61,166 nucleotides of DNA from a virus (Duplodnaviria > Caudoviricetes). Below are positions 1-61,166 of this stretch, piece after piece. How positions within the stretch are numbered: the stretch's first letter is position 1; each line of letters begins with the position of its first letter. The stretch is taken from the IMG/VR virus record IMGVR_UViG_3300034161_000007, positions 1-61,166 of that record. One strand, given 5' to 3'. The notes under the pieces were generated by a model. It ran no database searches and was not told the origin of the DNA. It saw nothing but the letters and a program-made list of their open reading frames with translations. The translations under genes and the position numbers were made by a program.

Positions 1-127
1 CTTGAGCTTTTTATAGGCTTGCTGGCGCGACAGGCCACCGCCGCCCGAGGATGGGCCGCCGAGGTTTTCGCTATCGATCACCCGATAGAACGGCACATAG
101 AATTCATCGCTCCAGGTGGCGCGCTGC
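1..127. repeat. 127-bp exact duplication of 61040-61166 (circular-assembly overlap)
   Basis: cttgagctttttataggc...ggtggcgcgctgc is identical at both ends; 127 is a standard assembler k-mer; the reading frame of the giant gene runs through the junction. Confidence 0.95.
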
Positions 128-3100
128 TCCGGGGTGATGATGCCCGACTGCTCGGCAATGCCCAGCACGTCGTCGCGGTGCTGCTGGAACTCTTTCCACA
201 CTTGCTGATAGAGCAGGCTGCGGCTTTTGCCGTCGGCCAGTTTGCCGCCGCTGAACTTGATACCCGCCTCGATTTCAGCCGGGGTGAACAGGTTTTCACG
301 GCCTTCGCCGAGCAGGCGCTTGGAGCGGTTGGCCGCGATCCAGCCCATGAAGCGGGTCATTTCCGCCACGCTACCGAGCTTGTTCAGGGTGTCGCCCAGG
401 CCTTTGCTGTTGTCGTGCAGGTCAATGACCTTTTCCACCGGGTCAAGGTAGATGCGACCGTGATGCAGCAAAGCATCCACGGCGCCGCCTGCGGCCTGGC
501 TCATGCGCGCCAGCACCCACGAACTGGAAGCAATCGAGCCTTCCAGCGTGTCGGCGCCGTACAGGGCTTGGTCATTGCGCATCAGCGGCGCGTACCGGTC
601 GACCGCCGCCTGGCGAATGCGCAGACCGAGGTTGTCAGTCAGTTGGCGCCAGCGATCCGCCAGCCGTTGCGGCAGTTTCTGCGGGCCGATCTTGTCGCTG
701 AAGCTGGTGGCGTCGGCATTGTTCTTGATGTCGTCGAAGTGGTCCGACAGCTTGACGCTGTAACGAATAGGGCCGTCGCTGGCCTTGGGCTCGCGATACA
801 TCGACTCACTGATTTCAAAGTTCTTGTTGCCACCTTTGTTTTCGACAAAGCCGAAGCGCTTATAGAACTGATTCAGGCGGGCCTTGCTACCACCGAAGTC
901 ACCCGAAGGCGTCAATACGATGGTCTTGCCGTTGGCGTCTGCCCATTCAGCGATCCGCCCCATAACCTGTGTGCCTGTTCCGGCGCTGCGCTCAGGCACA
1001 ACGATGCGCGACAGGTTGATTTGATCACCCTTGCCCAGCAGGTCGAGCTTCAAGCCGGGGAACTCAGCTTTGAGCTGTGTGCTCAGGTCTTCAGCGGTCA
1101 TTTCAGCCGGTGCGCTGAACATGGTCCCGGCCGGGCCGAACAGCTCGCCACGCTTGGCCAGCGCCATCGATACCAGCGCATCCTTGGCCATGGCGCGCAG
1201 TTGCGCCGGGGTGACTTGGCCCAGTTGCTTGCCGTAGCGGCTGAACAGCCAGTGCTTGATGGCACCCACCAGATCGTCAACCCACTTGCGGAAGGCGGCC
1301 GGCAGCTGCGCGTGCTCTTCAATGGCGTAGGCGCCGAACTCTTCGGCGGTCATACCATCGGCAACGGCGCCTTGATCCTGCGCCTGTTGTACGCGCTCAC
1401 GGGCGCGATCAAACACTTCGCGAGCCTTGCCGGTGGATTGCTCGGCCTGGCGGTGCAAACCGTCCAGGCGCTTCATCAGCTGCGCCCAGCGCTGCGAGCC
1501 GACCAGCTGCTCGCCACCACTATGAAACATTTCATGCAGCAGCACGCCGTTGGCGTTGCCCGGGGTCAGGTTGGCCGCCACCAGATGCACGGTGCCATCG
1601 GGAGTAGTGACCGCTTGCATGCCACGCACCGGCGTCACGCCGTCCGGCAGCGATTGCACGTTGCCGTGAACCACGATGTGCCCGGCGTCGATCAGCTTCT
1701 TGACCACCGGGCCAAACGGGCCTTGGGTAATCGCGTCGCGCACTTCCTGGTGCGAAGCCGGCTCGCCGACTGGTGCCGCCACCGACAGGCGATTACCGTC
1801 GCCCAGGTATTTCGAGCGGATGAAGAAGCCGCCGTTTTTAGGGAAGGTGTACGGGTCGATTTCCTTGGCTTCATCCTTGGTCAGATCGGTGCGCACGATA
1901 CCGGTGATGGTTTTACCCTTGCCGGTGACGTGCTCGATCATGACCGGCTTCGGCTCGGGTTTGCTGCTCGGCGAGCGGTCGGGCAGGTCCAGGTGCTCGA
2001 TGCGGTCGAACAGTTCGCCAGTCGACTGGGCATTGCTCAGGTTGATCGTGCGCGCATGAATGTTCAGTGCGTCGTCCGGGTTGCTGTGTTTCTCCAGCAC
2101 GATGACCTGCGTGTTGACCGCCGTGCCGGCGCGCTCGAAGGTCGAAGCCGGCATGTCGAAGGTGGCCACGCGGTGCAGGCTTTTTGCTTCATCACTTTCC
2201 AGGAAGGCCGCCAGGCGCTTATCGGTCAGGCCGCCACGCGGGATCAAGGCGACGATCCGCCCGCCTTCGCGCAGGTGCTTGGCCGCCTTGGCGACGTGCT
2301 CGACGGCGGTCTTGCCGCCGTTGCCGTAAGGCGGGTTCATCACCACGGCGTCGTACTTGTTGGTCAGGTGCAGCGACTCGAAGGTGTCGTTGATGATCCG
2401 CGCGTTGCCGTTGGCCAGGGCCGCCCGCTGCGACAGGTCATAACTCGGCTCGACCATGGTCACGTTGGCCTGCGGCGGGAAGAACCGCGCAATGGCGCCG
2501 TGCCCGGCCGACGGTTCCAGTACGTCGTCACCCTTCTGGATGTTGGCCCACTCGGCCATCTTGAAGCCGACCGGTTCCGGGGTGGCAAAGTAGTCGGTGC
2601 CTTCGCGCTGGTCGCGGCGCTTGGTGTTCTTCTGCTGGGCGAAGTAGTAGGCCTTGGCCTTGGCGAACGGGCTCAGTGCCGAAGCCGCGCCCAGCTCACG
2701 ATCCAGTTCCTTGCCGCCCTTGCCATCCTCGGCGCTCGGGGCCAGGTCTTCGGCGCCGTTGTAGGCGTCGATGAAGGATTGCTTCAAGCCGCGGGCTTCA
2801 GTGCCCAGCGCCAGGTTTTCAGCGGTCGAGGCGCGCTCGGCGATCTTGCTGGCGAAGGCGCTGGCCTCCCAGGCCGTGCCGGTGGTCAGGTAACGGAATG
2901 CCGCATCACTGGCTTGCCCGGTGCGGTAGGTGCGGCCCTCGATCTGGATCGCCGCCACAGGCTTGCCTGGCATGCCTAGGTTGATCAGCACGCGCATGTG
3001 CTGGCCGGTGGTGTCGTGCAAGCTGACGCCTTCACGGCCGGCGTCCGACTGCAAGACGATCAAGTCCTTGCCGCTGGTGTCGTCGTTGAAGGTGTCGGCG

Positions 3101-6100
3101 TTGCTGCGGCGCTTGGCCTTGGGCACGGTGCCGTTGAAGAACAGCGCATCCGGGAAGGCCGCCGCCAAGGTCTCAATCGGCGAATACAGGCCGTTAAGGT
3201 CCATCTTCTTGAAGATGTCCGGGCGTGCGGCAAAGGCTTCGCGGGCCAGCGCCCGGGTATCCGCCTCGGTGATGCTGGCCAGTCCGGCGTTGAACGGATC
3301 GAAGCCACCGCCCTTGTTGTAGTCGTGGAACACCACCACTTTGCGGCCGAGCTTCAGGTGCGCCTTGATCAGCGGCACTACGGCTTTAGCCTTGATCGAC
3401 TCCAGCAAGTACATGCGCTTCTGGTAGTCGAAGGTCGACATCACCGCGTTGTACACTTCGCGGTACTTGCCGTCCTCATGCTCGCGCAGGAAGGCCAGGC
3501 CTTGGTCGATCTTCTGGCCCACGGCGTCATCGACCATCACAAACTTGCGGTCGTAGTCGTAAGGCACTTCCAGGCGGCGGCCCGACAGCGCGCCGACGTC
3601 CTTCAGGTGCTGGTTAAACCCTTGCTCCATCAGTTCGGAGTCAACCCCAGCTTCCGGCGCGGTCAACTTGTTGTAACGCATGCGGTAGCCGAAGTGCTGC
3701 ATGAAAAACTTCTCACGCGCATCACCGCTGTTGTAGGCCGAACCGGCCATTTCCGCCTTGTTGCTGAAGCGCTCGGCCGGATCGACGTAATCGAACAGGT
3801 AGCCCTCGGCGTAGTCCACGCTTTTGACGTAGGCGAATGGCGTGGCCGACAGGAACAGGGTTTTTGGCAGGTCTTGTTGCTTGGCCCAGCGCGCTTGCCA
3901 AGCCTTCTTGGCTGGCTCTTCGATGGCGGCCCAGGCTTCAGCAGCGTCGTCGCGGGCTTCGGTCAGGGCGTCCAAGTCCTTGGCCGAGTAGTTGGCCAGC
4001 TGCTCCTGCTCGGGCATGGCGGCCTGCGCTTGTTGCAGCGCTTGCCATTCCTTGTGGTTGCGCTCGCGCACCCACTGATAGAAGCCATCCGGGTGACCGG
4101 TCAAGCCTTGCAGCTTGGTCAGCGCGCCCGTGCCTTCACCCTTCTCGTTGCTCGACAGGTAATGCGCCTCATCGGCCACGACCTGATCCCAGTCACGCAG
4201 GGCCAGGCTATCGTTGGCGCCGAAGTTGGCATAGGTGGTGATGACCTGGCCGTCTTTGCCGTTGTCGGTGGTGCCGGTCAGTTGTTTGAGGTTGACGCCC
4301 AGCATCTTGGCGAACTTCACCCAGTCCGAGGCGATCTTGTCGCTCGGCACGATGACGATAGCGTTGGGCTTGCCGGCGTTGATCGAGCGCACTACGACAC
4401 CCATGCCGCTGGCGGTCTTGCCGGTGCCGGTGCCGTTGGTGAGCAGCATGCCATTGCCAACGGCGTAACGCTGCTCGGCCTTGAGCACGTCACCGCGCTG
4501 GGGCTCAAGCAGAAGGGGCAAGGCTTGATCAATGTTGGCTTGGTCGCCGCGTACCGTTGGGGTGCCAGCTGCTTTTTTCTGCGCGGCTAGACGTTGACCG
4601 AACTCGTCGGCATCAGTGGCAGGAGCAGTTTCAACAATGTGCTCTGCTCGCTGGTGCTCAACGGGTTTTCCTGCGTCGCTATCGCCACCGCTTCGGGCGG
4701 ATTCAGCACCTCCGGCATCGCCGAGCGTAGGTCTGAATGCCCCGTCTGGTTGATGTACGCGCTGATCGCCTGATTCTCGGCCAGTAGCGGCGCCATCAGT
4801 TGGTAGGCGTTGATCACGCTGTCCGTCTGCCCGGCCTTCGACATCGCTTGCGCCTGGCTCGCCAGTGCGTCGTCCAGCTGCGGCTGGCTCATCGGAAAGA
4901 GCAGCTGCATCGACGGGTTTTGCAGGGGTTGCGTCTGTGCGATTTGATTCCACACGCTCGCCGGGACTTGCTGCATTTACTGCGCTCCCTTGTTGCGGCG
5001 TTTCACTTCGCGCGCCAGGTGCTGGTCGCTGTCCGTCTGTGCCACGCGCGCCAGTACCTGCGTCATCAGGTTGTGCGTCTCCGAAGAGGCCTTGTTGCTG
5101 GCTGGCTTGGGCTTCTTGGCGGTCGAGTTTGTCATGCGTGCCTCGGAGTAAGTCGGCGCCGGTCACTTCCGGGTCGCCAAACAGGTTAGTGCCCGGCTGG
5201 GTTGCGCGGGCCAACTGAGTATAGGTCAGAAGTGCGTCAGCTACTGTAGCTCGGCTGCGCGCACGCGCCAAGCTGGCGCCGCGATAGAACACGCCAACCC
5301 AGTCTTTGGTCGCCTGATCCAGTTCACCAGAGAAAATATCGTTCTGGTTCACCAGCTCATAAACCGACTTGCCCTGTGCGCGCGCTTGGCGCACCAGGTT
5401 CACCGCTTCGATCAGGTTCGGCGTCACGTCGACGGCCTTGGAGATTTGCCCGTCGCGCGATTCCTGGCGCATCTGCGCCCATGGTCCGGCCGCATCGAGC
5501 AGCGCGCTGCCAATCGACTTAATGTCGCTGTCAGTGCTCTCGAACAAGTCATTGATCAGGCTCGGCTCATCGTAGGCGGCCGATAGCAGCGCAGCCTCGA
5601 TCCGGCGCCGGCCTTCCTGCGACAACATGCCGTCGCTGTCCATCAGGCTGCCGCGATCACTCTTGCTGGCCACGTCGCCAATGAAGGCACGGACGAACTC
5701 GCGATTCGCCGCGCCCGCCACGTCGCCACCGTTGAACAGGTGCAGGAGGTCGCCCACCTTCTTGGCATCGGCCACGGCGCGCTCGGTTGAGCTCAGTGCC
5801 AGGGTGGTGCGTTCGTTGGCTTCGGTGGTGTAGGCCTGAAGCTGTTCGGTGGTCATCGGCGTGACGCGCTCGCGCACCAGGATCGGCGAAGCCATGCCGG
5901 CCACGTCGTAACCTTGCGATTCAAGCCAGTCGCGGTACTTCACCGCCGATTGATTGTCGAGGGCGTAGGCCTGACGAATTGCCAGGGTTCGGCCGTTGCC
6001 GCTTTCCACCACACCTTCCGGCGAGACAATCGGGGCGCCGTCGGTGGCGCTGGCGCTGTCGCCGAGCAGGCGCGGGTTCAGGTTCTTGGCCATGCCATTG

Positions 6101-9100
6101 ATCTGATCCAGCGATGCCGAGCGCGAACGGTCGCGCGGTTGCAGTTCTTTCGGGTAGGCCGGGTTGACCGGGCCGTCGACGAAATTGGACGTGATCAGGG
6201 TGTTCTCTTCGACCACCTTGTGCCGCACCTGGAACTCGGTGCCGGCCGGGGTGCTTACGGTTTCCAGCTTGCCAACTACCGAGGATTTCTCGGTGGTTGC
6301 CTTGCCGCCGCGATCAACATAATCGCTCGCCTGTCGCGGGCTCCAGCCGTTCTTGGCTTCCTTGCCTTCAGTTGGGTGGAACATATGGGTGAACTGCTGG
6401 CCATCGTCGCGCACAGTGCCCGGCGATTCAGGGTAATACAGCCACTGCTCGCCATCATGCTGGATCGGCACGGCGCCGTTCGCCTTGACCTTGGCCAACC
6501 ATGTAGCGTGTGCGGTTGGCTCGGTTTGAACTGTGGCAATTTTTGCCTTAGTTGCCGGTTCAGCTGCTGGGTTGTCCAGCTTGGCCAGTTCAGCGCGCAC
6601 GGTGTCGGCGTTGTCCATGCCGTCGACCGAGTGGCCGGCATCTTCCATCATGTCGCGCGCACCGTTGAACCAGCTGCGCAGGTACGGGCGCACTTTTTCC
6701 AGTGGTTGGCCCAAGTCCTCGGCCATGGTCTTGGCGAAAGCGGCGAACTGACGCACGCCGGCCTCGATGTGGAACACCGCCAGCTCGGTGCCCATTGCCA
6801 GAATCTCGGGATCGATGCCGCTGTTCAGCTGAGAGCCGTTCAGTTTGGCCTTGAGTTTGGCGCGCAGTTCGGCCGCGCGGTCCTGGCTCACCAGCTTGTT
6901 GCTGGCGCCGTACTCGGCCGCCTTGGCCAACTCCTTGGCGGTTTCAGCGGCTGGCGTTGGCGCCTCCAACTTGGCCGGCTGCTCGGCCGTCAATGGCTTG
7001 GTAAATGGTCGCTGGGGTGGCGCGATTGGCGCATCGCCAAACAGGTACTCTTCGGCGCCGTCTTTGTCGGCCGTCTGCGGCTTGTCACGGCCAGCCTCAA
7101 ACTGGCGGCGCGCAAAGCCATCGCCGCGCGCTTCAGCCTCGGCAATGGCGTTATCCATCAGCCACTGGTCAACCGCCTTGAGGGTGGCTGTCGTTTTGCG
7201 CGGGGTGTCAGTTTTAACATTTGGGAACGGTGTAGTGTTCCGACCGCTGGCGGTCTTGACGACTTCGCCGGAGCCCATCTTGTCGCCTACTTTGCCCTGG
7301 CGCACATCCTTCTCGACCTTCTGATAGGTCACACCTTTGCGCTCGGCCACAGCAAGGTCGGCATACGACAGGCTGGTGCCGCTGTTGGAGTCGATGCGCT
7401 TAACGTGGACGTTGCCCTGGCTGTCGATGCTCTCAACGGTGTAGGTCTGACCGCCGCTGATATAGCCGACGTCGCCGGAGGCAACGAATTGCTCGCCTTC
7501 CTTGATCCCACCCATGCGCTCACGCGCCGCTTGACGCTTGGCTTCTGCGCGCGCCTTGGCTTTCTGTTGCGGGCTCAGTGGCTTCGATGCAGGTTCAGCG
7601 GCTTTTGATGCAGGTTCTGCCGCTGGCGTTGCAGTTTTCGGCACTTCTGATGCAGGTTTTACCGTTTCTGTTGCGGCACCCGATGCTTTCCACAGGTCGG
7701 CAATCTTGAAGGTGTGCATGCGATCCACCGACAGCTCGCCAGCCTTGGCAAAGGGAGGGCTGTCGGTGAATGTGCGACCTTCACGCATGCCGGCGAACAC
7801 GGCATTAATGTTTTTTGCACCCTCGCTGCGGCGCCACTTCACATAGTCGACGGCGGCCTGACGCGCGGCGTTCACGTCGGCGCGATCAATTCCGTCATGT
7901 TCAAGGGCCGGGTCGTCAACACCATACTTAGACAGGTCTGGAACACCTTCTGTTTCGGCCAGCATCTTGCTGTAATCGGCACCGCTGTCGGTAGCGACCT
8001 GTTGAACCTTGCTCAGAGTGTCGCGGGCCTTGGCGATACCCGGGCGCAACTCTTCGACCAGCGCCTTGACGGCCGGGTCGTCCTTGCCGCGCGCCTTGAA
8101 TGCAGCCTTCAAGCGTTGCTCAGCCTGGCTCAGTGTGTTCAGCGCGGTATGCAGTTCACCCTCTACTGCGGATGGCAGCTTGCGCCGTTCTGCGCGAACG
8201 TCCGGTTTGTCGGTCTTTTCCTTAGTCGGCTTGATCTTGCCCGTCTCATCGCCGGCCTTGATCGAGGCATTAACCTCGGCCAAGTGCTGCTGAATTGGAA
8301 CGGCTTCGTACTTTTCAGTATTGAGCGCGTCGACCTTCTTCTGGTCGAAGGTTTCCATGATAACTTCGCCGGACGCCTTGTCGCGGATAACCCAACTAGC
8401 GGTGCGCGACAGGCTGTTAGTCGGCTCATTCTTCGGCTTCGCTTCCTTGGCACCGTCGACGATCTGCACATTGCGAAGCTCGTCCTGTAGCGCGCGGTGG
8501 ATAGCGGGCTCATCCATGCCTTGCTCGCGCATGCCCGCCATTCTGGCCTCAAGCGCTTCATCTTTCTGTGTGCGCTCTTCCTTCGCGGCTGCGCGGTCCT
8601 TGGCTTCTTCCGTGTTGCGCAGCTGGTCAGCCACGGCTTTGCCTTTCTTGGCATCGATGGCTTTGCCGATGGCCGTGCGGCGCTTCATCAGCACAGAGAA
8701 GCCGTTACGGCTGTCCTTGCTGTTCTTTTCCAGCGGGTAATCCTTGATCTGTTGGGCGATGTCCTTCAAGGCAGCGCGCAGCTGCGGCTCGTCCAGGTCG
8801 TTAATGCCTTGCTCGGCTTCACGGTTCAGGCGGTCGCTCAGTAATTCGTGCTTGCGGGTTTCGCCAGCTGCGGCCGGCTCTTCCTTGGCGGCTGGCGCTT
8901 CAGGCTCGACCACGTCGGTCAGCGTCGGCACTTCTTCGGTCAGCGTTGGAATATCAACCCCGGGTTTCACCACGTCCGTCAGGGTCGGGATTTTGCCGAC
9001 TTTACCGGTGGTTGGAACAGATGGGGTCGCCTGCGCCGGTTGTGCCGCTGGTGCCGGTTCGGTGACTGGCGCATTGGCGCGTTCGAGCTGGACGCCATCG

Positions 9101-11220
9101 TCCTGGGTGAACTCATAGGCGTTGCCGTCATCAGCGAGCACGCGCGCGGTCCACTGGCCTTGGCCGTGATCCTCGTAATGTTCCAGGGTGCCGGCCATTT
9201 CGCCGTCGGAACTGCGCACAGTGACTGGTTCGCCGGCCGGCTCAGCGGCTGGAGCAGGAGCGGGCTCAGGCGCGACGTATTGCTGCGCGGCGCGGGTCAG
9301 CGGACCTGTGGGAGCGGGCGGTGCGGCGGCGGGCGCCGGTGCGGGCTCAGGCGCCACGGTTTCAGCGGCGGGAGCCGGCGCTTGCTGGGGCTCGCCTGTG
9401 GGAGCGGGCTCTGCTTGTGGCTGTGCTTGTGCGGCGGCAGCGGCGTCAGCTTCACGGTTGCGAGTAGGGATCGCATCGGCGGCCTTCTGCAAGCCATGCA
9501 CGCCAGCCTTGAGCGCCATACCCGCGCCCGCACCGGTAATCATCGCGTCGGCCAGGTTCTGCCGGGCCTGCGCCCACGTCATGTTCGGATCAATCGAACC
9601 TTTGTCCAGGCCGTCCTGGATGATCTGCGTTACGCCTTCCTGTACAGACTCGGCGGCGCCAGCCTTGAGCAGGCCTTTGAAGAAGTTTTGCCCTGGCTGG
9701 AGAATGACATGGATCGGCAAGCCTTCAGGGATCGCCTCGGCCATACCCTGCGCCAGCGCATAGCTGCCCGCATCCTGCGCGTTCAGACCGCCCGCGCGAC
9801 CTTTGTTGTAGCTTTGACCGGTCACCTGGCCGCCAATCAACGACATGCCTACGGCCGGGTTGCGCGTGATTGCCGATGCCGCCAGCGCCGGGATCATTTC
9901 CGCCGTCGAACTGATGATCATGCTGCCGTACTTGGCCAGCGGACCATCAGGACGCACCTCGATGGTGTCGAGCTTGGCGTCCTTCGCGGTCTTCTTCGCC
10001 CACTCGGTCACAGCACGCGGCTGCATGCCAATCAGTGCGCCGGCTTCGTCCAGCGACATCAGCGTGGTGGCATTCTTGCGGATGTAGTTAGCAATGTTCG
10101 CCTCGTCAGCCGGCTTGCCATTGCGCAGGGTCGGGGTCATCTGGCCATGGTCGTTCTGCACCATGATGATGTCGCCGTTGTCCTGCATGCGCTGGATGAT
10201 GCCGGAGCTGCCCGCGTTACCGACCAGGGTGGCGTTGTCGATGCTTTCACCACCCATGCGCACCAGACCGGCCACGGCGTCTTTCATGTGCGGGCCGAAG
10301 TTCTGCAACTGCTTGCTGGTGGCTTGGGTAAAGGTGTCTTCCGGACGCGTGTCGACCGGCGCCATGCCTTTCTGCACCAGGTCTTGGTTGGTCGGGGTCA
10401 GTGGCGACGGCGCCGGAGTGCTGTTGACCTTGTCCTCGACGCGCTGCTGGTTGTTCAGGGTCAGCGGCGACGGGGCTTGGTAAGCGCCTGTTTCCTGCTG
10501 CGCACGATCAAACGCACCCTTGCCACTGGCGATGTCGGCGCGCTCTTGGTCGCGCTGGGCGATGTCGGCCGGGTCGATCACCTTGTAGCGGCCGGGTTCC
10601 TTGGCGTCCATTTCCGCTTGGATCGCGGCTAGGTCATTGCCCGGGGCAGCCGGCGCGGCGGCCTTCTTGCCAGCCATCAGCTGGTCACCAATGATACTGG
10701 CCTTGGCCAATACCTCTTGGCCGTAGGCGTTGGTCTTCTCGCCCCACTGCTGGCGGTTGTCACCACCAAAGTGAGCCTTTACCGCGTCTTCCATGCTGTA
10801 ACCCTTGTCCAGGCGCTCGCGCAGCTGCTTGGCCGCGCCGGCAATCGCCTGCTCAGGGTTGAACGGATCGATACCCAAAGCCTTGGCGTTGGCGTCGAGG
10901 TTTTGCAGCATACCCTTGGCCTGGCCCCACTTGGTCTGCTCGCCCACGGCATTGGCGTTATAGCCCGATTCTTGCTGTGCCAACGCTGACACCACGTTCA
11001 GCGGCACGCCGTACTCGGCGGAATACTTCTCAAACAGGGGTTGAAGGTCAGGCGGTGGCAGTAGGCCTTTGCTCATGACAGTGGCGGCACTGGACGTCAG
11101 CGGGCCGGCGCTGGTACTGCGCGGCGGCAGGGTCTGAATATCGGGCGCCGGAGGCACAACGGGCGCGGTGGCAGTAGAGCCAGTCGCGGAGGGCGACTTG
11201 AGGAAAAGGTTTTCTGCCAC
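1..11220 (-). CDS. Giant DarB-like polyvalent internal virion protein, 5' part (continues across the junction to 59147; ~4,370 aa total)
   Basis: GTG at 11220 with GAGGA RBS; frame read open to base 1 and in frame with ORF 59147..61135. Motifs: SLT (AQQESGYNANA ~10970), ddrB/ParB-like (YPKELQPRDR, VESGNGRT ~5990-6160), SF2 helicase (NGTGTGKT ~4430, DEAH ~4165, QSDAGREGVSLHD ~3030), N6-MTase (DYFATP, EPSAGHG, NPPY ~2330), HEMFH (~1530), GNAT-like (GTGTQVM...RLNQFYKRFGF ~850-1000). Confidence 0.9.
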   Translation of the reverse strand, partial: MAENLFLKSPSATGSTATAPVVPPAPDIQTLPPRSTSAGPLTSSAATVMSKGLLPPPDLQPLFEKYSAEYGVPLNVVSALAQQESGYNANAVGEQTKWGQAKGMLQNLDANAKALGIDPFNPEQAIAGAAKQLRERLDKGYSMEDAVKAHFGGDNRQQWGEKTNAYGQEVLAKASIIGDQLMAGKKAAAPAAPGNDLAAIQAEMDAKEPGRYKVIDPADIAQRDQERADIASGKGAFDRAQQETGAYQAPSPLTLNNQQRVEDKVNSTPAPSPLTPTNQDLVQKGMAPVDTRPEDTFTQATSKQLQNFGPHMKDAVAGLVRMGGESIDNATLVGNAGSSGIIQRMQDNGDIIMVQNDHGQMTPTLRNGKPADEANIANYIRKNATTLMSLDEAGALIGMQPRAVTEWAKKTAKDAKLDTIEVRPDGPLAKYGSMIISSTAEMIPALAASAITRNPAVGMSLIGGQVTGQSYNKGRAGGLNAQDAGSYALAQGMAEAIPEGLPIHVILQPGQNFFKGLLKAGAAESVQEGVTQIIQDGLDKGSIDPNMTWAQARQNLADAMITGAGAGMALKAGVHGLQKAADAIPTRNREADAAAAAQAQPQAEPAPTGEPQQAPAPAAETVAPEPAPAPAAAPPAPTGPLTRAAQQYVAPEPAPAPAAEPAGEPVTVRSSDGEMAGTLEHYEDHGQGQWTARVLADDGNAYEFTQDDGVQLERANAPVTEPAPAAQPAQATPSVPTTGKVGKIPTLTDVVKPGVDIPTLTEEVPTLTDVVEPEAPAAKEEPAAAGETRKHELLSDRLNREAEQGINDLDEPQLRAALKDIAQQIKDYPLEKNSKDSRNGFSVLMKRRTAIGKAIDAKKGKAVADQLRNTEEAKDRAAAKEERTQKDEALEARMAGMREQGMDEPAIHRALQDELRNVQIVDGAKEAKPKNEPTNSLSRTASWVIRDKASGEVIMETFDQKKVDALNTEKYEAVPIQQHLAEVNASIKAGDETGKIKPTKEKTDKPDVRAERRKLPSAVEGELHTALNTLSQAEQRLKAAFKARGKDDPAVKALVEELRPGIAKARDTLSKVQQVATDSGADYSKMLAETEGVPDLSKYGVDDPALEHDGIDRADVNAARQAAVDYVKWRRSEGAKNINAVFAGMREGRTFTDSPPFAKAGELSVDRMHTFKIADLWKASGAATETVKPASEVPKTATPAAEPASKAAEPASKPLSPQQKAKARAEAKRQAARERMGGIKEGEQFVASGDVGYISGGQTYTVESIDSQGNVHVKRIDSNSGTSLSYADLAVAERKGVTYQKVEKDVRQGKVGDKMGSGEVVKTASGRNTTPFPNVKTDTPRKTTATLKAVDQWLMDNAIAEAEARGDGFARRQFEAGRDKPQTADKDGAEEYLFGDAPIAPPQRPFTKPLTAEQPAKLEAPTPAAETAKELAKAAEYGASNKLVSQDRAAELRAKLKAKLNGSQLNSGIDPEILAMGTELAVFHIEAGVRQFAAFAKTMAEDLGQPLEKVRPYLRSWFNGARDMMEDAGHSVDGMDNADTVRAELAKLDNPAAEPATKAKIATVQTEPTAHATWLAKVKANGAVPIQHDGEQWLYYPESPGTVRDDGQQFTHMFHPTEGKEAKNGWSPRQASDYVDRGGKATTEKSSVVGKLETVSTPAGTEFQVRHKVVEENTLITSNFVDGPVNPAYPKELQPRDRSRSASLDQINGMAKNLNPRLLGDSASATDGAPIVSPEGVVESGNGRTLAIRQAYALDNQSAVKYRDWLESQGYDVAGMASPILVRERVTPMTTEQLQAYTTEANERTTLALSSTERAVADAKKVGDLLHLFNGGDVAGAANREFVRAFIGDVASKSDRGSLMDSDGMLSQEGRRRIEAALLSAAYDEPSLINDLFESTDSDIKSIGSALLDAAGPWAQMRQESRDGQISKAVDVTPNLIEAVNLVRQARAQGKSVYELVNQNDIFSGELDQATKDWVGVFYRGASLARARSRATVADALLTYTQLARATQPGTNLFGDPEVTGADLLRGTHDKLDRQEAQASQQQGLFGDAQPDDAGTGARGTDGQRPAPGARSETPQQGSAVNAASPGERVESNRTDATPAKPVDAAALSDEPAAAGRRTGEPGASDVEGRADGQRDQRLPTDGAATGRESGDQRVHQPDGAFRPTLGDAGGAESARSGGDSDAGKPVEHQRAEHIVETAPATDADEFGQRLAAQKKAAGTPTVRGDQANIDQALPLLLEPQRGDVLKAEQRYAVGNGMLLTNGTGTGKTASGMGVVVRSINAGKPNAIVIVPSDKIASDWVKFAKMLGVNLKQLTGTTDNGKDGQVITTYANFGANDSLALRDWDQVVADEAHYLSSNEKGEGTGALTKLQGLTGHPDGFYQWVRERNHKEWQALQQAQAAMPEQEQLANYSAKDLDALTEARDDAAEAWAAIEEPAKKAWQARWAKQQDLPKTLFLSATPFAYVKSVDYAEGYLFDYVDPAERFSNKAEMAGSAYNSGDAREKFFMQHFGYRMRYNKLTAPEAGVDSELMEQGFNQHLKDVGALSGRRLEVPYDYDRKFVMVDDAVGQKIDQGLAFLREHEDGKYREVYNAVMSTFDYQKRMYLLESIKAKAVVPLIKAHLKLGRKVVVFHDYNKGGGFDPFNAGLASITEADTRALAREAFAARPDIFKKMDLNGLYSPIETLAAAFPDALFFNGTVPKAKRRSNADTFNDDTSGKDLIVLQSDAGREGVSLHDTTGQHMRVLINLGMPGKPVAAIQIEGRTYRTGQASDAAFRYLTTGTAWEASAFASKIAERASTAENLALGTEARGLKQSFIDAYNGAEDLAPSAEDGKGGKELDRELGAASALSPFAKAKAYYFAQQKNTKRRDQREGTDYFATPEPVGFKMAEWANIQKGDDVLEPSAGHGAIARFFPPQANVTMVEPSYDLSQRAALANGNARIINDTFESLHLTNKYDAVVMNPPYGNGGKTAVEHVAKAAKHLREGGRIVALIPRGGLTDKRLAAFLESDEAKSLHRVATFDMPASTFERAGTAVNTQVIVLEKHSNPDDALNIHARTINLSNAQSTGELFDRIEHLDLPDRSPSSKPEPKPVMIEHVTGKGKTITGIVRTDLTKDEAKEIDPYTFPKNGGFFIRSKYLGDGNRLSVAAPVGEPASHQEVRDAITQGPFGPVVKKLIDAGHIVVHGNVQSLPDGVTPVRGMQAVTTPDGTVHLVAANLTPGNANGVLLHEMFHSGGEQLVGSQRWAQLMKRLDGLHRQAEQSTGKAREVFDRARERVQQAQDQGAVADGMTAEEFGAYAIEEHAQLPAAFRKWVDDLVGAIKHWLFSRYGKQLGQVTPAQLRAMAKDALVSMALAKRGELFGPAGTMFSAPAEMTAEDLSTQLKAEFPGLKLDLLGKGDQINLSRIVVPERSAGTGTQVMGRIAEWADANGKTIVLTPSGDFGGSKARLNQFYKRFGFVENKGGNKNFEISESMYREPKASDGPIRYSVKLSDHFDDIKNNADATSFSDKIGPQKLPQRLADRWRQLTDNLGLRIRQAAVDRYAPLMRNDQALYGADTLEGSIASSSWVLARMSQAAGGAVDALLHHGRIYLDPVEKVIDLHDNSKGLGDTLNKLGSVAEMTRFMGWIAANRSKRLLGEGRENLFTPAEIEAGIKFSGGKLADGKSRSLLYQQVWKEFQQHRDDVLGIAEQSGIITPEQRATWSDEFYVPFYRVIDSENLGGPSSGGGGLSRQQAYKKLK
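4587..4976 (-). CDS. Putative overprinted 129-aa gene in the +1 frame of the giant gene
   Basis: ATG preceded by AAGGGAG RBS; protein-like helical composition (MQQVPASVWNQIAQTQ...), while the giant-gene frame here is R/G/D-rich low-complexity linker. Confidence 0.6.
   Translation of the reverse strand: MQQVPASVWNQIAQTQPLQNPSMQLLFPMSQPQLDDALASQAQAMSKAGQTDSVINAYQLMAPLLAENQAISAYINQTGHSDLRSAMPEVLNPPEAVAIATQENPLSTSEQSTLLKLLLPLMPTSSVNV
4977..5135 (-). CDS. Putative overprinted 52-aa gene (MTNSTAKKPKPASNK...RRNKGAQ) directly upstream of 4587..4976
   Basis: GAGG 5 nt before ATG; its TAA stop abuts the next ATG (TAAATG); same +1 frame. Confidence 0.5.
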   Translation of the reverse strand: MTNSTAKKPKPASNKASSETHNLMTQVLARVAQTDSDQHLAREVKRRNKGAQ

Positions 11221-11238
11221 GGGTGAAGTCCTCGGCGC

Positions 11239-11280
11239 GGTTGGATAATCGAAACGTATAGTTCGATTCTAGCGCCAACC
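11239..11280 (-). promoter_or_regulatory. Candidate late-promoter motif and inverted repeat upstream of the giant gene
   Basis: Minus-strand TTCGATTATCCAACC resembles TTCGATAATCAAACC upstream of the capsid gene and terS; lies in an AATCGAA...TTCGATT inverted repeat. Confidence 0.45.
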
Positions 11281-11300
11281 GGCGACCGAGGGTAGCGGGC

Positions 11301-12587
11301 TTACTGGTAAGGGACCATTTGCCCGGTTTTGGTATCGAAGATCATCGGTGTTTTGCTGGCCGGTGCCGCCGAGGGTTGTGCGCCAGGTAGACCGCCCGAC
11401 ATTGGATTGCCTGGCGCAGCGGGCGCAGCACTCGGGCCGCCGTTGATCAGCTGCATGTCCTGCTCGATCTGCGCGGCCTGTTGCTGCGGGGTCTTGCGGG
11501 TAAAGTTGAAGTCGCTCAGGCGCGCCTGAAACAGCATGCGCCGGGTTTCCTGTGGGTCGGCGGGCTTCTTGTACTGGCCGATGCCGAGGATTTGCGGCAA
11601 CGCATCTTTGATGAACTTCTCGTCGTAGCCGGCTTTCTTCAGCACTTCCACCTTGTTGTTGAGCGCGGCCCCGGCGTTTTGCACGTCGAGCTGCTTGCCG
11701 GTGGCCTGCAAATTTAGCTGGTTGCCGGCCTTCTGGTCTTCCAGCTTGCTGGCAACCTGCCCCTGTACGACGGCCTTGTTGTTGTCGCGGAGCATGTCGT
11801 TGTTGGTCTTCGTTACTTCCAATCCGGCCTTGGCCTTCGCCGCGTTCTGCGCATCCACTCGCGCCATGGTGGTCTTGAAGGCGTTGGCTGGCTCCAGCAA
11901 GCCGATACCCGCCTGCACCATATCGTCCTGGCCATGGATGGTCTGTACGAACTGCTCGCCGGTTTCCTTGTTTTTCATCTTCAGGGTCAGGCCGGTGGTG
12001 TTGCCGTCCTTGTCCTTCACCAGGTCGTAACCTTCGGCGTGCAGGCCATCGTCGTAATAACCCGGGGTGTTGTAAGCCTTGACCATATGGTCGGCGTAGC
12101 CCTTAAAGTCGCCAACCTGTGCCGAGCGCAGCGCCTGCGTCCAGCTCTTCATACCGGCCTGAGCCTGCTTGTCCTGCGCCCACTTGTCCCAGGCATCCGC
12201 GCCAGCCTGATTGCCTTGAGAAATGTAGGTTTCTTTAATCTTCGGCACCACGTCGCGCAGGTAGAAGTCTTCCGGCAAAGGCGCGTTCTTCTTGGCGGCC
12301 TTGGCTTGATCGTCGGCACTGGCATAGCTGTTGCCGCGCGTGTCGTCATAAGTCGGCATGGTCATGGTGTTGTCGGCATTAGCCTTGCTGCCCACTTGCG
12401 AGTTGGCGGCGATGTCATCGCTGCTTGCCTGCTTGGAGTCGGCCAAGCCTTTGGCCATGACATTTTTGACGTCCTGCTTATCGCCGAAGTCTTGGAGCTT
12501 CTGGTAGGCGCCGATCATCTGCGTGCCGAGGCCGATACCGTCACTGATCCCCCGAATCAAGCCGCCAGCGGCATAGGGATTACTCAT
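11301..12587 (-). CDS. Probable internal virion / DNA-ejection protein (428 aa)
   Basis: Position before the giant gene; N-terminal Gly-rich amphipathic segment (AAGGLIRGISDGIGLG); A/Q/K-rich helical body. Confidence 0.6.
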   Translation of the reverse strand: MSNPYAAGGLIRGISDGIGLGTQMIGAYQKLQDFGDKQDVKNVMAKGLADSKQASSDDIAANSQVGSKANADNTMTMPTYDDTRGNSYASADDQAKAAKKNAPLPEDFYLRDVVPKIKETYISQGNQAGADAWDKWAQDKQAQAGMKSWTQALRSAQVGDFKGYADHMVKAYNTPGYYDDGLHAEGYDLVKDKDGNTTGLTLKMKNKETGEQFVQTIHGQDDMVQAGIGLLEPANAFKTTMARVDAQNAAKAKAGLEVTKTNNDMLRDNNKAVVQGQVASKLEDQKAGNQLNLQATGKQLDVQNAGAALNNKVEVLKKAGYDEKFIKDALPQILGIGQYKKPADPQETRRMLFQARLSDFNFTRKTPQQQAAQIEQDMQLINGGPSAAPAAPGNPMSGGLPGAQPSAAPASKTPMIFDTKTGQMVPYQ

Positions 12588-13957
12588 TGGGACACCTCCA
12601 GATTGAATAGGGCGATGTGCGGCATTACCGCATCGCGGATCACGTCGAGTTTACCCTGATAGACCTGGTAGGCCTCGGGGTGTTTGTGCTTCAGCCAGGT
12701 GGCACGACCTTCTGACCAGTAGGCCGAGCAGGTCAGGCAATCCGGCGAGGCGGCCAGGTGCTCGTAATAACCTGGAACAAAGGCCTCACTGTTGCGCAGG
12801 TAGTCGAACACCTCAGCGTCCACCCAGTGCTCCAGAGGAAACAGCAGCTCGACACCATCCAGCAGAGCGCCGGAGCGCAGCGGCGACTTCATCGTGTCCG
12901 CGCTCTTCTGTCCGCGCACGATCAAGGTAATGCCGTCGTCCAGCATGCGCTGGTGCATCGGCGCCATCAGCGCGTGGTAGCAGCAGTTGAAACGGTCCTG
13001 CAAGGCCACACCGCCACCATAGGCTGTGCGCCCGAAGGCGGTGGCCGTGGTTGGCAGAAGGTCAGACGGCAAGCCGTGCGCGGCAATCTGTTCATTGACG
13101 CGCCCGCTAATCTCAACAAAGTTCGGCACCAGCGCGCGCACCTGGTCAACCACCGCCAGCACTTCCGGCACCGGGTCGCCGGTATTGGTCCAGTACACGG
13201 TCATATATGGCCAGAACGCCTTTAGCAGAAACAGCGCCGCTAATGAATCCTTGCCGCCACTGAATTGAAAGGCGATGCGGTCGTGGCGATCCATCGCCGA
13301 CGCCATCTGATCATCGAGCGTTTGCTTGTGGAACTGGGCGATGTAGGTCATGGCCTCGGGCAGCGCCTGCTCGAAATCATCGAACGCGCCGGCAAAATGC
13401 TGCATGTCTCCGCGCGTGAGAATGGTGCGTGCCTGGGCAAAACCGTGGCGCTCGATCACCTCGCCCCAGGCATCGGCTGGCATGAAGGTCGCGTACAGCT
13501 CGGGAAGTTCTCGGTACTCGGTAATCGCCAGGTCACAGACGAACAGCTGGCCGCCTGGCTTGAGCAGACGCCGCGCCTCGCTCAAGGCCTGATTGATCGG
13601 CATCTGGCACAGAGCGCTGTTGAACATCACCACGTCGGCGCTGGCATCCGGCAAGCCGCTGCGGGTGAAGTCGACGCGATGCAAGGCGAAGGCCTCGCCG
13701 TCGGGCGCATGCTTCAGCTGGTACTCGCTGACATTAACCAGGTCAAAGGTCAGGTCAGGGCGCTCGGCGTGCATCAGCCTGGCCACCTCGCCCACGCCAC
13801 AGCCGGCGTCGACGATGTGCGCGCCGGGTGCCGGGTTGATCAGCTTCAGCAGGTAGGCGACGTGCGCCGCCTGGCTGTCACCGATAAACGCGGTTTGCAT
13901 CACGCGCAAGCCTTTGGCTAAAGCTAAGTCGGTGGCGGTGTTAATGGCATCAATCAA
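12584..13957 (-). CDS. Fusion of class I SAM methyltransferase and PAPS-reductase-family (PP-loop) domain
   Basis: N-half VDAGCGVG, ADVVMF, LLKPGGQL; C-half FSGGKDS, WTNTGD, NCC, IVRGQK, PLEHW, DCLTC. Confidence 0.9.
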   Translation of the reverse strand: MIDAINTATDLALAKGLRVMQTAFIGDSQAAHVAYLLKLINPAPGAHIVDAGCGVGEVARLMHAERPDLTFDLVNVSEYQLKHAPDGEAFALHRVDFTRSGLPDASADVVMFNSALCQMPINQALSEARRLLKPGGQLFVCDLAITEYRELPELYATFMPADAWGEVIERHGFAQARTILTRGDMQHFAGAFDDFEQALPEAMTYIAQFHKQTLDDQMASAMDRHDRIAFQFSGGKDSLAALFLLKAFWPYMTVYWTNTGDPVPEVLAVVDQVRALVPNFVEISGRVNEQIAAHGLPSDLLPTTATAFGRTAYGGGVALQDRFNCCYHALMAPMHQRMLDDGITLIVRGQKSADTMKSPLRSGALLDGVELLFPLEHWVDAEVFDYLRNSEAFVPGYYEHLAASPDCLTCSAYWSEGRATWLKHKHPEAYQVYQGKLDVIRDAVMPHIALFNLEVSQ

Positions 13958-13971
13958 TTGGCGGACCTCAT

Positions 13972-14919
13972 TTAGAAAGCGACGGCGGCATAAGCCATGA
14001 TAGCGGCAGTGCCTACGCCAGCAACAGCCTGGGTATTGGCCGCGCCCGCTTGCTGGTCGCCCTGTTGCACGGCGATGTTCTGCTGGCGTTGACCGGTAAG
14101 GGTGCTGGCTTGGCCGCCATAGCCTTGCTGAGCCCCCTGCATGCCTTGGGCCATGATGTTGGTGTTGGCCCGCGAACTGGCATCTGCCGCTAGCGAGTTG
14201 TTCACGGCCGAGTTACCCGACTGCGTACCCAGGCTGACCTGTTGTGCGGCGGTTGCGGTGCTGCCTCGGCCGAAGTTGGCCACGCCTTCACGCAGAGCCA
14301 TGCCAGTGGCTTTGACCTGCTCGCGGGCGCCGTTCTGTGCACCGGCCGAAGCCAGGGCGGTCGACAGATCATTGGCGCGATCAACCCCCGCAAAGCGACC
14401 GCTCGTTGGGCTGATGCCCATGCTCGCCATTTGCCGGCTGTTCTGCTGCTGCGCCTGGCTGGCGTTATTCATCACGTCGGCTTTGGCGTTGGCAGCGGCG
14501 GCGGCTTGCGCTTCCGGCGAGTCATAGTTCAGGGCATCGCTGACCATCCGGTCTTCAATGGGCTTGAACAGCGTGTTGTAGCGGTCCCACTGGTCATCAC
14601 TGCGCGTACTGGCTTGGCGCATGTCAGACAGTTGCTGGCTGGTAACCTCGTTGTTCAGGTTGTCCGTAACGCCTTGGCGGACCTGGCTGTCTGCATAGGC
14701 TGTCTTCGAGAAGTCCAGCCAGTCGGCGCCGGTCTTGGCCTGCATCTTCGCCGCTTCGCCGACTTGCGGGTCAGCGTCCGAGCCACCACCACCGCCCTTG
14801 CCGAAACATACGGTGCGACCAATCGCGAGCACCGCCAAGTGCCGATCCAGCTTAGATGGCCGCTGGTGCAGGTTGCCCGGCTCCAGAGCGGCCGGGGTCC
14901 AAAAATCTCGCGTCATCAT
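13972..14919 (-). CDS. Internal virion / pilot-like protein with N-terminal leader, GKGGGGGS motif and hydrophobic C-terminus
   Basis: ATG at 14919 overlaps the GNAT stop, GGAG RBS; A/Q/G-rich; ends AVAGVGTAAIMAYAAVAF. Confidence 0.65.
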   Translation of the reverse strand: MMTRDFWTPAALEPGNLHQRPSKLDRHLAVLAIGRTVCFGKGGGGGSDADPQVGEAAKMQAKTGADWLDFSKTAYADSQVRQGVTDNLNNEVTSQQLSDMRQASTRSDDQWDRYNTLFKPIEDRMVSDALNYDSPEAQAAAAANAKADVMNNASQAQQQNSRQMASMGISPTSGRFAGVDRANDLSTALASAGAQNGAREQVKATGMALREGVANFGRGSTATAAQQVSLGTQSGNSAVNNSLAADASSRANTNIMAQGMQGAQQGYGGQASTLTGQRQQNIAVQQGDQQAGAANTQAVAGVGTAAIMAYAAVAF

Positions 14920-15344
14920 TGGCGATACTCCGGGGGAATAAAACGGCACTCTCGTCGGAGCATGCCGCGAATCTGAATGTCATCGTCAGGCATCGCTTCC
15001 GGGCAAAGCCCCTCAAGCTTGAAGCCCAGGTGTTCGTTAAAGCGGATCGCCTCGGTGTTCTTGGCCGGGATCAGCGCAGTGACACGGCGCATTTTCAAAT
15101 CCATGAACGGATAACCGAAGGCCATCTTCAGCACGTCGCGACTCAACCAATGGCCATCGCCACGGCTGGCAACATGCATGGAGCAGTCGACCTCGGAAAA
15201 GGTGTCCCACACCACCACCGCGCGCAGCTGGCCGGCGCTCATCACGCCGAAGGCCTTGGCGTCCTCTCGAAAGCAACGCAGGCCAATGCACTCGGCGGCC
15301 CAGCGCAGCAGTGCGGGTTGATCGTCATAAGCCAGCTCGGACAT
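14916..15344 (-). CDS. GNAT-family (RimJ/RimL-like) N-acyltransferase of the virion module
   Basis: MRRVTALIPAKNTEAIRFNEHLGFKLEG, a GNAT C-terminal motif. Confidence 0.85.
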   Translation of the reverse strand: MSELAYDDQPALLRWAAECIGLRCFREDAKAFGVMSAGQLRAVVVWDTFSEVDCSMHVASRGDGHWLSRDVLKMAFGYPFMDLKMRRVTALIPAKNTEAIRFNEHLGFKLEGLCPEAMPDDDIQIRGMLRRECRFIPPEYRQ

Positions 15345-15391
15345 GTCGTTGTTCCGGTTTTAGAACCATTGGCGCCAGTATAGAACCACTG

Positions 15392-15589
15392 CTAACGCAA
15401 GGCGATGCGCAGTGCGTTGATCGCGGCAAACAGCGCCGCAATGTCTTTGGTGTTGTCGCCGGACGGTGCGACGTTAAGGCTGTCCACCAGGGCTTTCACC
15501 TTACCTAGCCTGGCCGCCGCCTGGCCCGGATCACCCCGGTCACCATTCAGCACTTCCAGCTTTTGCTTGTCAGCAGCGGTCATTTCCAT
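15392..15589 (-). CDS. Small virion-associated protein (65 aa)
   Basis: Tightly packed ORF after the tail gene with GAGG RBS. Confidence 0.7.
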   Translation of the reverse strand: MEMTAADKQKLEVLNGDRGDPGQAAARLGKVKALVDSLNVAPSGDNTKDIAALFAAINALRIALR

Positions 15590-15590
15590 A

Positions 15591-17342
15591 TCAGACCTCC
15601 GCCAGTTCGGCGCCCGTGCCGGCCAGGGTAATTTGCGTAATCGCGCGGTCGCTGGCCACTTCCACCTCCCACATCTGCGCCATAAAGCCCGACGGCAACC
15701 GCGCCATCTGGTTGAGCGTACCCACCGAGGCGACCAGCTTCTTGTCGGCGTAGATGTTGACCGCCACGGTACGGTTCAGTGTCGGCACCTTTTGCAGCTG
15801 GTCGCCGTTGACCGGGTAGACGTTGAGTGCCGCGCCACCCAGCGCGCCGCCAATCGACGGCTGAGCAAAGATCACGGCATTGGCCGCCTTGACGCTATCA
15901 ATGTCGGCTTGAATGGCGGCCAGCTGATCCGGGGTCAGACTGTCGTCGGCCTCGACCAGGATCGCGCCGAAGTTGGTGGGCTTAGGCAGCACGAACGGTT
16001 TGGACTTCCATGACAGCAGCTCGCTGGGCTGGCTCGGGTCATCCCACTGGTAAATACGGTCATTGATCAGCAGGTAAAGGTTGCCAGTCGGCCGGTCGAA
16101 ATACAGCGCCGACGGCAGTACGCCGGATCGGATCAGGAACGCCTGCTCGCCGGTCAGGTCGATAATAAGCATGCCGCGGTACTCGACGCCGCTGGCATCG
16201 GAATAGTTGTAGCTGGTGATGTAGCGCCCGTTGTAGCGATCCGCCGCCATGCTGGCCGGGTTCAGTTGTAACCAGTCATCGCGCGAAAACAGCCGGGTGC
16301 TGACCACGACGGCGCCGCTACTGGTCACTTGCACCAGGCCGTCATAGGACGGATAGATAACCGAATAGCCAAGGTCGACGATGCCGCGCGCGTTGATGCA
16401 CGGCAGGTCTTGCTCGATCTTCTCGCTGACCATGCTCTCGGGCGCATTGCCGGTGACGATGTACGGCTTGCCCGTGGTGGTGACGATGACCGAGGAACTG
16501 AAGGCGCCCAGCCCGACAATCGGGTAATCCATGGTCAGGCGGTAGGCTTCTGGCCAGGCATGCGGCCGATACGGCTCACAGAAACACAGCTGCTTGCCGC
16601 TGAAGGCCGCCATCAGTCCGTTAGGCAGGGAAATCAAACCGGTCATGTCGTCCGGTGGCGCGTTCCAATTGGCCGACGGCAGTGCCTCTTGCAGAAATTC
16701 CGGACTGATCGTGTCGACAAAATTCGCCGTGGTCGCCGCGCGCTCGGCGATGAAGTAGAGCTGCGTGCCGGTCTTGCCGGTCTGCGCCCGATAGATACGC
16801 TGCAAGGTGATGTTGCGCCCGGCTGGTGTCGCGGCAAACCCGGACAGGGTAGTGGTCTGCCCGGGCGTCCAGAACACGTCAGCACTGGCTGGGGATGGCT
16901 CTGACTCTTCGCCGAAGTCCGTCACCCAGGTGTACACATAGATGCGCGTGGTGCCTTGAGCGCCCGGGGTAGCCGTCCCGCTCAAGGTGGCGACCAGGGC
17001 CGAACTGGGCAGCGGCACAGCCAGCGGGTAAGTGATGCCACCTACCAGCATCTTCGGCACCCCGTCACCAGTGATGTACAGGTGATCATCGGCCACCGGG
17101 CCAGGCTCCGCATAGACATCGGTCGGCCAGCCCATCCAGGTTCCGGCATGCTGGTAAATGGTTTCGTAGCCACCCACCGGCACACTGCCAAACTGGTGCT
17201 CGAAGCGCTGCTTGCGGATCGGCGTCAGGCCGCCATCATCCAGGCGCACGTTATAGGCTTGTTGCGACGCCATGTCGCCGAGCAAGCGCGGGATGATCTT
17301 CGGGCTCTCGCCGACGAAGCCGATCAGCTTCAGTTTTGCCAT
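15591..17342 (-). CDS. Tail nozzle / tubular-like structural protein (583 aa)
   Basis: Beta-rich; YVYTWVTDFGEESEPS and CFCEPYRPHAWP motifs typical of podovirus tail proteins of this group. Confidence 0.7.
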   Translation of the reverse strand: MAKLKLIGFVGESPKIIPRLLGDMASQQAYNVRLDDGGLTPIRKQRFEHQFGSVPVGGYETIYQHAGTWMGWPTDVYAEPGPVADDHLYITGDGVPKMLVGGITYPLAVPLPSSALVATLSGTATPGAQGTTRIYVYTWVTDFGEESEPSPASADVFWTPGQTTTLSGFAATPAGRNITLQRIYRAQTGKTGTQLYFIAERAATTANFVDTISPEFLQEALPSANWNAPPDDMTGLISLPNGLMAAFSGKQLCFCEPYRPHAWPEAYRLTMDYPIVGLGAFSSSVIVTTTGKPYIVTGNAPESMVSEKIEQDLPCINARGIVDLGYSVIYPSYDGLVQVTSSGAVVVSTRLFSRDDWLQLNPASMAADRYNGRYITSYNYSDASGVEYRGMLIIDLTGEQAFLIRSGVLPSALYFDRPTGNLYLLINDRIYQWDDPSQPSELLSWKSKPFVLPKPTNFGAILVEADDSLTPDQLAAIQADIDSVKAANAVIFAQPSIGGALGGAALNVYPVNGDQLQKVPTLNRTVAVNIYADKKLVASVGTLNQMARLPSGFMAQMWEVEVASDRAITQITLAGTGAELAEV

Positions 17343-17372
17343 GGTGCCCGCCTTATGTCCGGCCGTGACCGA

Positions 17373-17780
17373 TCAAGTAATCACCCACAATTGAGTTTGA
17401 CGAGCGCCAGCCAAGGCCAGTGCTTCGGTCAACTCAAGGGCGCCGACCTGGATCACGCGGTTATCCGCAAGCACCCAGGTGGTCGTCTCGATAGCTGGCT
17501 TGCTTTGCAGGCCGAGAATCGCCCGCGCCATGCGGCCCTGGCTGATTTCATCGCCGTCGAAGGTATGGCCCGCTGCCGTAGTGACCGTAATTGCCGCCAC
17601 GGCGCGCTCGCGCTCGGCCTTCAATTCCTCATAAGTGTGCTCGGGCGTCACAGGAGGATTGAGGTGCGCCTGCACTTCCTCGCTCGTCATCGGGATCAAG
17701 TCCGGCAGAATAAAATCATCTTGCGAGCCGTCCTGTTCATAGGCGAATACTTCACCGGTAAGCGACTTGTAGTATTTCAT
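17373..17780 (-). CDS. Tail fibre assembly chaperone, DUF4376-like
   Basis: Follows the fibre gene; FDGDEISQGRM and WVLADN motifs. Confidence 0.7.
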   Translation of the reverse strand: MKYYKSLTGEVFAYEQDGSQDDFILPDLIPMTSEEVQAHLNPPVTPEHTYEELKAERERAVAAITVTTAAGHTFDGDEISQGRMARAILGLQSKPAIETTTWVLADNRVIQVGALELTEALALAGARQTQLWVIT

Positions 17781-18556
17781 TAGCGCAACTCCCTCCAGTC
17801 AGTAAGTGTCCCGACGCCGTTGTTAACAGCAACGGAGTATGTCGCGCCAGGCGGAATGATAGCGTTGTAGATGCCGGTATTCCCGCCAACCACGTTCGGC
17901 GAGATTGGTCCGTTCATTACCGCAACACCGTTCACGGTAAGTTGGAACGCCAAGAACGAGCCGTTGGATGCGCCCCACATACTGAGCACAATCGGCCTGC
18001 CGGTGCTGTTTGTGTAGGTTGTCCCCAGTGCGCGAGTAGGCTGCTGCCAGGTCTGGCCAGTACCGAGAACACCACTCTTGACGTTACCGACAAAGTCCAC
18101 GCTGTCATCCGCGTTGATCTTGATAGGGTCTGACGTTTCTGCGCCGGCATTGCCACGCGACAGGCGCAGGGTGCCATCCACGGGGGCGCGCAAGTTAAAG
18201 TTCTGGCTGGCCGTGGTCGACTGGCCCACCTGCACGGTAGTACTGCCTTTTTGAATCTTTTCCGACAGAGCTCCGGCTGTCAGGCGCAATTCAACACGGT
18301 CACCAACACTAAAGGCGGTCGCGGCCGTACCTTCTTGAGCGCGAGCAATCGTCAGCACGTCCACCACGCGAGCCGTGCATTTTACAATTTCCAAGGCGCC
18401 GGAGGCACTGACCAACGTCAGCGGAAACCAGCTGCCACCCGAGGGACTTGGGAACTTTGTCCCCTCTCCGCTTGCTACTGACAGGCTTGTTGCGCCAGAG
18501 CTTAGCGATGAGCCGAGCCGGCTCTCTGCATTATTGTTAAGCATGACATCCGTCAT
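17780..18556 (-). CDS. Short tail fibre protein (258 aa)
   Basis: N-terminal anchor (NNAESRL...RAQEGTAATAFSVGDRVELRLTAG); C-terminal GQTWQ...TYTNSTGRPI...IIPPGATYSV...WRELR fibre tip module. Confidence 0.8.
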   Translation of the reverse strand: MTDVMLNNNAESRLGSSLSSGATSLSVASGEGTKFPSPSGGSWFPLTLVSASGALEIVKCTARVVDVLTIARAQEGTAATAFSVGDRVELRLTAGALSEKIQKGSTTVQVGQSTTASQNFNLRAPVDGTLRLSRGNAGAETSDPIKINADDSVDFVGNVKSGVLGTGQTWQQPTRALGTTYTNSTGRPIVLSMWGASNGSFLAFQLTVNGVAVMNGPISPNVVGGNTGIYNAIIPPGATYSVAVNNGVGTLTDWRELR

Positions 18557-18557
18557 A

Positions 18558-18833
18558 TCAGCACTCCACGACGCGAAGGTTAAAGGTGACTTCTTTGATC
18601 CGCCCTTGGGCGGTGGTCGCGGTCACGGTGATTAGGTACGAGTTACCCGCCAGGCCGGCACTTAACCAGACTTTGGCCACGGCGCCGGACAGGCTCACGC
18701 TGATCACCGTCAAATCTGGCGAGTCAGCGGTGGCCGTGGCGTCGGTAAGGGTATCGCCCGCCGACAGCCATTTCTCAAAGCTGACGTCATAGTCCAGCGT
18801 GTCGTCAGGGCGCTTACGCATGGTTCCAAGCAT
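18558..18833 (-). CDS. Fibre-tail adaptor-like small Ig-fold protein
   Basis: KRPDDTLDYDVSF...VWLSAG...GRIKE pattern; context. Confidence 0.65.
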   Translation of the reverse strand: MLGTMRKRPDDTLDYDVSFEKWLSAGDTLTDATATADSPDLTVISVSLSGAVAKVWLSAGLAGNSYLITVTATTAQGRIKEVTFNLRVVEC

Positions 18834-19673
18834 TCACGCTCTCCTTTCAGCGGGGACGACAAAGGCCCGTTGCTCGGCGTCCAGTGACAGCGCTCGCAAC
18901 AAAGGGGCCGCAATAAAGGTGCTCGGGATGACCGGCACACCGTGGCGCTCGGCCACGGCGGTGAATCGAATCTGTACGTCGGCTTCGGCGTACTGGTAAT
19001 GCCATTGCAGGGCGTAACCGGTGGCGATCAATGCGATGTCTGCCGCTCCCTCGCCATACACCCGCCCGCCCAGTCGCGTATCACCATCGGCTTGCCACGC
19101 AATATCTGCGGCGCCGCTGACGGAATTGATCCGCATGAAGGGCATCGCCTCCATGCCAAAGACCAGCGGGGCGTCACCCTCAAGGAAAGCCGGGCGGGCC
19201 ACGCGGTAATCCAGCTGTGCGTCGAACACCACTGAAAAATCAGCGATGCCTTGCTGCACGGTTGCCGCACGACCATCGAGTAGGGCGTCGAACTGAATAT
19301 TGAAGCTGGACGACACCTGTGAAACCACTTGCGCATCGCCATCAGCCTGAAACACAGCGGTCAAGTCACTGGCACCGAAGGTCCAGCGCGTACCATCGCC
19401 GTCCGCCGTCAGTACCAACTGCATATCGCCGCTGGCTGTACGCCCGTACAACAGGTCGCCATCCAGCACGAACACCACATCGGCAGAACCCGATGCCGCG
19501 ACGTTCAGTCGGGGCACCAGGTCAGCTTGCAGCACCACGTCAGCGGAACCGGTCGCCACTAACCCCAACGCCACATCGCCATCCGCCTGGAAAACAATGT
19601 TCGCATCACCGTACCAGCTCCAAATCTGATTGGAGCCATCCAGTGACGCAGCGTTGAGGGAGAAGGCGTTCAC
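18834..19673 (-). CDS. Virion structural protein with repetitive beta-strand units
   Basis: MNAFSLNAASLDG start; repeated GxAxxxFxAxG units; contiguous with neighbours. Confidence 0.65.
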   Translation of the reverse strand: MNAFSLNAASLDGSNQIWSWYGDANIVFQADGDVALGLVATGSADVVLQADLVPRLNVAASGSADVVFVLDGDLLYGRTASGDMQLVLTADGDGTRWTFGASDLTAVFQADGDAQVVSQVSSSFNIQFDALLDGRAATVQQGIADFSVVFDAQLDYRVARPAFLEGDAPLVFGMEAMPFMRINSVSGAADIAWQADGDTRLGGRVYGEGAADIALIATGYALQWHYQYAEADVQIRFTAVAERHGVPVIPSTFIAAPLLRALSLDAEQRAFVVPAERRA

Positions 19674-20093
19674 TTAGAGCACCGTTACCGTCAGCTTCTG
19701 CACGTCGATCACGAACACATCGCCCGGGTTGAGGGTGCGGCTGGCCGCCAGTGCGCCGTTGAGCAGACTGTTGCCGGCAGTCAGCGCGTCCCATACGCCG
19801 AAGTGGGTCACGGTCAGCGGTGCGGCGCCGTCGTACACGGCATAGATCAGCTGCAAGGCGTTCTTCGTCACGCCGCCAGAGGAAGCCGTCCAGGCCGAGG
19901 CCTGCGTACCGCCCAGCGCTGCGTCTTTACGCAGGTAGGACGGGAAGGCGGCCAACGACACTTCGTTTGCACCGGTATCACCAGGTGAAGCCGTGTGCAG
20001 GGAGACGTAGGTTTTGGTCGGGGAGGTAAAGGCCACGCCGCGCAACACGGCGTTAGCAAGGGCGTTTTCCAGGTAATCCGAAGCGGCGGACAT
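19674..20093 (-). CDS. Virion structural protein (fibre-associated, 139 aa)
   Basis: SDYLENAL, YVSLHTASPG, THFGVWDALTAGN motifs. Confidence 0.7.
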   Translation of the reverse strand: MSAASDYLENALANAVLRGVAFTSPTKTYVSLHTASPGDTGANEVSLAAFPSYLRKDAALGGTQASAWTASSGGVTKNALQLIYAVYDGAAPLTVTHFGVWDALTAGNSLLNGALAASRTLNPGDVFVIDVQKLTVTVL

Positions 20094-20105
20094 GGGCGTA
20101 CTCCT

Positions 20106-20720
20106 TTAGAAGAATCGGGCGCGCGAACGGACGGGTGCCCGCTGCTGGCCTTTGATGGTTCGATTAGACAGTTCATCGATGCGATTATCAAACCGCATCG
20201 AATAAAATTGGGCGCTTTGCGGGTTGCTGAAGCTCTGCGCCGGCAGCATCAGGATGTCGCTCAGTGCGCCGTCGGCAATGACCTGTGTGTACTCACTGAA
20301 GAGGTCCGGCAGTTGCTCGGCTTCGTCGGTCGGGCGCAAGAGGGTCGACAGGTCGAGGGTGCCGGTACAGGTTGGCACCAGCAGCACGCTACCGGGCTCG
20401 GTCTGTGTGATCCAGCGGCCTTCGCCTGCGGACATCTGGCGCCAGTTCGGGTGCTTGGCGTCCAGATCAGAAAGCGAGATTGGTTCTAAAAGGCAACCAT
20501 TGAAGCGCGCGCTCTCGATCTCGAACAGTGCGGCACCGACCGGAGCACAGACTACGTTGCAGCTGCTCGGCGTGACGTTGAACTGGTCACGGTCACGCCA
20601 CAAGCGCGTGCGCTCACAGAAGGCCTGCGCCGCCTTGATGATCGCCGCGAAGGCAGTCGGCTCGGCCACGCCCGGCGCGAAGGGCAGGATGCGCGGCAGA
20701 AACACGTCAAGATCGATCAT
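20106..20720 (-). CDS. Head-tail adaptor / connector protein
   Basis: Position downstream of the capsid genes; AAQAFCERTRLW pattern. Confidence 0.6.
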   Translation of the reverse strand: MIDLDVFLPRILPFAPGVAEPTAFAAIIKAAQAFCERTRLWRDRDQFNVTPSSCNVVCAPVGAALFEIESARFNGCLLEPISLSDLDAKHPNWRQMSAGEGRWITQTEPGSVLLVPTCTGTLDLSTLLRPTDEAEQLPDLFSEYTQVIADGALSDILMLPAQSFSNPQSAQFYSMRFDNRIDELSNRTIKGQQRAPVRSRARFF

Positions 20721-21370
20721 GCGGGCACCTTGGTATTAGGAGAAACCGATTGTTCGCCGTTGTCCTTGCCGCCCAGTGCTGCTTGGAAGGCCTGGTAGTA
20801 ACCGGTGGCGATGGCGCCGTTGGCGTACTCGCTATCCTTGGCCAAGGCACGGAACACGATGTAGTTCACCAGCGCGCTTTCAAACTGGTTATCCAGTTGC
20901 AGGCTGTCAGTCGCAGTCAGCACGGGCGGCGGCATGACGGTCAGGCTCGCCTGTACCTTGGTGCCGGCCAGCGCAGGCGGGTACACATAGAACGCGTTCG
21001 GGGTGCGGTCGTCGTAGATGTAGTGCTTGATCGACGCCTTGCCTGCGCGGGTGTGCCAGTCCGGATCGGCACTGTCGAACAGGTGGCGCTCGGCCAGGCG
21101 AATGGCCCGGCCGGGAGTCAGGCCGTCGGCGCCGACGTTGCGCACCACATCGAGCAGTTGCACCACGTCGTCGTCGAGCGATTGTTGCGTGCCGGCCGCC
21201 AGCGATAACACCGCCAGCTTGGCACCGGCACTCGGGCGAACGGTCACCAGCGCGCCCGCGGCTTCGTTGATCCAGCTGATCAACTCGGTCACGGTCCAAC
21301 GAACGTGCTCTTCATCCTGAAGCAAGAAGCCCGAGCGCTGGATCAGGGTAGCCACGCTGATGCCGGCCAT
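20717..21370 (-). CDS. Head-tail adaptor protein (DUF6682-like)
   Basis: LQDEEHVRWTVTELISWINEA, FYVYPP, ALVNYIVFRALAKDSEY. Confidence 0.65.
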   Translation of the reverse strand: MAGISVATLIQRSGFLLQDEEHVRWTVTELISWINEAAGALVTVRPSAGAKLAVLSLAAGTQQSLDDDVVQLLDVVRNVGADGLTPGRAIRLAERHLFDSADPDWHTRAGKASIKHYIYDDRTPNAFYVYPPALAGTKVQASLTVMPPPVLTATDSLQLDNQFESALVNYIVFRALAKDSEYANGAIATGYYQAFQAALGGKDNGEQSVSPNTKVPA

Positions 21371-22119
21371 TACTCGGCGCCTTCTTCTTTAGCGGGCTCG
21401 ACAGGCTTGGCCAGTTCCTCGTTGATCTTTTCAATCGACCACTTGTAATGCGGGCGCGCGCCGAACTTGGCTTTGTAGGCCACGGCAGCCGCTTCGCGCT
21501 CGGCTTCGTACTGCGCTTTGTCAGCGTCCGTAGCGACCGGGCTTTCTTTCGACGCGGCGCCGTTCGAGTTCCCAGCGACCGAAACCGGCGCTGTCTCGGT
21601 AATCAGCTTTGCGACTTCAACCACCGGTGCGCGCACGGGCTCTTCGGTCACGTCGGCCGGCTCGCGGGTGTCGAGGTCGTCCAGGGCAAGGTCGATGAAG
21701 TTATGACGGTCTTCGTCCGGCAGGCTGTTCCACTCGGAAGTGGGCAGGCCGCTCAGGTCCAGCGCGTGCGCCACCACGTCATCAATATGGGTCGGTTCAT
21801 CGCCGCCAAGGTCGAAGGTGCGCGGATGCACTTCGCTGCCTCGGATCGCGTACTCATCGACCGGGGCCAGGACGGCGGCGGCAGTCGGCAGCGTCTGCTC
21901 GACAATCGCCGGAATCAGGTCTTGCGGAATCGGCGCATCGCCCGGCAGGCGATAGGCTTCACTGATGCTCAGTAGGCGGGCAATGTGCGCGTTGTCTTCG
22001 ACTTCGCAGACGTGGCGGCCTTGTTCATCAGGGAGAAATTTGTATTGAACCGGGCCGGACATATTGCCCAGCACGACAACGGTAGGCGGATCACGACGAA
22101 GGATGCACTCGATTTTCAT
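21370..22119 (-). CDS. Hypothetical acidic protein of the head module
   Basis: ATG 22119 chosen because the longer start overlaps a terminator. Confidence 0.65.
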   Translation of the reverse strand: MKIECILRRDPPTVVVLGNMSGPVQYKFLPDEQGRHVCEVEDNAHIARLLSISEAYRLPGDAPIPQDLIPAIVEQTLPTAAAVLAPVDEYAIRGSEVHPRTFDLGGDEPTHIDDVVAHALDLSGLPTSEWNSLPDEDRHNFIDLALDDLDTREPADVTEEPVRAPVVEVAKLITETAPVSVAGNSNGAASKESPVATDADKAQYEAEREAAAVAYKAKFGARPHYKWSIEKINEELAKPVEPAKEEGAE

Positions 22120-22144
22120 GGGGATGCTCTTTTGTGGTGGGTAC

Positions 22145-22173
22145 AAAAAAGGGCCAGCCTAGACCGGCCCTTT
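22145..22173 (-). terminator. Rho-independent terminator after the capsid/decoration genes
   Basis: Minus-strand GGGCC...GGCCC stem followed by TTTTTT. Confidence 0.8.
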
Positions 22174-22192
22174 CGGGTGCGTAACGTCCCTG

Positions 22193-22633
22193 TTACTGCT
22201 TGGTGTACAAGAGCAGGTCAATGACCTGAGCCGCACCAGTAATCGAAGCGGTCAGCACCTTGACACCAATCGAGCGGTCGCCCGCAATCGGAACAATGCG
22301 GAAACCGGCGATTTTCGACATGCGCGTGCTTTGTGCATCCACTGCGGCGGCAAACAGTTCGTTGCCGCAAGTGCGCGCCTGGTCGGTGTCACCCGGGATG
22401 CTCGACATGATGCCGACATCGTAGGTGGCAGTGCCCGCTTCATCGACCACCAGGGTGGCATCCACCACGGTGTGATACGCCGGCAGAATCGCCAGCTCGA
22501 TGATGTCGTTCACGTTCAGCGTCAAGCCGGCCGGAACGGTGTAGGTGTAGCGTTCGACTTTGACGGTGCCCGCCTCAGACGAAACCGGGGCTTGGCGTTT
22601 AAGCGCGCCCCACGAAGATTGTACGATTGCCAT
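22193..22633 (-). CDS. Capsid decoration / cement-like protein
   Basis: 146-aa beta-rich protein immediately after the major capsid gene, before the terminator. Confidence 0.6.
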   Translation of the reverse strand: MAIVQSSWGALKRQAPVSSEAGTVKVERYTYTVPAGLTLNVNDIIELAILPAYHTVVDATLVVDEAGTATYDVGIMSSIPGDTDQARTCGNELFAAAVDAQSTRMSKIAGFRIVPIAGDRSIGVKVLTASITGAAQVIDLLLYTKQ

Positions 22634-22648
22634 GATTTCGTCCTCGGA

Positions 22649-23746
22649 TTAGGCGTTAGGGTCAACGCAAGCGGTATCGAGGGACAACACGCCGAAGTCA
22701 CGGGAGTTGAAGCGGGCCTTCTTGATGCCGAAGATCGCGCCAGCCGCTACCGTTGGTTCGTTGTCGTAGTCCTTCATTTCTTCTTTCCAGCTCCAGCGCA
22801 GACCGCCCTGAGTGCCGTAAGCCACGACACCAGCCTGACGGCCCATGAACAGCGCGCGACCGGCTGCCACGTTGGCGCCTGCGCCGTAGTCGCTGAAGCG
22901 GATGCCGTTGCGGTGTTCGTGCAGAACCACGTTCTTCACCATGCCCAAGCCACCCTTGAAGATCGGGTTGTTGCGACCTTCAGCAGCAGCAGCGGCTTTC
23001 TGGATGTCCAGCCATACGGAACCAGCAGCGGTACGCATGTCGTGCGCCTGGAACGGGTTCATCACACAGACGTAGTGCTCTTCACCGTCGATGCTGACCG
23101 GCACCATGTTGGCCGCTTCCGGGTCTTGCGCCTGGAGCATGGTGGATTTGACCTGCGCCTTCTCGATCAGCAAGGTGCTCATCTTGTCGCCGGCAACCAT
23201 CGATGCCTTGGACGTTGCAGCGCCGCCGTACAGCAGGTGACCGACATCCGGAGCTTGAATGGCGTTACCGGCACGACCGGCATAGCCGAGCGGGAACAGG
23301 AAATCCTTGTTGATACCGCGGTCGCCCGACAGGTAGATGAACATCAGTTCATCGTAGAAGCGCGACCAGTAGTCCGACAGCAGACGCTTGGCGTTGCCGC
23401 GCAGGTTCAGGTTGGTACGCTTGCGAGTCATCGCACCGCCAGCCGATACCGCGTGACGCACCTGGTCGATAGCCACTTCGTCGGTGTAATACTTCTGGCT
23501 TTCTTCCTTGCCTTCCAGGCGAGCGTCGCCCTCGGTCGCTTCACCGCGCAGCTGAACCGACAGGTCGAAGGACACACGGTCGCCCGGATCGCTTTCGAGT
23601 TCGGTTTTGCGCTGGATGATCGAGTTCTCGTCGGTGCCGACGAACTTCTTCTCGAAGTAGGCTTTTTTGATTTGATCGACGGCAAGGCCGGTCGACCATG
23701 CTTTTTGTGCCTTGGGATCGCCCCAAGCGATGACAGTAGAGCCCAT
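22649..23746 (-). CDS. Major capsid protein, N4-gp56 family
   Basis: GDPKAQKAWS, GDRVSFDLSVQLRG, LEGKEE, NPIFKGGLG, GIKKARFNSRDFGV. Confidence 0.9.
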   Translation of the reverse strand: MGSTVIAWGDPKAQKAWSTGLAVDQIKKAYFEKKFVGTDENSIIQRKTELESDPGDRVSFDLSVQLRGEATEGDARLEGKEESQKYYTDEVAIDQVRHAVSAGGAMTRKRTNLNLRGNAKRLLSDYWSRFYDELMFIYLSGDRGINKDFLFPLGYAGRAGNAIQAPDVGHLLYGGAATSKASMVAGDKMSTLLIEKAQVKSTMLQAQDPEAANMVPVSIDGEEHYVCVMNPFQAHDMRTAAGSVWLDIQKAAAAAEGRNNPIFKGGLGMVKNVVLHEHRNGIRFSDYGAGANVAAGRALFMGRQAGVVAYGTQGGLRWSWKEEMKDYDNEPTVAAGAIFGIKKARFNSRDFGVLSLDTACVDPNA

Positions 23747-23806
23747 TTGGCTACCCTCGTGTGATTGAGTGAATCAGTCACATAGGCAGCTCCTGCGCTC
23801 TACGTT

Positions 23807-23841
23807 GGTTTGATTATCGAACGGCCGGCTACATTTTGCAA
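23807..23841 (-). promoter_or_regulatory. sigma70-like promoter for the capsid operon
   Basis: TTGCAA-N17-GATAAT followed by CAAACC; -35 lies inside an inverted repeat. Confidence 0.65.
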
Positions 23842-23854
23842 CCGGCCGCCCGTG

Positions 23855-24052
23855 TTAGCTGGCGAGTAAGCCCTGACGCAGAAACTGCGCCGGGGTGCTG
23901 TCCTCTTTGACGCGGGTAATCTTCACGCTGCGATCAGCCTCAAACGCGACGCGCGCATTCCGACCTGATTTGTCTTCGAGGGTGATGACGACGGCGTTCG
24001 GGCCTTCGCCGATCTTCACGCTCTCGCCGGGTTTTAAGTCCAATCGCAGCAT
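23855..24052 (-). CDS. CsrA/RsmA-like carbon storage regulator homologue
   Basis: MLRLDLKPGESVKIG...VRVAFEA-like CsrA beta pattern, 65 aa; canonical IHREE degenerate. Confidence 0.7.
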   Translation of the reverse strand: MLRLDLKPGESVKIGEGPNAVVITLEDKSGRNARVAFEADRSVKITRVKEDSTPAQFLRQGLLAS

Positions 24053-24056
24053 GGGG

Positions 24057-25016
24057 TTAGGCTCCTGCGGCCAAGTAAGCGTTCTGGTCGGCTTCGCTCA
24101 TCTTGCCGAATGCCGCCTCGCGCTGGTCCGGGTTCATCCGGTTGAGGTGAGCAAAGCGGTTTTCTTCGGTCAGGGCGATGTCAGAGGCCGGCACGGTGGC
24201 CAGGGTTGGCGGTGCGTTGAGCGGCTTGAGTTCTTTCTTCGGCGGTGGTGTCGGGTCAGTCTTGCCGGCCTTCGGTTGCAACACGCCTTCAGCCACGCAC
24301 AGGTCGTAGGCCTTTTGCATGATCGCGGTAGCGCTCAAGGTCATGTTGACCGGATCGTTCGCCACCTGCATAACCGCCTGATTCAAGGTCTGGAAGCGCA
24401 GGTTCTTCGGATCATTGGGAATCTTCGCGTCACTTAGGAACGTGTTGATTTCCTTGGTCCGGTCGTTGGTGATGCGCTGATTCTCCAGGTCGGTGGCAAT
24501 CTCGGCGCGGTCAATGACGCGTTCCAGCTTGCGTTCTTCGCGGTTCAGCGTCTCCAGCTCGGCGTTCATTTCGCTGGCGGTCAGGTCGCCGTCGTCGAAC
24601 TTGGCGGTGATGGCCTTCTTCTCGTCGCCAATGGCGGCCAGGCGCTCGACCGTACCCTCTGGCACTTGAGCGACCAGCACCGGGGCGCCATGGTCAGCGG
24701 CTTGCGGCGGCTCTTCCTGCGCGGTGGCCAGTGCGGCAGCTTCAGCGGCGGCCTTGGCTTCTGGCGTCTGCTCGGTCGCAGGCTTTGCAGCGGCGGCTGC
24801 TTGGTCAGCCTGGGCAGCGGCGGCATCATCCGCTTCGCGCTGCGCCTGCTTTTCCATCAGGCCGGCGTCTTCCGGCGTGTGGCCCTTGCGCACCACCTCG
24901 TCGATGTTAAACACCGGATCGTCATCGGTAGCGCCATCGATCTGCGCGTTCATTTCAGCCAGTGCCGACACTTCTTCATCAGTCAGGCCAGCGTTTGCGG
25001 TTGCTTCAGTTGCCAT
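24057..25016 (-). CDS. Capsid scaffolding protein
   Basis: Acidic, Ala-rich coiled-coil between portal and capsid genes; C-terminal helix-turn-helix-like tail. Confidence 0.7.
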   Translation of the reverse strand: MATEATANAGLTDEEVSALAEMNAQIDGATDDDPVFNIDEVVRKGHTPEDAGLMEKQAQREADDAAAAQADQAAAAAKPATEQTPEAKAAAEAAALATAQEEPPQAADHGAPVLVAQVPEGTVERLAAIGDEKKAITAKFDDGDLTASEMNAELETLNREERKLERVIDRAEIATDLENQRITNDRTKEINTFLSDAKIPNDPKNLRFQTLNQAVMQVANDPVNMTLSATAIMQKAYDLCVAEGVLQPKAGKTDPTPPPKKELKPLNAPPTLATVPASDIALTEENRFAHLNRMNPDQREAAFGKMSEADQNAYLAAGA

Positions 25017-25055
25017 GTGTAAAACCTCGGGTTGGGAGTGGGGGTGTCACGGTGA

Positions 25056-27353
25056 TCATTGCGGGCCGCCTGGCAGCGGGATGCCCTGCTGCATGTCTTG
25101 GGCCGGGCCTTGCTGCTGTTGCTGGGCCTGTTCCTGTTGTTGCTGCTGCATTTGCTGCTCTTGCATCTGTTGCTGCTGCATCTGCTCTTGCTGCGCGGCC
25201 TGATCCTGCTGCTGTTGCGCCTGGACCTGCTGCGCTTCCTCTTCGGACTTCGAGACAAAGCCCGCTTCGTGCAACAAGGCGTCGGCCACCGGCAGGATGC
25301 CCGGGTTGAGCATGGAAACCTGCGCCGCTTCGACGGCGATCAGCTGCGAATTCATGCTAGTGAGCACGGTGTCGACCATGGTTTTCTGTGCGGTCGTCTC
25401 GTCCTTGATCGACTTGGCGTTGAGGTTGCGCAGCTGCGCCTCGGCCATGATCTGCTGTTGCTTCTGCTGCTCGGCCTGCGCCTGCTCGGCTTGCACTTCT
25501 TCCGGGGTTGGCTCGGTGGCATCGGGGTCGCGCATGCCGGTGATTTGGCGGATGCGCTTCACCATTTCCTCGCCGTTCGGCAGGTCCATTTCCTCAATGA
25601 GTAGATCCAGGAGGACCATCTGCACTTCGGGCGGCAGGGTTGGCATCAGTGCCGCCAGTTCCTCGACCTGGGCCTGACGCAAGGAGGCGCGCCATTCGCT
25701 GTCGCTGATGATGAAATCGGCCTGCGTGCGGGTGATGTTGTTCTCGGGCAGGCCATCGTTGATGTCGATGAAGTCCGGCGTCCCGCGCTGGTTGGTGATG
25801 CGGAACTGTTTCTTGTCGGTGAAATACTGCTCGCACAGGCTCAGGGTGATTTCACCGTCGCACTGGAAGGCGAAGCGCAGGTTGTCGAACAGCTTGGACG
25901 TGGACTTGCTGCCCTGGTCCTGACGCGCCTGAATGGCCACGCCGGACTTGGCGTTGGTGGTCTTGCCCATCTGCTCATCAGTCACGCCCGAGACGGACTG
26001 AATCATGTTGATGGACTGACTCATGATTTGCAGGTGCGCCGGGGCCAGGTCGCGGTCGTTGTCGAGCTTCAGTTCATGATTCTTGCGCTTGATGATCACG
26101 CCGTCAGGGCGGCTGACCTCTTCCATGAACGCGGCCATGTCCGGCACGGCGCCCTCGTCCATGACGACTTTGTTGGTCGACAGGATGAACAGGGCCTTCG
26201 AGGCGCGCTTATTCACGTCGTCCTGAATGTCGCGCATCGAGCGGATCATGCCGTAAGGCATGTTGTCCCGGCCGCGTCGGTAGCCCCACACCGGGATAAA
26301 CGGGTACTTGTTGTGCTTGTACGGGCTGCGACCGTCGTAGCAGATGCCGGTCGTGGTCATGATGCAGATGTTCATGCTCATCATCATGCGGTCAGCCACC
26401 ACCGACTCACCGGCTTGAACAAGCTCCTGGTGGTTCTGGTCCTGCGGGTCGAACACTTGGCCCGAGCGCTGGCCGGCGACGATCTTCTGCACGCGTTCTG
26501 GCTTGCGATACCAGACTTCAATCATGCGCACGCGGCGGCGCTCTACGCTGTGGTCCGACATGCCACGGCCGAGCGAATTCATTTCGTCCTCGGCGTAGTC
26601 CATTACTTCGTCGCCGTTGGCCAGGTCCGTGCCGTAGCGCTCGCTGGAACTGGCCGAGCGTTCAAGCATTTCCTCGCGCTCGGGGAACATGGCAATGGCC
26701 ACGTCCAGGTCAACCCACTTGATGCGGATGACGTAACGGGCGTCGGACAAGTCGAACTCGGTGGACGCGCTGTCCCACAGCATGTTGCGCCACGACTCAT
26801 AGCGGTTATAGATCGGCTCGCCGTTGTCGCGCTCGGTCACGCCCGACTCAATCCAACCCACGCCGACCTTGACCGCATCCTCAAACGAGCGGCTGCGGTT
26901 GAATGGCGTGCGGTTGACGTCGCTCAGGTACTTCATGAGCTGCGTCTTCTTCTGTGCTGGCTTGGCGTCTTCCTTGCCACGCGGCAGCACCTTGAAGTCA
27001 CTGCGCCCGCGCTTCTCGCTACCGATAACCCAGTTGATCGACTGCGTGATGACGTTGTAGCAGATGGCCGCTTGGCCGCGCTCCTTCAGTTCCTCGGCGT
27101 CGGCTTCGGACCACTGATCGTTGTCGTAGTAGTCCTCATCGATAGCCTGCTGGATGCGGTTGCCGTTCTGGCGGTCCAGTTCGCGCTGGTAATAACCGAG
27201 CAGCTTGCAATGCAGCTGGTGGTGCTCGTCATCGTCCAGCGGGTTGCTGGCCGCTTCCTCTACTTCCTCGTACTCGCCCTCGTAATCCTGGCCAACGCGC
27301 GAAGCCAAGCCTTTCTTGATGCGGGTGTGGTCGTCGCTGGCCATATCAAACAC
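25056..27353 (-). CDS. Portal protein (P22-like, long C-terminal Gln-rich extension)
   Basis: DEDYYDNDQW, RGQAAICYN, YPFIPVWG, PYGMIRSMRDIQDDVNKR, SGVAIQARQDQG. Confidence 0.9.
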   Translation of the reverse strand: MFDMASDDHTRIKKGLASRVGQDYEGEYEEVEEAASNPLDDDEHHQLHCKLLGYYQRELDRQNGNRIQQAIDEDYYDNDQWSEADAEELKERGQAAICYNVITQSINWVIGSEKRGRSDFKVLPRGKEDAKPAQKKTQLMKYLSDVNRTPFNRSRSFEDAVKVGVGWIESGVTERDNGEPIYNRYESWRNMLWDSASTEFDLSDARYVIRIKWVDLDVAIAMFPEREEMLERSASSSERYGTDLANGDEVMDYAEDEMNSLGRGMSDHSVERRRVRMIEVWYRKPERVQKIVAGQRSGQVFDPQDQNHQELVQAGESVVADRMMMSMNICIMTTTGICYDGRSPYKHNKYPFIPVWGYRRGRDNMPYGMIRSMRDIQDDVNKRASKALFILSTNKVVMDEGAVPDMAAFMEEVSRPDGVIIKRKNHELKLDNDRDLAPAHLQIMSQSINMIQSVSGVTDEQMGKTTNAKSGVAIQARQDQGSKSTSKLFDNLRFAFQCDGEITLSLCEQYFTDKKQFRITNQRGTPDFIDINDGLPENNITRTQADFIISDSEWRASLRQAQVEELAALMPTLPPEVQMVLLDLLIEEMDLPNGEEMVKRIRQITGMRDPDATEPTPEEVQAEQAQAEQQKQQQIMAEAQLRNLNAKSIKDETTAQKTMVDTVLTSMNSQLIAVEAAQVSMLNPGILPVADALLHEAGFVSKSEEEAQQVQAQQQQDQAAQQEQMQQQQMQEQQMQQQQQEQAQQQQQGPAQDMQQGIPLPGGPQ

Positions 27354-27371
27354 AGGCGTTCTCCTTGAGGA

Positions 27372-27809
27372 TCAGTAGTGGTGATGCAATTCGTGGGTGG
27401 TCTGGCGGCCAGTGTCCTGGTCGGTCAGCGTGGCATCAGCGCCCACGAACGAACCAATCACCGGGCGCGGCGGCATCTGAATCAGGTCTTGCAGGCGACC
27501 GTGAATCGCCTCGGCGATGCGGTGCGTGCGCTGCATGTCGTCGCCAAAACCCAGCAGTTCGCTGAATTCACGTGCGCGTGTGAGCAAGTAACGCGGTTCG
27601 TCGTACAGGTAGGCAGCAGAAAGCGCCACACAGCACGGCTTTGAGCGGATCGATACGCCGTCGAACAGGTTCAGGCGATGCGTCGGCACCAGACACAGCA
27701 CCGGCTCGCACTCGTTGATGTCGGCGCCGTACCAGGTGCCGATGATCGTGATTTCGCCCAGTACATGGGTAAAGGCGCGATTGGTTAGGTCGAGGACGGG
27801 CGCGCTCAT
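27372..27809 (-). CDS. Conserved hypothetical protein before the portal gene
   Basis: ATGA-coupled ORF in the operon. Confidence 0.7.
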   Translation of the reverse strand: MSAPVLDLTNRAFTHVLGEITIIGTWYGADINECEPVLCLVPTHRLNLFDGVSIRSKPCCVALSAAYLYDEPRYLLTRAREFSELLGFGDDMQRTHRIAEAIHGRLQDLIQMPPRPVIGSFVGADATLTDQDTGRQTTHELHHHY

Positions 27810-28405
27810 TCGCTGCCCGCCATAAACACAAGGCTGTCAGTTCGATCACACCACGCGGCGCGATAGGTTGGAATCCGCTCGCCTTCCTCGATTTCCCGAA
27901 GCGACGGATGAACTACCAGAAACGACAGGTCGTTGCGCGACATGGGCATGGGTGGCGACACGGCGAACTCTTTCAGCGCATTGATCACGCGAAGCGCCAG
28001 GCGGTCGACAACGGCATAACCTCGGGCCGACTTCGCAAGCGGCGGCAACTCTTCCTTGGCTTCACCTTCGATCTTCCAGTCACTGGCGAGCATGTCGGTC
28101 TGCGACGGTGCCCACGCGCCAAAGGTGCCAGTCGGGAACGACAGGCACAGCTGCGGGTAACGCATGGCGGTGTGTTCGGCGGCATTGGTGTCGAACAGAC
28201 TCACGCTCACGCCATCGATGGTCTCAACATCGGTCGGCGCGGATTCCATAGCCATCTGAAAACTATGGCCAAGGTATGGACCGTGCACGCTGCCAGGCTG
28301 AAGGAAGGCGTACAGGCCTTTGCCATTCCAGCCGGTGCGCTGTACACGCTTGCCGGACTTGATCGCGCGCAGGGCGTCGCAGAAATTCAGGTTGTTGGTG
28401 GTCAT
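27806..28405 (-). CDS. DUF2829 / Tad2-like protein with C-terminal extension
   Basis: FCDALRAIKSGKRVQRTGWNGKG...WAPSQTDMLASDW signature. Confidence 0.85.
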   Translation of the reverse strand: MTTNNLNFCDALRAIKSGKRVQRTGWNGKGLYAFLQPGSVHGPYLGHSFQMAMESAPTDVETIDGVSVSLFDTNAAEHTAMRYPQLCLSFPTGTFGAWAPSQTDMLASDWKIEGEAKEELPPLAKSARGYAVVDRLALRVINALKEFAVSPPMPMSRNDLSFLVVHPSLREIEEGERIPTYRAAWCDRTDSLVFMAGSE

Positions 28406-28848
28406 TGGGCAGGCGCCTCGAACTTGAACAGCAGCTGACCGAGGATGGCGCCATAGAGCTTCATGGCGTCGAGCTGCATGGTTCGCAGCTTCTGTACGTC
28501 ACCAGCCAGCGAGGCGAACAGCGGCGTAAGCATGAAGGCTTCCAGCTTCTGGATGCGGTCATTGATCTGCGCAGCCTCGGCGACCATGCGCTGCTCATGC
28601 GGTGGCAGGTGGTCGATTTTGCCGACAAGGATGTTGGCGTTCTCGAACTGCTCGGCCGGGCTCCAGCTGATGTAACCCGCATGATCAGGGTGGTTTGGCT
28701 TGCCGCCATCTAGATACTCGACCAGGTAGCCCGCGTCGGCGCCGTTCTCGTCAGCCGGTAGCACCCAGCCGCGGTAGTCGTTGTAGGCCTGGCGGTCCAT
28801 TGGATCGCCCTTCACCAGCTTTGTGCCGATGTACGTCTTGCTCATCAA
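28402..28848 (-). CDS. Two-domain protein: YIGTK...GYLVEY...SWSP domain plus crAss001_48-like helical hairpin
   Basis: N-term KTYIGTKLV...YNDYRGW...GYISWSPAEQFE; C-term LPPHEQRMVAE...KLEAF...QLDAMKLYGAIL. Confidence 0.7.
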   Translation of the reverse strand: MMSKTYIGTKLVKGDPMDRQAYNDYRGWVLPADENGADAGYLVEYLDGGKPNHPDHAGYISWSPAEQFENANILVGKIDHLPPHEQRMVAEAAQINDRIQKLEAFMLTPLFASLAGDVQKLRTMQLDAMKLYGAILGQLLFKFEAPAQ

Positions 28849-30416
28849 GAAACCCTCCAGCTCTTACGGCTACCGCGAACGCTTGCAATGCTCTTCTGCG
28901 GGCCATGGTCGATAAATCCCTGCGCGTGTTGGCGCAAGGCGTCGGCGGCTTCGGTGTGGCCGTCCTTCAGGGGGCGGTCGCTCCACGTCTGCGTCTTGGT
29001 GTTCCAGGCCTTGCGGTACAACTCGATGTGCGCGAGCCCTTCCTTACAGTTTACCTCATCGAACCAGTAGGTGCTAAAAGCGTTACGCGTAGCTTGAATG
29101 CCGTGCTGCAACTCACTGACGCGCTGGACAATTTCGACGCGGCGCAGGCCAAGGTCTTCGAGCATCATCTGCGGTGACTTGCTGACGTCCTCGCCCTGTC
29201 GGATATGGTTGCCGTCGTGCGGCAGGTAGTGCGTGCCCCACACATAGCCGGTCTTTTGCAGTTCGGTGACGAAGTAGCTGTAGGGCTCGACCCATCCCTC
29301 GATGAAACCAATGAAGTTATCGCGCTGGCCCACGCGCTGATGCAGCCAGATGGCCGTGCCGTCGCTGTGGCCGATGTCCCAAAAGGTATTGACCGGCAGG
29401 CCAGGGTGATACGGCACGGTGGTGATGCGCTTCTGCTTGCGTGCGGCAATGAGCTGCATCTTGTAGTAGGTGCCCTCGGTCGACTGCTGGAACGCTTCCT
29501 TGGACGTCGACGGGTACTCTTGCCACATGCGCTCGTCTTGGCCGCCGAACAGTTCGTCGCGGGTAGTGATCCACCAGGCGCGCTGCTCGATGGTGATCGG
29601 CTTGCCCACCTTGCCTTCCAGCTCGTCGAAGTAGCTGTGCTCCTTCAGGCTGATGATCACGCCAGCCGGATCGCAGCGGTAACCGTCCTCGTCGTGCCAT
29701 GGGAAGAAGTGGAAGCGGAACTGCTTGGGGCGCAGCTTGGCGCCTGAGTCGTGCAGCGCCTCGGCACGGTTGGACTTGTCGAAGAAGTCGCCGCCACGGC
29801 CTTCAGCGGTCGACTCGATGAAGATGATCCCGCTATCAGGCACGGCCGGGAACGTACCGGTGACGATTTCCTCGGCTCGATCCGGGTACTTCGCGCAAAT
29901 CTTGCCGTACTCGGAGACGTGCAAGTAATGGATGGTGTCGCCCCGCATCGACGTACCGACCTGAATGGTCGAGCCGTTGGCCAAGGTCATCTCCATCACG
30001 CTGCATGACTTCAGTGGCATCGCTTGGCGCAGCACCTCGGGCAGGCGGTCATAGGCAAAGCGGATCTTCTTGAAGATCTTCTTCGCTGCGTCCTCGGTGT
30101 GAGCCAGCACGCCAAGGTTGAGGTTGGGCGTGAACAGCGCGACGTCGAGAAAGTAAATCTGAATGAAGGTCGTGAAGCCCAATTGGCGGGCCTTGAGGAT
30201 CAGGTTACGAAACCATAGGCGCTTGATCAGCACCGCCTGCGCACGGTTGGGCTTGAACTTGACCACCACGCCGTCAGCGTCGTCGTCATCGTCCTCGCTG
30301 GCGTCCTTGGTCTTGATGTAATACAGGTTCGACATCCGCCAAACCGGGTCGGCGAGCGCGTCCTTGAACTCGTCGGCGGTCATTGCCTCGATGGGTTTGT
30401 AGGCGGAGGCCGTCAT
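28845..30416 (-). CDS. terL: Terminase large subunit
   Basis: Walker A ILKARQLGFTT, Walker B YLHVSE, ESTAEG coupling motif, RNase H FWDIG and EAADALR. Confidence 0.95.
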   Translation of the reverse strand: MTASAYKPIEAMTADEFKDALADPVWRMSNLYYIKTKDASEDDDDDADGVVVKFKPNRAQAVLIKRLWFRNLILKARQLGFTTFIQIYFLDVALFTPNLNLGVLAHTEDAAKKIFKKIRFAYDRLPEVLRQAMPLKSCSVMEMTLANGSTIQVGTSMRGDTIHYLHVSEYGKICAKYPDRAEEIVTGTFPAVPDSGIIFIESTAEGRGGDFFDKSNRAEALHDSGAKLRPKQFRFHFFPWHDEDGYRCDPAGVIISLKEHSYFDELEGKVGKPITIEQRAWWITTRDELFGGQDERMWQEYPSTSKEAFQQSTEGTYYKMQLIAARKQKRITTVPYHPGLPVNTFWDIGHSDGTAIWLHQRVGQRDNFIGFIEGWVEPYSYFVTELQKTGYVWGTHYLPHDGNHIRQGEDVSKSPQMMLEDLGLRRVEIVQRVSELQHGIQATRNAFSTYWFDEVNCKEGLAHIELYRKAWNTKTQTWSDRPLKDGHTEAADALRQHAQGFIDHGPQKSIASVRGSRKSWRVS

Positions 30417-30832
30417 TACAGTCCCTTCTCGATGGCCAGCAAGCGGATGGCGCGCGCATCTTCCAGCGCGTTGTGCGGGATCAGTGACACGGCATCGAGG
30501 TCGCGGCGAATCTCCATGGTCAGCGGTGGCGTGCCGAGGCGCATACCGGGACCAGTGATCAGCGCCTGGCAGAAGTGGGCGATGTCCTCGGGCCAGTCAG
30601 CAATGACGTGGATACTCTCAAACGGGAACAGGAAGGCCATCAGATCATGCTGGAACCACGCCAGCGACGTAGGCTCTTTGCCAAGGATCGGCATCACATG
30701 CTCGGCCACCCACGGGCCGGGGTTATCACACGGCAGCACGCCATAGAACTCGCGGCCATCCTGCGACACCAGCGCCATGCTGATCAGCTCGCCATGGAAC
30801 TCGTTGAACTCACAGTCGATGTACAGGTTCAT
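30416..30832 (-). CDS. DEDDh 3'-5' exo(ribo)nuclease, Rv2179c-like
   Basis: YIDCEF, LISMALV, ADWPED, HNALEDAR. Confidence 0.8.
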   Translation of the reverse strand: MNLYIDCEFNEFHGELISMALVSQDGREFYGVLPCDNPGPWVAEHVMPILGKEPTSLAWFQHDLMAFLFPFESIHVIADWPEDIAHFCQALITGPGMRLGTPPLTMEIRRDLDAVSLIPHNALEDARAIRLLAIEKGL

Positions 30833-31143
30833 TGTGCACTCCAGTCACGCACGGTGACGCGGCGGCGTTCGGGATGGGCATTCCAGTGCAGGCGGTCAGC
30901 TGAAGTTTCAAAGTGCTGGCTATTCATGGTTGAGTTGCAGCGGGAACAGCAAAAGCTGATGCGCACCCCGACCAGCTTGGCGGTGCCGTCCGGGTGATCC
31001 AGGTGCAGGTCATACCAAACGCTCGGCGTATCAGCGTGGTAATTCCAGCGACACAGCAGCTTTCGCCATGCGCGTAGGAGAAAAGCGCAGGCCAATGCCC
31101 CGCGCGACTTCACAGATTTCACACAGGCGCGCGCTTTATTCAT
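30829..31143 (-). CDS. Hypothetical Cys/His-containing protein
   Basis: Coupled ORF between terS and the exonuclease gene. Confidence 0.55.
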   Translation of the reverse strand: MNKARACVKSVKSRGALACAFLLRAWRKLLCRWNYHADTPSVWYDLHLDHPDGTAKLVGVRISFCCSRCNSTMNSQHFETSADRLHWNAHPERRRVTVRDWSAQ

Positions 31144-31918
31144 GGTCAGCCACCGGTTTAAGGACTTTTCCGGCCATTTGCGTCATCAGCGCGACCAGAG
31201 GGTTAGTCGGATCAACGCCGAGATTGATCTTGTCGTTGAACATCCCGAGGTGTCGGGCGATATGTTCGAGCGCCTTCGAGCGATCCTGAATCTTGATTTC
31301 GATCCCGTACTTGGTTTCCTTGGCGGTATCGAACAGCAGGCGAGCAGCAGGCGACAGGTTGCGGGTGTCGGCCAGCTGGACGTGCGGGAAGCCCTGGCCG
31401 AAACACTTAGGGCAGGCAGTGACAGGCGGGCGCGTCGGGTTGTAGCCATAGCCGCCGTTGTCGTTGGGCTCTTCACCGTCGTCGGCCTGCGCGCATTCCT
31501 TCTCGTATTCGTCGGCATCGATCCACTGGTGCAGGTGGTCAATGCCGTAGCAGTGACGGCAGCAGCGGATATGAACCGCGCTCAATTCAGACGAGTCAGC
31601 GCTTGCGATGTCCCACCAGCGACGCAGCACCTTGTCTTGTGTGATGCCTGTGCGTTCGGCTCGCGCATCCATGGCAGCCTTGACCAAGGCCATGACCTTA
31701 TCATCGCTCAGCAAGCGGGCAGAGGTCACATGCGCCGAGTTGGCGGCATAGCCGGCACGGATGGCGGCCTGTGTACCGTTCAGGTCAATGATGTATTCCT
31801 GAATGAAGGCATCACGGCGAGCACTTGGCCGCGACGGGCCTGGCAGCGTGCCTTTGGGCTTGGCCTTCTTGATCTTCTTGCGCTTGGGCGGCGCCTTGGT
31901 CTTGGCTGGTACGGTCAT
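31136..31918 (-). CDS. terS: Terminase small subunit with inserted Zn-binding region
   Basis: FIQEYIIDLNGTQAAIRAGY HTH; CCRHC...CPKC insert; KALEHIARHLGMF; GAGG RBS before ATG 31918. Confidence 0.9.
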   Translation of the reverse strand: MTVPAKTKAPPKRKKIKKAKPKGTLPGPSRPSARRDAFIQEYIIDLNGTQAAIRAGYAANSAHVTSARLLSDDKVMALVKAAMDARAERTGITQDKVLRRWWDIASADSSELSAVHIRCCRHCYGIDHLHQWIDADEYEKECAQADDGEEPNDNGGYGYNPTRPPVTACPKCFGQGFPHVQLADTRNLSPAARLLFDTAKETKYGIEIKIQDRSKALEHIARHLGMFNDKINLGVDPTNPLVALMTQMAGKVLKPVADHE

Positions 31919-31949
31919 GGATAGCCTCGGGTATAGAGTGGAAACAGTA

Positions 31950-31984
31950 GGTTTGATTATCGAACCGTTGCAGGCACTACGCAA
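31950..31984 (-). promoter_or_regulatory. sigma70-like promoter for the packaging operon
   Basis: TTGCGT-N17-GATAAT-CAAACC; 16-mer GTTCGATAATCAAACC identical to the capsid promoter. Confidence 0.65.
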
Positions 31985-31991
31985 CAGGCAT

Positions 31992-32020
31992 AAAAAAGCC
32001 CCGCGGTTGAAGGCGGGGCT
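31992..32020 (-). terminator. Rho-independent terminator closing the tRNA/ncRNA transcript
   Basis: AGCCCCGC...GCGGGGCT stem followed by a T run on the minus strand. Confidence 0.85.
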
Positions 32021-32029
32021 CGATGTCGG

Positions 32030-32712
32030 TCTACCACTCCGGCATGACTCGCGGTGCTGGCGAGCTTTTGTTAGATCACCCTATTAACGACCAACTGGTG
32101 TTTCCTGGTGATCCACGGTCGGATGCAAAGGCCGGCGCTGATCCCCGGCTTGACTATTAGCGACCTTAGTGACACCGGGGTTTCACCGGGGCGAAGGTTT
32201 CAGTCGCTTATTATTGGACTCGCCATGGCCATCTGGGCGCTTACTCACTTTGCCGGCCACGATTCCCGCAATCCATCAGGTCTTACACTTGCCCATCAGC
32301 CTGGGCGTTCATCTGCATCTGAGAGCTGTCAATGGCTCGTCACTTGAGGACGAAACAAGCCCGCTCCTGTCCTACGTCGTGGTAGCCCTACGGGGTCTCC
32401 CGGCTTTCCACTCACACAGGCATCTTGGACCACGGACAGCTTTCAGATACAGCCTGGACTTACAGCGGCACAAACCCGCGCGCGGGACCGCATCCCAGGA
32501 CAGCACTGAATACAAACGGCCGGGGCTCTATCCGGCTTATCGCCAATCTTTCATCTGTATCGCTGTGTGATCGTCACCATTACGGGCCAAGGGTATCTTT
32601 CGACCTAACCTCGACCCCAGGGGACCGAACCCTGTAGATCACACAGCTGTTAAAGACGGTGTGCCGCATGTGCGGGCTGGCAGCTGGGGAGCCGCGACTT
32701 TGCTTCAGGATA
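32030..32712 (-). ncRNA. Putative structured ncRNA array downstream of the tRNAs
   Basis: No credible ORF; successive long closing helices (32562-72/32637-47 11 bp perfect; 32313-30/32435-52 18 bp with one G-U and one mismatch; 32122-29/32312-19; 32074-80/32107-13). Confidence 0.6.
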
Positions 32713-32788
32713 TGGCTGACATGCATGGACTCGAACCATGGACCCCTCCGTTAACAGCGGAGTGCTCTACCAACTAAGCTACACGTCA
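32713..32788 (-). tRNA. tRNA-Asn(GTT)
   Basis: Cloverleaf, CT-GTT-AA loop, GGTTCGAGTCC T arm, encoded CCA. Confidence 0.95.
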
Positions 32789-32791
32789 ATT

Positions 32792-32877
32792 TGGCGGGTG
32801 GTGCACGATTTGAACGTGCGGATCTTTCAACCTACGGCTTAGCAAGCCGCTGCCTTCGGCCACTCGGCCAACCACCC
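32792..32877 (-). tRNA. tRNA-Ser(GCT)
   Basis: TT-GCT-AA loop, long variable arm, G discriminator, CCA. Confidence 0.92.
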
Positions 32878-32884
32878 TTAAACT

Positions 32885-32961
32885 TGGCGCAATTGGCGGG
32901 ACTTGAACCCGCGACCTCTCGCGTGACAGGCGAGCGCTCTAACCAGCTGAGCTACAACTGC
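32885..32961 (-). tRNA. tRNA-Asp(GTC)
   Basis: CT-GTC-AC loop, GGTTCAAGTCC, CCA. Confidence 0.95.
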
Positions 32962-32963
32962 AA

Positions 32964-33002
32964 GGAGTGGTTATTGTAGCTAACCACTCCAGGTATTGCC
33001 AA
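32964..33002 (-). promoter_or_regulatory. Promoter of the tRNA cluster within a perfect 10-bp inverted repeat
   Basis: TTGGCA-N18-TACAAT; GGAGTGGTTA-N7-TAACCACTCC brackets the -10. Confidence 0.6.
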
Positions 33003-33007
33003 CTAAC

Positions 33008-33208
33008 TTACTGACAAGTTGCGGCGCGTATCACACAGTCCATCGACTCCAGCAACTTGCGCAAGGCAGTGGCTTTCTCTGCGCTCTCGGGCAGCAAGCT
33101 ATCCAGCACACCAGCCAGGTCGCAAATTGGCTGGGCGATGGGGCGCACCCGGATGTCCATCAGCTGGGTGTCGAAGTATTTCATGATTGGGTTTGATTTG
33201 GTGGTCAT
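33008..33208 (-). CDS. Tad1/Acb2-like helical-hairpin protein (66 aa)
   Basis: NPIMKYF...DLAGVLDSLLPESAEKATALRKLLESMDCVIRA resembles the LP..ExxxALxKL+E...+RA hairpin of the Tad1/Acb2-related sponge family. Confidence 0.6.
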   Translation of the reverse strand: MTTKSNPIMKYFDTQLMDIRVRPIAQPICDLAGVLDSLLPESAEKATALRKLLESMDCVIRAATCQ

Positions 33209-33399
33209 GATGCCCCCTGTTTCGGTTTGTGGTGATCGATGCACACGCGTTTGGCGTCATCTTTGGATTGAGTGGCGGGACCGATAAAGCATTGCTTGAG
33301 ACTAGGCCGGAACCACTCGACGCCAGCAATGCGGTAGCGCGCCACCACATAGCCTTCTTCGCTGACGACCGCGTGCGGGCCTTGGGCTTTCCAGTTCAT
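33205..33399 (-). CDS. Hypothetical protein (64 aa)
   Basis: ATGA-coupled on both sides. Confidence 0.65.
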   Translation of the reverse strand: MNWKAQGPHAVVSEEGYVVARYRIAGVEWFRPSLKQCFIGPATQSKDDAKRVCIDHHKPKQGAS

Positions 33400-33725
33400 G
33401 AGCGCAATGCCTCGCAAGGGTCAAAGCCGAACTCGCGGCACAGACCATGCGCCACGGTGCTGCCCACGCCGAACAGCTTCATGACCAGCACCCAACGCTC
33501 AGTGCCGTACTTGTAGCGATACTTGCTCGGGCCTTCGAGGCTGGCGATGGCGCGACCGACCAGCTCGCGACACTCGAACTCGTTGCCGTCGATGACGATC
33601 TTGTTCGCGGCCTTGTGCCGGCTGCATTCGAGTTGAAGCTCGCGATAGGCGCGCTGATTACCTTCCTCTCTAAACTGATCGTACTCAGACAGCAGCGCGC
33701 TTGTGTGCTTGAATTCTGTGCTCAT
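33396..33725 (-). CDS. Hypothetical protein
   Basis: Coupled ORF; RWVLVMKLFGVGSTVAHGLCREFGFDP C-terminus. Confidence 0.7.
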   Translation of the reverse strand: MSTEFKHTSALLSEYDQFREEGNQRAYRELQLECSRHKAANKIVIDGNEFECRELVGRAIASLEGPSKYRYKYGTERWVLVMKLFGVGSTVAHGLCREFGFDPCEALRS

Positions 33726-33898
33726 GCTTGCCACCGCCGTATAAAGTCATGCTGCCCACGCTTCTCGCCGCCATCGGTGAACACCACGCGCTGATCGGCA
33801 CCCTTGACGATGCGAATCGTACCGTCGAAATCCTTGCCAACCACCTGGAAGCCTTGGGCCTTGCGCTCGTCGATGGTCTTTTGCTGCTCCGGCGTCAT
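33722..33898 (-). CDS. Hypothetical protein (58 aa, MTPEQQKTIDERK...)
   Basis: Below the track cutoff; fills the gap with ATGA overlaps on both sides. Confidence 0.7.
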   Translation of the reverse strand: MTPEQQKTIDERKAQGFQVVGKDFDGTIRIVKGADQRVVFTDGGEKRGQHDFIRRWQA

Positions 33899-34434
33899 TC
33901 CCCGAACCCCTTCAACAACACCTTCAGCTGGTTGGCCTGGGCGATGATCGCGGCATCGGCTTCACGCTGCGCCTCAACCGACAGTGCTACCTCTTCCACG
34001 CGCAGCGCCAGGGCGCGCAGGCGCTCGCCGAACTCACTGGCCAACAAGGTCAGCTCAGTGGCGACAGTGCCGAGCAGGTCCAGCGGGGTGACGGTTTGGG
34101 CTTTGGCTGGGGTGTAGGTCTTTGCGGTCATGGTCGGCTCGATAGTGATGTGTTGAATGGCCAGCGTGTCTTTAACTTCAGGCAGGCGCAGGAATGTTTG
34201 CACCGGTTCGCGCTGGTACATACCCTTGTGCGGCTCTTTGATCAGGCCGACGTCTTTCATGTCCAGCAGGCAGCCGCGCACGGCATGGGCAGCGATGGTC
34301 ACGCCAGCGGTGCGCACGGCCGTGATGATTTCCTTCTCATGCCACGCTTCTTGGATAGGCACGCCCCCGAACACCTTGCGCGCCACGCTGCTTTGACCTT
34401 CCAACAATTGCCGTTGCCTCGATTCTTTCATCAA
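33895..34434 (-). CDS. Hypothetical protein, possible winged-helix plus coiled coil
   Basis: VRGCLLDMKDVGLIKEPHKGMYQR wHTH-like segment. Confidence 0.65.
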   Translation of the reverse strand: MMKESRQRQLLEGQSSVARKVFGGVPIQEAWHEKEIITAVRTAGVTIAAHAVRGCLLDMKDVGLIKEPHKGMYQREPVQTFLRLPEVKDTLAIQHITIEPTMTAKTYTPAKAQTVTPLDLLGTVATELTLLASEFGERLRALALRVEEVALSVEAQREADAAIIAQANQLKVLLKGFGE

Positions 34435-34469
34435 TGGGAAATGCTCCGTGCTTATTGGTTGTTATGGTG

Positions 34470-34982
34470 TTACGCAGAATAGGCCAAGGCGTCAGCTATT
34501 TTGTACAGTACCGGGTCGCCTTCCCTCAGCACCTGAAGCAACAAGCGCTTTTCCTTCAGGTAGGTGACGGCAAATTTAGGATCGCGCTCGACGATGCTTC
34601 GCGTGTTGCTGATCAGGTCGGCCAGCTTGATCGTTTTGGCTTCAGGGCTGGCCAGCGCGGTATGCGCTCGGTCGATAGCTTTCCGTGCGCGGCGGTTGCC
34701 GTCTTCCGGCTTTGACACGTCGGTCAGCTGCTCGACGTAGGCGGCAACGATAGGCCCGAACTGCTCGTCGATCACCGATAGCGGAACCTGCGTGTCTTCC
34801 ACCACGTCGTGCAGCACGGCGGCGATCAGCATCGCCTGGCTAAGAGGGGATGCGTGCTCAATCAACAGGTTGGCCACCTCGATGGGGTGATGGTAATAAT
34901 CCTCCCCCGTGTACTTGCGCTTCTGGCCCACGGCGCAATGCGCAGCGATACAAAAGGCCTTGGCTCGTTCAAATTCGCTCAT
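34470..34982 (-). CDS. HD-domain small alarmone hydrolase (SpoT/MESH1-like (p)ppGpp hydrolase family)
   Basis: AH..Q.RKY.GEDYYHHP, AAVLHDVVEDT, LTD, IKLADLISN. Confidence 0.85.
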   Translation of the reverse strand: MSEFERAKAFCIAAHCAVGQKRKYTGEDYYHHPIEVANLLIEHASPLSQAMLIAAVLHDVVEDTQVPLSVIDEQFGPIVAAYVEQLTDVSKPEDGNRRARKAIDRAHTALASPEAKTIKLADLISNTRSIVERDPKFAVTYLKEKRLLLQVLREGDPVLYKIADALAYSA

Positions 34983-35308
34983 GGCAACACCTCAAAGATC
35001 GGCTCTTGGTGGAACACGTCAACGGCCGGCTTGCGGCTGTTGCTCTTCTTGTCCGGCTTCAGTGATTCGTCCAGGTAGTCGCCGAACAACCAAACCATGT
35101 TGGTCTTGACGTGCGGCAGGTTGATCGCGCGTTGCCTGCTCACCATTGCCGGGTAGTACAGGTTCCAGGCGGCGCCGAGGCTGATCGACGGGTTGACGTG
35201 GCTGGGCTTCTTCCAGTCGACAATCGAAGTCTTGGCGCGCTCGAACATCGCGGCCAGCTGCTCGACGGTGATGGTTTCGGCCACCATCTTGGCGTCCTTC
35301 TTGTTCAT
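34979..35308 (-). CDS. Hypothetical protein
   Basis: Coupled ORF in operon. Confidence 0.7.
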   Translation of the reverse strand: MNKKDAKMVAETITVEQLAAMFERAKTSIVDWKKPSHVNPSISLGAAWNLYYPAMVSRQRAINLPHVKTNMVWLFGDYLDESLKPDKKSNSRKPAVDVFHQEPIFEVLP

Positions 35309-35880
35309 TACTTCACCCCCAGTCTGTCAAAGAACACACGGTTTTCCAGCATGTAACGGCGCAGGCCGTCGGCGATGATCGAGGCCGCGCGGTCGCGGTT
35401 CATACCCTTGAAGCTGTTCGGACTGAACGCATAGGACATCAGGCCGGCAGCGGTCTTGAAGCGGATATGCATCATCCCGCGCACGTCGCCGAACTGCTCT
35501 TGGATGTCCGTGCGGATCGCTTCCAGCGACTCGAAACGCTGGACCATGTCCATCACCTCGGCGCACGCACCGTAGAGCATTCGGTCATAGCGGTCGCGCG
35601 GCTGGCTATGCGCCAGGTTCAGCACGTCGACGCCTTCGCGCAGCGGCTTGGTCACAGGCGGCAAGGTGACAAAGAACTCGCCGAGCACGTCACGGGTATC
35701 GGCGATAGCGGTTTCCAGCTGATACGCATGGGCGCGCGCGTTGCGAATCTGCCTGTTCAGCTCGTAGTTATCATCAGCCAGATCACCAGCCTTGCGAGTG
35801 GCCAGCACCAGCGCCTGATAGTTGAGCGCGATTTCTGCACGCATGGCGCGCTTTTGGTTGCGTCCGAAGCGTTTACTCAC
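35308..35880 (-). CDS. Hypothetical protein (MSKRFGRNQKR N-terminus, coiled coil)
   Basis: Coupled ORF in operon. Confidence 0.7.
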   Translation of the reverse strand: MSKRFGRNQKRAMRAEIALNYQALVLATRKAGDLADDNYELNRQIRNARAHAYQLETAIADTRDVLGEFFVTLPPVTKPLREGVDVLNLAHSQPRDRYDRMLYGACAEVMDMVQRFESLEAIRTDIQEQFGDVRGMMHIRFKTAAGLMSYAFSPNSFKGMNRDRAASIIADGLRRYMLENRVFFDRLGVK

Positions 35881-36319
35881 TTTTCAACCTCCCCATAAAC
35901 GTGGCGTAGGATGTGCGGCCGAAGGGTTTCCAACCGGCCGCCTTGGCCTTGGCCGTCTCCGCGCGAAACTCGTCGTAGTGCGCAGCATCTACCTCGACAA
36001 AGCGCTCCTTTTTGGCTTGCACCACATTGGCCTCATGCGCAGCACCGACACCGAAGAACATTTTCGTGAGGCGTGATTTGCGGTTAATGAAATACCGATT
36101 CCGCGACGGGTCGACCAGAGGCGGCGCGCTGGCAATCATGGCTTCAACCTTGTCCGCCTCTTGCGCCATCGATTCCAGTCGCTCGCCGCACTCGGCGGCC
36201 AGCTGCGTATGGTCGTCGTGATCCTTGACCGGCATCGGCACGAACAGAATGCCGGCCTTCATCATGGCCAGTGCCGCGTCCATCGCCTTGCGCAGTTCTA
36301 CCGGGCCTGCGCGATTCAT
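35873..36319 (-). CDS. Hypothetical protein with DUF1382-like N-terminus
   Basis: PVELRKAM...KAGILFVPMPV; ATGA overlap. Confidence 0.6.
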   Translation of the reverse strand: MNRAGPVELRKAMDAALAMMKAGILFVPMPVKDHDDHTQLAAECGERLESMAQEADKVEAMIASAPPLVDPSRNRYFINRKSRLTKMFFGVGAAHEANVVQAKKERFVEVDAAHYDEFRAETAKAKAAGWKPFGRTSYATFMGRLKSE

Positions 36320-36705
36320 GGGCAGCACCATTGGCTACTGCCGCAATAGCTCATGTCCGGGTCGAACTCGGCGGCGTCACACGGAAACTCGTAGTCGTTT
36401 TTGCAGGACTTGCAGGTGGCAAGCCAGTGGTTGCCAGTCCATTGCAGGCCTTCCGGCTCGCGGCCTTGGCGCGCCTCATTGCGCAGGTTGCGCTCGATGC
36501 GGTGCTCACGCTTGCGTTTGGCTGCACGGTCACGCTCCTGGCCACGGTTGTAGCTGTCTGGGGTTTCCCCCAGCTCGCGCAAGAAACGCTGGGAGCGCGG
36601 CGGCAGCTGCTCGAACACCTTCAGGTCGCCGAGCGCCCTGACCATGCTCGCCACACCGGCACGATTACCACCATCGATGATCAATACTCGTTGTTTGGTT
36701 TCCAT
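36316..36705 (-). CDS. Hypothetical protein with C-terminal Cys cluster
   Basis: CKSC...YCGSSQWCCP. Confidence 0.65.
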   Translation of the reverse strand: METKQRVLIIDGGNRAGVASMVRALGDLKVFEQLPPRSQRFLRELGETPDSYNRGQERDRAAKRKREHRIERNLRNEARQGREPEGLQWTGNHWLATCKSCKNDYEFPCDAAEFDPDMSYCGSSQWCCP

Positions 36706-36708
36706 AGA

Positions 36709-37026
36709 TCAGTCCGTCTGGTAGTAGACGGCGCATTGAACGCAGTCAGCAATGAGGGATTTGTACATGGCTTGCACGCCGACGTAGTTGCGGTTGCCCT
36801 GGCCGCCGAACGGGTGACGCAAATGAAACTCGCCCGGCGCCCACTTCGTGCAATTGATGCCGACCGCTTGAAGCGTTTCCAGCTTCATGCGCTTCAGGCC
36901 GTACAGGTAAACATGGTCCAGGTTGGCGGTGCCGGCGTCATCGGGTGCTGCGTCAGCCGCGACCTTGCCCGCCTCGATGGCCTTGCGCACGGCAAAGGCC
37001 AGGTCTTTCAGTTGGTCGGCGGTCAT
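36709..37026 (-). CDS. Hypothetical protein
   Basis: Coupled ORF (DDAGTANLD, GGQGNRN, YYQTD). Confidence 0.7.
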   Translation of the reverse strand: MTADQLKDLAFAVRKAIEAGKVAADAAPDDAGTANLDHVYLYGLKRMKLETLQAVGINCTKWAPGEFHLRHPFGGQGNRNYVGVQAMYKSLIADCVQCAVYYQTD

Positions 37027-37229
37027 GGCGTCACCGGCTGGGCATCGGTAGCAATCGCCTCGCGGAAGCGCGACGGGCTCCAGTCGCAGGCCTCATCTTC
37101 AGGGATGTGACCAAACATGATGGTGCAGCGACGGCAATGCACGCAGTCAGCGCAGGTCTTGCCGTCGGGCAGGTTCATTTTGTCGGTGTCGACTTTGGCC
37201 CGACGTAGCGGCTCACGTTCCTGACTCAT
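37023..37229 (-). CDS. Small Cys-rich protein
   Basis: TCADCVHCRRC...CDWSPSRF. Confidence 0.7.
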   Translation of the reverse strand: MSQEREPLRRAKVDTDKMNLPDGKTCADCVHCRRCTIMFGHIPEDEACDWSPSRFREAIATDAQPVTP

Positions 37230-37780
37230 TGCGCGCCATCCTTCAGCGGCCACAGACCGTTTTCAATCGCGGTTGCCCTGGTGCGCACCAGCTGCTCGCG
37301 CATTTCTTCGGCGTTGTCCGGCTCGATTTCCTTGGCCCATTCCATGTGCGGATCAAGCGCTTCTTGGAAGGCTTCGTTAAAGCCCATGGTCATGACAAAC
37401 GTGAACAGCTCGCCGTCAGTTGGGGCGCGGTCCTGCGTCAAGGGCTCGGCGTCGATACGGCGCAAACGGGTTACGGCATTGTTCAACAGGTTGAACACGC
37501 GGATGTCAGCGCCGGGGTCGATGTCATTGAACACTTCAGCCAGGGTCAGCAGGTCGCGGACTAGATCGCTGTCGCTGGGCAGGTGCTCGGCGTTATCGCG
37601 CAGGGTGTCGAGCTGGTCGCGCCAGGTCATGGTCGGTACTTCGGTGGCGCTCAGTTTGCGCAATTTGGCAAAGCCATCGATGCCCGCATGGGGGTTCATG
37701 ATGTCAGCGGTGCGCAGGTGCCCGGCGAAGTCAAACAAGGCGCCGAGGATCACGGCCTCGGGGTTTGTATTTTGCGTCAT
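37226..37780 (-). CDS. Hypothetical protein
   Basis: GAGG RBS; first large gene of the leftward accessory operon. Confidence 0.75.
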   Translation of the reverse strand: MTQNTNPEAVILGALFDFAGHLRTADIMNPHAGIDGFAKLRKLSATEVPTMTWRDQLDTLRDNAEHLPSDSDLVRDLLTLAEVFNDIDPGADIRVFNLLNNAVTRLRRIDAEPLTQDRAPTDGELFTFVMTMGFNEAFQEALDPHMEWAKEIEPDNAEEMREQLVRTRATAIENGLWPLKDGAQ

Positions 37781-37799
37781 GGGTGATGCCTCTTAGGGG

Positions 37800-37871
37800 T
37801 TATTGCGGATTGATCAGGCCGTGCTCGATCAGGATGGCCCATTGCATTTGTAACCAGTCTTCAAAGCTCAT
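37800..37871 (-). CDS. Possible 23-aa peptide MSFEDWLQMQWAILIEHGLINPQ
   Basis: Fills the leader of the leftward operon; weak GAG RBS. Confidence 0.4.
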   Translation of the reverse strand: MSFEDWLQMQWAILIEHGLINPQ

Positions 37872-37978
37872 TCAGGTACTCAAAATTAACGCAAAACGAA
37901 CCTTACCACAATTCGTCACCACTTCAACAGCTTTCGTTTAGATAACCGACTATTTCGTGTTTATTTTCATCCCGTCTA

Positions 37979-38007
37979 TTGTGCGCGCGGGAAAAGTTAT
38001 CTACAGT
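37979..38007 (+). promoter_or_regulatory. sigma70-like promoter for the rightward accessory operon
   Basis: TTGTGC-N17-TACAGT, flanked by a TGTGCGC...GCGCACA inverted repeat; AT-rich divergent gap. Confidence 0.55.
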
Positions 38008-38040
38008 TTGCGCACAGACACAAACAAGACGGATCGCCAC

Positions 38041-38238
38041 ATGAACGCACAGCAAGCAACCTGGGCAATGAAGCACGATTGGTGCCGGTATGTGTTTGAG
38101 CAAGAAGGACATGGCGACTACACCGCCGTTGTTCAGGAAACCGGCACACAGCTGCAAGCAGATGGCTCGACAACCGAATACAGCGAACGCAAGACGTTCA
38201 ACGACTACCAAGCGCTGCGCGACTGGGCCGGCTACTAA
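38041..38238 (+). CDS. Hypothetical protein (65 aa)
   Basis: GGA RBS; ends ALRDWAGY. Confidence 0.7.
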   Translation: MNAQQATWAMKHDWCRYVFEQEGHGDYTAVVQETGTQLQADGSTTEYSERKTFNDYQALRDWAGY

Positions 38239-38260
38239 CACCAACCACTGAGGCATCACC

Positions 38261-38599
38261 ATGCAAACCACCGAATACACGATCATCCGCGCCAACGGCG
38301 ACGAAGAGGTTCACACCGTTGAACTGCCGGAAGTGCCGGATTACTTCCAGCTGAAGGCTATCGTCCAGCCGATCATTGGCAAGCGCAACGACTTCGAGCG
38401 CGTCGCGGTACTGCATGACGACAAGGCCACGGACATGTTCGTGGATGAAAACGGCCAGCTCAAAGGCTTGCCGCGCAACGAACGCGCCACCGCGATCTAT
38501 CGCAACAACTGGCTCAAGCAGAAACCCGGCACCCACCCGGAAACCCTGCCGTGGATCGTCGGCCCGGCCGTCCTCTTCTCCCGTCGCGTTTGGTTTTAA
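38261..38599 (+). CDS. DUF3846-like protein
   Basis: MFVDENGQLKGLPRNERAT...IVGPAVL. Confidence 0.75.
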   Translation: MQTTEYTIIRANGDEEVHTVELPEVPDYFQLKAIVQPIIGKRNDFERVAVLHDDKATDMFVDENGQLKGLPRNERATAIYRNNWLKQKPGTHPETLPWIVGPAVLFSRRVWF

Positions 38600-38610
38600 G
38601 GATAACTGTC

Positions 38611-38835
38611 ATGAGCAAGATGCCCGTAGCTGGCCGCAACATCATCGACCTGCACCTGAACAATGCGCGCAGCACCGCCATCGATGCGTTCGCTGAGCGC
38701 AGCCTGGCTGAAGCCGCCTCGATGCAAGCGTATGCCATGGCCTGCGGGCACATGACCGCCGCGGAATACTCGAACCAGCAAGTGGTTATCAAGCTGATTC
38801 GTGAACAGCGCCGCAACTTGTCGCAGTGCGCCTGA
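38611..38835 (+). CDS. Hypothetical protein
   Basis: AAGGA RBS, helical 74 aa. Confidence 0.65.
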   Translation: MSKMPVAGRNIIDLHLNNARSTAIDAFAERSLAEAASMQAYAMACGHMTAAEYSNQQVVIKLIREQRRNLSQCA

Positions 38836-38917
38836 CCCTTCGCCTGACCGCCACCATGGTGCTGACCGCGCACCTGGTGGCCGCCACCTTCGCCTTTTGG
38901 ACCTGGAGCATCACCGG

Positions 38918-39148
38918 ATGAAATCGCAAGCCACCCGCCTGACCCGCAAGGAAGCCGCGTATTGGGATTTTTGGACCGCAAACGGCTACCTCTTCGAACC
39001 AGGGGAAAAGCCGCCGCTGACGACCCATGTTGCGCCTGTGCGCAAGCCCAAGCGGCCGATCCGCACCGTATTGTTGGCGCTGGCCATTATCGTCTGCGCC
39101 CTGTCCTACTTGGGCTACTGGTTCGCCACGGCCGCCAAACTGATCTAA
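38918..39148 (+). CDS. Small membrane protein (C-terminal TM helix)
   Basis: GGAG RBS; VLLALAIIVCALSYLGYWF. Confidence 0.6.
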   Translation: MKSQATRLTRKEAAYWDFWTANGYLFEPGEKPPLTTHVAPVRKPKRPIRTVLLALAIIVCALSYLGYWFATAAKLI

Positions 39149-39218
39149 GGCGTTTGAGGTCCGCGCTTTCACCGAGAGCGCTTTCCTGAAGCACCACCCA
39201 CAACACACCGAGGTATCT

Positions 39219-39995
39219 ATGAGTAACGCTTACGACCGCAACCTGCTGAAACTGGCGCAGGTAAAAGATTTTCGCACCTGGCTACGCGCGGTTGGCATCG
39301 AGCACCGCGACGGAAAGGGCGAATTCCAATTGCTGCAAGTTCGCACGGCCCCCGACTGCTGGGCCGCGATCAACCGCAATGCGCAGAACATCGTCAGCAC
39401 TCACCCACAACTGAAGTCACTGATTCATGGCTTTCTGAAGTGTGACTCTGAAGCGGTGGCCACCTGCAACCCAAGCTTCAAGGGAGAAAAGGCTTTCCAG
39501 AACTTCCATCGTCGACTGTGCGAGCGCTTCGGCATGGAGCACGATCCGGTCGACTGGTGGCGCGACCAGGCATCGCTGGAAGAACACATTGCCAGCCTGA
39601 TCGCCAAGCCGGCGCCAGCGCCAACGAGCCAATTCCTCGACGACCTGCGCGATGACTTCGCGATGCGCATCCTGCCGGGCATGATGGTGAACAACCCGTT
39701 CGAGAAGCCGCTGCTCGACCTGACTATTGAAGCCTATGCAGTCGCCGATCTGGCGTTGTTTGCGCGCGGTTACGCTAAGTGTGAGGCCCAACGCACCCCT
39801 AAGAAGTCGGACAAATGGCATGCAGATTGGAAGGCCAACGGCTTCAACCACTGCATGACGCAAGCGGCAAAAGCCTTGCGCCACCTGGCGAACAATGAGC
39901 GCCCAAGCGGCGGGCAATCGGACTTCAATAGCGAGCATCTAATGATGATCGCCAGCGAACTGGAAGTCACTCAACGGGAACTTCTGACGCCATGA
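39219..39995 (+). CDS. Mosaic hypothetical protein
   Basis: GAGG RBS; contains an LRDDFAM...AYAVADLAL module common in phage accessory proteins. Confidence 0.75.
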   Translation: MSNAYDRNLLKLAQVKDFRTWLRAVGIEHRDGKGEFQLLQVRTAPDCWAAINRNAQNIVSTHPQLKSLIHGFLKCDSEAVATCNPSFKGEKAFQNFHRRLCERFGMEHDPVDWWRDQASLEEHIASLIAKPAPAPTSQFLDDLRDDFAMRILPGMMVNNPFEKPLLDLTIEAYAVADLALFARGYAKCEAQRTPKKSDKWHADWKANGFNHCMTQAAKALRHLANNERPSGGQSDFNSEHLMMIASELEVTQRELLTP

Positions 39996-40141
39996 CCATC
40001 GACGAAAAACCGCGCGTGCCGCTGTTCGTGCCGCCGCCGCGCAAACCGATCGATCCTGAAGAACCTAACGACGATTACGAGCCCGACAGCGATTACGGCT
40101 CGGATGAAATAGAACGCTCACGGAGCCACCGCTATGACTGA
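39992..40141 (+). CDS. Small Pro/acidic protein (49 aa)
   Basis: ATGA-coupled; fills the gap. Confidence 0.45.
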   Translation: MTIDEKPRVPLFVPPPRKPIDPEEPNDDYEPDSDYGSDEIERSRSHRYD

Positions 40142-40592
40142 CAAATGCGAACTGTGCAACGGCACCAAGGTTGATACCGTCTTTGGCGGTCGCTGCGAGT
40201 GGTGCGACGAGACGGGCAAGGCTGGCGGCTTGACGCCACTCCCGAACGGGCCGCTGGCCATGCTTTCCGCCCTGGTGGACGCCGTAAACCACGGTATCGG
40301 CGTGATCAAGATCAGCAGCGAAGGCGCCGAGCACGTCCCGCTGAATGACTTCCTGGTCGAACTGAAGCCGTTCCGCACCCTGCCCTACGGCGAGCGCTTC
40401 AAGATGCCCGGTCATCCGCACATCATCATGGTGAAGATCGGGCACAACCTGGTCGCGGACTGGCCAGTGACGTTGTACAACCACAAGGGCGAGCCCATCC
40501 AATCACTGTGTTGCTGGTGCCACGATCCCGGCGAACCGGGCAGTGAAGAAGACGACTGCAACATGGATACCCTGGTCGAAGTGGTCGGCTAA
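40134..40592 (+). CDS. Hypothetical protein with DnaJ-type CxxCxGxG Zn motif
   Basis: CELCNGT...CEWCDETG. Confidence 0.7.
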   Translation: MTDKCELCNGTKVDTVFGGRCEWCDETGKAGGLTPLPNGPLAMLSALVDAVNHGIGVIKISSEGAEHVPLNDFLVELKPFRTLPYGERFKMPGHPHIIMVKIGHNLVADWPVTLYNHKGEPIQSLCCWCHDPGEPGSEEDDCNMDTLVEVVG

Positions 40593-40640
40593 GCGCCCAA
40601 CAATAACCGCCCTATCGGGCACAGCAGATTGGAGATTACC

Positions 40641-41012
40641 GTGAGTGAAGTGACGCGATTCGTAGCAAGAGCCGGTGGCATGGATGGAGTTATGCCAGTC
40701 AACGAACACTACACAGGCCGCGACCGGCAATATGTCGACGCGAAAGACTTCGACGCCGTCAAATCAGAGTTGGCCGAGATCAAAGAAAGCTTGGCCTACC
40801 GCGGCAGCTTGCTGAACAGAACACAGCAACGCGCCGAAGCCGCCGAGCAGCGGAATGCGGAGCTGGCCGAGTTGCTGGCATCGGCGGGAAAAGTTATCGA
40901 GCAGTTCATGCCCAACGTTGGTAAGTGTTTCGGGATCGACTATGCGCTACTCAACGAAACCATGATGGCTATTACTGCCCTCAAACCCACCGAATCGGGA
41001 GCAAGCGAATGA
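40641..41012 (+). CDS. Hypothetical coiled-coil protein
   Basis: GGAG RBS before GTG. Confidence 0.7.
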   Translation: MSEVTRFVARAGGMDGVMPVNEHYTGRDRQYVDAKDFDAVKSELAEIKESLAYRGSLLNRTQQRAEAAEQRNAELAELLASAGKVIEQFMPNVGKCFGIDYALLNETMMAITALKPTESGASE

Positions 41013-41254
41013 AGAAGAATCAGGCCGAAGCCATAAAGCAGCTTGAGGCGGCGCTGCTGCGTATCAAGCGCGCAGGCTTGGTGATGGTGGGTATCGATGA
41101 CAGCCTGTTTGTTACGGTGAAAGACGCTGCATTTCAAGACGAAATGAATGCTCGTTCAGGCTGCGAGGCAATCCTTGATCGTAGTAATACCGGCCACGAA
41201 AACACCGAAAACGTGAATCACTACGGCTCATATCTCGACAGCGGGGGCGCATAG
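41009..41254 (+). CDS. Hypothetical protein
   Basis: ATGA-coupled. Confidence 0.65.
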   Translation: MKKNQAEAIKQLEAALLRIKRAGLVMVGIDDSLFVTVKDAAFQDEMNARSGCEAILDRSNTGHENTENVNHYGSYLDSGGA

Positions 41255-41256
41255 CC

Positions 41257-41826
41257 ATGACAAATAAAACCGTAACCATGTCGCGGGAGCTGGCGGAGCG
41301 CATTCTTTCCGATCTTGGTAATGCCTACATATCAAGCCGTGTCGGCGAAGAGCTGCGCGCCATGCTCGCCGCCCCTGCCGTCGAGCGCCAAGAGTCGGTG
41401 GCGTGGGCAAACGATCAGCAACTTCTGCTATGCAGCAAGTCGCCGAGAGAGGTTCAGCCGAACAATCCAATGATGCACGATCTGCCGCGCAACATAGCCG
41501 GTAGCGCGCTGAAGACGGATTACTGCAATACACCGCTCTACACCTCGCCGCCCGCGCCGGTAGAGGTGGTGCTGCCTGAGCCCTGCGAAAACTGCGATGG
41601 GACAGGCGGCGTAAAAGTAGCTGGAGGTTCGGATAGCTGCCCTGTCTGCCGGGGCAGCGGCTTGATAGCCTCGCCACTGCCTGAGCGCAGCCTTGAAGCG
41701 GCGGCAAAAACATTGGCGGCCTGTATGGATTACCCATGGGAACACATGCCAGAGCAGGGACGCGCTTCAATGCGTGAACACGCGAAGGCTGTTATCAATG
41801 CCGCCACCAAGGAGCTGAATCAATGA
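41257..41826 (+). CDS. Mosaic hypothetical protein with CxxCxGxG motif
   Basis: TVTMSRELAER start; PVA/PLYTSPPAP linker; CENCDGTG...CPVCRGSG. Confidence 0.75.
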   Translation: MTNKTVTMSRELAERILSDLGNAYISSRVGEELRAMLAAPAVERQESVAWANDQQLLLCSKSPREVQPNNPMMHDLPRNIAGSALKTDYCNTPLYTSPPAPVEVVLPEPCENCDGTGGVKVAGGSDSCPVCRGSGLIASPLPERSLEAAAKTLAACMDYPWEHMPEQGRASMREHAKAVINAATKELNQ

Positions 41827-42560
41827 TCGGGCCTATCACCACCTGCATCGACGGCTTCGTCGAACTCAATATGTCCAACTATGGCCAGGATGAAGTTGAC
41901 GCCCTGCAAGCCTGGGCGTTTGAAGCGCTGGAGGAACTGAAGTGGAAACACCCTGAATGGGTGCGCCTGCATGAACTGGCAGATTCTAATCGCCAGATCA
42001 TCGACAAACTGCTTAGCAAGCGCGCCTGGACGCGAGAGCAGGACGTCGAGGCGACGTCGGCCGTCCATTTCATGCTTAAGCTGGGTTACACCTATACCGG
42101 CGCCGGGGAATGGATTTTGCTGAACCATGACCCTGTTATCGGTTTCGACCAGGGCAAGCCTGGCGGTGATAGGACGGTGACCGCCACGTTCGAACTGGAC
42201 GGCAAGAGCCTGAAGCTGAAAAGCCTACTGGACAGCGTGGCTGACCGACAGGTCGTCGGTATGGTGTGCGCGGCCAGTGTGGGCGGCGTTCACTGCCAGT
42301 CAATACGCGAGCCTGGCGGCCTGTTCTGCGCTCATCACAAGCGCGCCAAAAGCCGTATGTATCTGCCTTCAAGCACCGACGAGCGCAAGCGCGGTGTATG
42401 GGCTCCAGTCATTTGGATGTCTCGTGAAGAAGCCCGCAAGCTCTACCCGGCGCAGGAAGAGCCGCCATGTCAGCATGACTGGGTTAAATCATCAGTCCAT
42501 GATGCGCCGGACTACTGCGCCAAATGTGGTGAAGACAAGCCGGAGTTTGATGATGTCTGA
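41823..42560 (+). CDS. Mosaic hypothetical protein
   Basis: Coupled ORF; C-terminal CQHDW...CAKCG. Confidence 0.7.
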   Translation: MIGPITTCIDGFVELNMSNYGQDEVDALQAWAFEALEELKWKHPEWVRLHELADSNRQIIDKLLSKRAWTREQDVEATSAVHFMLKLGYTYTGAGEWILLNHDPVIGFDQGKPGGDRTVTATFELDGKSLKLKSLLDSVADRQVVGMVCAASVGGVHCQSIREPGGLFCAHHKRAKSRMYLPSSTDERKRGVWAPVIWMSREEARKLYPAQEEPPCQHDWVKSSVHDAPDYCAKCGEDKPEFDDV

Positions 42561-42762
42561 TCGCTTTCCGCGCGTGGTCGGCCGGCCCAGCGGCATCTAT
42601 TGCCTGCTGGGCCGTGCTGAGGTCGCGCTGATTTACGAACTACGCCAAGAAGGTGTTTGCTGGCAGATAATCTCAACTCAGTTCGGTTTGAGCGTTGACC
42701 GCCTGATGCGCCTGATGCAGCGCTGCCGAAATGACGGCCTGTCCTGGCTGAAGAAACCCTAA
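42550..42762 (+). CDS. Small HTH protein
   Basis: LIYELRQEGVCWQIISTQFGLSVDRL helix-turn-helix pattern; GGAG RBS. Confidence 0.6.
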   Translation: MMSDRFPRVVGRPSGIYCLLGRAEVALIYELRQEGVCWQIISTQFGLSVDRLMRLMQRCRNDGLSWLKKP

Positions 42763-42923
42763 GCTACCTGGCGCCGCCTTGACGCCACCACCAGCACCGC
42801 CAGCGCGCCCAGTATCCACCAGGGCCGACTGGCGGGCTCAACCTGCCAGTAGTTCAATCCCGCCACCTGCGTCAGCGCCACATACCCCGCCAACACCGCA
42901 TAACCTTTCAAGTATTTGTTCAT
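42759..42923 (-). CDS. Small two-TM membrane protein (54 aa)
   Basis: AAGGAG RBS; two hydrophobic segments, basic C-terminus. Confidence 0.6.
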   Translation of the reverse strand: MNKYLKGYAVLAGYVALTQVAGLNYWQVEPASRPWWILGALAVLVVASRRRQVA

Positions 42924-43120
42924 GCTCGTTCTCCTTCGATGCCGCCCCTCCCGGAAGCATCGCATGACCCAGCTGTCATTTTCCTGTAACGCTCTGTGAG
43001 CGCGTTTAAGCTGCTTTGCATCCTGTGCCGGTACATCCGCCACCCTTGAGCGCTGTTCATCGCGCCTGTGTGGCAGCGGCAAAGCCTGGCAGTGACGTTA
43101 TACCACTGCCAGGCACTGCA

Positions 43121-44101
43121 TTACTCGTCCTGCATCCAATCCGGGGCTTGGTAGGCGCCGCGCGGTAGGTCGTCATCCTTCAGCACCTTGGCCCGGTAAC
43201 TGCCCCAGCCGAAGGCGATCACCCCGCCGCCACCCTCGAACATGCGATCCATCACCCGTTCGCCCAGGTACGCGCCCAACTCGACTTCATCGAGGTTAGA
43301 CAGGATCAAGGTCGGGCGCATGTCGTTATAACGGCGGTTGATCAGGTCGGTGATGATCACCTTTTCGTAATCGGTGCCAAATTGCACGCCGACTTCATCG
43401 AGGATCAGCAAGTCAGCCTCGGCAAAGCTGCGCATCACCGTGCGCTCCGATTGGTCCTTGTCGCTGTAGGTTGATTTGATGCGCTGGATCACGTCGAACA
43501 CCGTGCAGAACAGCACCGCGGCGCCATGGTCGCGCATCACGGCATTGCCGATCGCACACGCCAAGTGGGTTTTACCCGAGCCCGGCTTGCCGCAAAACAC
43601 GAAGTTGGCGCCGCGCTCCATGGCCCGGGGGAAGTGGAGCGCAAACTTCTGCGCCCGCTGCAAGGCCTTGGCCTGCGCCGCGTTACCCTCTTCCAGTCGG
43701 TAGTTCTCGAAGCTGCGCCCGATGAAGCGCTTGGGAATCTCGGCGCCGTCGACCAGGCGGCGCATGTGCGCGGCCCGCTTGCCGATCACTGCGACGCGTT
43801 GGGCTTGGGCCTGCTCGCGGTCCTTGGCCTGTCCCGACTGGATAACGCAGGTCGGGCAGCGGTCAGCCATGCGACTTGCCAGCACCGACGGCACCGGGTT
43901 GATCCAGTCGCCGTGCGTGTCGCAGCGGCCGGTCAGTTCCACGATATCGATGCGCACCGGTTTCAGGGATGGCGTGCATTCCGGGCATTGGCCCTTGGCC
44001 TGCTCGGCGCTGATGCGCGGGACTTCATGCGACCAGGCACCATGGGTTTGGCACAAGCCGCGAACACTGACAGGGGTTAGGTCGTCCATGGATTTATTCA
44101 T
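43121..44101 (-). CDS. DnaC/IstB-like helicase loader ATPase
   Basis: GKPGSGKT, LLILDEVG, NRRY, GERVMDRM; two tandem CxxHG...CPxC modules. Confidence 0.92.
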   Translation of the reverse strand: MNKSMDDLTPVSVRGLCQTHGAWSHEVPRISAEQAKGQCPECTPSLKPVRIDIVELTGRCDTHGDWINPVPSVLASRMADRCPTCVIQSGQAKDREQAQAQRVAVIGKRAAHMRRLVDGAEIPKRFIGRSFENYRLEEGNAAQAKALQRAQKFALHFPRAMERGANFVFCGKPGSGKTHLACAIGNAVMRDHGAAVLFCTVFDVIQRIKSTYSDKDQSERTVMRSFAEADLLILDEVGVQFGTDYEKVIITDLINRRYNDMRPTLILSNLDEVELGAYLGERVMDRMFEGGGGVIAFGWGSYRAKVLKDDDLPRGAYQAPDWMQDE

Positions 44102-44858
44102 CGTCCCGGAGGAAATCAGCGAGATCGTCATTGGCGGTGCCCTCGTAGGTCTTGCCATCGAAGTCGGTAGCGAAGGCGGTCGGCTTGCCCGTGCCAGCTG
44201 TCAGCGTGTCGTTCCAGCGCTCTTGGTTCAGGTAGGTGGTGACATGCAGTTTGTCAAAACCGAACTGGTTGGCCTTCCTGCGCGCCGCCGTGTCGTTTAC
44301 CAGGATCATGGCGAAGGCCATCGGCTCGGTGGCGGTGCGTTTGCAGTAGGCGGTGAAGACTTCGTGCGCCTTCTTCTTCGAGCCATTTTTCAGGCTCGAA
44401 TCCCAGAATAGACCAAAGGCTTGTTGTGTAGTCTCTGTAGTAATCTCTGTTGTAGTCTCTGTAACATCAGGGCGTTTTGCCCCGCTCGATGAGGGCAAAT
44501 TGCCCTGATCGATGGGGGGTATATTGCCCTGATCGATCAGGGCAGAAGACAGGTGGTTGATTGCGTAGTAATTGGTCTGGTCGTGCTTGGTCTTGTTGAG
44601 CTTTTCAACGAACACCAAACCCTGCTTTACCAGAGACGACAGCGTGCGCTTGACGGTATCGACCGACCAGAACGGGAACTGCTCGGCCCATTGCTCATGC
44701 GTGTTGTATACCCAGCGCAAGCCCTTGTGCTCGATACCAGCGTCCGTCTCAATCGTCCAATACTTGATCTGCTGAAGCACAATCGCCTCGTTCAAACCGA
44801 TCTTGGACGCAAGCCCCGGATTGACCACCAGTGGCCGGAAGTTGAATAGCAGGCTCAT
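44094..44858 (-). CDS. Lambdoid replication initiator protein
   Basis: LASKIGLNEAIVLQQIKYW...WAEQFPFWS wHTH; TETTTEITTET linker; TTYLNQERWND. Confidence 0.88.
   Translation of the reverse strand: MSLLFNFRPLVVNPGLASKIGLNEAIVLQQIKYWTIETDAGIEHKGLRWVYNTHEQWAEQFPFWSVDTVKRTLSSLVKQGLVFVEKLNKTKHDQTNYYAINHLSSALIDQGNIPPIDQGNLPSSSGAKRPDVTETTTEITTETTQQAFGLFWDSSLKNGSKKKAHEVFTAYCKRTATEPMAFAMILVNDTAARRKANQFGFDKLHVTTYLNQERWNDTLTAGTGKPTAFATDFDGKTYEGTANDDLADFLRDDE
44476..44544. repeat. Putative replication-origin iterons
   Basis: TTGCCCYGMTCGAT at 44477, 44500, 44524; perfect 20-bp palindrome TGCCCTGATCGATCAGGGCA at 44525-44544, inside the initiator gene as in lambda. Confidence 0.75.
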
Positions 44859-45076
44859 GCGGCCACCGCGATCAGCCGGTACTCGGCCACCTTGGACTGG
44901 CTGCCGTCGCGGTTGGTCACGGTGATCATGGTGGAGATGATGTTATGACCCAGCGCTTTCAGGTCATTGATTCGGGCCGCCAGGCGGAAGCAACCGAACT
45001 GATCAAGCGCCAGTAATGGCGTGATGGGTTTACCGTCGCGTAACCATTTGAGAATGGATGCGCACTGTGAATTCAT
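44855..45076 (-). CDS. Winged HTH protein (HTH_39-like)
   Basis: ITPLLALDQFGCFRLAARINDLKALGHNI; AAGGA RBS. Confidence 0.8.
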   Translation of the reverse strand: MNSQCASILKWLRDGKPITPLLALDQFGCFRLAARINDLKALGHNIISTMITVTNRDGSQSKVAEYRLIAVAA

Positions 45077-45098
45077 TCCTTTCACTTTTTTATGACCC

Positions 45099-45183
45099 AA
45101 AAAAAGGCCTTTCCAAGAGCAGTCACCCGAAGGTGTTGGCGGACAGGGAGGCAACGACCCTGCACTGATCTTGGAAAGACCTG
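45099..45183 (-). promoter_or_regulatory. Structured leader / terminator-attenuator upstream of the replication genes
   Basis: Minus strand AGGTCTTTCCAAGA...TCTTGGAAAGGCCT-T run enclosing GCAGGG/CCCTGT and CACC-TTCG-GGTG hairpins. Confidence 0.6.
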
Positions 45184-45312
45184 ATACCAATAGTACCACC
45201 CGCCAAGGTGGGCGTTTACGTTTTTTTGAACGCGGCGGGAGTGTACCGCTTAAAACTCGCGTCACTCCAACCAGATATAGCAGTTATTTATCTTGACATG
45301 ACCGAACGGTGG

Positions 45313-45825
45313 CTAAATCGAACCGCCAGGCTCGCAGGAAAGGCCATAGCGGGCGATCAGCAGCGCATCGGCGACCGCTTGACCTTTGCCCTTCTGGTCT
45401 AAGATTCGACAGGATGGGTAGAGCTGGATCGCGCGGGAGCGGGCCGCGTCCTTGTCGGAACCGATCAGCCCTGCGTGTTTCTTCCAGGCTTGTGGCGTGA
45501 CCAATGTTAACGGAATCATGGCGCCAGAAATCACACCCTCAACCAGACCAGCGGCATGCCCGAAGTTGAACGCCGAGGCGGTGCCCATTGTCCGCTTCGC
45601 ACCTGGCGGACCACTCGGCATGGCGTTAACCTGTTCCAGAAACGCCCGCATACCATCGTCGCAATCTTCGCTCAGCTCTTTCAGCCAAGCCGATATTGCC
45701 GCCGCGTTGACGCGGGTTTTAGTACCGACTTTAATCGTCGGCATGATCAGCGTATCGACAATGCGACCATCAGCGCGTAGCGCCACCAGCGCACCAGTGC
45801 CGCCTGGATCAATTCCTATAATCAT
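45313..45825 (-). CDS. RuvC-like Holliday junction resolvase
   Basis: IIGIDPG, FLEQV, FNFG, PQAWKK, ADALLIA. Confidence 0.88.
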   Translation of the reverse strand: MIIGIDPGGTGALVALRADGRIVDTLIMPTIKVGTKTRVNAAAISAWLKELSEDCDDGMRAFLEQVNAMPSGPPGAKRTMGTASAFNFGHAAGLVEGVISGAMIPLTLVTPQAWKKHAGLIGSDKDAARSRAIQLYPSCRILDQKGKGQAVADALLIARYGLSCEPGGSI

Positions 45826-45834
45826 GAATCCCCC

Positions 45835-46179
45835 TTAGATCATATCCAGCGCATAGGCTGGCACTGTGTGACCCATATCGAGAAGGCTGCAAATCGCCTC
45901 GCTGAGCAGGTCGTATTGTTTGCCGTAGGCGCTTTCAAAGCGCGCTTTGTACGGGTGGACGGCGATCATGTCCGGCTGACCGTAACCGTCCTGATGATGC
46001 CCAGCGCACAGCGCCAACACATGCCAGTGCGCGTGTGGTTTGGTGCGGCCGTCCATGTGGTGAATGCTGACATGCGTGTTGCGCTGGCCGTAGACCTGCA
46101 AACACGGCTGGCAACCGATATGCGTGGCCAGCAAATCATGGAAGCGCTTTTGCTCGGCGCTTGGGTTCTTGCCCTTCAT
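45835..46179 (-). CDS. Ref-family (RecA-dependent) HNH nuclease
   Basis: GCQPC...IHHMDGRTKP.AH..VLALCAGHHQ...HPYKARFE. Confidence 0.8.
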   Translation of the reverse strand: MKGKNPSAEQKRFHDLLATHIGCQPCLQVYGQRNTHVSIHHMDGRTKPHAHWHVLALCAGHHQDGYGQPDMIAVHPYKARFESAYGKQYDLLSEAICSLLDMGHTVPAYALDMI

Positions 46180-46649
46180 GCGTACCCCAATATTTGATCG
46201 ACGGTCTTTTTCAGCTCGTCCTCGGTCATGCTCAACTTGAACACTTGTTTAAGGGCGGCATTGATCACGTCGTTGTAAATGCGCTCGGCTTCCTGCTCCG
46301 AACACTTGCCATAGCTCAGGCTCTTGGCTTCGAGCTTGATCGCCCCGGTGATGTCGTAGGTCGCCGTGTAATGCCCGGCCAAGATCGTCAGATCATGCCG
46401 GAAACGATCCAGCGACGGTTCGGCCTTCTGCCCCTTGTATTCCAGGTGGCTTTCTTCCATCTGCTCGGCGAACACGTCAAAGCAGTATTGGAACAGGCAC
46501 ATGGTTTTTTGCAGGAACTTGTAGTTGCGCGGCTGGGCAATCTCACAACTGACCACCGCGCCGTTCTTGATCTTTTGCAGACGCTCGACGGTTTCGTCAT
46601 TGTCCGGCACCAGCGTGCCGCCTGACATCTTCCTGAAGTAATACTTCAC
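46176..46649 (-). CDS. DUF1367-family protein
   Basis: GGTLVP, PRNYKF, FRHDLTILAGHY, AKSLSY. Confidence 0.8.
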   Translation of the reverse strand: MKYYFRKMSGGTLVPDNDETVERLQKIKNGAVVSCEIAQPRNYKFLQKTMCLFQYCFDVFAEQMEESHLEYKGQKAEPSLDRFRHDLTILAGHYTATYDITGAIKLEAKSLSYGKCSEQEAERIYNDVINAALKQVFKLSMTEDELKKTVDQILGYA

Positions 46650-46918
46650 TTGACCTCCATCCAGAATGCCGCGCCGATGGCGCCCTGGCCGCTGTCGTCG
46701 ATGATGTCTTGCAGCAGGGCTTTCATCACGTCAAGCGCCTGATCCCGCGTCAGCGGATACGGTGACACCCATTCACGGCTGTCGGTCATCGTCTCCTTTT
46801 CATTCTTGTACGTCATCGTTACGCCGCCCTTCCAGTTCACGGGGCGCTTTGGAGCAAAGCGCTTGCCGCGAATCCGGGGCGACTGGTAATGCAGCTTCCA
46901 GTCAACCCGGTACGTCAT
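46646..46918 (-). CDS. Hypothetical protein
   Basis: Coupled ORF. Confidence 0.65.
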   Translation of the reverse strand: MTYRVDWKLHYQSPRIRGKRFAPKRPVNWKGGVTMTYKNEKETMTDSREWVSPYPLTRDQALDVMKALLQDIIDDSGQGAIGAAFWMEVK

Positions 46919-48111
46919 CAGATTTTAGCCTTGGCGCGATACAAGTCGTTTTCCTGGTAGACGCAGTAGTCAGGACCGGAGGTCATTACGCCATCTTCGA
47001 CCATGCGCTCGATCATGCGCGCCGCTCGGTTGTAACCGACTTTGAACTTGCGCTGTACGGCACTGATGCTGGCGCGCTCGCCTTCACGGACGAAGGCCAC
47101 CGCGTCGACATACAGCGGATCAACCTCGCCTTCAGCCAATGGCACTTCTTCGGTCGGCGCGGTCTGGATATTGGCGTCGGTCAGCGGCTCGCGCTTGTAC
47201 TCGAACAGGCCGCACAAAGCCTCGATCAGCGCCACCACTTGCAGCAACTGCGTCGCGGCTTCCAGTCGCCAGATGAATGCGCCGTCGGCACCTTCACGAT
47301 TAGCCTGCTCGTCCTCGGTCAGTTCGGCCAGGAACTGGATACCGCGCAACTTGAAGTCATGCGTCAGTTTGAACGCGACGTCGTGATGGATCAGCTCCAT
47401 CAATTCCACTTCCATTTCCGCATCCAGCGCCTCGACCAGACCGGCGCGGGCGCTAGTCAGGTCAGCCATATCAAACTTGGCCTTGTCGGTTTTGAACTTG
47501 AGCAGGCAGGAGGCGCCTAGCTTGAAGCCGTCAAACGCGGTTTCGTCGCCGTCCTCGCCATCCATGCCCATGAAATTCTTCAGGCGCGTAGTCAGTCCGC
47601 CCTTGATGTTCGACACATGAATGGTTGACGTCTTCACCGAACCGACGGCCTTGATCAGCAACGACATCACGGTTTGCGCCAGCGGCTTGCTGGTGGTCGG
47701 CACAATCAGGAACTGCGCCTCTTCACTGTAGAAGCAATGCACGACGGTGGTTTTGATCATGGCGTTGGCGATCAGCTTTTCCATGGTTTGCTCGGTCAGC
47801 AAACCCACCAGGTCTTCATCCAGATCGGCGACCAGTAATTCGTGCTCGTCGGCGTAGGCCTGAATCACATCGGACACCGCGCGGTTGACGCCCGCCTTCG
47901 GCAAATGCTTTTCATCCTGGCGCACGCTGAAGGAATAACCGCCTTCAATCGGGGTGACCAGCTCGGCCGTGGTGGCGTTCGGAATAAAGCCGGCCCGCGA
48001 AATCATGACCTCGCCCACTGGGGCGAACGGAATCTCGGCCAGGTGGTTCAGCATCAGGTCGCGGGACGGCAGTTCAGCGGAGAAGATGACGGCGGATTTG
48101 ATCAGGTTCAT
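46918..48111 (-). CDS. rdgC: RdgC-family protein fused to a C-terminal FtsK-gamma domain
   Basis: RdgC-like N-part (SRAGF, RQDEKHLP); DPLYVDAVAFV...ASISAVQRKFKVGYNRAARMIE. Confidence 0.85.
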   Translation of the reverse strand: MNLIKSAVIFSAELPSRDLMLNHLAEIPFAPVGEVMISRAGFIPNATTAELVTPIEGGYSFSVRQDEKHLPKAGVNRAVSDVIQAYADEHELLVADLDEDLVGLLTEQTMEKLIANAMIKTTVVHCFYSEEAQFLIVPTTSKPLAQTVMSLLIKAVGSVKTSTIHVSNIKGGLTTRLKNFMGMDGEDGDETAFDGFKLGASCLLKFKTDKAKFDMADLTSARAGLVEALDAEMEVELMELIHHDVAFKLTHDFKLRGIQFLAELTEDEQANREGADGAFIWRLEAATQLLQVVALIEALCGLFEYKREPLTDANIQTAPTEEVPLAEGEVDPLYVDAVAFVREGERASISAVQRKFKVGYNRAARMIERMVEDGVMTSGPDYCVYQENDLYRAKAKI

Positions 48112-48169
48112 TGAAGCCTCTATTTCAGATTAAGTTAGGTTTGTAACGTGTTGATTTATAACGATTTTG

Positions 48170-48661
48170 CTAAAAAGGTATGTCGTCGTCGAACGAATCA
48201 AAATCAGGCGACGGTTGCGGCGCGGCCTGTTGCTGGCGTTGCTGTTGGTTGTTACCGGTTGGGCGTTGCTGTTGTTGCTGGCGCGACTGCTGGTTATTCG
48301 CCGGGCGTTGCTGCTGTTGCTGCTGGTTTTGCTGCTGCGGCTGACCGCCGACCAGTTTCAAGGTGCTGATACGCCCAGTCAGCTTGACGCCCAGACTGCC
48401 ATCGCCCTTGGTGAACTGCTCAATGTGCGGTTCATCGAGGGTGCAAGTCACCTCGCCACCTTTGACCAGGTACGGCGCGACCGATTCCGCATGCTTGCCC
48501 CACAACACGCCTTCAACCCATTGCGTCGGGCGCTTGCCGCTTTGCGGATCTTTCTTGCCGTAGTTGAACGCCAGCGACAGGTTGCACACAGCGGTGACGT
48601 CGCCGAGGTAACGCAACTCGGGATCGTTGCCAATACGGAAGGTGTCGAACAGTTGAGCCAT
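48170..48661 (-). CDS. ssb: Single-stranded DNA-binding protein
   Basis: RIGNDPELRY OB-fold start, Gln-rich linker, DDDIPF tail. Confidence 0.92.
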   Translation of the reverse strand: MAQLFDTFRIGNDPELRYLGDVTAVCNLSLAFNYGKKDPQSGKRPTQWVEGVLWGKHAESVAPYLVKGGEVTCTLDEPHIEQFTKGDGSLGVKLTGRISTLKLVGGQPQQQNQQQQQQRPANNQQSRQQQQQRPTGNNQQQRQQQAAPQPSPDFDSFDDDIPF

Positions 48662-48855
48662 TAGTGTGTATCTCCTGTTGTTGCGATGGTGGCTTGTACC
48701 CAAGCCTTGATTTTCGTTTCAGGCCACGCGACCCAGCGGGCGCCGAGTTTGACCCGTTTCGGGAATTCATTATCCCGTTCTTTGCGGTCAATCGTGGACT
48801 TGCTCAGCCCTGTAAGGCTGATGACTTCCGGCAGTTTCAAAAGCCGCTCGGTCAT
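48661..48855 (-). CDS. AlpA-family transcriptional regulator (in the Cro position)
   Basis: LLKLPEVISLTGLSKSTI...FPKRVKLGARWVAWPETKIKAW. Confidence 0.9.
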   Translation of the reverse strand: MTERLLKLPEVISLTGLSKSTIDRKERDNEFPKRVKLGARWVAWPETKIKAWVQATIATTGDTH

Positions 48856-48860
48856 TCTTT

Positions 48861-48947
48861 GACCCCTTGTGACGTCTTGTGGTTCGACATGATGCAATGT
48901 GGTGCTATCGTAATACCGTCAGCTCAGCGAATCAACTGGTTTGATTC
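48861..48947 (-). promoter_or_regulatory. Leftward early promoter with phased 10-bp repeats and a palindromic operator
   Basis: TTGATT-N17-TACGAT (48935-48907); five degenerate 10-mers 48861-48910; GAATCAA-N5-TTGATTC 48929-48947. Confidence 0.6.
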
Positions 48948-48972
48948 CAAAACTTATACCGAGGCTTTCCCC

Positions 48973-49548
48973 ATGACCGTCGATAAGCGTTTTTTCAAGG
49001 CTTTGATGGCACAGCAAAAACTCTCTTTGCGCGCCGTCGCCACCAAGATGGGCATGGGGCATTCGCAACTGTCCCTGACCTTTTCCGGCAAGCGGCGCAT
49101 GCAGCTGGACGAAGCCAACCAACTGGCCAAGCTGTTCGGCGTCCCCCTGGCACGGATCGCCGAGGCGGCTGGGATCGCTGGGGTGCGTGATACGCGCTTG
49201 CCGATGCTCGGTTATATGTGCGGCGATGGAAGCGTGGTGTTGCTGGAAAAGCCCGAACGCACGCCCGCGCCCGAGGGATTGCCCGAGGGGGTGATCGTCC
49301 TGCAAGCGCACACCGCCGACTCGGCCAACGCCTGGATGGATGGGTGGGCCTTCTTTTGTGTGCGCCCCACTGAAGTCGCTGGCGATGCCGTCGGGCGCTT
49401 CTGTTACGCCAAGATCGAAGGCGGCCCGGCCGTACTGGCCACGGTGCGCCGAGGCTACCAGGTCGGCACCTTCAACCTGTCCGGGCCGTACAGCGCCGAG
49501 TCGGTGGTGCTGGAGTGGGCGTCACCGGTACTGCTGTCGCGTATGTAA
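48973..49548 (+). CDS. CI-like repressor (XRE HTH plus degenerate S24-like C-domain)
   Basis: LSLRAVATKMGMGHSQLSLTFSGKRRMQLDEA; divergent from AlpA; GAGG RBS. Confidence 0.8.
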   Translation: MTVDKRFFKALMAQQKLSLRAVATKMGMGHSQLSLTFSGKRRMQLDEANQLAKLFGVPLARIAEAAGIAGVRDTRLPMLGYMCGDGSVVLLEKPERTPAPEGLPEGVIVLQAHTADSANAWMDGWAFFCVRPTEVAGDAVGRFCYAKIEGGPAVLATVRRGYQVGTFNLSGPYSAESVVLEWASPVLLSRM

Positions 49549-49640
49549 CGAAATACGCTGATCGATTGACGAAAATATCGGTTGCCAAGGCGAAATAAAT
49601 GATTGATTATTGGCTCGTCAGCGGCTCTAGGATTTTGGTA

Positions 49641-50120
49641 ATGGGCAAAAAGAAAACTATCGCCGAGCGGCTTGAAGAGCGAATAGAAAGAGTTCCGATG
49701 TCAGGTTGCTGGCTTTGGACTGGAAAGCTCTCAGATTCAGGGTATGGCCTGCTTTCAATGAGAATTCCAGGCAGGAAATGGGTAGTACCGGTCAGAGCGC
49801 ATCGACTCTCCTATGAGCAAGAGTACGGTCCCATAGAAGGCGAGGCATGCGTTCTTCACAAGTGCGACGTGCGATCTTGCATTAACCCATACCACCTCTT
49901 CCTCGGCGATAGGAAAGACAACGCCCAGGACATGATTAGTAAGGGGCGAGACGACAGCCAAAGCACTGTTAATCGAGCAAAGACACACTGCAAAAATGGC
50001 CACGAACTAACAGAAGAAAACACCGTTCCAGCTTACCGGCATAGAGGTCGTATTTGCCAAATCTGCTGGAACGAAACCCAGCGCAACCATCGAAATAAAA
50101 AGAGGCAGTCAAATGCGTGA
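49641..50120 (+). CDS. Free-standing HNH homing endonuclease
   Basis: CWLWTG, GYG, AHRLSY, VLHKCDVRSCINPYHLFLG..DN..DM; CKNGH...CQIC; visibly more AT-rich. Confidence 0.9.
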   Translation: MGKKKTIAERLEERIERVPMSGCWLWTGKLSDSGYGLLSMRIPGRKWVVPVRAHRLSYEQEYGPIEGEACVLHKCDVRSCINPYHLFLGDRKDNAQDMISKGRDDSQSTVNRAKTHCKNGHELTEENTVPAYRHRGRICQICWNETQRNHRNKKRQSNA

Positions 50121-51102
50121 AGAATTGAGTTTTTCCAGCGAGGCAGAATGGTTGGAAATGCGTAAAAAAGATGTAACTAGCACTGAGTGCTCTGCGCTTT
50201 TCGGTTGCTCGCCTTACTCCACGACCTACCAGTTGTATCACGAAAAAATCGGGCAACTAGCAATTGCATTTGAAGTCAACGAGCGCATGGTTTGGGGTAA
50301 TCGCCTTGAGTCAGCAATCGCTCACGGCATCGCCGAAGACTTCGGTCTTCTGATTGAGCCAATGAAGGTCTACGCCCGTATCCCCGATCTGCGCATGGGC
50401 TCATCGTTCGACTTCAAAATCATCGGCCTGGACGACAACTACACCGGCACCGACGAAACCTACCGCGATGCCTTCCGTGAAAACGGCCCGGGCATCATGG
50501 AAGTGAAGAACGTCGACGGCCTGCAATTCAAGCGCGCCTGGATCGCAGACGATCACATTATGGAAGCGCCGCCGCACATCGAGTTGCAGGTGCAACACCA
50601 GCAAGAAACCGCCGATATGGAATGGACCTTGATCGCGCCGCTGGTCGGTGGTAACGCGCCCATGCCGTTCATGCGCCAGCGGGATCGCGCCATTGGCCGC
50701 GCCATCATCGATAAGGTCGGCGAGTTCTGGCACATGGTCGACACCGGCAAAGCGCCGGCCCCGGACTTCACCCAGGACGGCGATACCATCAGCCGCTTGC
50801 TCTACCAGGACAACGGCGAAGTGGTCGACATGGCCGACAACGCGCGCTTGAAGGAACTGATCGCTTTGCACGAAGCGGCCGGCAAGGAATACAAGGCCGC
50901 CGACGATAAGAAAAGCGCACTCAAGGCTGAGATTCTGACCGTCATCGGTCATGCCGCCAAAGTGCTGGTGCCCGGCTTCAGCATCAGCGCCGGCACCACC
51001 AAGGACAGCGCCGGCACCTTGATAACCCCGGCACACATTGGCCAGCGCATTGGCGGCCGTTCTGGCTACCGCATGATGCGCATCTACACCAAAGCGCAGT
51101 AA
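50113..51102 (+). CDS. YqaJ / lambda-exonuclease-family recombination nuclease
   Basis: EWLEMRK, WGNRLE, SSFDF, MEVKN, QVQHQ. Confidence 0.9.
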   Translation: MREELSFSSEAEWLEMRKKDVTSTECSALFGCSPYSTTYQLYHEKIGQLAIAFEVNERMVWGNRLESAIAHGIAEDFGLLIEPMKVYARIPDLRMGSSFDFKIIGLDDNYTGTDETYRDAFRENGPGIMEVKNVDGLQFKRAWIADDHIMEAPPHIELQVQHQQETADMEWTLIAPLVGGNAPMPFMRQRDRAIGRAIIDKVGEFWHMVDTGKAPAPDFTQDGDTISRLLYQDNGEVVDMADNARLKELIALHEAAGKEYKAADDKKSALKAEILTVIGHAAKVLVPGFSISAGTTKDSAGTLITPAHIGQRIGGRSGYRMMRIYTKAQ

Positions 51103-51129
51103 CCCCTTAACCGTTCCGAGGCTTTCAGC

Positions 51130-52056
51130 ATGAGCACCACCGTAACCACCACCGACGACAAAAAGCCGCTAAGCCCGGCCCAAGGCTTCAAAAAGATGTT
51201 AACCGGTGGCCAGCGCGAGCAGATCGCCGCGCAGCTGCCGCAAGGCATCGATGTCGACCGTTTCATTCGCACCGCGCTGACTGTGGTGAGCATGAACCCG
51301 GAGCTGCTGAACTGCACCCCGACGTCGCTGATGGGCTCGATCATGCTGGCGGCCAAGGACGGCTTACTGCCGGACGGCAAAGAGGCGGTGATTCAGGTCT
51401 ACAACTGCAACGTGGCCAAAAAGAATTGCCCGGCCATTTGGGAGAAACAGGCGCAGTACATGCCCATGGTGCGCGGCCTGATCAACATTCTCTACCGCAC
51501 CGGCGACGTGGCCATGGTCGACGGCGTGGCTGTTCGCGCCAAGGACGTTTTCGAGTACGAGCGCGGTGATCAACCGCGCATTGTGCACAAGCCGTACATG
51601 GGCGCCGACGATGCCGGCCCGGTGATCGCCGCCTACTGCATCATCAAGCTGAACAATGGCGAGGTGAAGCGCGAGGTCATGAACGCCCGCGACATCGCCG
51701 CCGTGCGCAGCATGTCCAAATCGAAGAATGGCCCGGGCTGGAACAACTGGGAGGATCAGTTTGCAATCAAGGCGGTGATCAAACGCGCCTTCAAGCAACT
51801 GCCGACCGACAGCGAAGACCTGAGCCGAGTGATCGAGCACGACAACGCGGCTATGCACTTCGACCTGGAACAAACCAGCGAGCCACTGAAGGTCGAACAT
51901 AAGCCTGGCCAACCGTCGCGCTTGCATACCATCATCGGTCAGACCGCCAAACCCGAGCCTGAGCCGGTGGTTGAACCACAACCCCAACGCACCGAAGAAC
52001 CTGTTTACTTCGGCGAAGAACCTAACCTGGACGAGTGCCCACCGTATGACCGCTGA
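51130..52056 (+). CDS. recT: RecT-family ssDNA annealing protein
   Basis: DRFIRTAL, LLNCTPTSL, GLLPDG, AIKAVIKRAFKQLP. Confidence 0.92.
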   Translation: MSTTVTTTDDKKPLSPAQGFKKMLTGGQREQIAAQLPQGIDVDRFIRTALTVVSMNPELLNCTPTSLMGSIMLAAKDGLLPDGKEAVIQVYNCNVAKKNCPAIWEKQAQYMPMVRGLINILYRTGDVAMVDGVAVRAKDVFEYERGDQPRIVHKPYMGADDAGPVIAAYCIIKLNNGEVKREVMNARDIAAVRSMSKSKNGPGWNNWEDQFAIKAVIKRAFKQLPTDSEDLSRVIEHDNAAMHFDLEQTSEPLKVEHKPGQPSRLHTIIGQTAKPEPEPVVEPQPQRTEEPVYFGEEPNLDECPPYDR

Positions 52057-52336
52057 AACTGAAGACCGCGTGCTGACGCAGGTTGAACTGGCCGAGCGCT
52101 GGAACCTGACCCCGCGCACCCTGCAAAACTGGTTCAACGAGGGCAAAGGCCCGAAACGCGTGATCCTCGGCAAGCCCGGCTATCTGTTGAGCGATGTCAT
52201 TGCCTACGAGGCCCAGCAAGCAGAAGAGCCTGGCACCCGCCGCGATGACAAACCAAAGCGCACGCTGCCCGAAGGCATGAGCGAACTTGGCGTTAGCGCT
52301 CGCAAGGCCAAGCGCGACGCCAAAACCACCAAGTAA
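52046..52336 (+). CDS. Excisionase-like HTH protein
   Basis: LTQVELAERWNLTPRTLQNW...GKGP...YLLSDVIAYE. Confidence 0.8.
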   Translation: MTAETEDRVLTQVELAERWNLTPRTLQNWFNEGKGPKRVILGKPGYLLSDVIAYEAQQAEEPGTRRDDKPKRTLPEGMSELGVSARKAKRDAKTTK

Positions 52337-52373
52337 GCCGTTTAACCCCAACGACACGCAGAGGCATCACGAC

Positions 52374-53528
52374 ATGGCAGCCAGAAAACCAAAAGCAGCG
52401 GACGCCGCCGCTGACACCACCGTTGAAACCCCGGTCACCGACCTGATCAAGCTGCCGGAGATTTCCGCCGAGAAGGCTCCGACGATCTTCGGGCATAACA
52501 GCTTGAAGCAATTCGTCGACGCTGCCCGCGCCGCGGTGATCAACGAAGTGCCGGACCTGAGCACTGACAAAGGCCGCAAGCGTATCGCCTCACTGGCGGC
52601 CACCGTTGCGCGCTCCAAGACGGCGGTTGACGATGCCGGCCGGCTGTACCTGAAGAAGCTCAAAGAGCAGCCGAAGGTGATCGAGGCCGAGCTACGCCAG
52701 TTTGAAACCGATATGAATGCCCTGCGTGATGAGGTGCGCAAGCCGCTGAACGAATGGCAAGCCGAGCGCGACGCCGAAGAGGATCGCCTGCAATCCGCCG
52801 TCGACCAGGTGGTGGCGCGCTTCACCCTGGCCGCTGACGCCACCGCTGACGAAATCCGCGAGGCTCTGACCATATTGCTGGAAGAGCGACCAACAGAAGA
52901 GGTGTTCGGCCACCGCCTGGAAGAAGCCGAAACCAAGCGCGAGTATGGCCGTACCCTACTGACCGAGCAGCTGGCCAAGCGTCAGCAGTACGAAAACGAG
53001 CAGGCCGAGCTGGTCGAAAACCGTCGCAAGATCGCCGAACTTGAAGAGCAGAAGCGCATCAAGGACGCCGCCGACCTGGCAGTGGCCAACGAGCGCACCC
53101 GCGTCGAGCAGGAACAACAGCAGAAGCGCGACGACGATGCACGCCGTGTTCGTGAAGCCGAGCAGGCTACCCGCCTGGCTGAACAGAACCGCATAGCGGC
53201 CGAGCAGCGCCTGGAAGATGAGCGCCGCCAATCACAGCAGCGCGAACAAAAAGCCGCTGACGATGCCCGGCAAAAGGTGCTGGACGATCAGGCCGGCCGC
53301 GAGCGCGAGCAGCAACGCCTGGCTGATCAGCAGCGCCGCGACGATGAAGCCCGTGCCGCCAACCGCGCGCATTGCGGTGCGATCAACAAGGCCGCGCTCG
53401 AAGCCCTGTTAGCCGTCAACCTGTCCGGTGAAGATCAGCCGGAGAGCTTCATGTCGCAAGCCGAAGCCAAGGCCATTATCACCGCAATCATCAAGCAGCA
53501 AATCCCAGCCGTCACCATCACTTACTAA
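52374..53528 (+). CDS. Long coiled-coil protein typical of phage recombination operons
   Basis: PDLSTDKGRKRIASLAATVARSKT...RKPLNEW; E/Q/R coiled coil; IPAVTITY end. Confidence 0.8.
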   Translation: MAARKPKAADAAADTTVETPVTDLIKLPEISAEKAPTIFGHNSLKQFVDAARAAVINEVPDLSTDKGRKRIASLAATVARSKTAVDDAGRLYLKKLKEQPKVIEAELRQFETDMNALRDEVRKPLNEWQAERDAEEDRLQSAVDQVVARFTLAADATADEIREALTILLEERPTEEVFGHRLEEAETKREYGRTLLTEQLAKRQQYENEQAELVENRRKIAELEEQKRIKDAADLAVANERTRVEQEQQQKRDDDARRVREAEQATRLAEQNRIAAEQRLEDERRQSQQREQKAADDARQKVLDDQAGREREQQRLADQQRRDDEARAANRAHCGAINKAALEALLAVNLSGEDQPESFMSQAEAKAIITAIIKQQIPAVTITY

Positions 53529-53571
53529 TCAACCCTGACCGGCGCCTATGGGCGCCCCTTGAGGCATCTGC

Positions 53572-54291
53572 ATGCAACCGATTGCCCGCGTTAACCCGAA
53601 ATACTTCGCCGCGATGAACGTGTTCCGCGCCGAGCGTGACGTGCGTTATTACCTGGAGGGCATCTTTATCGAGCCGCACCCGGTCAAAGGTGTGATCCTG
53701 GTTGCCACCGACGGTCATACCCTCAGCGTGATTCACGACCCAGACGGCTGGACCGCCGCCCCGGTGATTGTCGGCGGCATCAGCAAGAAGCTGATCAGCG
53801 CATGTGCATCTAAGGGCATCGAGCACCGCATGACCGTGCCAAAACTGCTCTACATCAGCCAACAAGGCGCTGTCGTGACCGGTGACAGCCAGGTATTCGA
53901 CGAGGTAAACCCGTTCGGCCCGCTCGCTTTGCACATGAGCAAGATCGACATCGTCGACGGCAAGTTTCCTGACTGGCGCCGGGTAGTCGGCATGAAACGC
54001 GATGATGTCCCGGCGTTCCCATGCGTCAACGCCGTGTATCTGGCACGACTTGAGGCGGTAGCTAAGCTGCTGATCCCCAACCACAAGTATGGCCAGGGTA
54101 TTGAACTGATCCCGGCCGGGCGCGCTCAATCGATGATTTGCCGCTTCACCAGCAACGACCTGGAAAACCGCTTTCTCGCCTTGATCATGCCGATGCACAA
54201 CGACGCACCTAAAACCCCGCTACCTGACTGGCTGATGCCGAAGGCTGAAACCATCACCGAACCAAAAACCACAGAGGCACAACCATGCTGA
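53572..54291 (+). CDS. DNA polymerase III beta-clamp-like protein (two of three domains)
   Basis: RYYLEGIFIE, LVATDGHTL, DGKFPDWRRVV, ALIMPM. Confidence 0.8.
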   Translation: MQPIARVNPKYFAAMNVFRAERDVRYYLEGIFIEPHPVKGVILVATDGHTLSVIHDPDGWTAAPVIVGGISKKLISACASKGIEHRMTVPKLLYISQQGAVVTGDSQVFDEVNPFGPLALHMSKIDIVDGKFPDWRRVVGMKRDDVPAFPCVNAVYLARLEAVAKLLIPNHKYGQGIELIPAGRAQSMICRFTSNDLENRFLALIMPMHNDAPKTPLPDWLMPKAETITEPKTTEAQPC

Positions 54292-54710
54292 ACTTTAAAA
54301 CGCTGACCGCCCCGCAAAAAGCCATGTACCTGGTGCTGGTAAGGCTGAGCCAATTCCGAAAAACTGAAGTGCCTGAACTGGCCGACGGCGCAGCCATCGC
54401 TGAACTGTATGCCACCGAATACGCCAACGACGATGGCTATTTTCAGGACGCGCGCAACGAAACCCGCAATGGTATTGAGGTGCCAGAAATAACCAAAGGT
54501 TCGCCGTGCAGCCGAAATTACGAGTTTGACGCCAACGTGGGCAAGCTACCGGACGGCTCCTATGTCGGCTGGTGGTTCGCCTACGGCGGCGGTAAGCATA
54601 GCGAACCGGACTATGCCATTGACTGGGTAGCTGATGCCTTCGACGTGACGCACGCGGCTGAAGAGGTGACGATTACCAAGCACACCTTTACCAAGGTTGA
54701 GCCAGCATGA
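54285..54710 (+). CDS. Hypothetical protein
   Basis: Coupled ORF (SRNYE, VGWWFAYGGGKHSEP...IDW). Confidence 0.75.
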   Translation: MLNFKTLTAPQKAMYLVLVRLSQFRKTEVPELADGAAIAELYATEYANDDGYFQDARNETRNGIEVPEITKGSPCSRNYEFDANVGKLPDGSYVGWWFAYGGGKHSEPDYAIDWVADAFDVTHAAEEVTITKHTFTKVEPA

Positions 54711-55057
54711 ACATTAACAGCCGTAACGGCCGCATCATTATCGATGGTCGTGAGTTTTCTGGTCAGTCGGTCAGCATTGTCGGCAACAAGGTAATCGTTG
54801 ACGGCGTGGAGCAGTCCGGCTCGCTGATCGGCCCAGTGAGTATTCAGGTACACGGCGATGTCGAGCGCCTTGACGCCTCGTCGGGCAGCGTCACCGTCAG
54901 TGGCGCATGCGGCCAGGTAAAAACAATGAGCGGTGATGTTCATTGCGGCGCGGTGACTGGCGACGTCGGCACCATGTCCGGCGATGTTACCTGCACAAAG
55001 GTCGGCGGCAATGTCAAAACCATGTCCGGCGACATAAATGGCCGGGCGCACCTGTAA
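54707..55057 (+). CDS. Small beta-solenoid protein
   Basis: Repeated GxVxTMSGDV units. Confidence 0.75.
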   Translation: MNINSRNGRIIIDGREFSGQSVSIVGNKVIVDGVEQSGSLIGPVSIQVHGDVERLDASSGSVTVSGACGQVKTMSGDVHCGAVTGDVGTMSGDVTCTKVGGNVKTMSGDINGRAHL

Positions 55058-55100
55058 CCAACAACCGGGCGCTTCAGCGCCCAACCCTCAAGGCGACCCC

Positions 55101-55277
55101 ATGTTTGAAGCCCCACAAGGCAAGCCATGCCCCCGTTGCGGTGAGCCGCTGAGCAATATCGGCTCGCAGTTTCAACGCCATTGCACCAATGGTCAGTGCC
55201 GATCGATCTGGCCTTGGGAGCTGGCGCCAGGGCAGAAGCCGTTGCACAGCAGCAACCGCGACACCCGCACGCCATGA
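55101..55277 (+). CDS. Small Zn-ribbon protein
   Basis: CPRCG...CTNGQC. Confidence 0.55.
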   Translation: MFEAPQGKPCPRCGEPLSNIGSQFQRHCTNGQCRSIWPWELAPGQKPLHSSNRDTRTP

Positions 55278-55411
55278 AAAAGAAATCATGGTTCGTGCGG
55301 GTGCCAGGTTACGCCGTGTTCCAGATGGGCAGCGGCGACAGCATCAGCCATGCCGAAGCCCTGTATGCAGCGCGACTGATCTGGCCGCGCGGTGACATCG
55401 AAGTCTTTTAA
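55274..55411 (+). CDS. Small hypothetical protein (45 aa)
   Basis: ATGA-coupled. Confidence 0.5.
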   Translation: MKKKSWFVRVPGYAVFQMGSGDSISHAEALYAARLIWPRGDIEVF

Positions 55412-55426
55412 CTTTAGAGGTGATCT

Positions 55427-56131
55427 ATGAGCCATCCAATACCGCAAGAACTCCGCGACCGCTTCGACCAGATCGAACGCGACATCATGGGCAACAAGAT
55501 GGCCCGCGATGCCGTATTCACGCAGATGCGCACAGCGGTGCAATGCTACTTCGTTGATCACCCGGTCAAACCGCCAGCCTGCGCGACCTGCCAAGATAAC
55601 GGGGTGATTGGCTGGACCACCGGGCAGACGCCGGAATCGTTCGACCAGGGCGAGGCACCTTGTCCAGACTGCCAGCCATTCCCTATGGATTGCCGCAGCA
55701 GCTTGCCTAAATACCGCGCCGTACCGACCAAGCAGCTAATGCACATCCTTGGCTTGATCGATCCGCCGCCGTTCACCCGGAAAGAAGACGGTGCCACACT
55801 GGTGTTCAAGAACCCGATGGCCGCCGAAGTCCTGACCGCGATCAGTGCCGAGGTGCGGGCCATGATGGACGAGCCGGCGCCGCAACCCGTGCCGGGCGTG
55901 ACCTGGGAAGCGCAGGGCGATGCGAACATGTACATGCTGTTCAAGGATGATGAGTGGTTGGCATCCGTGCACATGAATGGCCAGTACCTGGTCGCCCAGC
56001 ATGAGCTGTTTTTGAATAGCTTCGCCGGCCCGCACAAGTGCACCGTGCCCCCTACCGGCTGGATCTGCTCGCGCCGGCAAGGTCACAGCGGCCCGTGTGC
56101 TGCTACTGAAGACGCGCAACGTCCACGATAA
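55427..56131 (+). CDS. Mosaic hypothetical protein with Cys motifs
   Basis: GAGG RBS; CATCQDNG...CPDC; CTVPPTGWICSR..GHSGPCAA. Confidence 0.7.
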   Translation: MSHPIPQELRDRFDQIERDIMGNKMARDAVFTQMRTAVQCYFVDHPVKPPACATCQDNGVIGWTTGQTPESFDQGEAPCPDCQPFPMDCRSSLPKYRAVPTKQLMHILGLIDPPPFTRKEDGATLVFKNPMAAEVLTAISAEVRAMMDEPAPQPVPGVTWEAQGDANMYMLFKDDEWLASVHMNGQYLVAQHELFLNSFAGPHKCTVPPTGWICSRRQGHSGPCAATEDAQRPR

Positions 56132-56654
56132 GGATCAGGCGCGGGGCGGCGCCTCGGTTCCAGGCCGAGTGCTGCACCCGCGCACTGTCGAACATCAGCG
56201 CTTCACCGTCGCGCCAGGTCCGCACCTGGCCGTCGACCATCAGCCCGCAATCGTCCGGGCAATCCAGCCCGATATGAATACGCCACACCGCGCCGATCCA
56301 TTCTTCATTGTCGATATGGGGAATCAGTTCGCAGCCAGGCACCGACAGCGAGAACATCGCCGACACCACTTGCGGGTTATTGATTGCCTCGGCGGTGACC
56401 GGTACGCGCTCCAGGATTTCCGCCGCATACGCCAAGCCGTGCCCGGCATTCACCGTCTGCCCTTGCCACTTCAGCGGCAAGATGAACAGGCGGATATCCT
56501 CGGCGTTCTGAATGTCCACTTCCGGGCTCTTGAAAAATGAGCCTATCTCGGCACGCGCTTCCTGGCGCAAGGCTTGCCATTGACTGCGCAAACCCTCCAC
56601 CAGCGGCACCAGGGCGGGATGGTCGCGGTAATCGAGAAAGCCACTCAAGGCCAA
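56103..56654 (-). CDS. Aspartyl/asparaginyl beta-hydroxylase-family 2OG-Fe(II) dioxygenase
   Basis: AMFSL..PG..LIPHID (HxD), RIHIGL, WRDGEALMFD, HSAWN, RLILIVD. Confidence 0.88.
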   Translation of the reverse strand: MALSGFLDYRDHPALVPLVEGLRSQWQALRQEARAEIGSFFKSPEVDIQNAEDIRLFILPLKWQGQTVNAGHGLAYAAEILERVPVTAEAINNPQVVSAMFSLSVPGCELIPHIDNEEWIGAVWRIHIGLDCPDDCGLMVDGQVRTWRDGEALMFDSARVQHSAWNRGAAPRLILIVDVARLQ

Positions 56655-57112
56655 TTCGACTCAAGCAAACGCTTTTCAATACGCGTCGACGGCGCGCTGG
56701 CGTTGCTGACGCTGCGATAGAGCGCGATGCCCTCACTGATCAGGGTGATGTCGTGCGACGGCACCTTGAGCACTGTCATGGCCTCGGCAAATATTTCATC
56801 GGCACGCTGGCGGGTGATCGGCGTCAGCTTGCCGTCGACCATGATCGACAGGTATTCACACAGGATGTCGTGCACCACGGCGGCCTGGCCGTAGGCGCCC
56901 CAGGGCGGAATGATTGACCAGAAGATGCGCGGCACGCTGGCGCCGTCAGTCAAGTAGCCGGCCGGGACGGTGATCCAGCGCTTGGAGTTTTCGGTGCCGA
57001 TGTAGTAGCGAAAGCTTTCGGTCACTCGCCAATGGTCATGACCGAGAGCATCACTCGCGGCCTTGTCGTATTGAATACGCAACGGCGCCGAGAACGCCGT
57101 GAAGCTGCTCAC
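56645..57112 (-). CDS. DUF1353-family protein
   Basis: VPAGYLTDGASVP, AAVVHDILC, RADEIFAEAM. Confidence 0.85.
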   Translation of the reverse strand: MSSFTAFSAPLRIQYDKAASDALGHDHWRVTESFRYYIGTENSKRWITVPAGYLTDGASVPRIFWSIIPPWGAYGQAAVVHDILCEYLSIMVDGKLTPITRQRADEIFAEAMTVLKVPSHDITLISEGIALYRSVSNASAPSTRIEKRLLESNWP

Positions 57113-57645
57113 AGCCTGTTACCCAGCATGGCGGTCTTCTCTTTGCTGCCAGCCGATGTACCAAACCGGAAGTTCAGCACCTGCGTGAAGGCAGCGGTCA
57201 AGCAGCCGATCATCATCATCACCACGTCGCGCATCGAGGTAGGAATATCGATGGATTGCGTCAAGATGATGGCTAGCACACAGAAGAACGCGATCACCAC
57301 CATGTAGGTTAGGGTCGGCGTAGACCAGTCGCGCACCGTCGTGTACATCTGCCGGGCGCTGTCGCGATCATTGGCGGCGATCTGCTCAAGGGCTTGGCTG
57401 TTCTGGAAGCCGAGCGCCTGCATCTTCTCCGCAAAGTCGTTGTCGGCGGTCTTCAGCGCCAGCAACTGATCCGGCGTCGCGCCGCCAATGGCCTGGGCGA
57501 TAGCCTCGGTGGTGGCCTTGACGTCAGAACCGAAGGCCTGACTCACTTGCACCGCTGCCATGCCCACCAGCGCCGGGACACCACCGGTAGCCGCCGCACC
57601 AATCCACGGAGCTACCGTGCTCAACATCTTTTGCCAGTCCGCCAT
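57109..57645 (-). CDS. Holin-like membrane protein of the lysis cassette
   Basis: VAPWIG N-terminal amphipathic helix, DRDSARQM, two C-terminal TMs, FRFGTSAGSKEK. Confidence 0.7.
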   Translation of the reverse strand: MADWQKMLSTVAPWIGAAATGGVPALVGMAAVQVSQAFGSDVKATTEAIAQAIGGATPDQLLALKTADNDFAEKMQALGFQNSQALEQIAANDRDSARQMYTTVRDWSTPTLTYMVVIAFFCVLAIILTQSIDIPTSMRDVVMMMIGCLTAAFTQVLNFRFGTSAGSKEKTAMLGNRL

Positions 57646-57657
57646 GCTGTCATCCCC

Positions 57658-58245
57658 TTAGCTGTACCGGGCAAACGCCTCGGCGAGTTTGGTGTCGTAC
57701 TTGTTAATCAAATAATTGGCGCCGTTATAAAGGCGTGCACACATGGCCCAATCCTGGGCGCGCAAGGCCTTGAGCAAGTTAGCGTCGGACTGGATGTAAC
57801 GCACAAAGCTGTCGAGGTGCGCGGCCGAGCTTTTGAACATGGCGTTGACGAAGTCCTGGACACTGGCGTAACCGCAACGTTTCCAGTTGAAGCCCATCAC
57901 CTGGAAGGCGCCGTAGCTGGCCGATTCCAGGGCCGCCGCGCGATGAATCTTCACCGCGTCATCCATGCGCGCCCATTCCTTGGCGCTGGAGCCGTAGCCG
58001 CCTGGGGTTTTGTTTACCAAGTCAGGCCGGGTAACTTCCAGCTGCGCCACCGTCGGACCACTGACGCCAGCGGCCAGCAACTGACGACGGAAAATATGCC
58101 GCTCGAACAGAATCACCGGCCGATCATCGGGCAGGAAGCCCGCACCGCGCGACTCCACTTCAGCAAAGGCGCGAATGGCGGCAACTGGCACGCGCAGAGT
58201 AGCGGCGGCCAGTTCAAAGTCGGCCGCGATCAATGGGGGCTTCAT
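57658..58245 (-). CDS. Endolysin, N-acetylmuramidase (DUF3380) family
   Basis: AEVESRGAGF, ILFERHIF, SASYGAFQVMGFN, ARLYNG, YDTKL. Confidence 0.93.
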   Translation of the reverse strand: MKPPLIAADFELAAATLRVPVAAIRAFAEVESRGAGFLPDDRPVILFERHIFRRQLLAAGVSGPTVAQLEVTRPDLVNKTPGGYGSSAKEWARMDDAVKIHRAAALESASYGAFQVMGFNWKRCGYASVQDFVNAMFKSSAAHLDSFVRYIQSDANLLKALRAQDWAMCARLYNGANYLINKYDTKLAEAFARYS

Positions 58246-58625
58246 GGGGTATTACCTTGGTCAGGCGAAGGGGTGACGCCAAACACCAGCTTGAGGCGGC
58301 CGAGAATGGCTTTCTCGAAAATCTGCATGGCCTGGGCGCCAAGGTGGCCAGTGACTGCGACGCAGATCGCCGTCCATAGCTTGTCAAAATTGGCAATCTC
58401 GCAGGCGTAGAAAGTCAGCACGCCGACGAACACTGATGTGATAAGGCCGGTCATCAAAGTAACCATCGCCGCACTGAAAGACTCCTTACGCTCTCGCATC
58501 GAATTGAGGAACCGCACCAACCCGCCCCACGCGGCAATCAAACACACCCACAAGTAGGTCATCCAACCGTAACCGGTCGGGTCTTTCGCCACGGCCTCAA
58601 CGGCTTGTTTCAGTTCTTCATTCAT
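58242..58625 (-). CDS. Holin (LydA-like, 3 TM)
   Basis: KDP...WGGLVRFL, three hydrophobic helices, GHLGAQA. Confidence 0.85.
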   Translation of the reverse strand: MNEELKQAVEAVAKDPTGYGWMTYLWVCLIAAWGGLVRFLNSMRERKESFSAAMVTLMTGLITSVFVGVLTFYACEIANFDKLWTAICVAVTGHLGAQAMQIFEKAILGRLKLVFGVTPSPDQGNTP

Positions 58626-58947
58626 GCGGCGCCCCTGGCCCGACCAGTAAAATATGGTCAGATAATAGTCTCTATGGTGCTGTTACGAAACCAAATGACG
58701 ACGTAATGGCGGTTCGCCAGAAGGAAAGCAGATAGAAGGGGGGATTTAGGAGGGGGTACATCAGCCGCTAAGCGCAATTCAGTGGCGGCCATCACTGTTC
58801 AGAGGCCCGTTTCGATGCGCCGTCATCGTCACGGACGGCCCGGGGCCGGATCACGCGCCAGTTCCCGAGCCGTATCTGATGAACACCCGGAGGCGCCACC
58901 ATTCGGCAGTGCTATCATACCAGCACTTTCCACCGGAGCACGACCTT

Positions 58948-59172
58948 ATGCTGTCTGACTTTCTCGGCCTTGGCGTGCTCGCCACCGTCATCGGCGCCTT
59001 TATCTACACGCAGGTGCCGCCGCACTGGCAAAGCCTTGGCGGCTTCCTGCTGATCGTCTTCGGCTGGCTCCCGGTTGGCATCCTTGCCATCTGCCTGTTC
59101 AAAGCGCCGGTGATGATGGTTCCGGCGCTGATTGTGGTGGTGGCCCTTATTGCCCCCCGGAAGACCGCTTAA
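58948..59172 (+). CDS. Small very hydrophobic membrane protein, antisense to the late genes
   Basis: GGAG RBS; about 3 TM segments in 74 aa. Confidence 0.65.
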   Translation: MLSDFLGLGVLATVIGAFIYTQVPPHWQSLGGFLLIVFGWLPVGILAICLFKAPVMMVPALIVVVALIAPRKTA

Positions 59173-61166
59173 CCATCTTCTGCCGTTCCAAGTCCTTACC
59201 CACTTCCTCGGTCATCAGGTTGCGCATCGAGCGCAGGCGGTCCAGCTCCAGGCGTTTGGTCTTGCCGTCCATTTCCTTGTCGACTTGCACCCGCTTCATT
59301 TCCGCATTGATCCGCGACATATCCTTATTGACCTTGTTCAAGGTGCCGCGCAGCGCCAGCACGTCCGCCTCTTTCTGCTCCAGGGCCACGGCCTTCTCTT
59401 CCTCGCCGTACTTGGCCAGGTGTTGCAGGTCGGCGTAGGCCTGATCGGACTTCTTCAAAGCGTCATAGAAGTCGGTGCCGTAGCGCGTGTAGTTGTCTTC
59501 CTTGGTCAAGTCCTTGTAGAAGCGTTTCACCGGCTGGTATTCGTCCCAGCTGCGCGCCGGCAACTCTTCGCCCTGCGCGCGACGCCAGAAGGTGTCAGCC
59601 ATGCCGACCGCTGTTGCGCCGACCGCGCCCATGTAACCCTGAATCAAGTGGTCAATCTGTACCGGCGACAGCGCCGAGTTGCCGGCACCCACCACGTCCA
59701 GCGCACGCTCAATGCCGCGGCTCGATGCTTCAGCCAGGCGCGAAGTGTCCGGACGCGAACGCAGGCTTGGACTTAGGCGCGACATCGATTGGTCTTCAAT
59801 CGGCCGACCGGTAAAGGTGTTTTCGTTATAACCCAGTTCCAGCACCGGCTTCAGTGCTTGCGGTGTCGGGTTCATGGCGAAGGTGTCGATAAGCATGTGC
59901 ATGGCGCGGCTGGCCAGCTTGTCACCGCCAACGGTCGGATCGGCGAACTGCTCCATCAGGCGCTCGCCCATGGTGGCAATCGAGCCGACCTCGAACGGCT
60001 TCGGAATGAAGAACATGCTGTCGCCGAGCTTGATCACCCAGTAGGTGTCGCGCTGCCAGTCTTCCAGCTTGCGGTAGTCCTCATCGTCCTTGTTGCGCAG
60101 GTAGAGCATCACACTGAAGGCGGTCAGCGCGCCGACCACGGCGGCGAAGCGGGCAAAGGCCTGCTTGTCCGATTTGGTGCCCTTGCCGAACATCGTTTTC
60201 AAGGTTGGCTTGGCGCCCGAGCGATAGAGCTTGTCCAGGCCTTGGATGCGCGCATTGAGGAACGGCACCACGTCGGTGAAGAACTTGATAATCCCAGCAT
60301 CCCCGTGCGCGCTGAAGTCCATCAGGTCGCGCGCCTCAAATGCGGCCTTGAGTTTGCCCTTGGATTGGTTGTGCTCCCAAATCCCGGCGCGGTTCATGTT
60401 CTCCGCAAAGTCGGTGACGTCGTGGTATTTGCGCCACGCCTTCATCAGCGTATTCGGGATCAACATCGGGTCTTTGAGCACTTGCGCGGTGCGCATGGTG
60501 CCATTGAGTGATGCCTTGAACTCGGTGGCGCCATGGCCGTAGACCTGGCCGAAGTGGAAGCCGCCGCCGCTGGCCATCAGGCGCGCGCGCTGGCGGTTGT
60601 TGCCATAGGTCAGCGCACCCTTGAACGCAGTTTTCAGCGGAATGGCGCTGGTCGGCGACGTAGCCATGGCCGCCAGCGTATCGCGGATGGCGTTCGCCAC
60701 CACAAATTGCGGGGTGATGGTGGTCATGTTGGTGAAGAAGCGCTTGAAGCCGCGCATGATCCGACGGTGCAAGGTGTTATTGCCGACGTCAGTGATCGCC
60801 GATACCGCCTTGAAGGTCAGCGGGTCGGTGACGTTGTACCACTGCTTAACCCCGTTTTCCATGACGAAGGTGCTGGCGTTCTTGTCCTTGTGCGCCTCGG
60901 TGGTCTTGTCAGCAATGCCCAGCTGCTCGGCGTTTTCCATGGCTTGCGCCGCCGCCTGATTCTTCAGGCTGGCTTGCACCAGGTGGTGGAAATTGAGCAG
61001 GGTGTTTTCCAGCAAGTCGTTGAGGTGCTGCTTGCCGCCCTTGAGCTTTTTATAGGCTTGCTGGCGCGACAGGCCACCGCCGCCCGAGGATGGGCCGCCG
61101 AGGTTTTCGCTATCGATCACCCGATAGAACGGCACATAGAATTCATCGCTCCAGGTGGCGCGCTGC
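59147..61166 (-). CDS. Giant polyvalent protein, 3' part (LPD38-like C-terminal domain)
   Basis: In frame with 1..11220 across the junction; PFLNARIQG, YWVIK...FFIPKPFEVG, NENTFTGRPI, IDHLIQGYMG. Confidence 0.9.
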   Translation of the reverse strand, partial: QRATWSDEFYVPFYRVIDSENLGGPSSGGGGLSRQQAYKKLKGGKQHLNDLLENTLLNFHHLVQASLKNQAAAQAMENAEQLGIADKTTEAHKDKNASTFVMENGVKQWYNVTDPLTFKAVSAITDVGNNTLHRRIMRGFKRFFTNMTTITPQFVVANAIRDTLAAMATSPTSAIPLKTAFKGALTYGNNRQRARLMASGGGFHFGQVYGHGATEFKASLNGTMRTAQVLKDPMLIPNTLMKAWRKYHDVTDFAENMNRAGIWEHNQSKGKLKAAFEARDLMDFSAHGDAGIIKFFTDVVPFLNARIQGLDKLYRSGAKPTLKTMFGKGTKSDKQAFARFAAVVGALTAFSVMLYLRNKDDEDYRKLEDWQRDTYWVIKLGDSMFFIPKPFEVGSIATMGERLMEQFADPTVGGDKLASRAMHMLIDTFAMNPTPQALKPVLELGYNENTFTGRPIEDQSMSRLSPSLRSRPDTSRLAEASSRGIERALDVVGAGNSALSPVQIDHLIQGYMGAVGATAVGMADTFWRRAQGEELPARSWDEYQPVKRFYKDLTKEDNYTRYGTDFYDALKKSDQAYADLQHLAKYGEEEKAVALEQKEADVLALRGTLNKVNKDMSRINAEMKRVQVDKEMDGKTKRLELDRLRSMRNLMTEEVGKDLERQKMVKRSSGGQ

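Follow-up and report, generated by a model that had tools for sequence, protein, structure and literature searches.

The window is a DNA stretch of 61,166 nt that covers the IMG/VR virus record IMGVR_UViG_3300034161_000007 (Duplodnaviria; Caudoviricetes), and its reverse strand carries a giant gene encoding a polyvalent (DarB-like) protein (Table 1). The record has a 127-bp terminal repeat, and the giant ORF runs over this repeat to a stop at 59147, reaching a total of 4370 aa on the circularised record. The Pfam domains found in the giant ORF were SLT, ddrB-ParB, ResIII/DEAD (aa 2255-2364), Helicase_C and MTS; several unrelated effector domains are thus present in one very large polypeptide, as is characteristic of polyvalent proteins. 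Moreover, helicase and methyltransferase domain types both appear in this ORF, its relatives are annotated as DarB-like, and a relative in the plasmid database carries the annotation LPD38 domain-containing protein. P1 DarB was absent from the tblastn matches of the helicase part of the giant gene (E<=1e-10).

The +1 frame of the giant gene harbours two small ORFs, encoding 52 and 129 aa, in an interval corresponding to giant aa 2029-2212 between the ddrB-ParB and ResIII/DEAD domains. They are joined by TAAATG (4979-4974), a single TAA standing between the 52-aa ORF and the ATG of the 129-aa ORF, and a Shine-Dalgarno-like motif precedes each of them. A preliminary description of the locus had given these coordinates, the +1 frame, the TAAATG junction and the motifs GAGG and AAGGGAG, all of which agreed with the ORF list and the sequence, and translation confirmed its account of a 129-aa product with no Cys and a single Arg. 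Cys is absent from the 52-aa product as well, which is a basic protein. In the main frame, the nested interval encodes a product with 18% A, 13% G, 11% D and 10% R, and AlphaFold2 modelled giant aa 2039-2202 as coil with a pLDDT of about 30 (below 50). Composition and model both agree with the R/G/D/A-rich disordered linker previously described between the ParB-like and helicase domains.

Table 1. Features of the window at and around the nested ORFs (positions in the window)
Feature	Position	Strand	Basis or remarks
Giant polyvalent (DarB-like) protein gene, main frame	1..11220	-	ORF listing, translation
C-terminal part of the giant gene, continued over the record ends	59147..61039	-	5'-open ORF at window end; circularised translation
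ddrB-like ParB domain, upstream of the nested genes	5866..6243	-	Pfam PF18763, E=2e-32, aa 1660-1785
Shine-Dalgarno-like GAGG	5141..5144	-	5 nt 5' of the ATG of the 52-aa ORF
52-aa nested gene (nested gene 1, probable)	4977..5135	-	Same +1 frame; TAA 4979-4977
Shine-Dalgarno-like AAGGGAG	4985..4991	-	8 nt 5' of the ATG of the 129-aa gene
129-aa nested gene (nested gene 2)	4587..4976	-	+1 frame of the giant gene; ATG 4976-4974, TAG 4589-4587
Passenger-frame linker, giant aa 2039-2202	4615..5106	-	Open; no amino-acid constraint; predicted disordered
Helicase module (ResIII/DEAD N-lobe to Helicase_C), directly downstream of the nested genes	2755..4458	-	Pfam
Methyltransferase domain	2236..2520	-	Pfam MTS PF05175, aa 2901-2995

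The length and composition of the ORFs, which had been put forward as arguments for genes, are not evidence in themselves. The +1 frame of the giant gene contains open stretches of 173, 129, 123 and 105 codons, the 129-aa ORF being the second longest, and, conditional on the protein sequence and codon usage of the giant gene, the frame would be open with P=0.36 over the 129-aa ORF and with P=0.97 over the 52-aa ORF. Within the window by itself, the openness of the ORFs is no more than expected by chance and uninformative, and the comparative evidence is decisive. Among the relatives, the conditional probability of openness reached 0.85 for the 129-aa ORF in GC-rich members (0.78-1.0 for the 52-aa ORF), while in two AT-richer Vibrio phages it was only 0.003-0.005 for the 129-aa ORF, which is nevertheless open in both.

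Among the first 34 loci compared, all (34/34) presented an ORF of 120-153 aa in the +1 frame, starting with ATG and accompanied by an open main frame. A pattern scan yielded 48 stretches, 44 of which were family members, with an open main frame over 44/44. After pooling and de-duplication, a set of 53 distinct sequences was obtained; another locus with a short main ORF (L051) was set aside, its contig having several frameshifts. Every related giant gene identified contained the 129-aa ORF in its +1 frame, with an ATG in 53/53 and an open main frame over it in 53/53, and with 4-19 stops in the third frame; the ORF is complete and embedded on the same strand in all of them, in the manner of Rz1 in Rz. 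Furthermore, a Shine-Dalgarno-like tetramer preceded the ORF in 40/53 relatives, compared with a background of 9.8% (p=1e-29), so that at the level of sequence it has a start and a ribosome-binding site of its own. Stops scattered through the +1 frame of homologous giant genes, which the preliminary description had named as the observation that would count against a gene, were not encountered, as the 53 relatives all keep the ORF and its ATG and most keep the Shine-Dalgarno-like motif. The hosts of the phages carrying the ORF include Pseudomonas, Serratia, Klebsiella, Vibrio and Ruegeria, in addition to many uncultured relatives, and the protein is conserved down to 32-34% identity in the Vibrio and Ruegeria phages. 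Its gene was missing from the annotation of 6/6 phage genomes (two of them also present as duplicate records); similar linkers in other DarB-like proteins do hide the same unannotated gene, as had been suspected.

The selection acting on each frame, a test that had been proposed with the preliminary description, favoured the +1 frame both by codon-position variability and by substitution classes. Over the 129-aa ORF, variability was lowest at nested position 2 (0.186) and highest at nested position 3 (0.363), the least variable sites being the third positions of the main frame; in the flanks, main-frame position 3 was the most variable (0.41-0.57). Amino-acid identity was 0.67 for the nested, 0.50 for the main and 0.52 for the third frame in an ungapped analysis of 17 sequences, and 0.43, 0.26 and 0.30, respectively, in the 53-sequence set, whose alignment was guided by the nested protein and favours identity in that frame, a bias that the ungapped analysis does not have. 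In particular, main-frame identity over the linker did not exceed that of the non-coding third frame. Variants synonymous only in the nested frame amounted to 148/247, compared with 72/299 for those synonymous only in the main frame (p=2e-17), the pattern was reversed in the helicase region taken as control, and NN/NS was >=1 for the main frame of the linker; these tests presuppose that mutation rates are equal and that the sites of related sequences are independent. Moreover, the G+C contents of the three codon positions in the nested frame (0.61/0.40/0.79) matched the main-frame values of the helicase flank (0.61/0.40/0.76), while the linker read in the main frame gave 0.78/0.61/0.40. The nested stretch is the only long switch of this kind in the giant gene, none elsewhere being comparable in length or depth. 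Purifying selection acts on the nested frame, and the giant frame shows no amino-acid constraint there; the 129-aa gene is almost certainly real.

On the other hand, only part of the two-gene operon previously proposed extends to the whole family, as the 129-aa ORF appears in 53/53 relatives and the 52-aa ORF, which has a coding signature of its own, is confined to a sub-clade (12/53). The 52-aa ORF was found in 12 of the first 34 loci, belonging to four lineages, where it starts at the aligned site with ATG or GTG and ends in a stop (TAA, TGA or TAG) that abuts the next ATG, and it is missing from the close relatives L011-L014. In the de-duplicated set, the abutting stop likewise appeared in 12/53 loci, where the GC3 signature began around 160-180 nt earlier than in the other 41, and this signature was present in the +1 frame of 12/12 loci with the ORF. 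The substitution classes pointed in the same direction (NN 17/239 vs. SN 15/91, p=0.02), with small counts, and the giant frame is also constrained across this ORF. Other lineages presented AGGAG, GAGG or GGAG at the position of its Shine-Dalgarno-like motif; in the window, the GAGG makes use of the rare Arg codon CGA in the main frame (Arg codon use: CGA 5%, AGA 0.9% and AGG 0%). Taken from these comparisons, the 52-aa gene is probably real.

The 129-aa product was predicted by AlphaFold2 as an eight-helix protein (pLDDT 89.1, pTM 0.82), a model in keeping with the helical nature first ascribed to it, and its family is mildly acidic (median net charge -4.4). A profile search with this family retrieved 484 representative clusters (50% identity) at E<=1e-3 and, among the matches listed, most aligned from residue 1; there was no giant protein among the best 150. 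The 129-aa product appears to belong to a new, widespread protein family that had previously escaped annotation. Pfam searches with the 129-aa and 52-aa products gave sub-threshold matches only (vRNAP_dom_2, E=0.096, the best for the 129-aa product, and INCA1, E=0.16), and neither PHROGs, NCBIfam and PADLOC nor a PDB sequence profile search matched the nested products. The structural model had no match in PDB or BFVD at E<=0.001 (Foldseek), the best Z in the wide VIA structure search (4.2) corresponded to noise for helical proteins, and the ESM Atlas provided no usable match. Prediction of a complex between the 129-aa and 52-aa proteins, run without controls, scored 0.01 and 0.00, where the mark was 0.32, and speaks neither for nor against binding. 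A search of sequencing runs listed no RNA run with the locus, the best DNA run sharing 0.34 of its words.

Taken together, the locus can be explained, with a probability of roughly 80%, as a dual-coding stretch of a giant virion-protein gene, with internally initiated small proteins, a partner of the helicase-methyltransferase and a giant ORF fused across an older gene. The dual-coding stretch would be 390 nt long (about 550 nt in this clade), and its +1 frame would encode a folded, acidic, all-helical protein of 129 aa, with a basic protein of 52 aa directly upstream in a sub-clade. Over the nested genes, the giant frame would be a passenger that only needs to remain open, and the disordered linker would owe its richness in Ala, Gly, Asp and Arg to the GC-rich third codon positions of the nested gene. 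The small proteins would be translated from the mRNA of the giant gene by internal initiation, each from its own Shine-Dalgarno motif and ATG; the 129-aa gene is very likely initiated independently, to judge by these motifs, and the TAAATG junction probably adds, in this clade, a translational coupling to the 52-aa ORF.

That the small gene is the older reading, and that the giant ORF arose by a fusion of flanking genes that reads across it in another frame, appears somewhat more plausible than the opposite order. Among the 53 distinct sequences, no stand-alone, non-overlapped copy of the nested gene was found, and such an origin therefore comes without an intermediate. Scans of viral contigs with single proteins (P0052, P0092, P0171, P0127 and P0083) gave no stand-alone or in-frame versions, a metagenome scan with P0127 found nothing, and a scan with P0170 led to the loci L038-L040, where the ORF is nested too. 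Furthermore, the only true match among 400 scored genomes of one bacterial class (G249 being unscored) was in the already known G001, a second match, located in a PurL-like protein, being put down to chance. In ten longer family members, the C-terminal extension contained no Pfam domain, and the extension of P0083 matched the giant protein with E=0.077 only.

It could be argued that the ORFs are by-products of the linker sequence rather than genes, as stops cannot arise in the +1 frame of a hydrophilic linker with few Leu, Val, Ile and Met residues, and this frame then stays open without any gene. The openness expected for GC-rich members (0.36 in the window and more in others) and the 173-codon stretch of the same giant gene, longer and devoid of a coding signature, are compatible with this. 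However, it explains neither the minimal variability of main-frame third positions, nor the reversed substitution classes and native GC1/2/3 values of the +1 frame, nor the conservation as far as Vibrio and Ruegeria, with frames open against the odds in the two Vibrio phages, nor the confidently predicted fold. A chance origin is contradicted for the 129-aa ORF, for which it is scarcely conceivable, and for the 52-aa ORF taken alone it is unlikely, though far less remote. Very improbable, too, is a +1 ribosomal frameshift producing a truncated giant protein that ends in the nested domain, or a double shift inserting the domain into it. The database protein P0170 does join an upstream main-frame domain to the nested domain, and P0127 joins the latter in frame to a homologue of giant aa 1468-1518 (E=5e-9). 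Nevertheless, in the relatives of P0170 (L038-L040) the giant frame is open over the +1 ORF, which makes P0170 look like the result of an indel or an assembly artefact. Moreover, in many lineages a stop in the +1 frame lies 0-4 codons before the conserved ATG (0 in the clade of the window, 2 in both Parlo and ZX1, and 4 in the Vibrio phages), and these lineages lack the open path from the main into the alternative frame expected of a programmed frameshift. Conservation starts exactly at the ATG (53/53), where Shine-Dalgarno motifs are enriched, and the main frame stays open throughout in 53/53, which a double shift would not need.

The preferred reading of a dual-coding stretch places the 129-aa protein beside the helicase-methyltransferase module, which starts around 50 codons downstream and of which it may be a cofactor, regulator, inhibitor or assembly chaperone. 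In 51/52 relatives the Walker A motif lies downstream of the nested stop, at a median distance of 51 aa, with a variable upstream context, and the helicase and the nested ORF occurred in the same 8/8 phage records. The identities of the nested protein and the helicase were 56-62% and 61-62% in close phages, and 32-34% and 32-45% in distant ones, respectively. From position and co-occurrence, the odds that the 129-aa protein serves the DarB-like module as an accessory partner are about even; being made in cis with the giant protein, the two would always be co-expressed. The roles put forward in the preliminary description (chaperone, inhibitor or immunity factor) are conjectures. Alternatively, the small protein may be real and unrelated to the giant one, an independent early or late factor (for host takeover or anti-defence, for example) lodged in a tolerant linker and kept in place only because the overlap hinders its moving. 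An unconstrained linker frame could tolerate any gene, and some small phage inhibitors are mildly acidic as this protein is; however, its strict co-occurrence with a single helicase subfamily, a distance to helicase motif I that is fixed where everything upstream varies, and nearly equal evolutionary rates of nested protein and helicase all argue against such a factor, which we regard as unlikely. Equally tentative is a more specific version of the dual-coding reading, in which the giant gene was fused across the small gene and the hidden 129-aa protein is indispensable, as a third component, to a helicase-methylase machine that the virion delivers for counter-defence. The linker would then be the frame-shifted shadow of a small gene that could not be deleted, and the hidden protein, joined in some lineages by the basic 52-aa partner, could act as an assembly chaperone or as an inhibitor within the cell.

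Among known systems are the two-component spanin genes Rz/Rz1 of phage lambda (PMC6139136, PMC5295617), with Rz1 embedded in the +1 frame of Rz. Like Rz1, the gene described here is complete, has its own start inside a same-strand gene, lies in the +1 frame and is conserved across phages. The products of Rz and Rz1 work together, and spanin genes are also found overlapped or separated; in contrast, the nested gene was found only embedded (53/53). The enclosing frame differs as well, being an unconstrained disordered linker in an enzyme of ~4,400 aa, while Rz is a functional small partner. An identity as o-spanin (Rz1-like) was rejected: the lipobox Cys is missing in both products, and the nested product is not a spanin because it has no lipoprotein signal, Cys or membrane segment. 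Overprinted genes are also known in small viruses, such as B in A, E in D and K in phiX174. As in these, one DNA stretch is read in two frames and one product is disordered with a skewed composition; unlike them, the phage is a dsDNA phage of 61 kb with no obvious pressure on genome size, and the frame that looks derived and free of constraint is that of the long enclosing gene instead of the short nested ORF.

The Dar antirestriction system of phage P1 is also comparable, and the giant protein unites ddrB-ParB, helicase and methylase domains. In P1, a virion-delivered methyltransferase-helicase depends on small co-encoded proteins, and the P1 record annotates DarB together with the small accessory proteins Ulx, DdrA and Hdf. 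Those accessory genes are separate, unlike the nested genes, and no similarity of the 129-aa product to Ulx or DdrA was detected by hhalign (probabilities of 0.2% and 0.1%, respectively). The giant protein is also a phage-type polyvalent protein in the sense of Iyer et al. 2017 (PMC5512222), where DdrB-ParB, LPD38 and lysozyme-type domains are listed as phage-specific. The main text of that paper has 0 occurrences of 'overlapping' or 'frameshift' and describes no gene hidden in another frame, a term search of PMC10386132 did not return the nested gene, and the abstracts and text passages covered on DarB, PLxRFG and polyvalent proteins, Skulduggery, phage overprinting and ejection or internal virion proteins do not report it. 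The family was missed in annotation because gene callers forbid long same-strand overlaps.

Giant polyvalent protein genes do not necessarily have a single product, and disorder in a linker can result from a second gene encoded there; were the version with an obligatory third component true, passenger-frame linkers might generally hide further unannotated genes in giant phage and plasmid genes. A local switch of GC1/2/3 inside a long ORF is a cheap detector of such regions. If such giant genes were recoded or codon-optimised, the nested gene would be lost without notice, and genetic studies of the DarB-like module in these phages must separate the two products; a substitution that leaves the giant protein unchanged is able to abolish the nested start codon.

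The window is an IMG/VR virus record, complete at 61,166 bp, with a direct terminal repeat of 127 bp (1-127 and 61040-61166). On its minus strand, a giant ORF extends from 11220 to position 1, continues across the record ends and stops at 59147, being 4,370 aa long on the circularised record. From its sequence, the product is a phage-type polyvalent protein and appears to be DarB-like. Opposite this gene (window 1-11220, plus strand), antisense ORFs of 992, 530, 564 and 594 aa were observed; very long antisense ORFs are usual in GC-rich coding DNA. The two ORFs nested in the giant gene, with their common frame, TAAATG junction and upstream sites, lay exactly where the preliminary description had placed them, and the translation of the longer one likewise agreed in having no Cys and a single Arg.

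Domains of the giant protein and ORFs nested in its gene
Feature	Position	Strand	Remarks
SLT domain	giant aa 62-166	minus	Pfam
ddrB-ParB domain	giant aa 1660-1785	minus	Pfam
ResIII/DEAD domain	giant aa 2255-2364	minus	Pfam
Helicase_C domain	giant aa 2693-2822	minus	Pfam
Methyltransferase domain	giant aa 2901-2995	minus	Pfam
52-aa ORF	5135-4977	minus	+1 frame of giant gene; GAGG upstream
129-aa ORF	4976-4587	minus	same +1 frame as 52-aa ORF; AAGGGAG upstream

The window by itself is no proof of nested genes. Within the giant gene, the +1 frame is open over stretches of 173, 129, 123 and 105 codons. Conditional on the amino acid sequence and codon usage of the giant protein, the 129-aa ORF would stay open in the +1 frame with an exact probability of 0.36, and the 52-aa ORF with one of 0.97. 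A +1 stop can arise only where the main frame encodes Leu, Val, Ile or Met, so a hydrophilic linker is open almost automatically. The longest +1 ORF (8163-8654, minus strand; 163 aa from its ATG, within the 173-codon stretch) showed no coding signature in the window sequence, and looks like a chance ORF because the GC3 signature of the main frame is normal there. In the AT-richer Vibrio phages, the probability of openness was just 0.003-0.005.

It is the relatives, not the window, that decide the reality of the nested gene at the level of sequence. A tblastn search with the 129-aa product matched 8 phage records, representing 6 phages (Skulduggery, Serratia Parlo, Klebsiella ZX1, Ruegeria 45A6 and two Vibrio phages), with the lowest identities at 32-34%, and in every record the match fell in the +1 frame of a giant gene that is itself uninterrupted. 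A blastn match to the Pseudomonas phage Skulduggery started exactly at the nested ATG. The suspicion that related giant genes hide the same gene unannotated was borne out, as none of the 6 phages has it annotated. Scans of viral and genome contigs then gave 34 loci, including the window, all 34 with the ORF, its ATG and an open main frame. A degenerate pattern scan yielded 48 stretches, 44 of them family members (HMM E<=3e-27) and 4 chance matches; the main frame had no stop inside the nested ORF in any of the 44. Three additional loci (L038-L040) came from relatives of P0170, a database protein carrying the nested-family domain. The pooled 81 loci gave 53 complete sequences that differ from one another (120-153 aa), all with an open main frame and with 4-19 stops per sequence (median 9) in the third frame. 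Scattered +1 stops with no kept RBS or ATG had been named as the sign of a mistaken reading; the outcome was the opposite, with an ATG start in 53/53 and an SD-like tetramer 5-17 nt before it in 40/53, compared to 9.8% at background positions (p=1e-29).

Codon composition changes over the overlap. GC1, GC2 and GC3 were 0.61, 0.40 and 0.79 in the nested frame and 0.61, 0.40 and 0.76 in the main frame of the helicase flank, while the main frame within the overlap had 0.78, 0.61 and 0.40, an anomalous pattern that accounts for its Ala/Gly/Asp/Arg-rich linker. In the scanned part of the giant ORF (its first 11,220 nt), the sole long signature switch was at giant aa 2026-2201. A brief GC3 dip to 0.40-0.56 was also seen at 7471-7695 (minus strand; giant aa 1176-1225), a Lys/Pro/Ala/Ser-rich low-complexity stretch where the window sequence has no long alternative-frame ORF.

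Selection by frame was analysed in 17 distinct ungapped 129-codon sequences. The mean pairwise difference at nested positions 1, 2 and 3 was 0.264, 0.186 and 0.363, so that the main-frame third position is the least variable in the overlap, whereas it is the most variable in the parts of these genes that flank the overlap (0.41-0.57). Amino acid identity in the nested, main and non-coding third frames was 0.67, 0.50 and 0.52, respectively (0.43, 0.26 and 0.30 for the 53 sequences, in an alignment guided by the nested protein). Variants were further classified by their effect in both frames (observed/possible). The proposed +1-frame selection and suppressed synonymous change in the main frame were both recovered, with +1-only synonymous variants at 148/247 and main-only synonymous ones at 72/299 (p=2e-17); those non-synonymous in both frames reached 179/539 (p=3e-12 against +1-only synonymous). 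The helicase control (7 close sequences) was the mirror image, with 10/269, 73/244 and 23/546, respectively. From these classes, the main frame shows no amino acid constraint in the overlap and is only held open. At the sequence level, the stretch is shown to be dual-coding, selection acting on the nested frame while the enclosing one has only to stay open.

The product had been described as helical, and AlphaFold2 (25-sequence alignment) predicted an eight-helix protein (pLDDT 89.1, pTM 0.82). The main-frame reading of the same DNA with flanks (giant aa 2039-2202) was predicted as coil with pLDDT about 30, in keeping with the disordered linker reported for the giant protein; its flanks scored 64-86 at the helicase start and only 38-53 upstream, which makes the upstream flank a weak control. 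When 1.84 billion representatives were searched with a profile, 484 clusters matched at E<=1e-3, of which 318 also reached E<=1e-10; for most family clusters among the matches listed, the match started at residue 1, and no giant proteins appeared among the best 150 of the 484. The family is mostly acidic (median net charge -4.4), and the 129-aa product gave no match above threshold in the searches of curated families, solved structures and predicted viral structures. A predicted 328-aa database protein (P0127) has an N-terminal nested-family domain and continues in frame into a second domain, a homologue of giant aa 1468-1518 (43% identity, E=5e-9); it may be either a true fusion linking both products or an assembly artefact.

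The 52-aa ORF was found in 12/34 of the first-examined loci, in four lineages, and its clade, marked in the de-duplicated set by a stop abutting the nested ATG, comprised 12/53 sequences; it was absent even from the close relatives L011-L014. Its openness is uninformative as evidence. Where present, it starts at the aligned position with ATG, or GTG in two, preceded by a GAGG-type site made from Arg codons rare in the giant gene (CGA 5%, AGA 0.9% and AGG 0% of Arg codons), and its stop, which may be TAA, TGA or TAG, directly adjoins the next ATG. The +1-frame GC3 signature appeared in 12/12 of these loci, beginning about 160-180 nt further upstream than in the 41 loci that lack the ORF. Moreover, variants non-synonymous in both frames (17/239) were rarer than those synonymous only in the small ORF (15/91, p=0.02), the main frame being also somewhat constrained here (13/106, p=0.15). 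The product is basic (charge +2.6 to +7.7). Taken from these sequences, the 52-aa gene is likely to be real, and the window clade probably has a two-gene nested cassette.

The 129-aa product is probably initiated internally and independently, as its ATG is conserved, Shine-Dalgarno sites are enriched and, in many lineages, +1 stops lie 0-4 codons upstream; the same stops argue against a frameshift fusing the nested domain to the giant protein. In the window clade, the stop of the 52-aa ORF abuts this ATG, and translation of the two is likely also coupled through that junction. Position and co-occurrence suggest a functional tie to the helicase-methylase module. Helicase and nested ORF occur in the same 8/8 phage records, and in 51/52 loci helicase motif I comes at a median of 51 aa after the nested stop, the lone miss (L026) having a variant motif at the same place, while a conserved upstream motif is 29-563 aa away or is missing in 19/49 loci. 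The main gene of locus L028 begins just 184 codons upstream, yet it overlaps the nested gene all the same. Given its native codon signature and folded product against a disordered, unconstrained enclosing frame, the small gene probably came first, and the giant ORF would later have been extended over it; no non-overlapped intermediate was found among the 53 distinct sequences.

Overall, comparative sequence evidence indicates that the nested gene is real, conserved and unannotated. In architecture, it is closest to Rz1, embedded in lambda Rz, and to overprinted genes in small phages. The nested product is not a spanin and lacks similarity to P1 Ulx or DdrA. In the literature covered, no report was found of a gene lying concealed within one for a polyvalent or DarB-like protein. 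A nested ORF with 39% identity was observed at 31795-32103 of NZ_CP083940.1, under a gene for an LPD38 domain-containing protein; this 57.7-kb Comamonas thiooxydans sequence is filed as a non-mobilizable plasmid, and its size, like that of these phages, suggests that it may be a phage or phage-plasmid. In the viral contig L051 (6287-9616), the helicase part is split by several frameshifts, yet a 130-aa nested ORF is intact, the contig being a copy in decay or else the result of error-prone assembly. Finally, the phage P1 record has another ORF within a Dar-system gene, the annotated iddB (26577-26975), which lies inside ddrB on the opposite strand.

Follow-up and report, generated by a model that had tools for sequence, protein, structure and literature searches.

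Introduction

Bcep22 and similar podophages (Lessievirus and related podophages) encode a small 'PAPS reductase-like protein', known as gp73 in Bcep22, gp65 in JC1, orf41 in CSP3 and 'cysH' in a Ralstonia phage. In the phage literature, including the JC1 and CSP3 papers, such genes are commonly described as cysH/PAPS reductase genes with a metabolic or moron role. In Bcep22 itself, the genes run in the order gp67, gp68, gp69 (an N-acyltransferase), gp70, gp73, gp74 and gp75.

Sulfonucleotide reductases carry their catalytic cysteine on an ECG[LI]H-type C-terminal tail, and in the APS-reductase subclass a CC...CxxC set provides the iron-sulfur ligands. DndC, SspD and BrxP are canonical PP-loop relatives within the PAPS-reductase fold family and act on DNA. 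In the PP-loop enzymes LarE and TtuA/TtcA, adenylation of a substrate is followed by sulfur insertion, in some cases by way of a [4Fe-4S] cluster; the PP-loop sulfur insertases have three cluster cysteines, which leaves one iron free.

Here we analyze a 61,166-nt stretch of DNA (the window), a complete Bcep22-like podophage in which a protein of this family is fused to a methyltransferase. A sequence-only reading of this DNA had inferred that the fusion performs a two-step activation plus methylation, either of a virion protein or of packaged DNA. In the reading that we favor, to which we give roughly even odds (a probability of about 0.5), the fusion would be a two-domain maturation enzyme, part of a virion/ejection-protein cassette, that activates and methylates the C-terminus of the product of the adjacent upstream virion gene.

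Results

The ORF had been described as a class I SAM methyltransferase joined to a PP-loop domain, lying between two virion genes and overlapping the next of them with its stop codon, and each of these features is real (Table 1). The motifs DAGCGVG, SGGKDS, CC and CLTC were all located; the genes on either side have matches in PHROG families labeled 'virion structural protein'; and the TGA of the fusion overlaps the ATG of the downstream gene as ATGA. Translation starts at the TTG at 13957-13955, preceded by a GAGG at 13969-13966, and homologues open at the same position, with M-I-E/D-A-I. The AlphaFold2 model of the whole ORF has a pLDDT of 94.4 and a pTM of 0.91.

Table 1. Positions of the fusion gene, its domains and motifs, and the neighboring genes in the window.
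Feature	Coordinates	Strand	PHROG match (E-value)
Giant DarB-like gene, 5' part, at the cassette end	1..11220	(-)	
Downstream virion protein, Bcep22 gp74-like; start overlaps the fusion stop	11301..12587	(-)	phrog_9667 (5.7e-72)
Fusion ORF, 457 aa, methyltransferase / PAPS-reductase-fold	12584..13957	(-)	
C-terminal PAPS-reductase-fold PP-loop domain, aa 216-457, Bcep22 gp73 orthologue	12587..13312	(-)	
CxxC, C407-L-T-C410, predicted Fe-S ligands	12728..12739	(-)	
Cys-Cys dyad C325/C326, predicted Fe-S ligands	12980..12985	(-)	
Canonical PP-loop SGGKDS, aa 233-238	13244..13261	(-)	
N-terminal class I SAM methyltransferase domain, Methyltransf_11 type, aa 1-215	13313..13957	(-)	
SAM-binding motif I DAGCGVG, aa 50-56	13790..13810	(-)	
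GAGG ribosome-binding site, 8 nt 5' of the TTG start	13966..13969	(-)	
Upstream virion protein, Bcep22 gp70-like, proposed substrate	13972..14949	(-)	phrog_8003 (1.2e-80)
Hydrophobic C-terminal tail of the upstream virion protein, ...VGTAAIMAYAAVAF	13975..14016	(-)	
GNAT acyl-CoA N-acyltransferase, Bcep22 gp69-like, conserved cassette member	14916..15344	(-)	phrog_4470 (4.7e-46)

The C-terminal half of the fusion is orthologous to Bcep22 gp73, with which it shares 53.4% identity across aa 222-455; its identity to gp73 and the JC1, CSP3 and Ralstonia phage proteins is 50-53%. The gene order is also alike, since the PHROGs of the window genes match the Bcep22 order and the two flanking virion genes are the positional counterparts of gp70 and gp74, both annotated as 'virion-associated' in GenBank. 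As in the window, the gene for the Bcep22-like 'PAPS reductase-like protein' stands 3' of a gp70-like gene and 5' of gp74-like and DarB-like genes, and the upstream protein has a tail of the same type. The occurrence of stand-alone versions in Bcep22-like phages, also noted earlier, was confirmed by 43 phage records that match the fusion, all of them on residues ~216-456 only. None of the 43 covers 80% of the fusion and none carries the methyltransferase; the cultured Bcep22-like phages have only the ~240-aa domain. A megablast search with positions 9000-19000 of the window against cultured phages gave no match.

The placement of the gene is conserved over a much wider range of relatives. In 81 viral loci, with PAPS-like enzymes at 32-100% identity, the stop of the upstream protein mostly lies 1 or 4 nt within the start of the enzyme, 62 have a GNAT gene upstream in the same orientation, and the upstream protein was seen by inspection to have a hydrophobic tail in 78; the same tail is present in 37 of 39 prophage loci in bacterial genomes. 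The family of the downstream gene differs between lineages, whereas the upstream tail is nearly constant. The meaning that had been read into the location of the fusion thus holds up, the gene being a deeply conserved member of a virion/ejection-protein cassette. Within the window, the real start of the upstream virion protein is likely to be the ATG at 14919, sharing an ATGA with the stop of the acetyltransferase gene, and the DarB-like gene runs on at 59147-61165, across the ends of the record.

At its N-terminus the fusion has an intact class I SAM methyltransferase domain, whose type mostly methylates small molecules and carboxyl, N or O groups. Pfam placed Methyltransf_11 at aa 49-140 with a score far above chance (E 1.7e-12; 48.2 bits against a cut-off of 21.2), and motif I (DxGxGxG) is invariant in 50 homologues, as are the individual residues D50, G52, G54, G56 and D108. 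The best Foldseek matches in the pdb were TleD (E 1.9e-13), AtmM, RebM, ArsM and PMT. With this domain as the query, the protein cluster search matched only nameless viral and bacterial class I methyltransferase clusters, and cultured phage records yielded only two weak, unrelated matches. A motif search for DNA methyltransferases (N6A, N4C or C5) found neither motif IV nor PCQ and ENV in the fusion, in agreement with the earlier remark that it bears no DNA-methylase signature ([DNS]PP[YFW], PC[QK] and ENV are all absent).

The C-terminal domain has a PAPS-reductase fold, and one explanation of the gene is that it is an ordinary auxiliary metabolic gene for an APS/PAPS reductase (CysH), boosting host sulfate assimilation during infection, as it is annotated in several phage papers, including those on JC1 and CSP3. 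Consistent with this, Pfam PAPS_reduct (PF01507) matches aa 228-395, likewise far above chance (E 3.1e-7; 31 bits against a cut-off of 22.5), the PHROG label is that of phrog_424, and the best Foldseek folds for the domain model (pLDDT 97.3) are APS reductase 2goy, at the top, and CysH, with 2o8v, 6vpu and 1sur also matched (TM 0.55-0.61). The DTG..PET nucleotide region and the CC...CxxC set align with these enzymes (2goy, 7lhr, 1sur and 6vpu), the cysteines pairing with the CC and CxxC of chain 7lhr, an APS reductase, and CC325/326 and C407xxC410 show no variation across 50 fused or 58 stand-alone homologues. An APS-reductase-type four-cysteine iron-sulfur site thus appears to be retained, and cluster binding is predicted.

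However, the ECG[LI]H motif is absent from the fusion and no Cys lies beyond C410; in the AlphaFold2 model the catalytic cysteine motif is replaced by a long C-terminal helix without Cys, and no fifth conserved Cys was found in the 50 fused or 58 stand-alone homologues. The PP-loop is of the canonical ATP-pyrophosphatase type and not of the reductase type, as SGGKDS, in which S233, G234, G235, D237 and S238 are invariant (50 homologues), aligns with the degenerate SSSFG of CysH structures. In NCBIfam, PRK02090 reached 20.4 bits against a cut-off of 154, all CysH/APS-reductase scores were far under their cut-offs, and no dedicated APS-reductase or cysH TIGR model appeared among the best 25 families listed. 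Fusion to a methyltransferase and a place within the late structural operon also argue against a role in metabolism. As judged from these sequence features, the domain is not a CysH, which supports the original view that the fusion is not a sulfur-assimilation enzyme, and we regard a metabolic gene as very improbable.

A canonical PP-loop combined with cysteines is also found in DNA-modifying members of the superfamily, and the fusion could instead be a nucleic-acid modification or anti-defense enzyme. The PP-loop/Fe-S domain would then either provide ATP-dependent activation of the backbone or of a base, as in DndC, SspD or BrxP, or oppose a phosphorothioate-based system of the host; the role of the methyltransferase would be to put a methyl mark on DNA or RNA, and the gene would adjoin the DarB-like antirestriction gene at the cassette end because both guard incoming DNA. 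DndC, SspD and BrxP, of DNA phosphorothioation systems, share with the fusion the PAPS-reductase superfamily, the canonical PP-loop and conserved cysteines, and ATP pyrophosphatase chemistry is expected. In p0018 of Vibrio phage 44E38.1, too, a PAPS-reductase-family domain is joined to a methyltransferase, in a two-gene region that gives resistance to host Dnd (10.1101/2021.05.05.442762); as described in that report, the PAPS domain comes first and is followed by a methylase of the DNA N6-adenine (Dam) type, whereas the fusion here has a Methyltransf_11 domain and no DNA-methylase motif. Furthermore, phage PAPS reductases are among the candidate anti-defense genes of a 2026 paper, and the methyltransferase matches the PADLOC mad2 profile (2e-9).

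Set against this, no PADLOC profile of DndC or SspD matched the fusion at E<=1, and the match to BrxP was confined to the PP-loop (15.6 bits, aa 221-275). The fusion is about half the size of these three enzymes, and none of their partner genes occurs among its immediate neighbors, which are virion proteins, the GNAT and the DarB-like gene. Pfam detected no DNA-binding domain, motif IV is absent, and the nearest folds of the methyltransferase are small-molecule enzymes. A free-standing anti-defense gene need not keep a fixed place directly 3' of one virion gene across 32-100% identity, nor a link to the tail type of that gene's product, as is the case here. In addition, the JC1 paper records the gp70 homologue gp64 as detected in virions and the PAPS-like gp65 and acetyltransferase gp63 as undetected; this is as expected of assembly enzymes, and it is weak negative evidence that gp65 is probably not injected. 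We therefore consider a function in nucleic-acid modification or anti-defense unlikely. Of the two targets originally proposed, packaged DNA is not supported, given the lack of a DNA-methylase motif, a DNA-binding domain and a DndC/SspD profile match, while the virion protein gains evidence, in that the PAPS-like gene tracks the type of the upstream tail.

This relationship was quantified in a census of 85 'MGK..PPxPDY' proteins, drawn from the matches listed for a degenerate DNA pattern and each followed by at least 800 nt of downstream DNA. Among these listed matches, a hydrophobic Gly/Ala/Met tail was present in 31 of the 33 proteins with a PAPS-like gene downstream (other ends, 2) and in 5 of the 52 without one (other ends, 47). 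A '(V/M)(N/D)Y...' end motif, which is annotated as a Peptidase_S74 domain in some phage records, was found in 29 of these 52, one of which was hydrophobic-tailed by rule. The listed proteins that have a hydrophobic tail and no PAPS-like gene within 1.5 kb are those of loci L085, L130, L157, L168 and L187. An independent-pairs test, for which the tree was built from the body of the upstream protein with the last 60 aa removed, gave about 9.7 concordant and 0 opposite pairs among 13 (median p 0.002). The tail contains neither Lys nor Arg. It extends about 8 to 13 residues past a conserved G-x-S-L, and this variable length indicates that there is no fixed register, which counts against the reading favored here.

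Since the tail-coding segment adjoins the PAPS-like gene, the association test does not separate linkage from function, and the two could be exchanged together by recombination, as one cassette, even if they have no functional connection. The fusion might then mature or modify a different substrate, such as the gp74-like or giant DarB-like virion protein, some part of the host envelope, or a small molecule produced in the infected cell, and its connection with the upstream tail would be mere genetic linkage. Co-transfer of the adjacent tail and enzyme gene, the five listed tails without an enzyme, the overlap of the enzyme's stop with the downstream virion gene, and the small-molecule enzymes nearest in fold to the methyltransferase would all fit such a substrate. 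What makes it improbable is that the downstream family varies by lineage whereas the upstream tail recurs in nearly all of the viral and prophage loci, and that the recurrent neighboring-ORF clusters include no small-molecule biosynthetic partners.

We also examined how the two domains are paired across relatives. Both are present in 115 of 120 homologues among the matches listed. The domain order is reversed in P0146 and P0157, which have a methyltransferase of the same family (37-39% identity); the methyltransferase is a separate gene just 5' of the PAPS-like gene in six viral loci, and just 3' of it in L005. Fusion in either order, or separation into neighboring genes, implies that the two domains work together, and this survey of architectures bears out the earlier proposal that they form a functional pair. 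The methyltransferase is facultative, being present in 14 of 81 viral loci and in 26 of 151 domain-family proteins, which counts against the favored reading; in the majority of phages, among them Bcep22, the PP-loop enzyme therefore functions without a methyltransferase. The upstream protein ends in Ile/Val in 7 of 14 viral loci with a methyltransferase and 1 of 63 without, and in 13 of 14 and 5 of 25 prophage loci, respectively; the independent-pairs test of this association comprised 5 pairs only, with p of at least 0.5. An alternative N-terminal CxxCxxCC domain is found in P0125, P0130, P0132 and P0189. As a candidate FliB-type lysine methylase this domain had no FliB match in NCBIfam, and the FliB paper calls the PF03692 motif no more than 'similar'.

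Discussion

The maturation reaction that we propose would begin with the PP-loop domain, which would spend ATP to adenylate a carboxylate, most likely the C-terminal one of the hydrophobic Gly/Ala/Met-rich tail of the upstream gp70-like protein. A nucleophile would then displace AMP, and the methyltransferase would methylate the same end or its product. The outcome, speculatively, would be a neutral C-terminus, in the form of a thiocarboxylate or S-methyl thioester, a methyl ester, or an amide, with which the tail would be able to penetrate a membrane or become locked in the virion. At the other end of the same protein, the N-terminus is probably modified by the upstream GNAT.

LarE and TtuA/TtcA are among the structural matches of the C-terminal domain, though weaker than CysH (TM 0.43-0.48). 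Their three cluster cysteines contrast with the four that are invariant in the fusion, and a sulfur-insertion step therefore draws no specific support from this comparison. A precedent for the adenylation is found in the asparagine-synthetase-like enzymes TsrC, ScdTA and PesC, which reportedly use ATP to adenylate peptide C-terminal carboxylates that then undergo substitution. This is a mechanistic analogy only, as these enzymes belong to a different family (PF00733) without the Fe-S site, and PF00733 is not among the Pfam matches of the fusion at E<=1. When the fusion was modeled in complex with ATP, a 4Fe-4S cluster and the 40 C-terminal residues of the upstream protein, the prediction scored 0.00 in two runs without controls, and it bears neither way.

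As a tentative extension, it is possible that in many podophages both termini of a DNA-ejection/internal virion protein are capped by dedicated enzymes. The GNAT would acylate the Met-Gly-Lys N-terminus, the PP-loop/iron-sulfur enzyme, together with the methyltransferase in some lineages, would neutralize the carboxylate of the hydrophobic tail as a thioester, ester or amide, and the product would be able to insert into the host envelope. If this extension is true, the family would represent a new class of ATP- and Fe-S-dependent modification of protein C-termini, and the name 'cysH' would be wrong for many supposed auxiliary metabolic genes of phages.

The evidence says that the PAPS-like proteins are Fe-S enzymes of the ATP-pyrophosphatase type with a tie to a virion protein, and metabolic readings of the family are therefore probably wrong. 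If the proposed target is right, the enzyme-made change at the C-terminus of a phage structural protein would be a kind of virion maturation; our literature searches, which did not pose that question directly, found no such modification. Because the methyltransferase add-on occurs fused in both orders and also split, nature supplies a set of variants with which the chemistry can be taken apart. Cultured phages allow a direct test of the idea, since those of the Bcep22-like group have both the stand-alone enzyme and a tail of the same type: gp70 of Bcep22, annotated as virion-associated, ends in ...GTIAGAGIMAF.

Organisation and distribution of the fusion gene

The window spans a complete 61,166-bp virus record, which carries direct terminal repeats. 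The sequence-only reading had described the gene at 12584-13957 as a methyltransferase fused to a PAPS-reductase domain, with a stop codon overlapping the next gene. This was borne out by the Pfam matches and by an ATGA overlap with the next gene's ATG. Every motif named in that reading was found, and a motif search of the fusion sequence returned no DNA-methylase motif IV, PCQ or ENV. The start is TTG 13957, with GAGG 8 bases upstream, and the start residue is the same in homologues.

Features of the fusion gene and of the surrounding record
Feature	Position	Strand	Details
Fusion ORF	12584..13957	(-)	457 aa
Methyltransf_11 domain	aa 49-140 of fusion		Pfam E 1.7e-12, above curated cut-off
PAPS_reduct domain	aa 228-395 of fusion		Pfam E 3.1e-7, above curated cut-off
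DAGCGVG motif	aa 50 of fusion
SGGKDS motif	aa 233 of fusion
CC motif	aa 325-326 of fusion
CLTC motif	aa 407-410 of fusion
N75 codon	13733-13735		end of strand beta-2
Upstream virion protein gene	13972..14949	(-)	Bcep22 gp70-like
GNAT gene	14916..15344	(-)	gp69-like
Next virion gene	11301..12587	(-)	gp74-like
Giant DarB-like ORF	1-11220 + 59147-61165	(-)	both parts ~13.2 kb, ~4,400 aa
Three-tRNA cluster	32713-32961	(-)	Asn-GTT, Ser-GCT, Asp-GTC

The C-terminal half of the fusion shares 50-53% identity with the 'PAPS reductase-like protein' that Burkholderia phage Bcep22 (gp73) and 42 further phage records encode; the hosts of these 43 are Burkholderia, Ralstonia and a few others. In no case does the match include the methyltransferase half, and a search of cultured phages with that domain alone found nothing related, returning two weak matches at 24-27% identity. 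The annotated order in Bcep22 (gp67, gp68, acyl-CoA N-acyltransferase gp69, virion-associated gp70, gp73, virion-associated gp74, DarB-like gp75) recurs in the window by PHROG matches, including a giant DarB-like ORF that crosses the ends of the record. Its two parts appear to form a single ORF, provided that the repeat-bounded genome is circularly permuted, and the combined length agrees with the ~4,500 aa of the Bcep22 and JC1 proteins.

Among the best 120 of 228 homologues of the fusion (E<=0.001), which are 36-85% identical to it and in many cases lie on contigs of ~60-65 kb, 115 match both a methyltransferase family and PF01507. The fusion also occurs in bacterial genomes of Comamonadaceae (Variovorax, Polaromonas, Rhodoferax, Acidovorax and others) and Caballeronia, and is common in uncultured material. 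Annotations of cultured phages already include the stand-alone gene, and public databases list the fusion under automatically assigned names; in the portions of the literature available to our search, no paper was found that describes the fusion or a virion-protein role. The present analysis adds a phylogenetic control of the tail association, the occurrence of the methyltransferase in both orders and as a split gene, and the membership tests.

The PAPS-like gene follows a virion protein with a hydrophobic tail

We compared 81 loci (80 IMG/VR loci encoding a relative of the C-terminal domain, and the window). Immediately before the enzyme gene, or before that of its methyltransferase, lies a gene for a Gln/Asn/Ala-rich protein of ~240-430 aa, with a stop that usually overlaps the enzyme's start by 1 or 4 nt. 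By inspection, this protein carries a hydrophobic Gly/Ala/Met-rich tail with a last residue of F/Y/L/M/I/V/A/W at 78/81 loci; at the remaining three (L013, L021, L046) the ORF chosen by the script was another one or doubtful. The protein ends in ...VGTAAIMAYAAVAF in the window and in ...GTIAGAGIMAF in Bcep22 gp70, and the same hydrophobic tail is found at 37/39 prophage loci from bacterial genomes. Methyltransferase lineages tend towards Ile/Val-ending upstream proteins (raw counts, viral and prophage loci, 20/28 with versus 6/88 without the methyltransferase), the phylogenetically controlled test being underpowered; in the clade of the window the last residue is Phe.

IMG/VR was then scanned for MGK..PPxPDY irrespective of what follows, giving at least 120 stretches with 98 distinct complete proteins, 85 of which were followed by at least 800 nt of DNA. 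A tail was called hydrophobic when its last 12 residues came only from AGMILVFYWST. Among these 85 listed matches, proteins with a PAPS-like gene downstream had a hydrophobic tail in 31 cases and another ending in 2, as against 5 and 47, respectively, for proteins without the gene (raw Fisher test, p ~1e-15), and both gene-bearing exceptions have one Gln at position -11 or -12. Kinship was controlled with a tree of the protein body minus the last 60 aa; this gave 13 independent pairs with well-supported branches, of which ~9.7 showed tail and gene changing in the same direction, 0 showed opposite changes and 3.3 showed no change in the tail (median p 0.002). Since the tail-coding DNA abuts the enzyme gene, co-transfer of the two as one cassette, with no functional link, could also yield this association.

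The C-terminus of the upstream virion protein seems, from these sequences, to be an exchangeable module. Among the listed matches, a '(V/M)(N/D)Y...' ending is present in 29/52 proteins without the gene, including one that is hydrophobic by the rule, and the homologue in Rhizobium phage RHph_Y25 is annotated as a Peptidase_S74 domain protein. A '...GYKMVNYGxL' module ends most family members without the gene (loci L089, L115, L133, L145, L150 and others); Gly-rich tails with a charged last residue are also seen. Five of the listed hydrophobic tails have no enzyme within 1.5 kb. The related phages L085, L130 and L157 have such tails (…IAAMAM, …MAAMFM); in L157 the tail is followed by two ORFs for unrelated proteins (137 and 460 aa).

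A same-strand GNAT homologue lies upstream at 62/81 enzyme-bearing loci. Many relatives of the upstream protein (loci L083-L197) begin with MGK...PPxPDYxGAA, and among the listed MGK..PPxPDY proteins preceded by at least 1.5 kb of sequence the GNAT is present in 81/81, a set chosen on the N-terminal motif and thus no independent test. The Met-Gly-Lys start together with this GNAT suggests that the virion protein may be acylated at its N-terminus. In the window and Bcep22 proteins the motif (GKGGGGGSDADPQVGEAAK) is internal, behind an N-terminal extension of ~40-60 aa; the upstream gene of the window likely starts at ATG 14919, preceded by GGAG and forming an ATGA overlap with the GNAT stop.

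The PAPS-like domain is a distinct family

The AlphaFold2 model of the C-terminal domain is confident (pLDDT 97.3); its closest structures are APS reductase 2goy and CysH structures (TM 0.55-0.61), followed by TtuA, QueC, LarE and GMP synthetase. The domain is set apart from the reductases by its canonical SGGxDS PP-loop, which aligns with SSSFG in the CysH structures, by the lack of the C-terminal cysteine motif in motif search and model, the chain ending instead in a long helix, and by scores far under threshold for the curated NCBIfam CysH/APS-reductase models. The available text of the JC1 and CSP3 papers reads this gene as CysH, an assignment that failed two defining tests.

The CC...CxxC cysteines do not vary among the 50 fused and 58 stand-alone homologues compared. 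Their counterparts in the alignment are the same cysteines of chain 7lhr, the M. tuberculosis APS reductase, in which they are the [4Fe-4S] ligands. The main rival explanation is that the fusion modifies nucleic acids or counters host defence. The accessible text on a Vibrio phage region encoding a PAPS-Dam fusion reports resistance to Dnd (10.1101/2021.05.05.442762), phage PAPS reductases are proposed as anti-defence genes in another paper, and a DarB-like gene closes the cassette; however, the PADLOC DndC and SspD profiles do not match the fusion and the BrxP match is limited to the PP-loop, neither a DNA-methylase motif nor a DNA-binding domain was found in it, the gene's position is rigid, and the presence of the PAPS-like gene tracks the upstream tail. 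Since the reductase features are missing, CC...CxxC is kept and the phosphorothioation profiles match at most the PP-loop, we assign the domain to a distinct family of the ATP-pyrophosphatase type with a PAPS-reductase fold and, probably, an Fe-S cluster.

The methyltransferase is a recurrent, facultative partner

The whole-fusion model is likewise confident (pLDDT 94.4, pTM 0.91), and its methyltransferase half resembles small-molecule C-, O-, N- and As-methyltransferases (TleD, AtmM, RebM, PMT, ArsM). The best partial NCBIfam matches of the fusion include BioC and trans-aconitate methyltransferase, both carboxyl methylases. N75 is an invariant Asn (50/50 fusion-family sequences) at the end of strand beta-2, where class I methyltransferases have an acidic residue that binds the SAM ribose. 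The PADLOC mad2 profile, from a methylation-associated defence system, matches aa 3-149 (E 2e-9), probably through generic class I methyltransferase similarity.

An exhaustive search with the C-terminal domain gave 589 cluster representatives (E<=0.001). We classified 151 proteins (148 newly listed representatives, the homologues P0032 and P0089, and the window's own): 112 were stand-alone, 23 had the methyltransferase before the PAPS-like domain and 3 after it, and 10 had other N-terminal and 3 other C-terminal extensions. P0146 and P0157, in which the order is reversed, have a methyltransferase of the same family (37-39% identity), with the family's distinctive N-terminal helix. A separate methyltransferase gene lies directly before the PAPS-like gene in viral loci L015, L017, L020, L024, L026 and L056, and after it in L005, with overlapping stops and starts. 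On a FastTree of 148 domains, weakly supported with 61/145 inner branches unresolved, the fused state is scattered: it changed 16 times, and well-supported branches force at least 8 of these changes. Both fusion orders, the split genes and this scatter thus make the methyltransferase a recurrent, facultative partner. Four of the 10 other N-terminal extensions (P0125, P0130, P0132, P0189) are CxxCxxCC domains (PF03692) in place of the class I methyltransferase; the available text on FliB, a flagellin lysine methylase, calls its own Fe-S cysteine motif similar to PF03692.

Proposed modification of the virion protein tail

We propose a scheme that builds on the observed motifs, fold, domain pairing and tail association. 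The PP-loop domain would adenylate a carboxylate, the most plausible candidate being the one at the C-terminus of the upstream protein's tail; AMP would then be displaced by a nucleophile, and the methyltransferase, where present, would methylate the same end or its product. The predicted Fe-S site would lie where the APS-reductase cluster adjoins the AMP-anhydride. The site beside the cluster is where sulfonucleotide reductases insert a mobile C-terminal peptide, whose place the substrate's tail could take here. The product, as speculation, might be an amide, a thiocarboxylate, a methyl ester or an S-methyl thioester. Counting against tail modification are the five tails without an enzyme and the absence of the methyltransferase from most lineages, as well as the conservation of all four cysteines in this family, PP-loop sulfur insertases being three-cysteine enzymes.

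ATP-dependent adenylation of peptide C-termini is described in the accessible literature for TsrC, ScdTA and PesC, which belong to a different family and offer a precedent for the chemistry only. According to the available text on JC1 virions, the gp70 homologue gp64 was detected and the PAPS-like gp65 and acetyltransferase gp63 were not, which weakly favours enzymes acting at assembly over injected ones.
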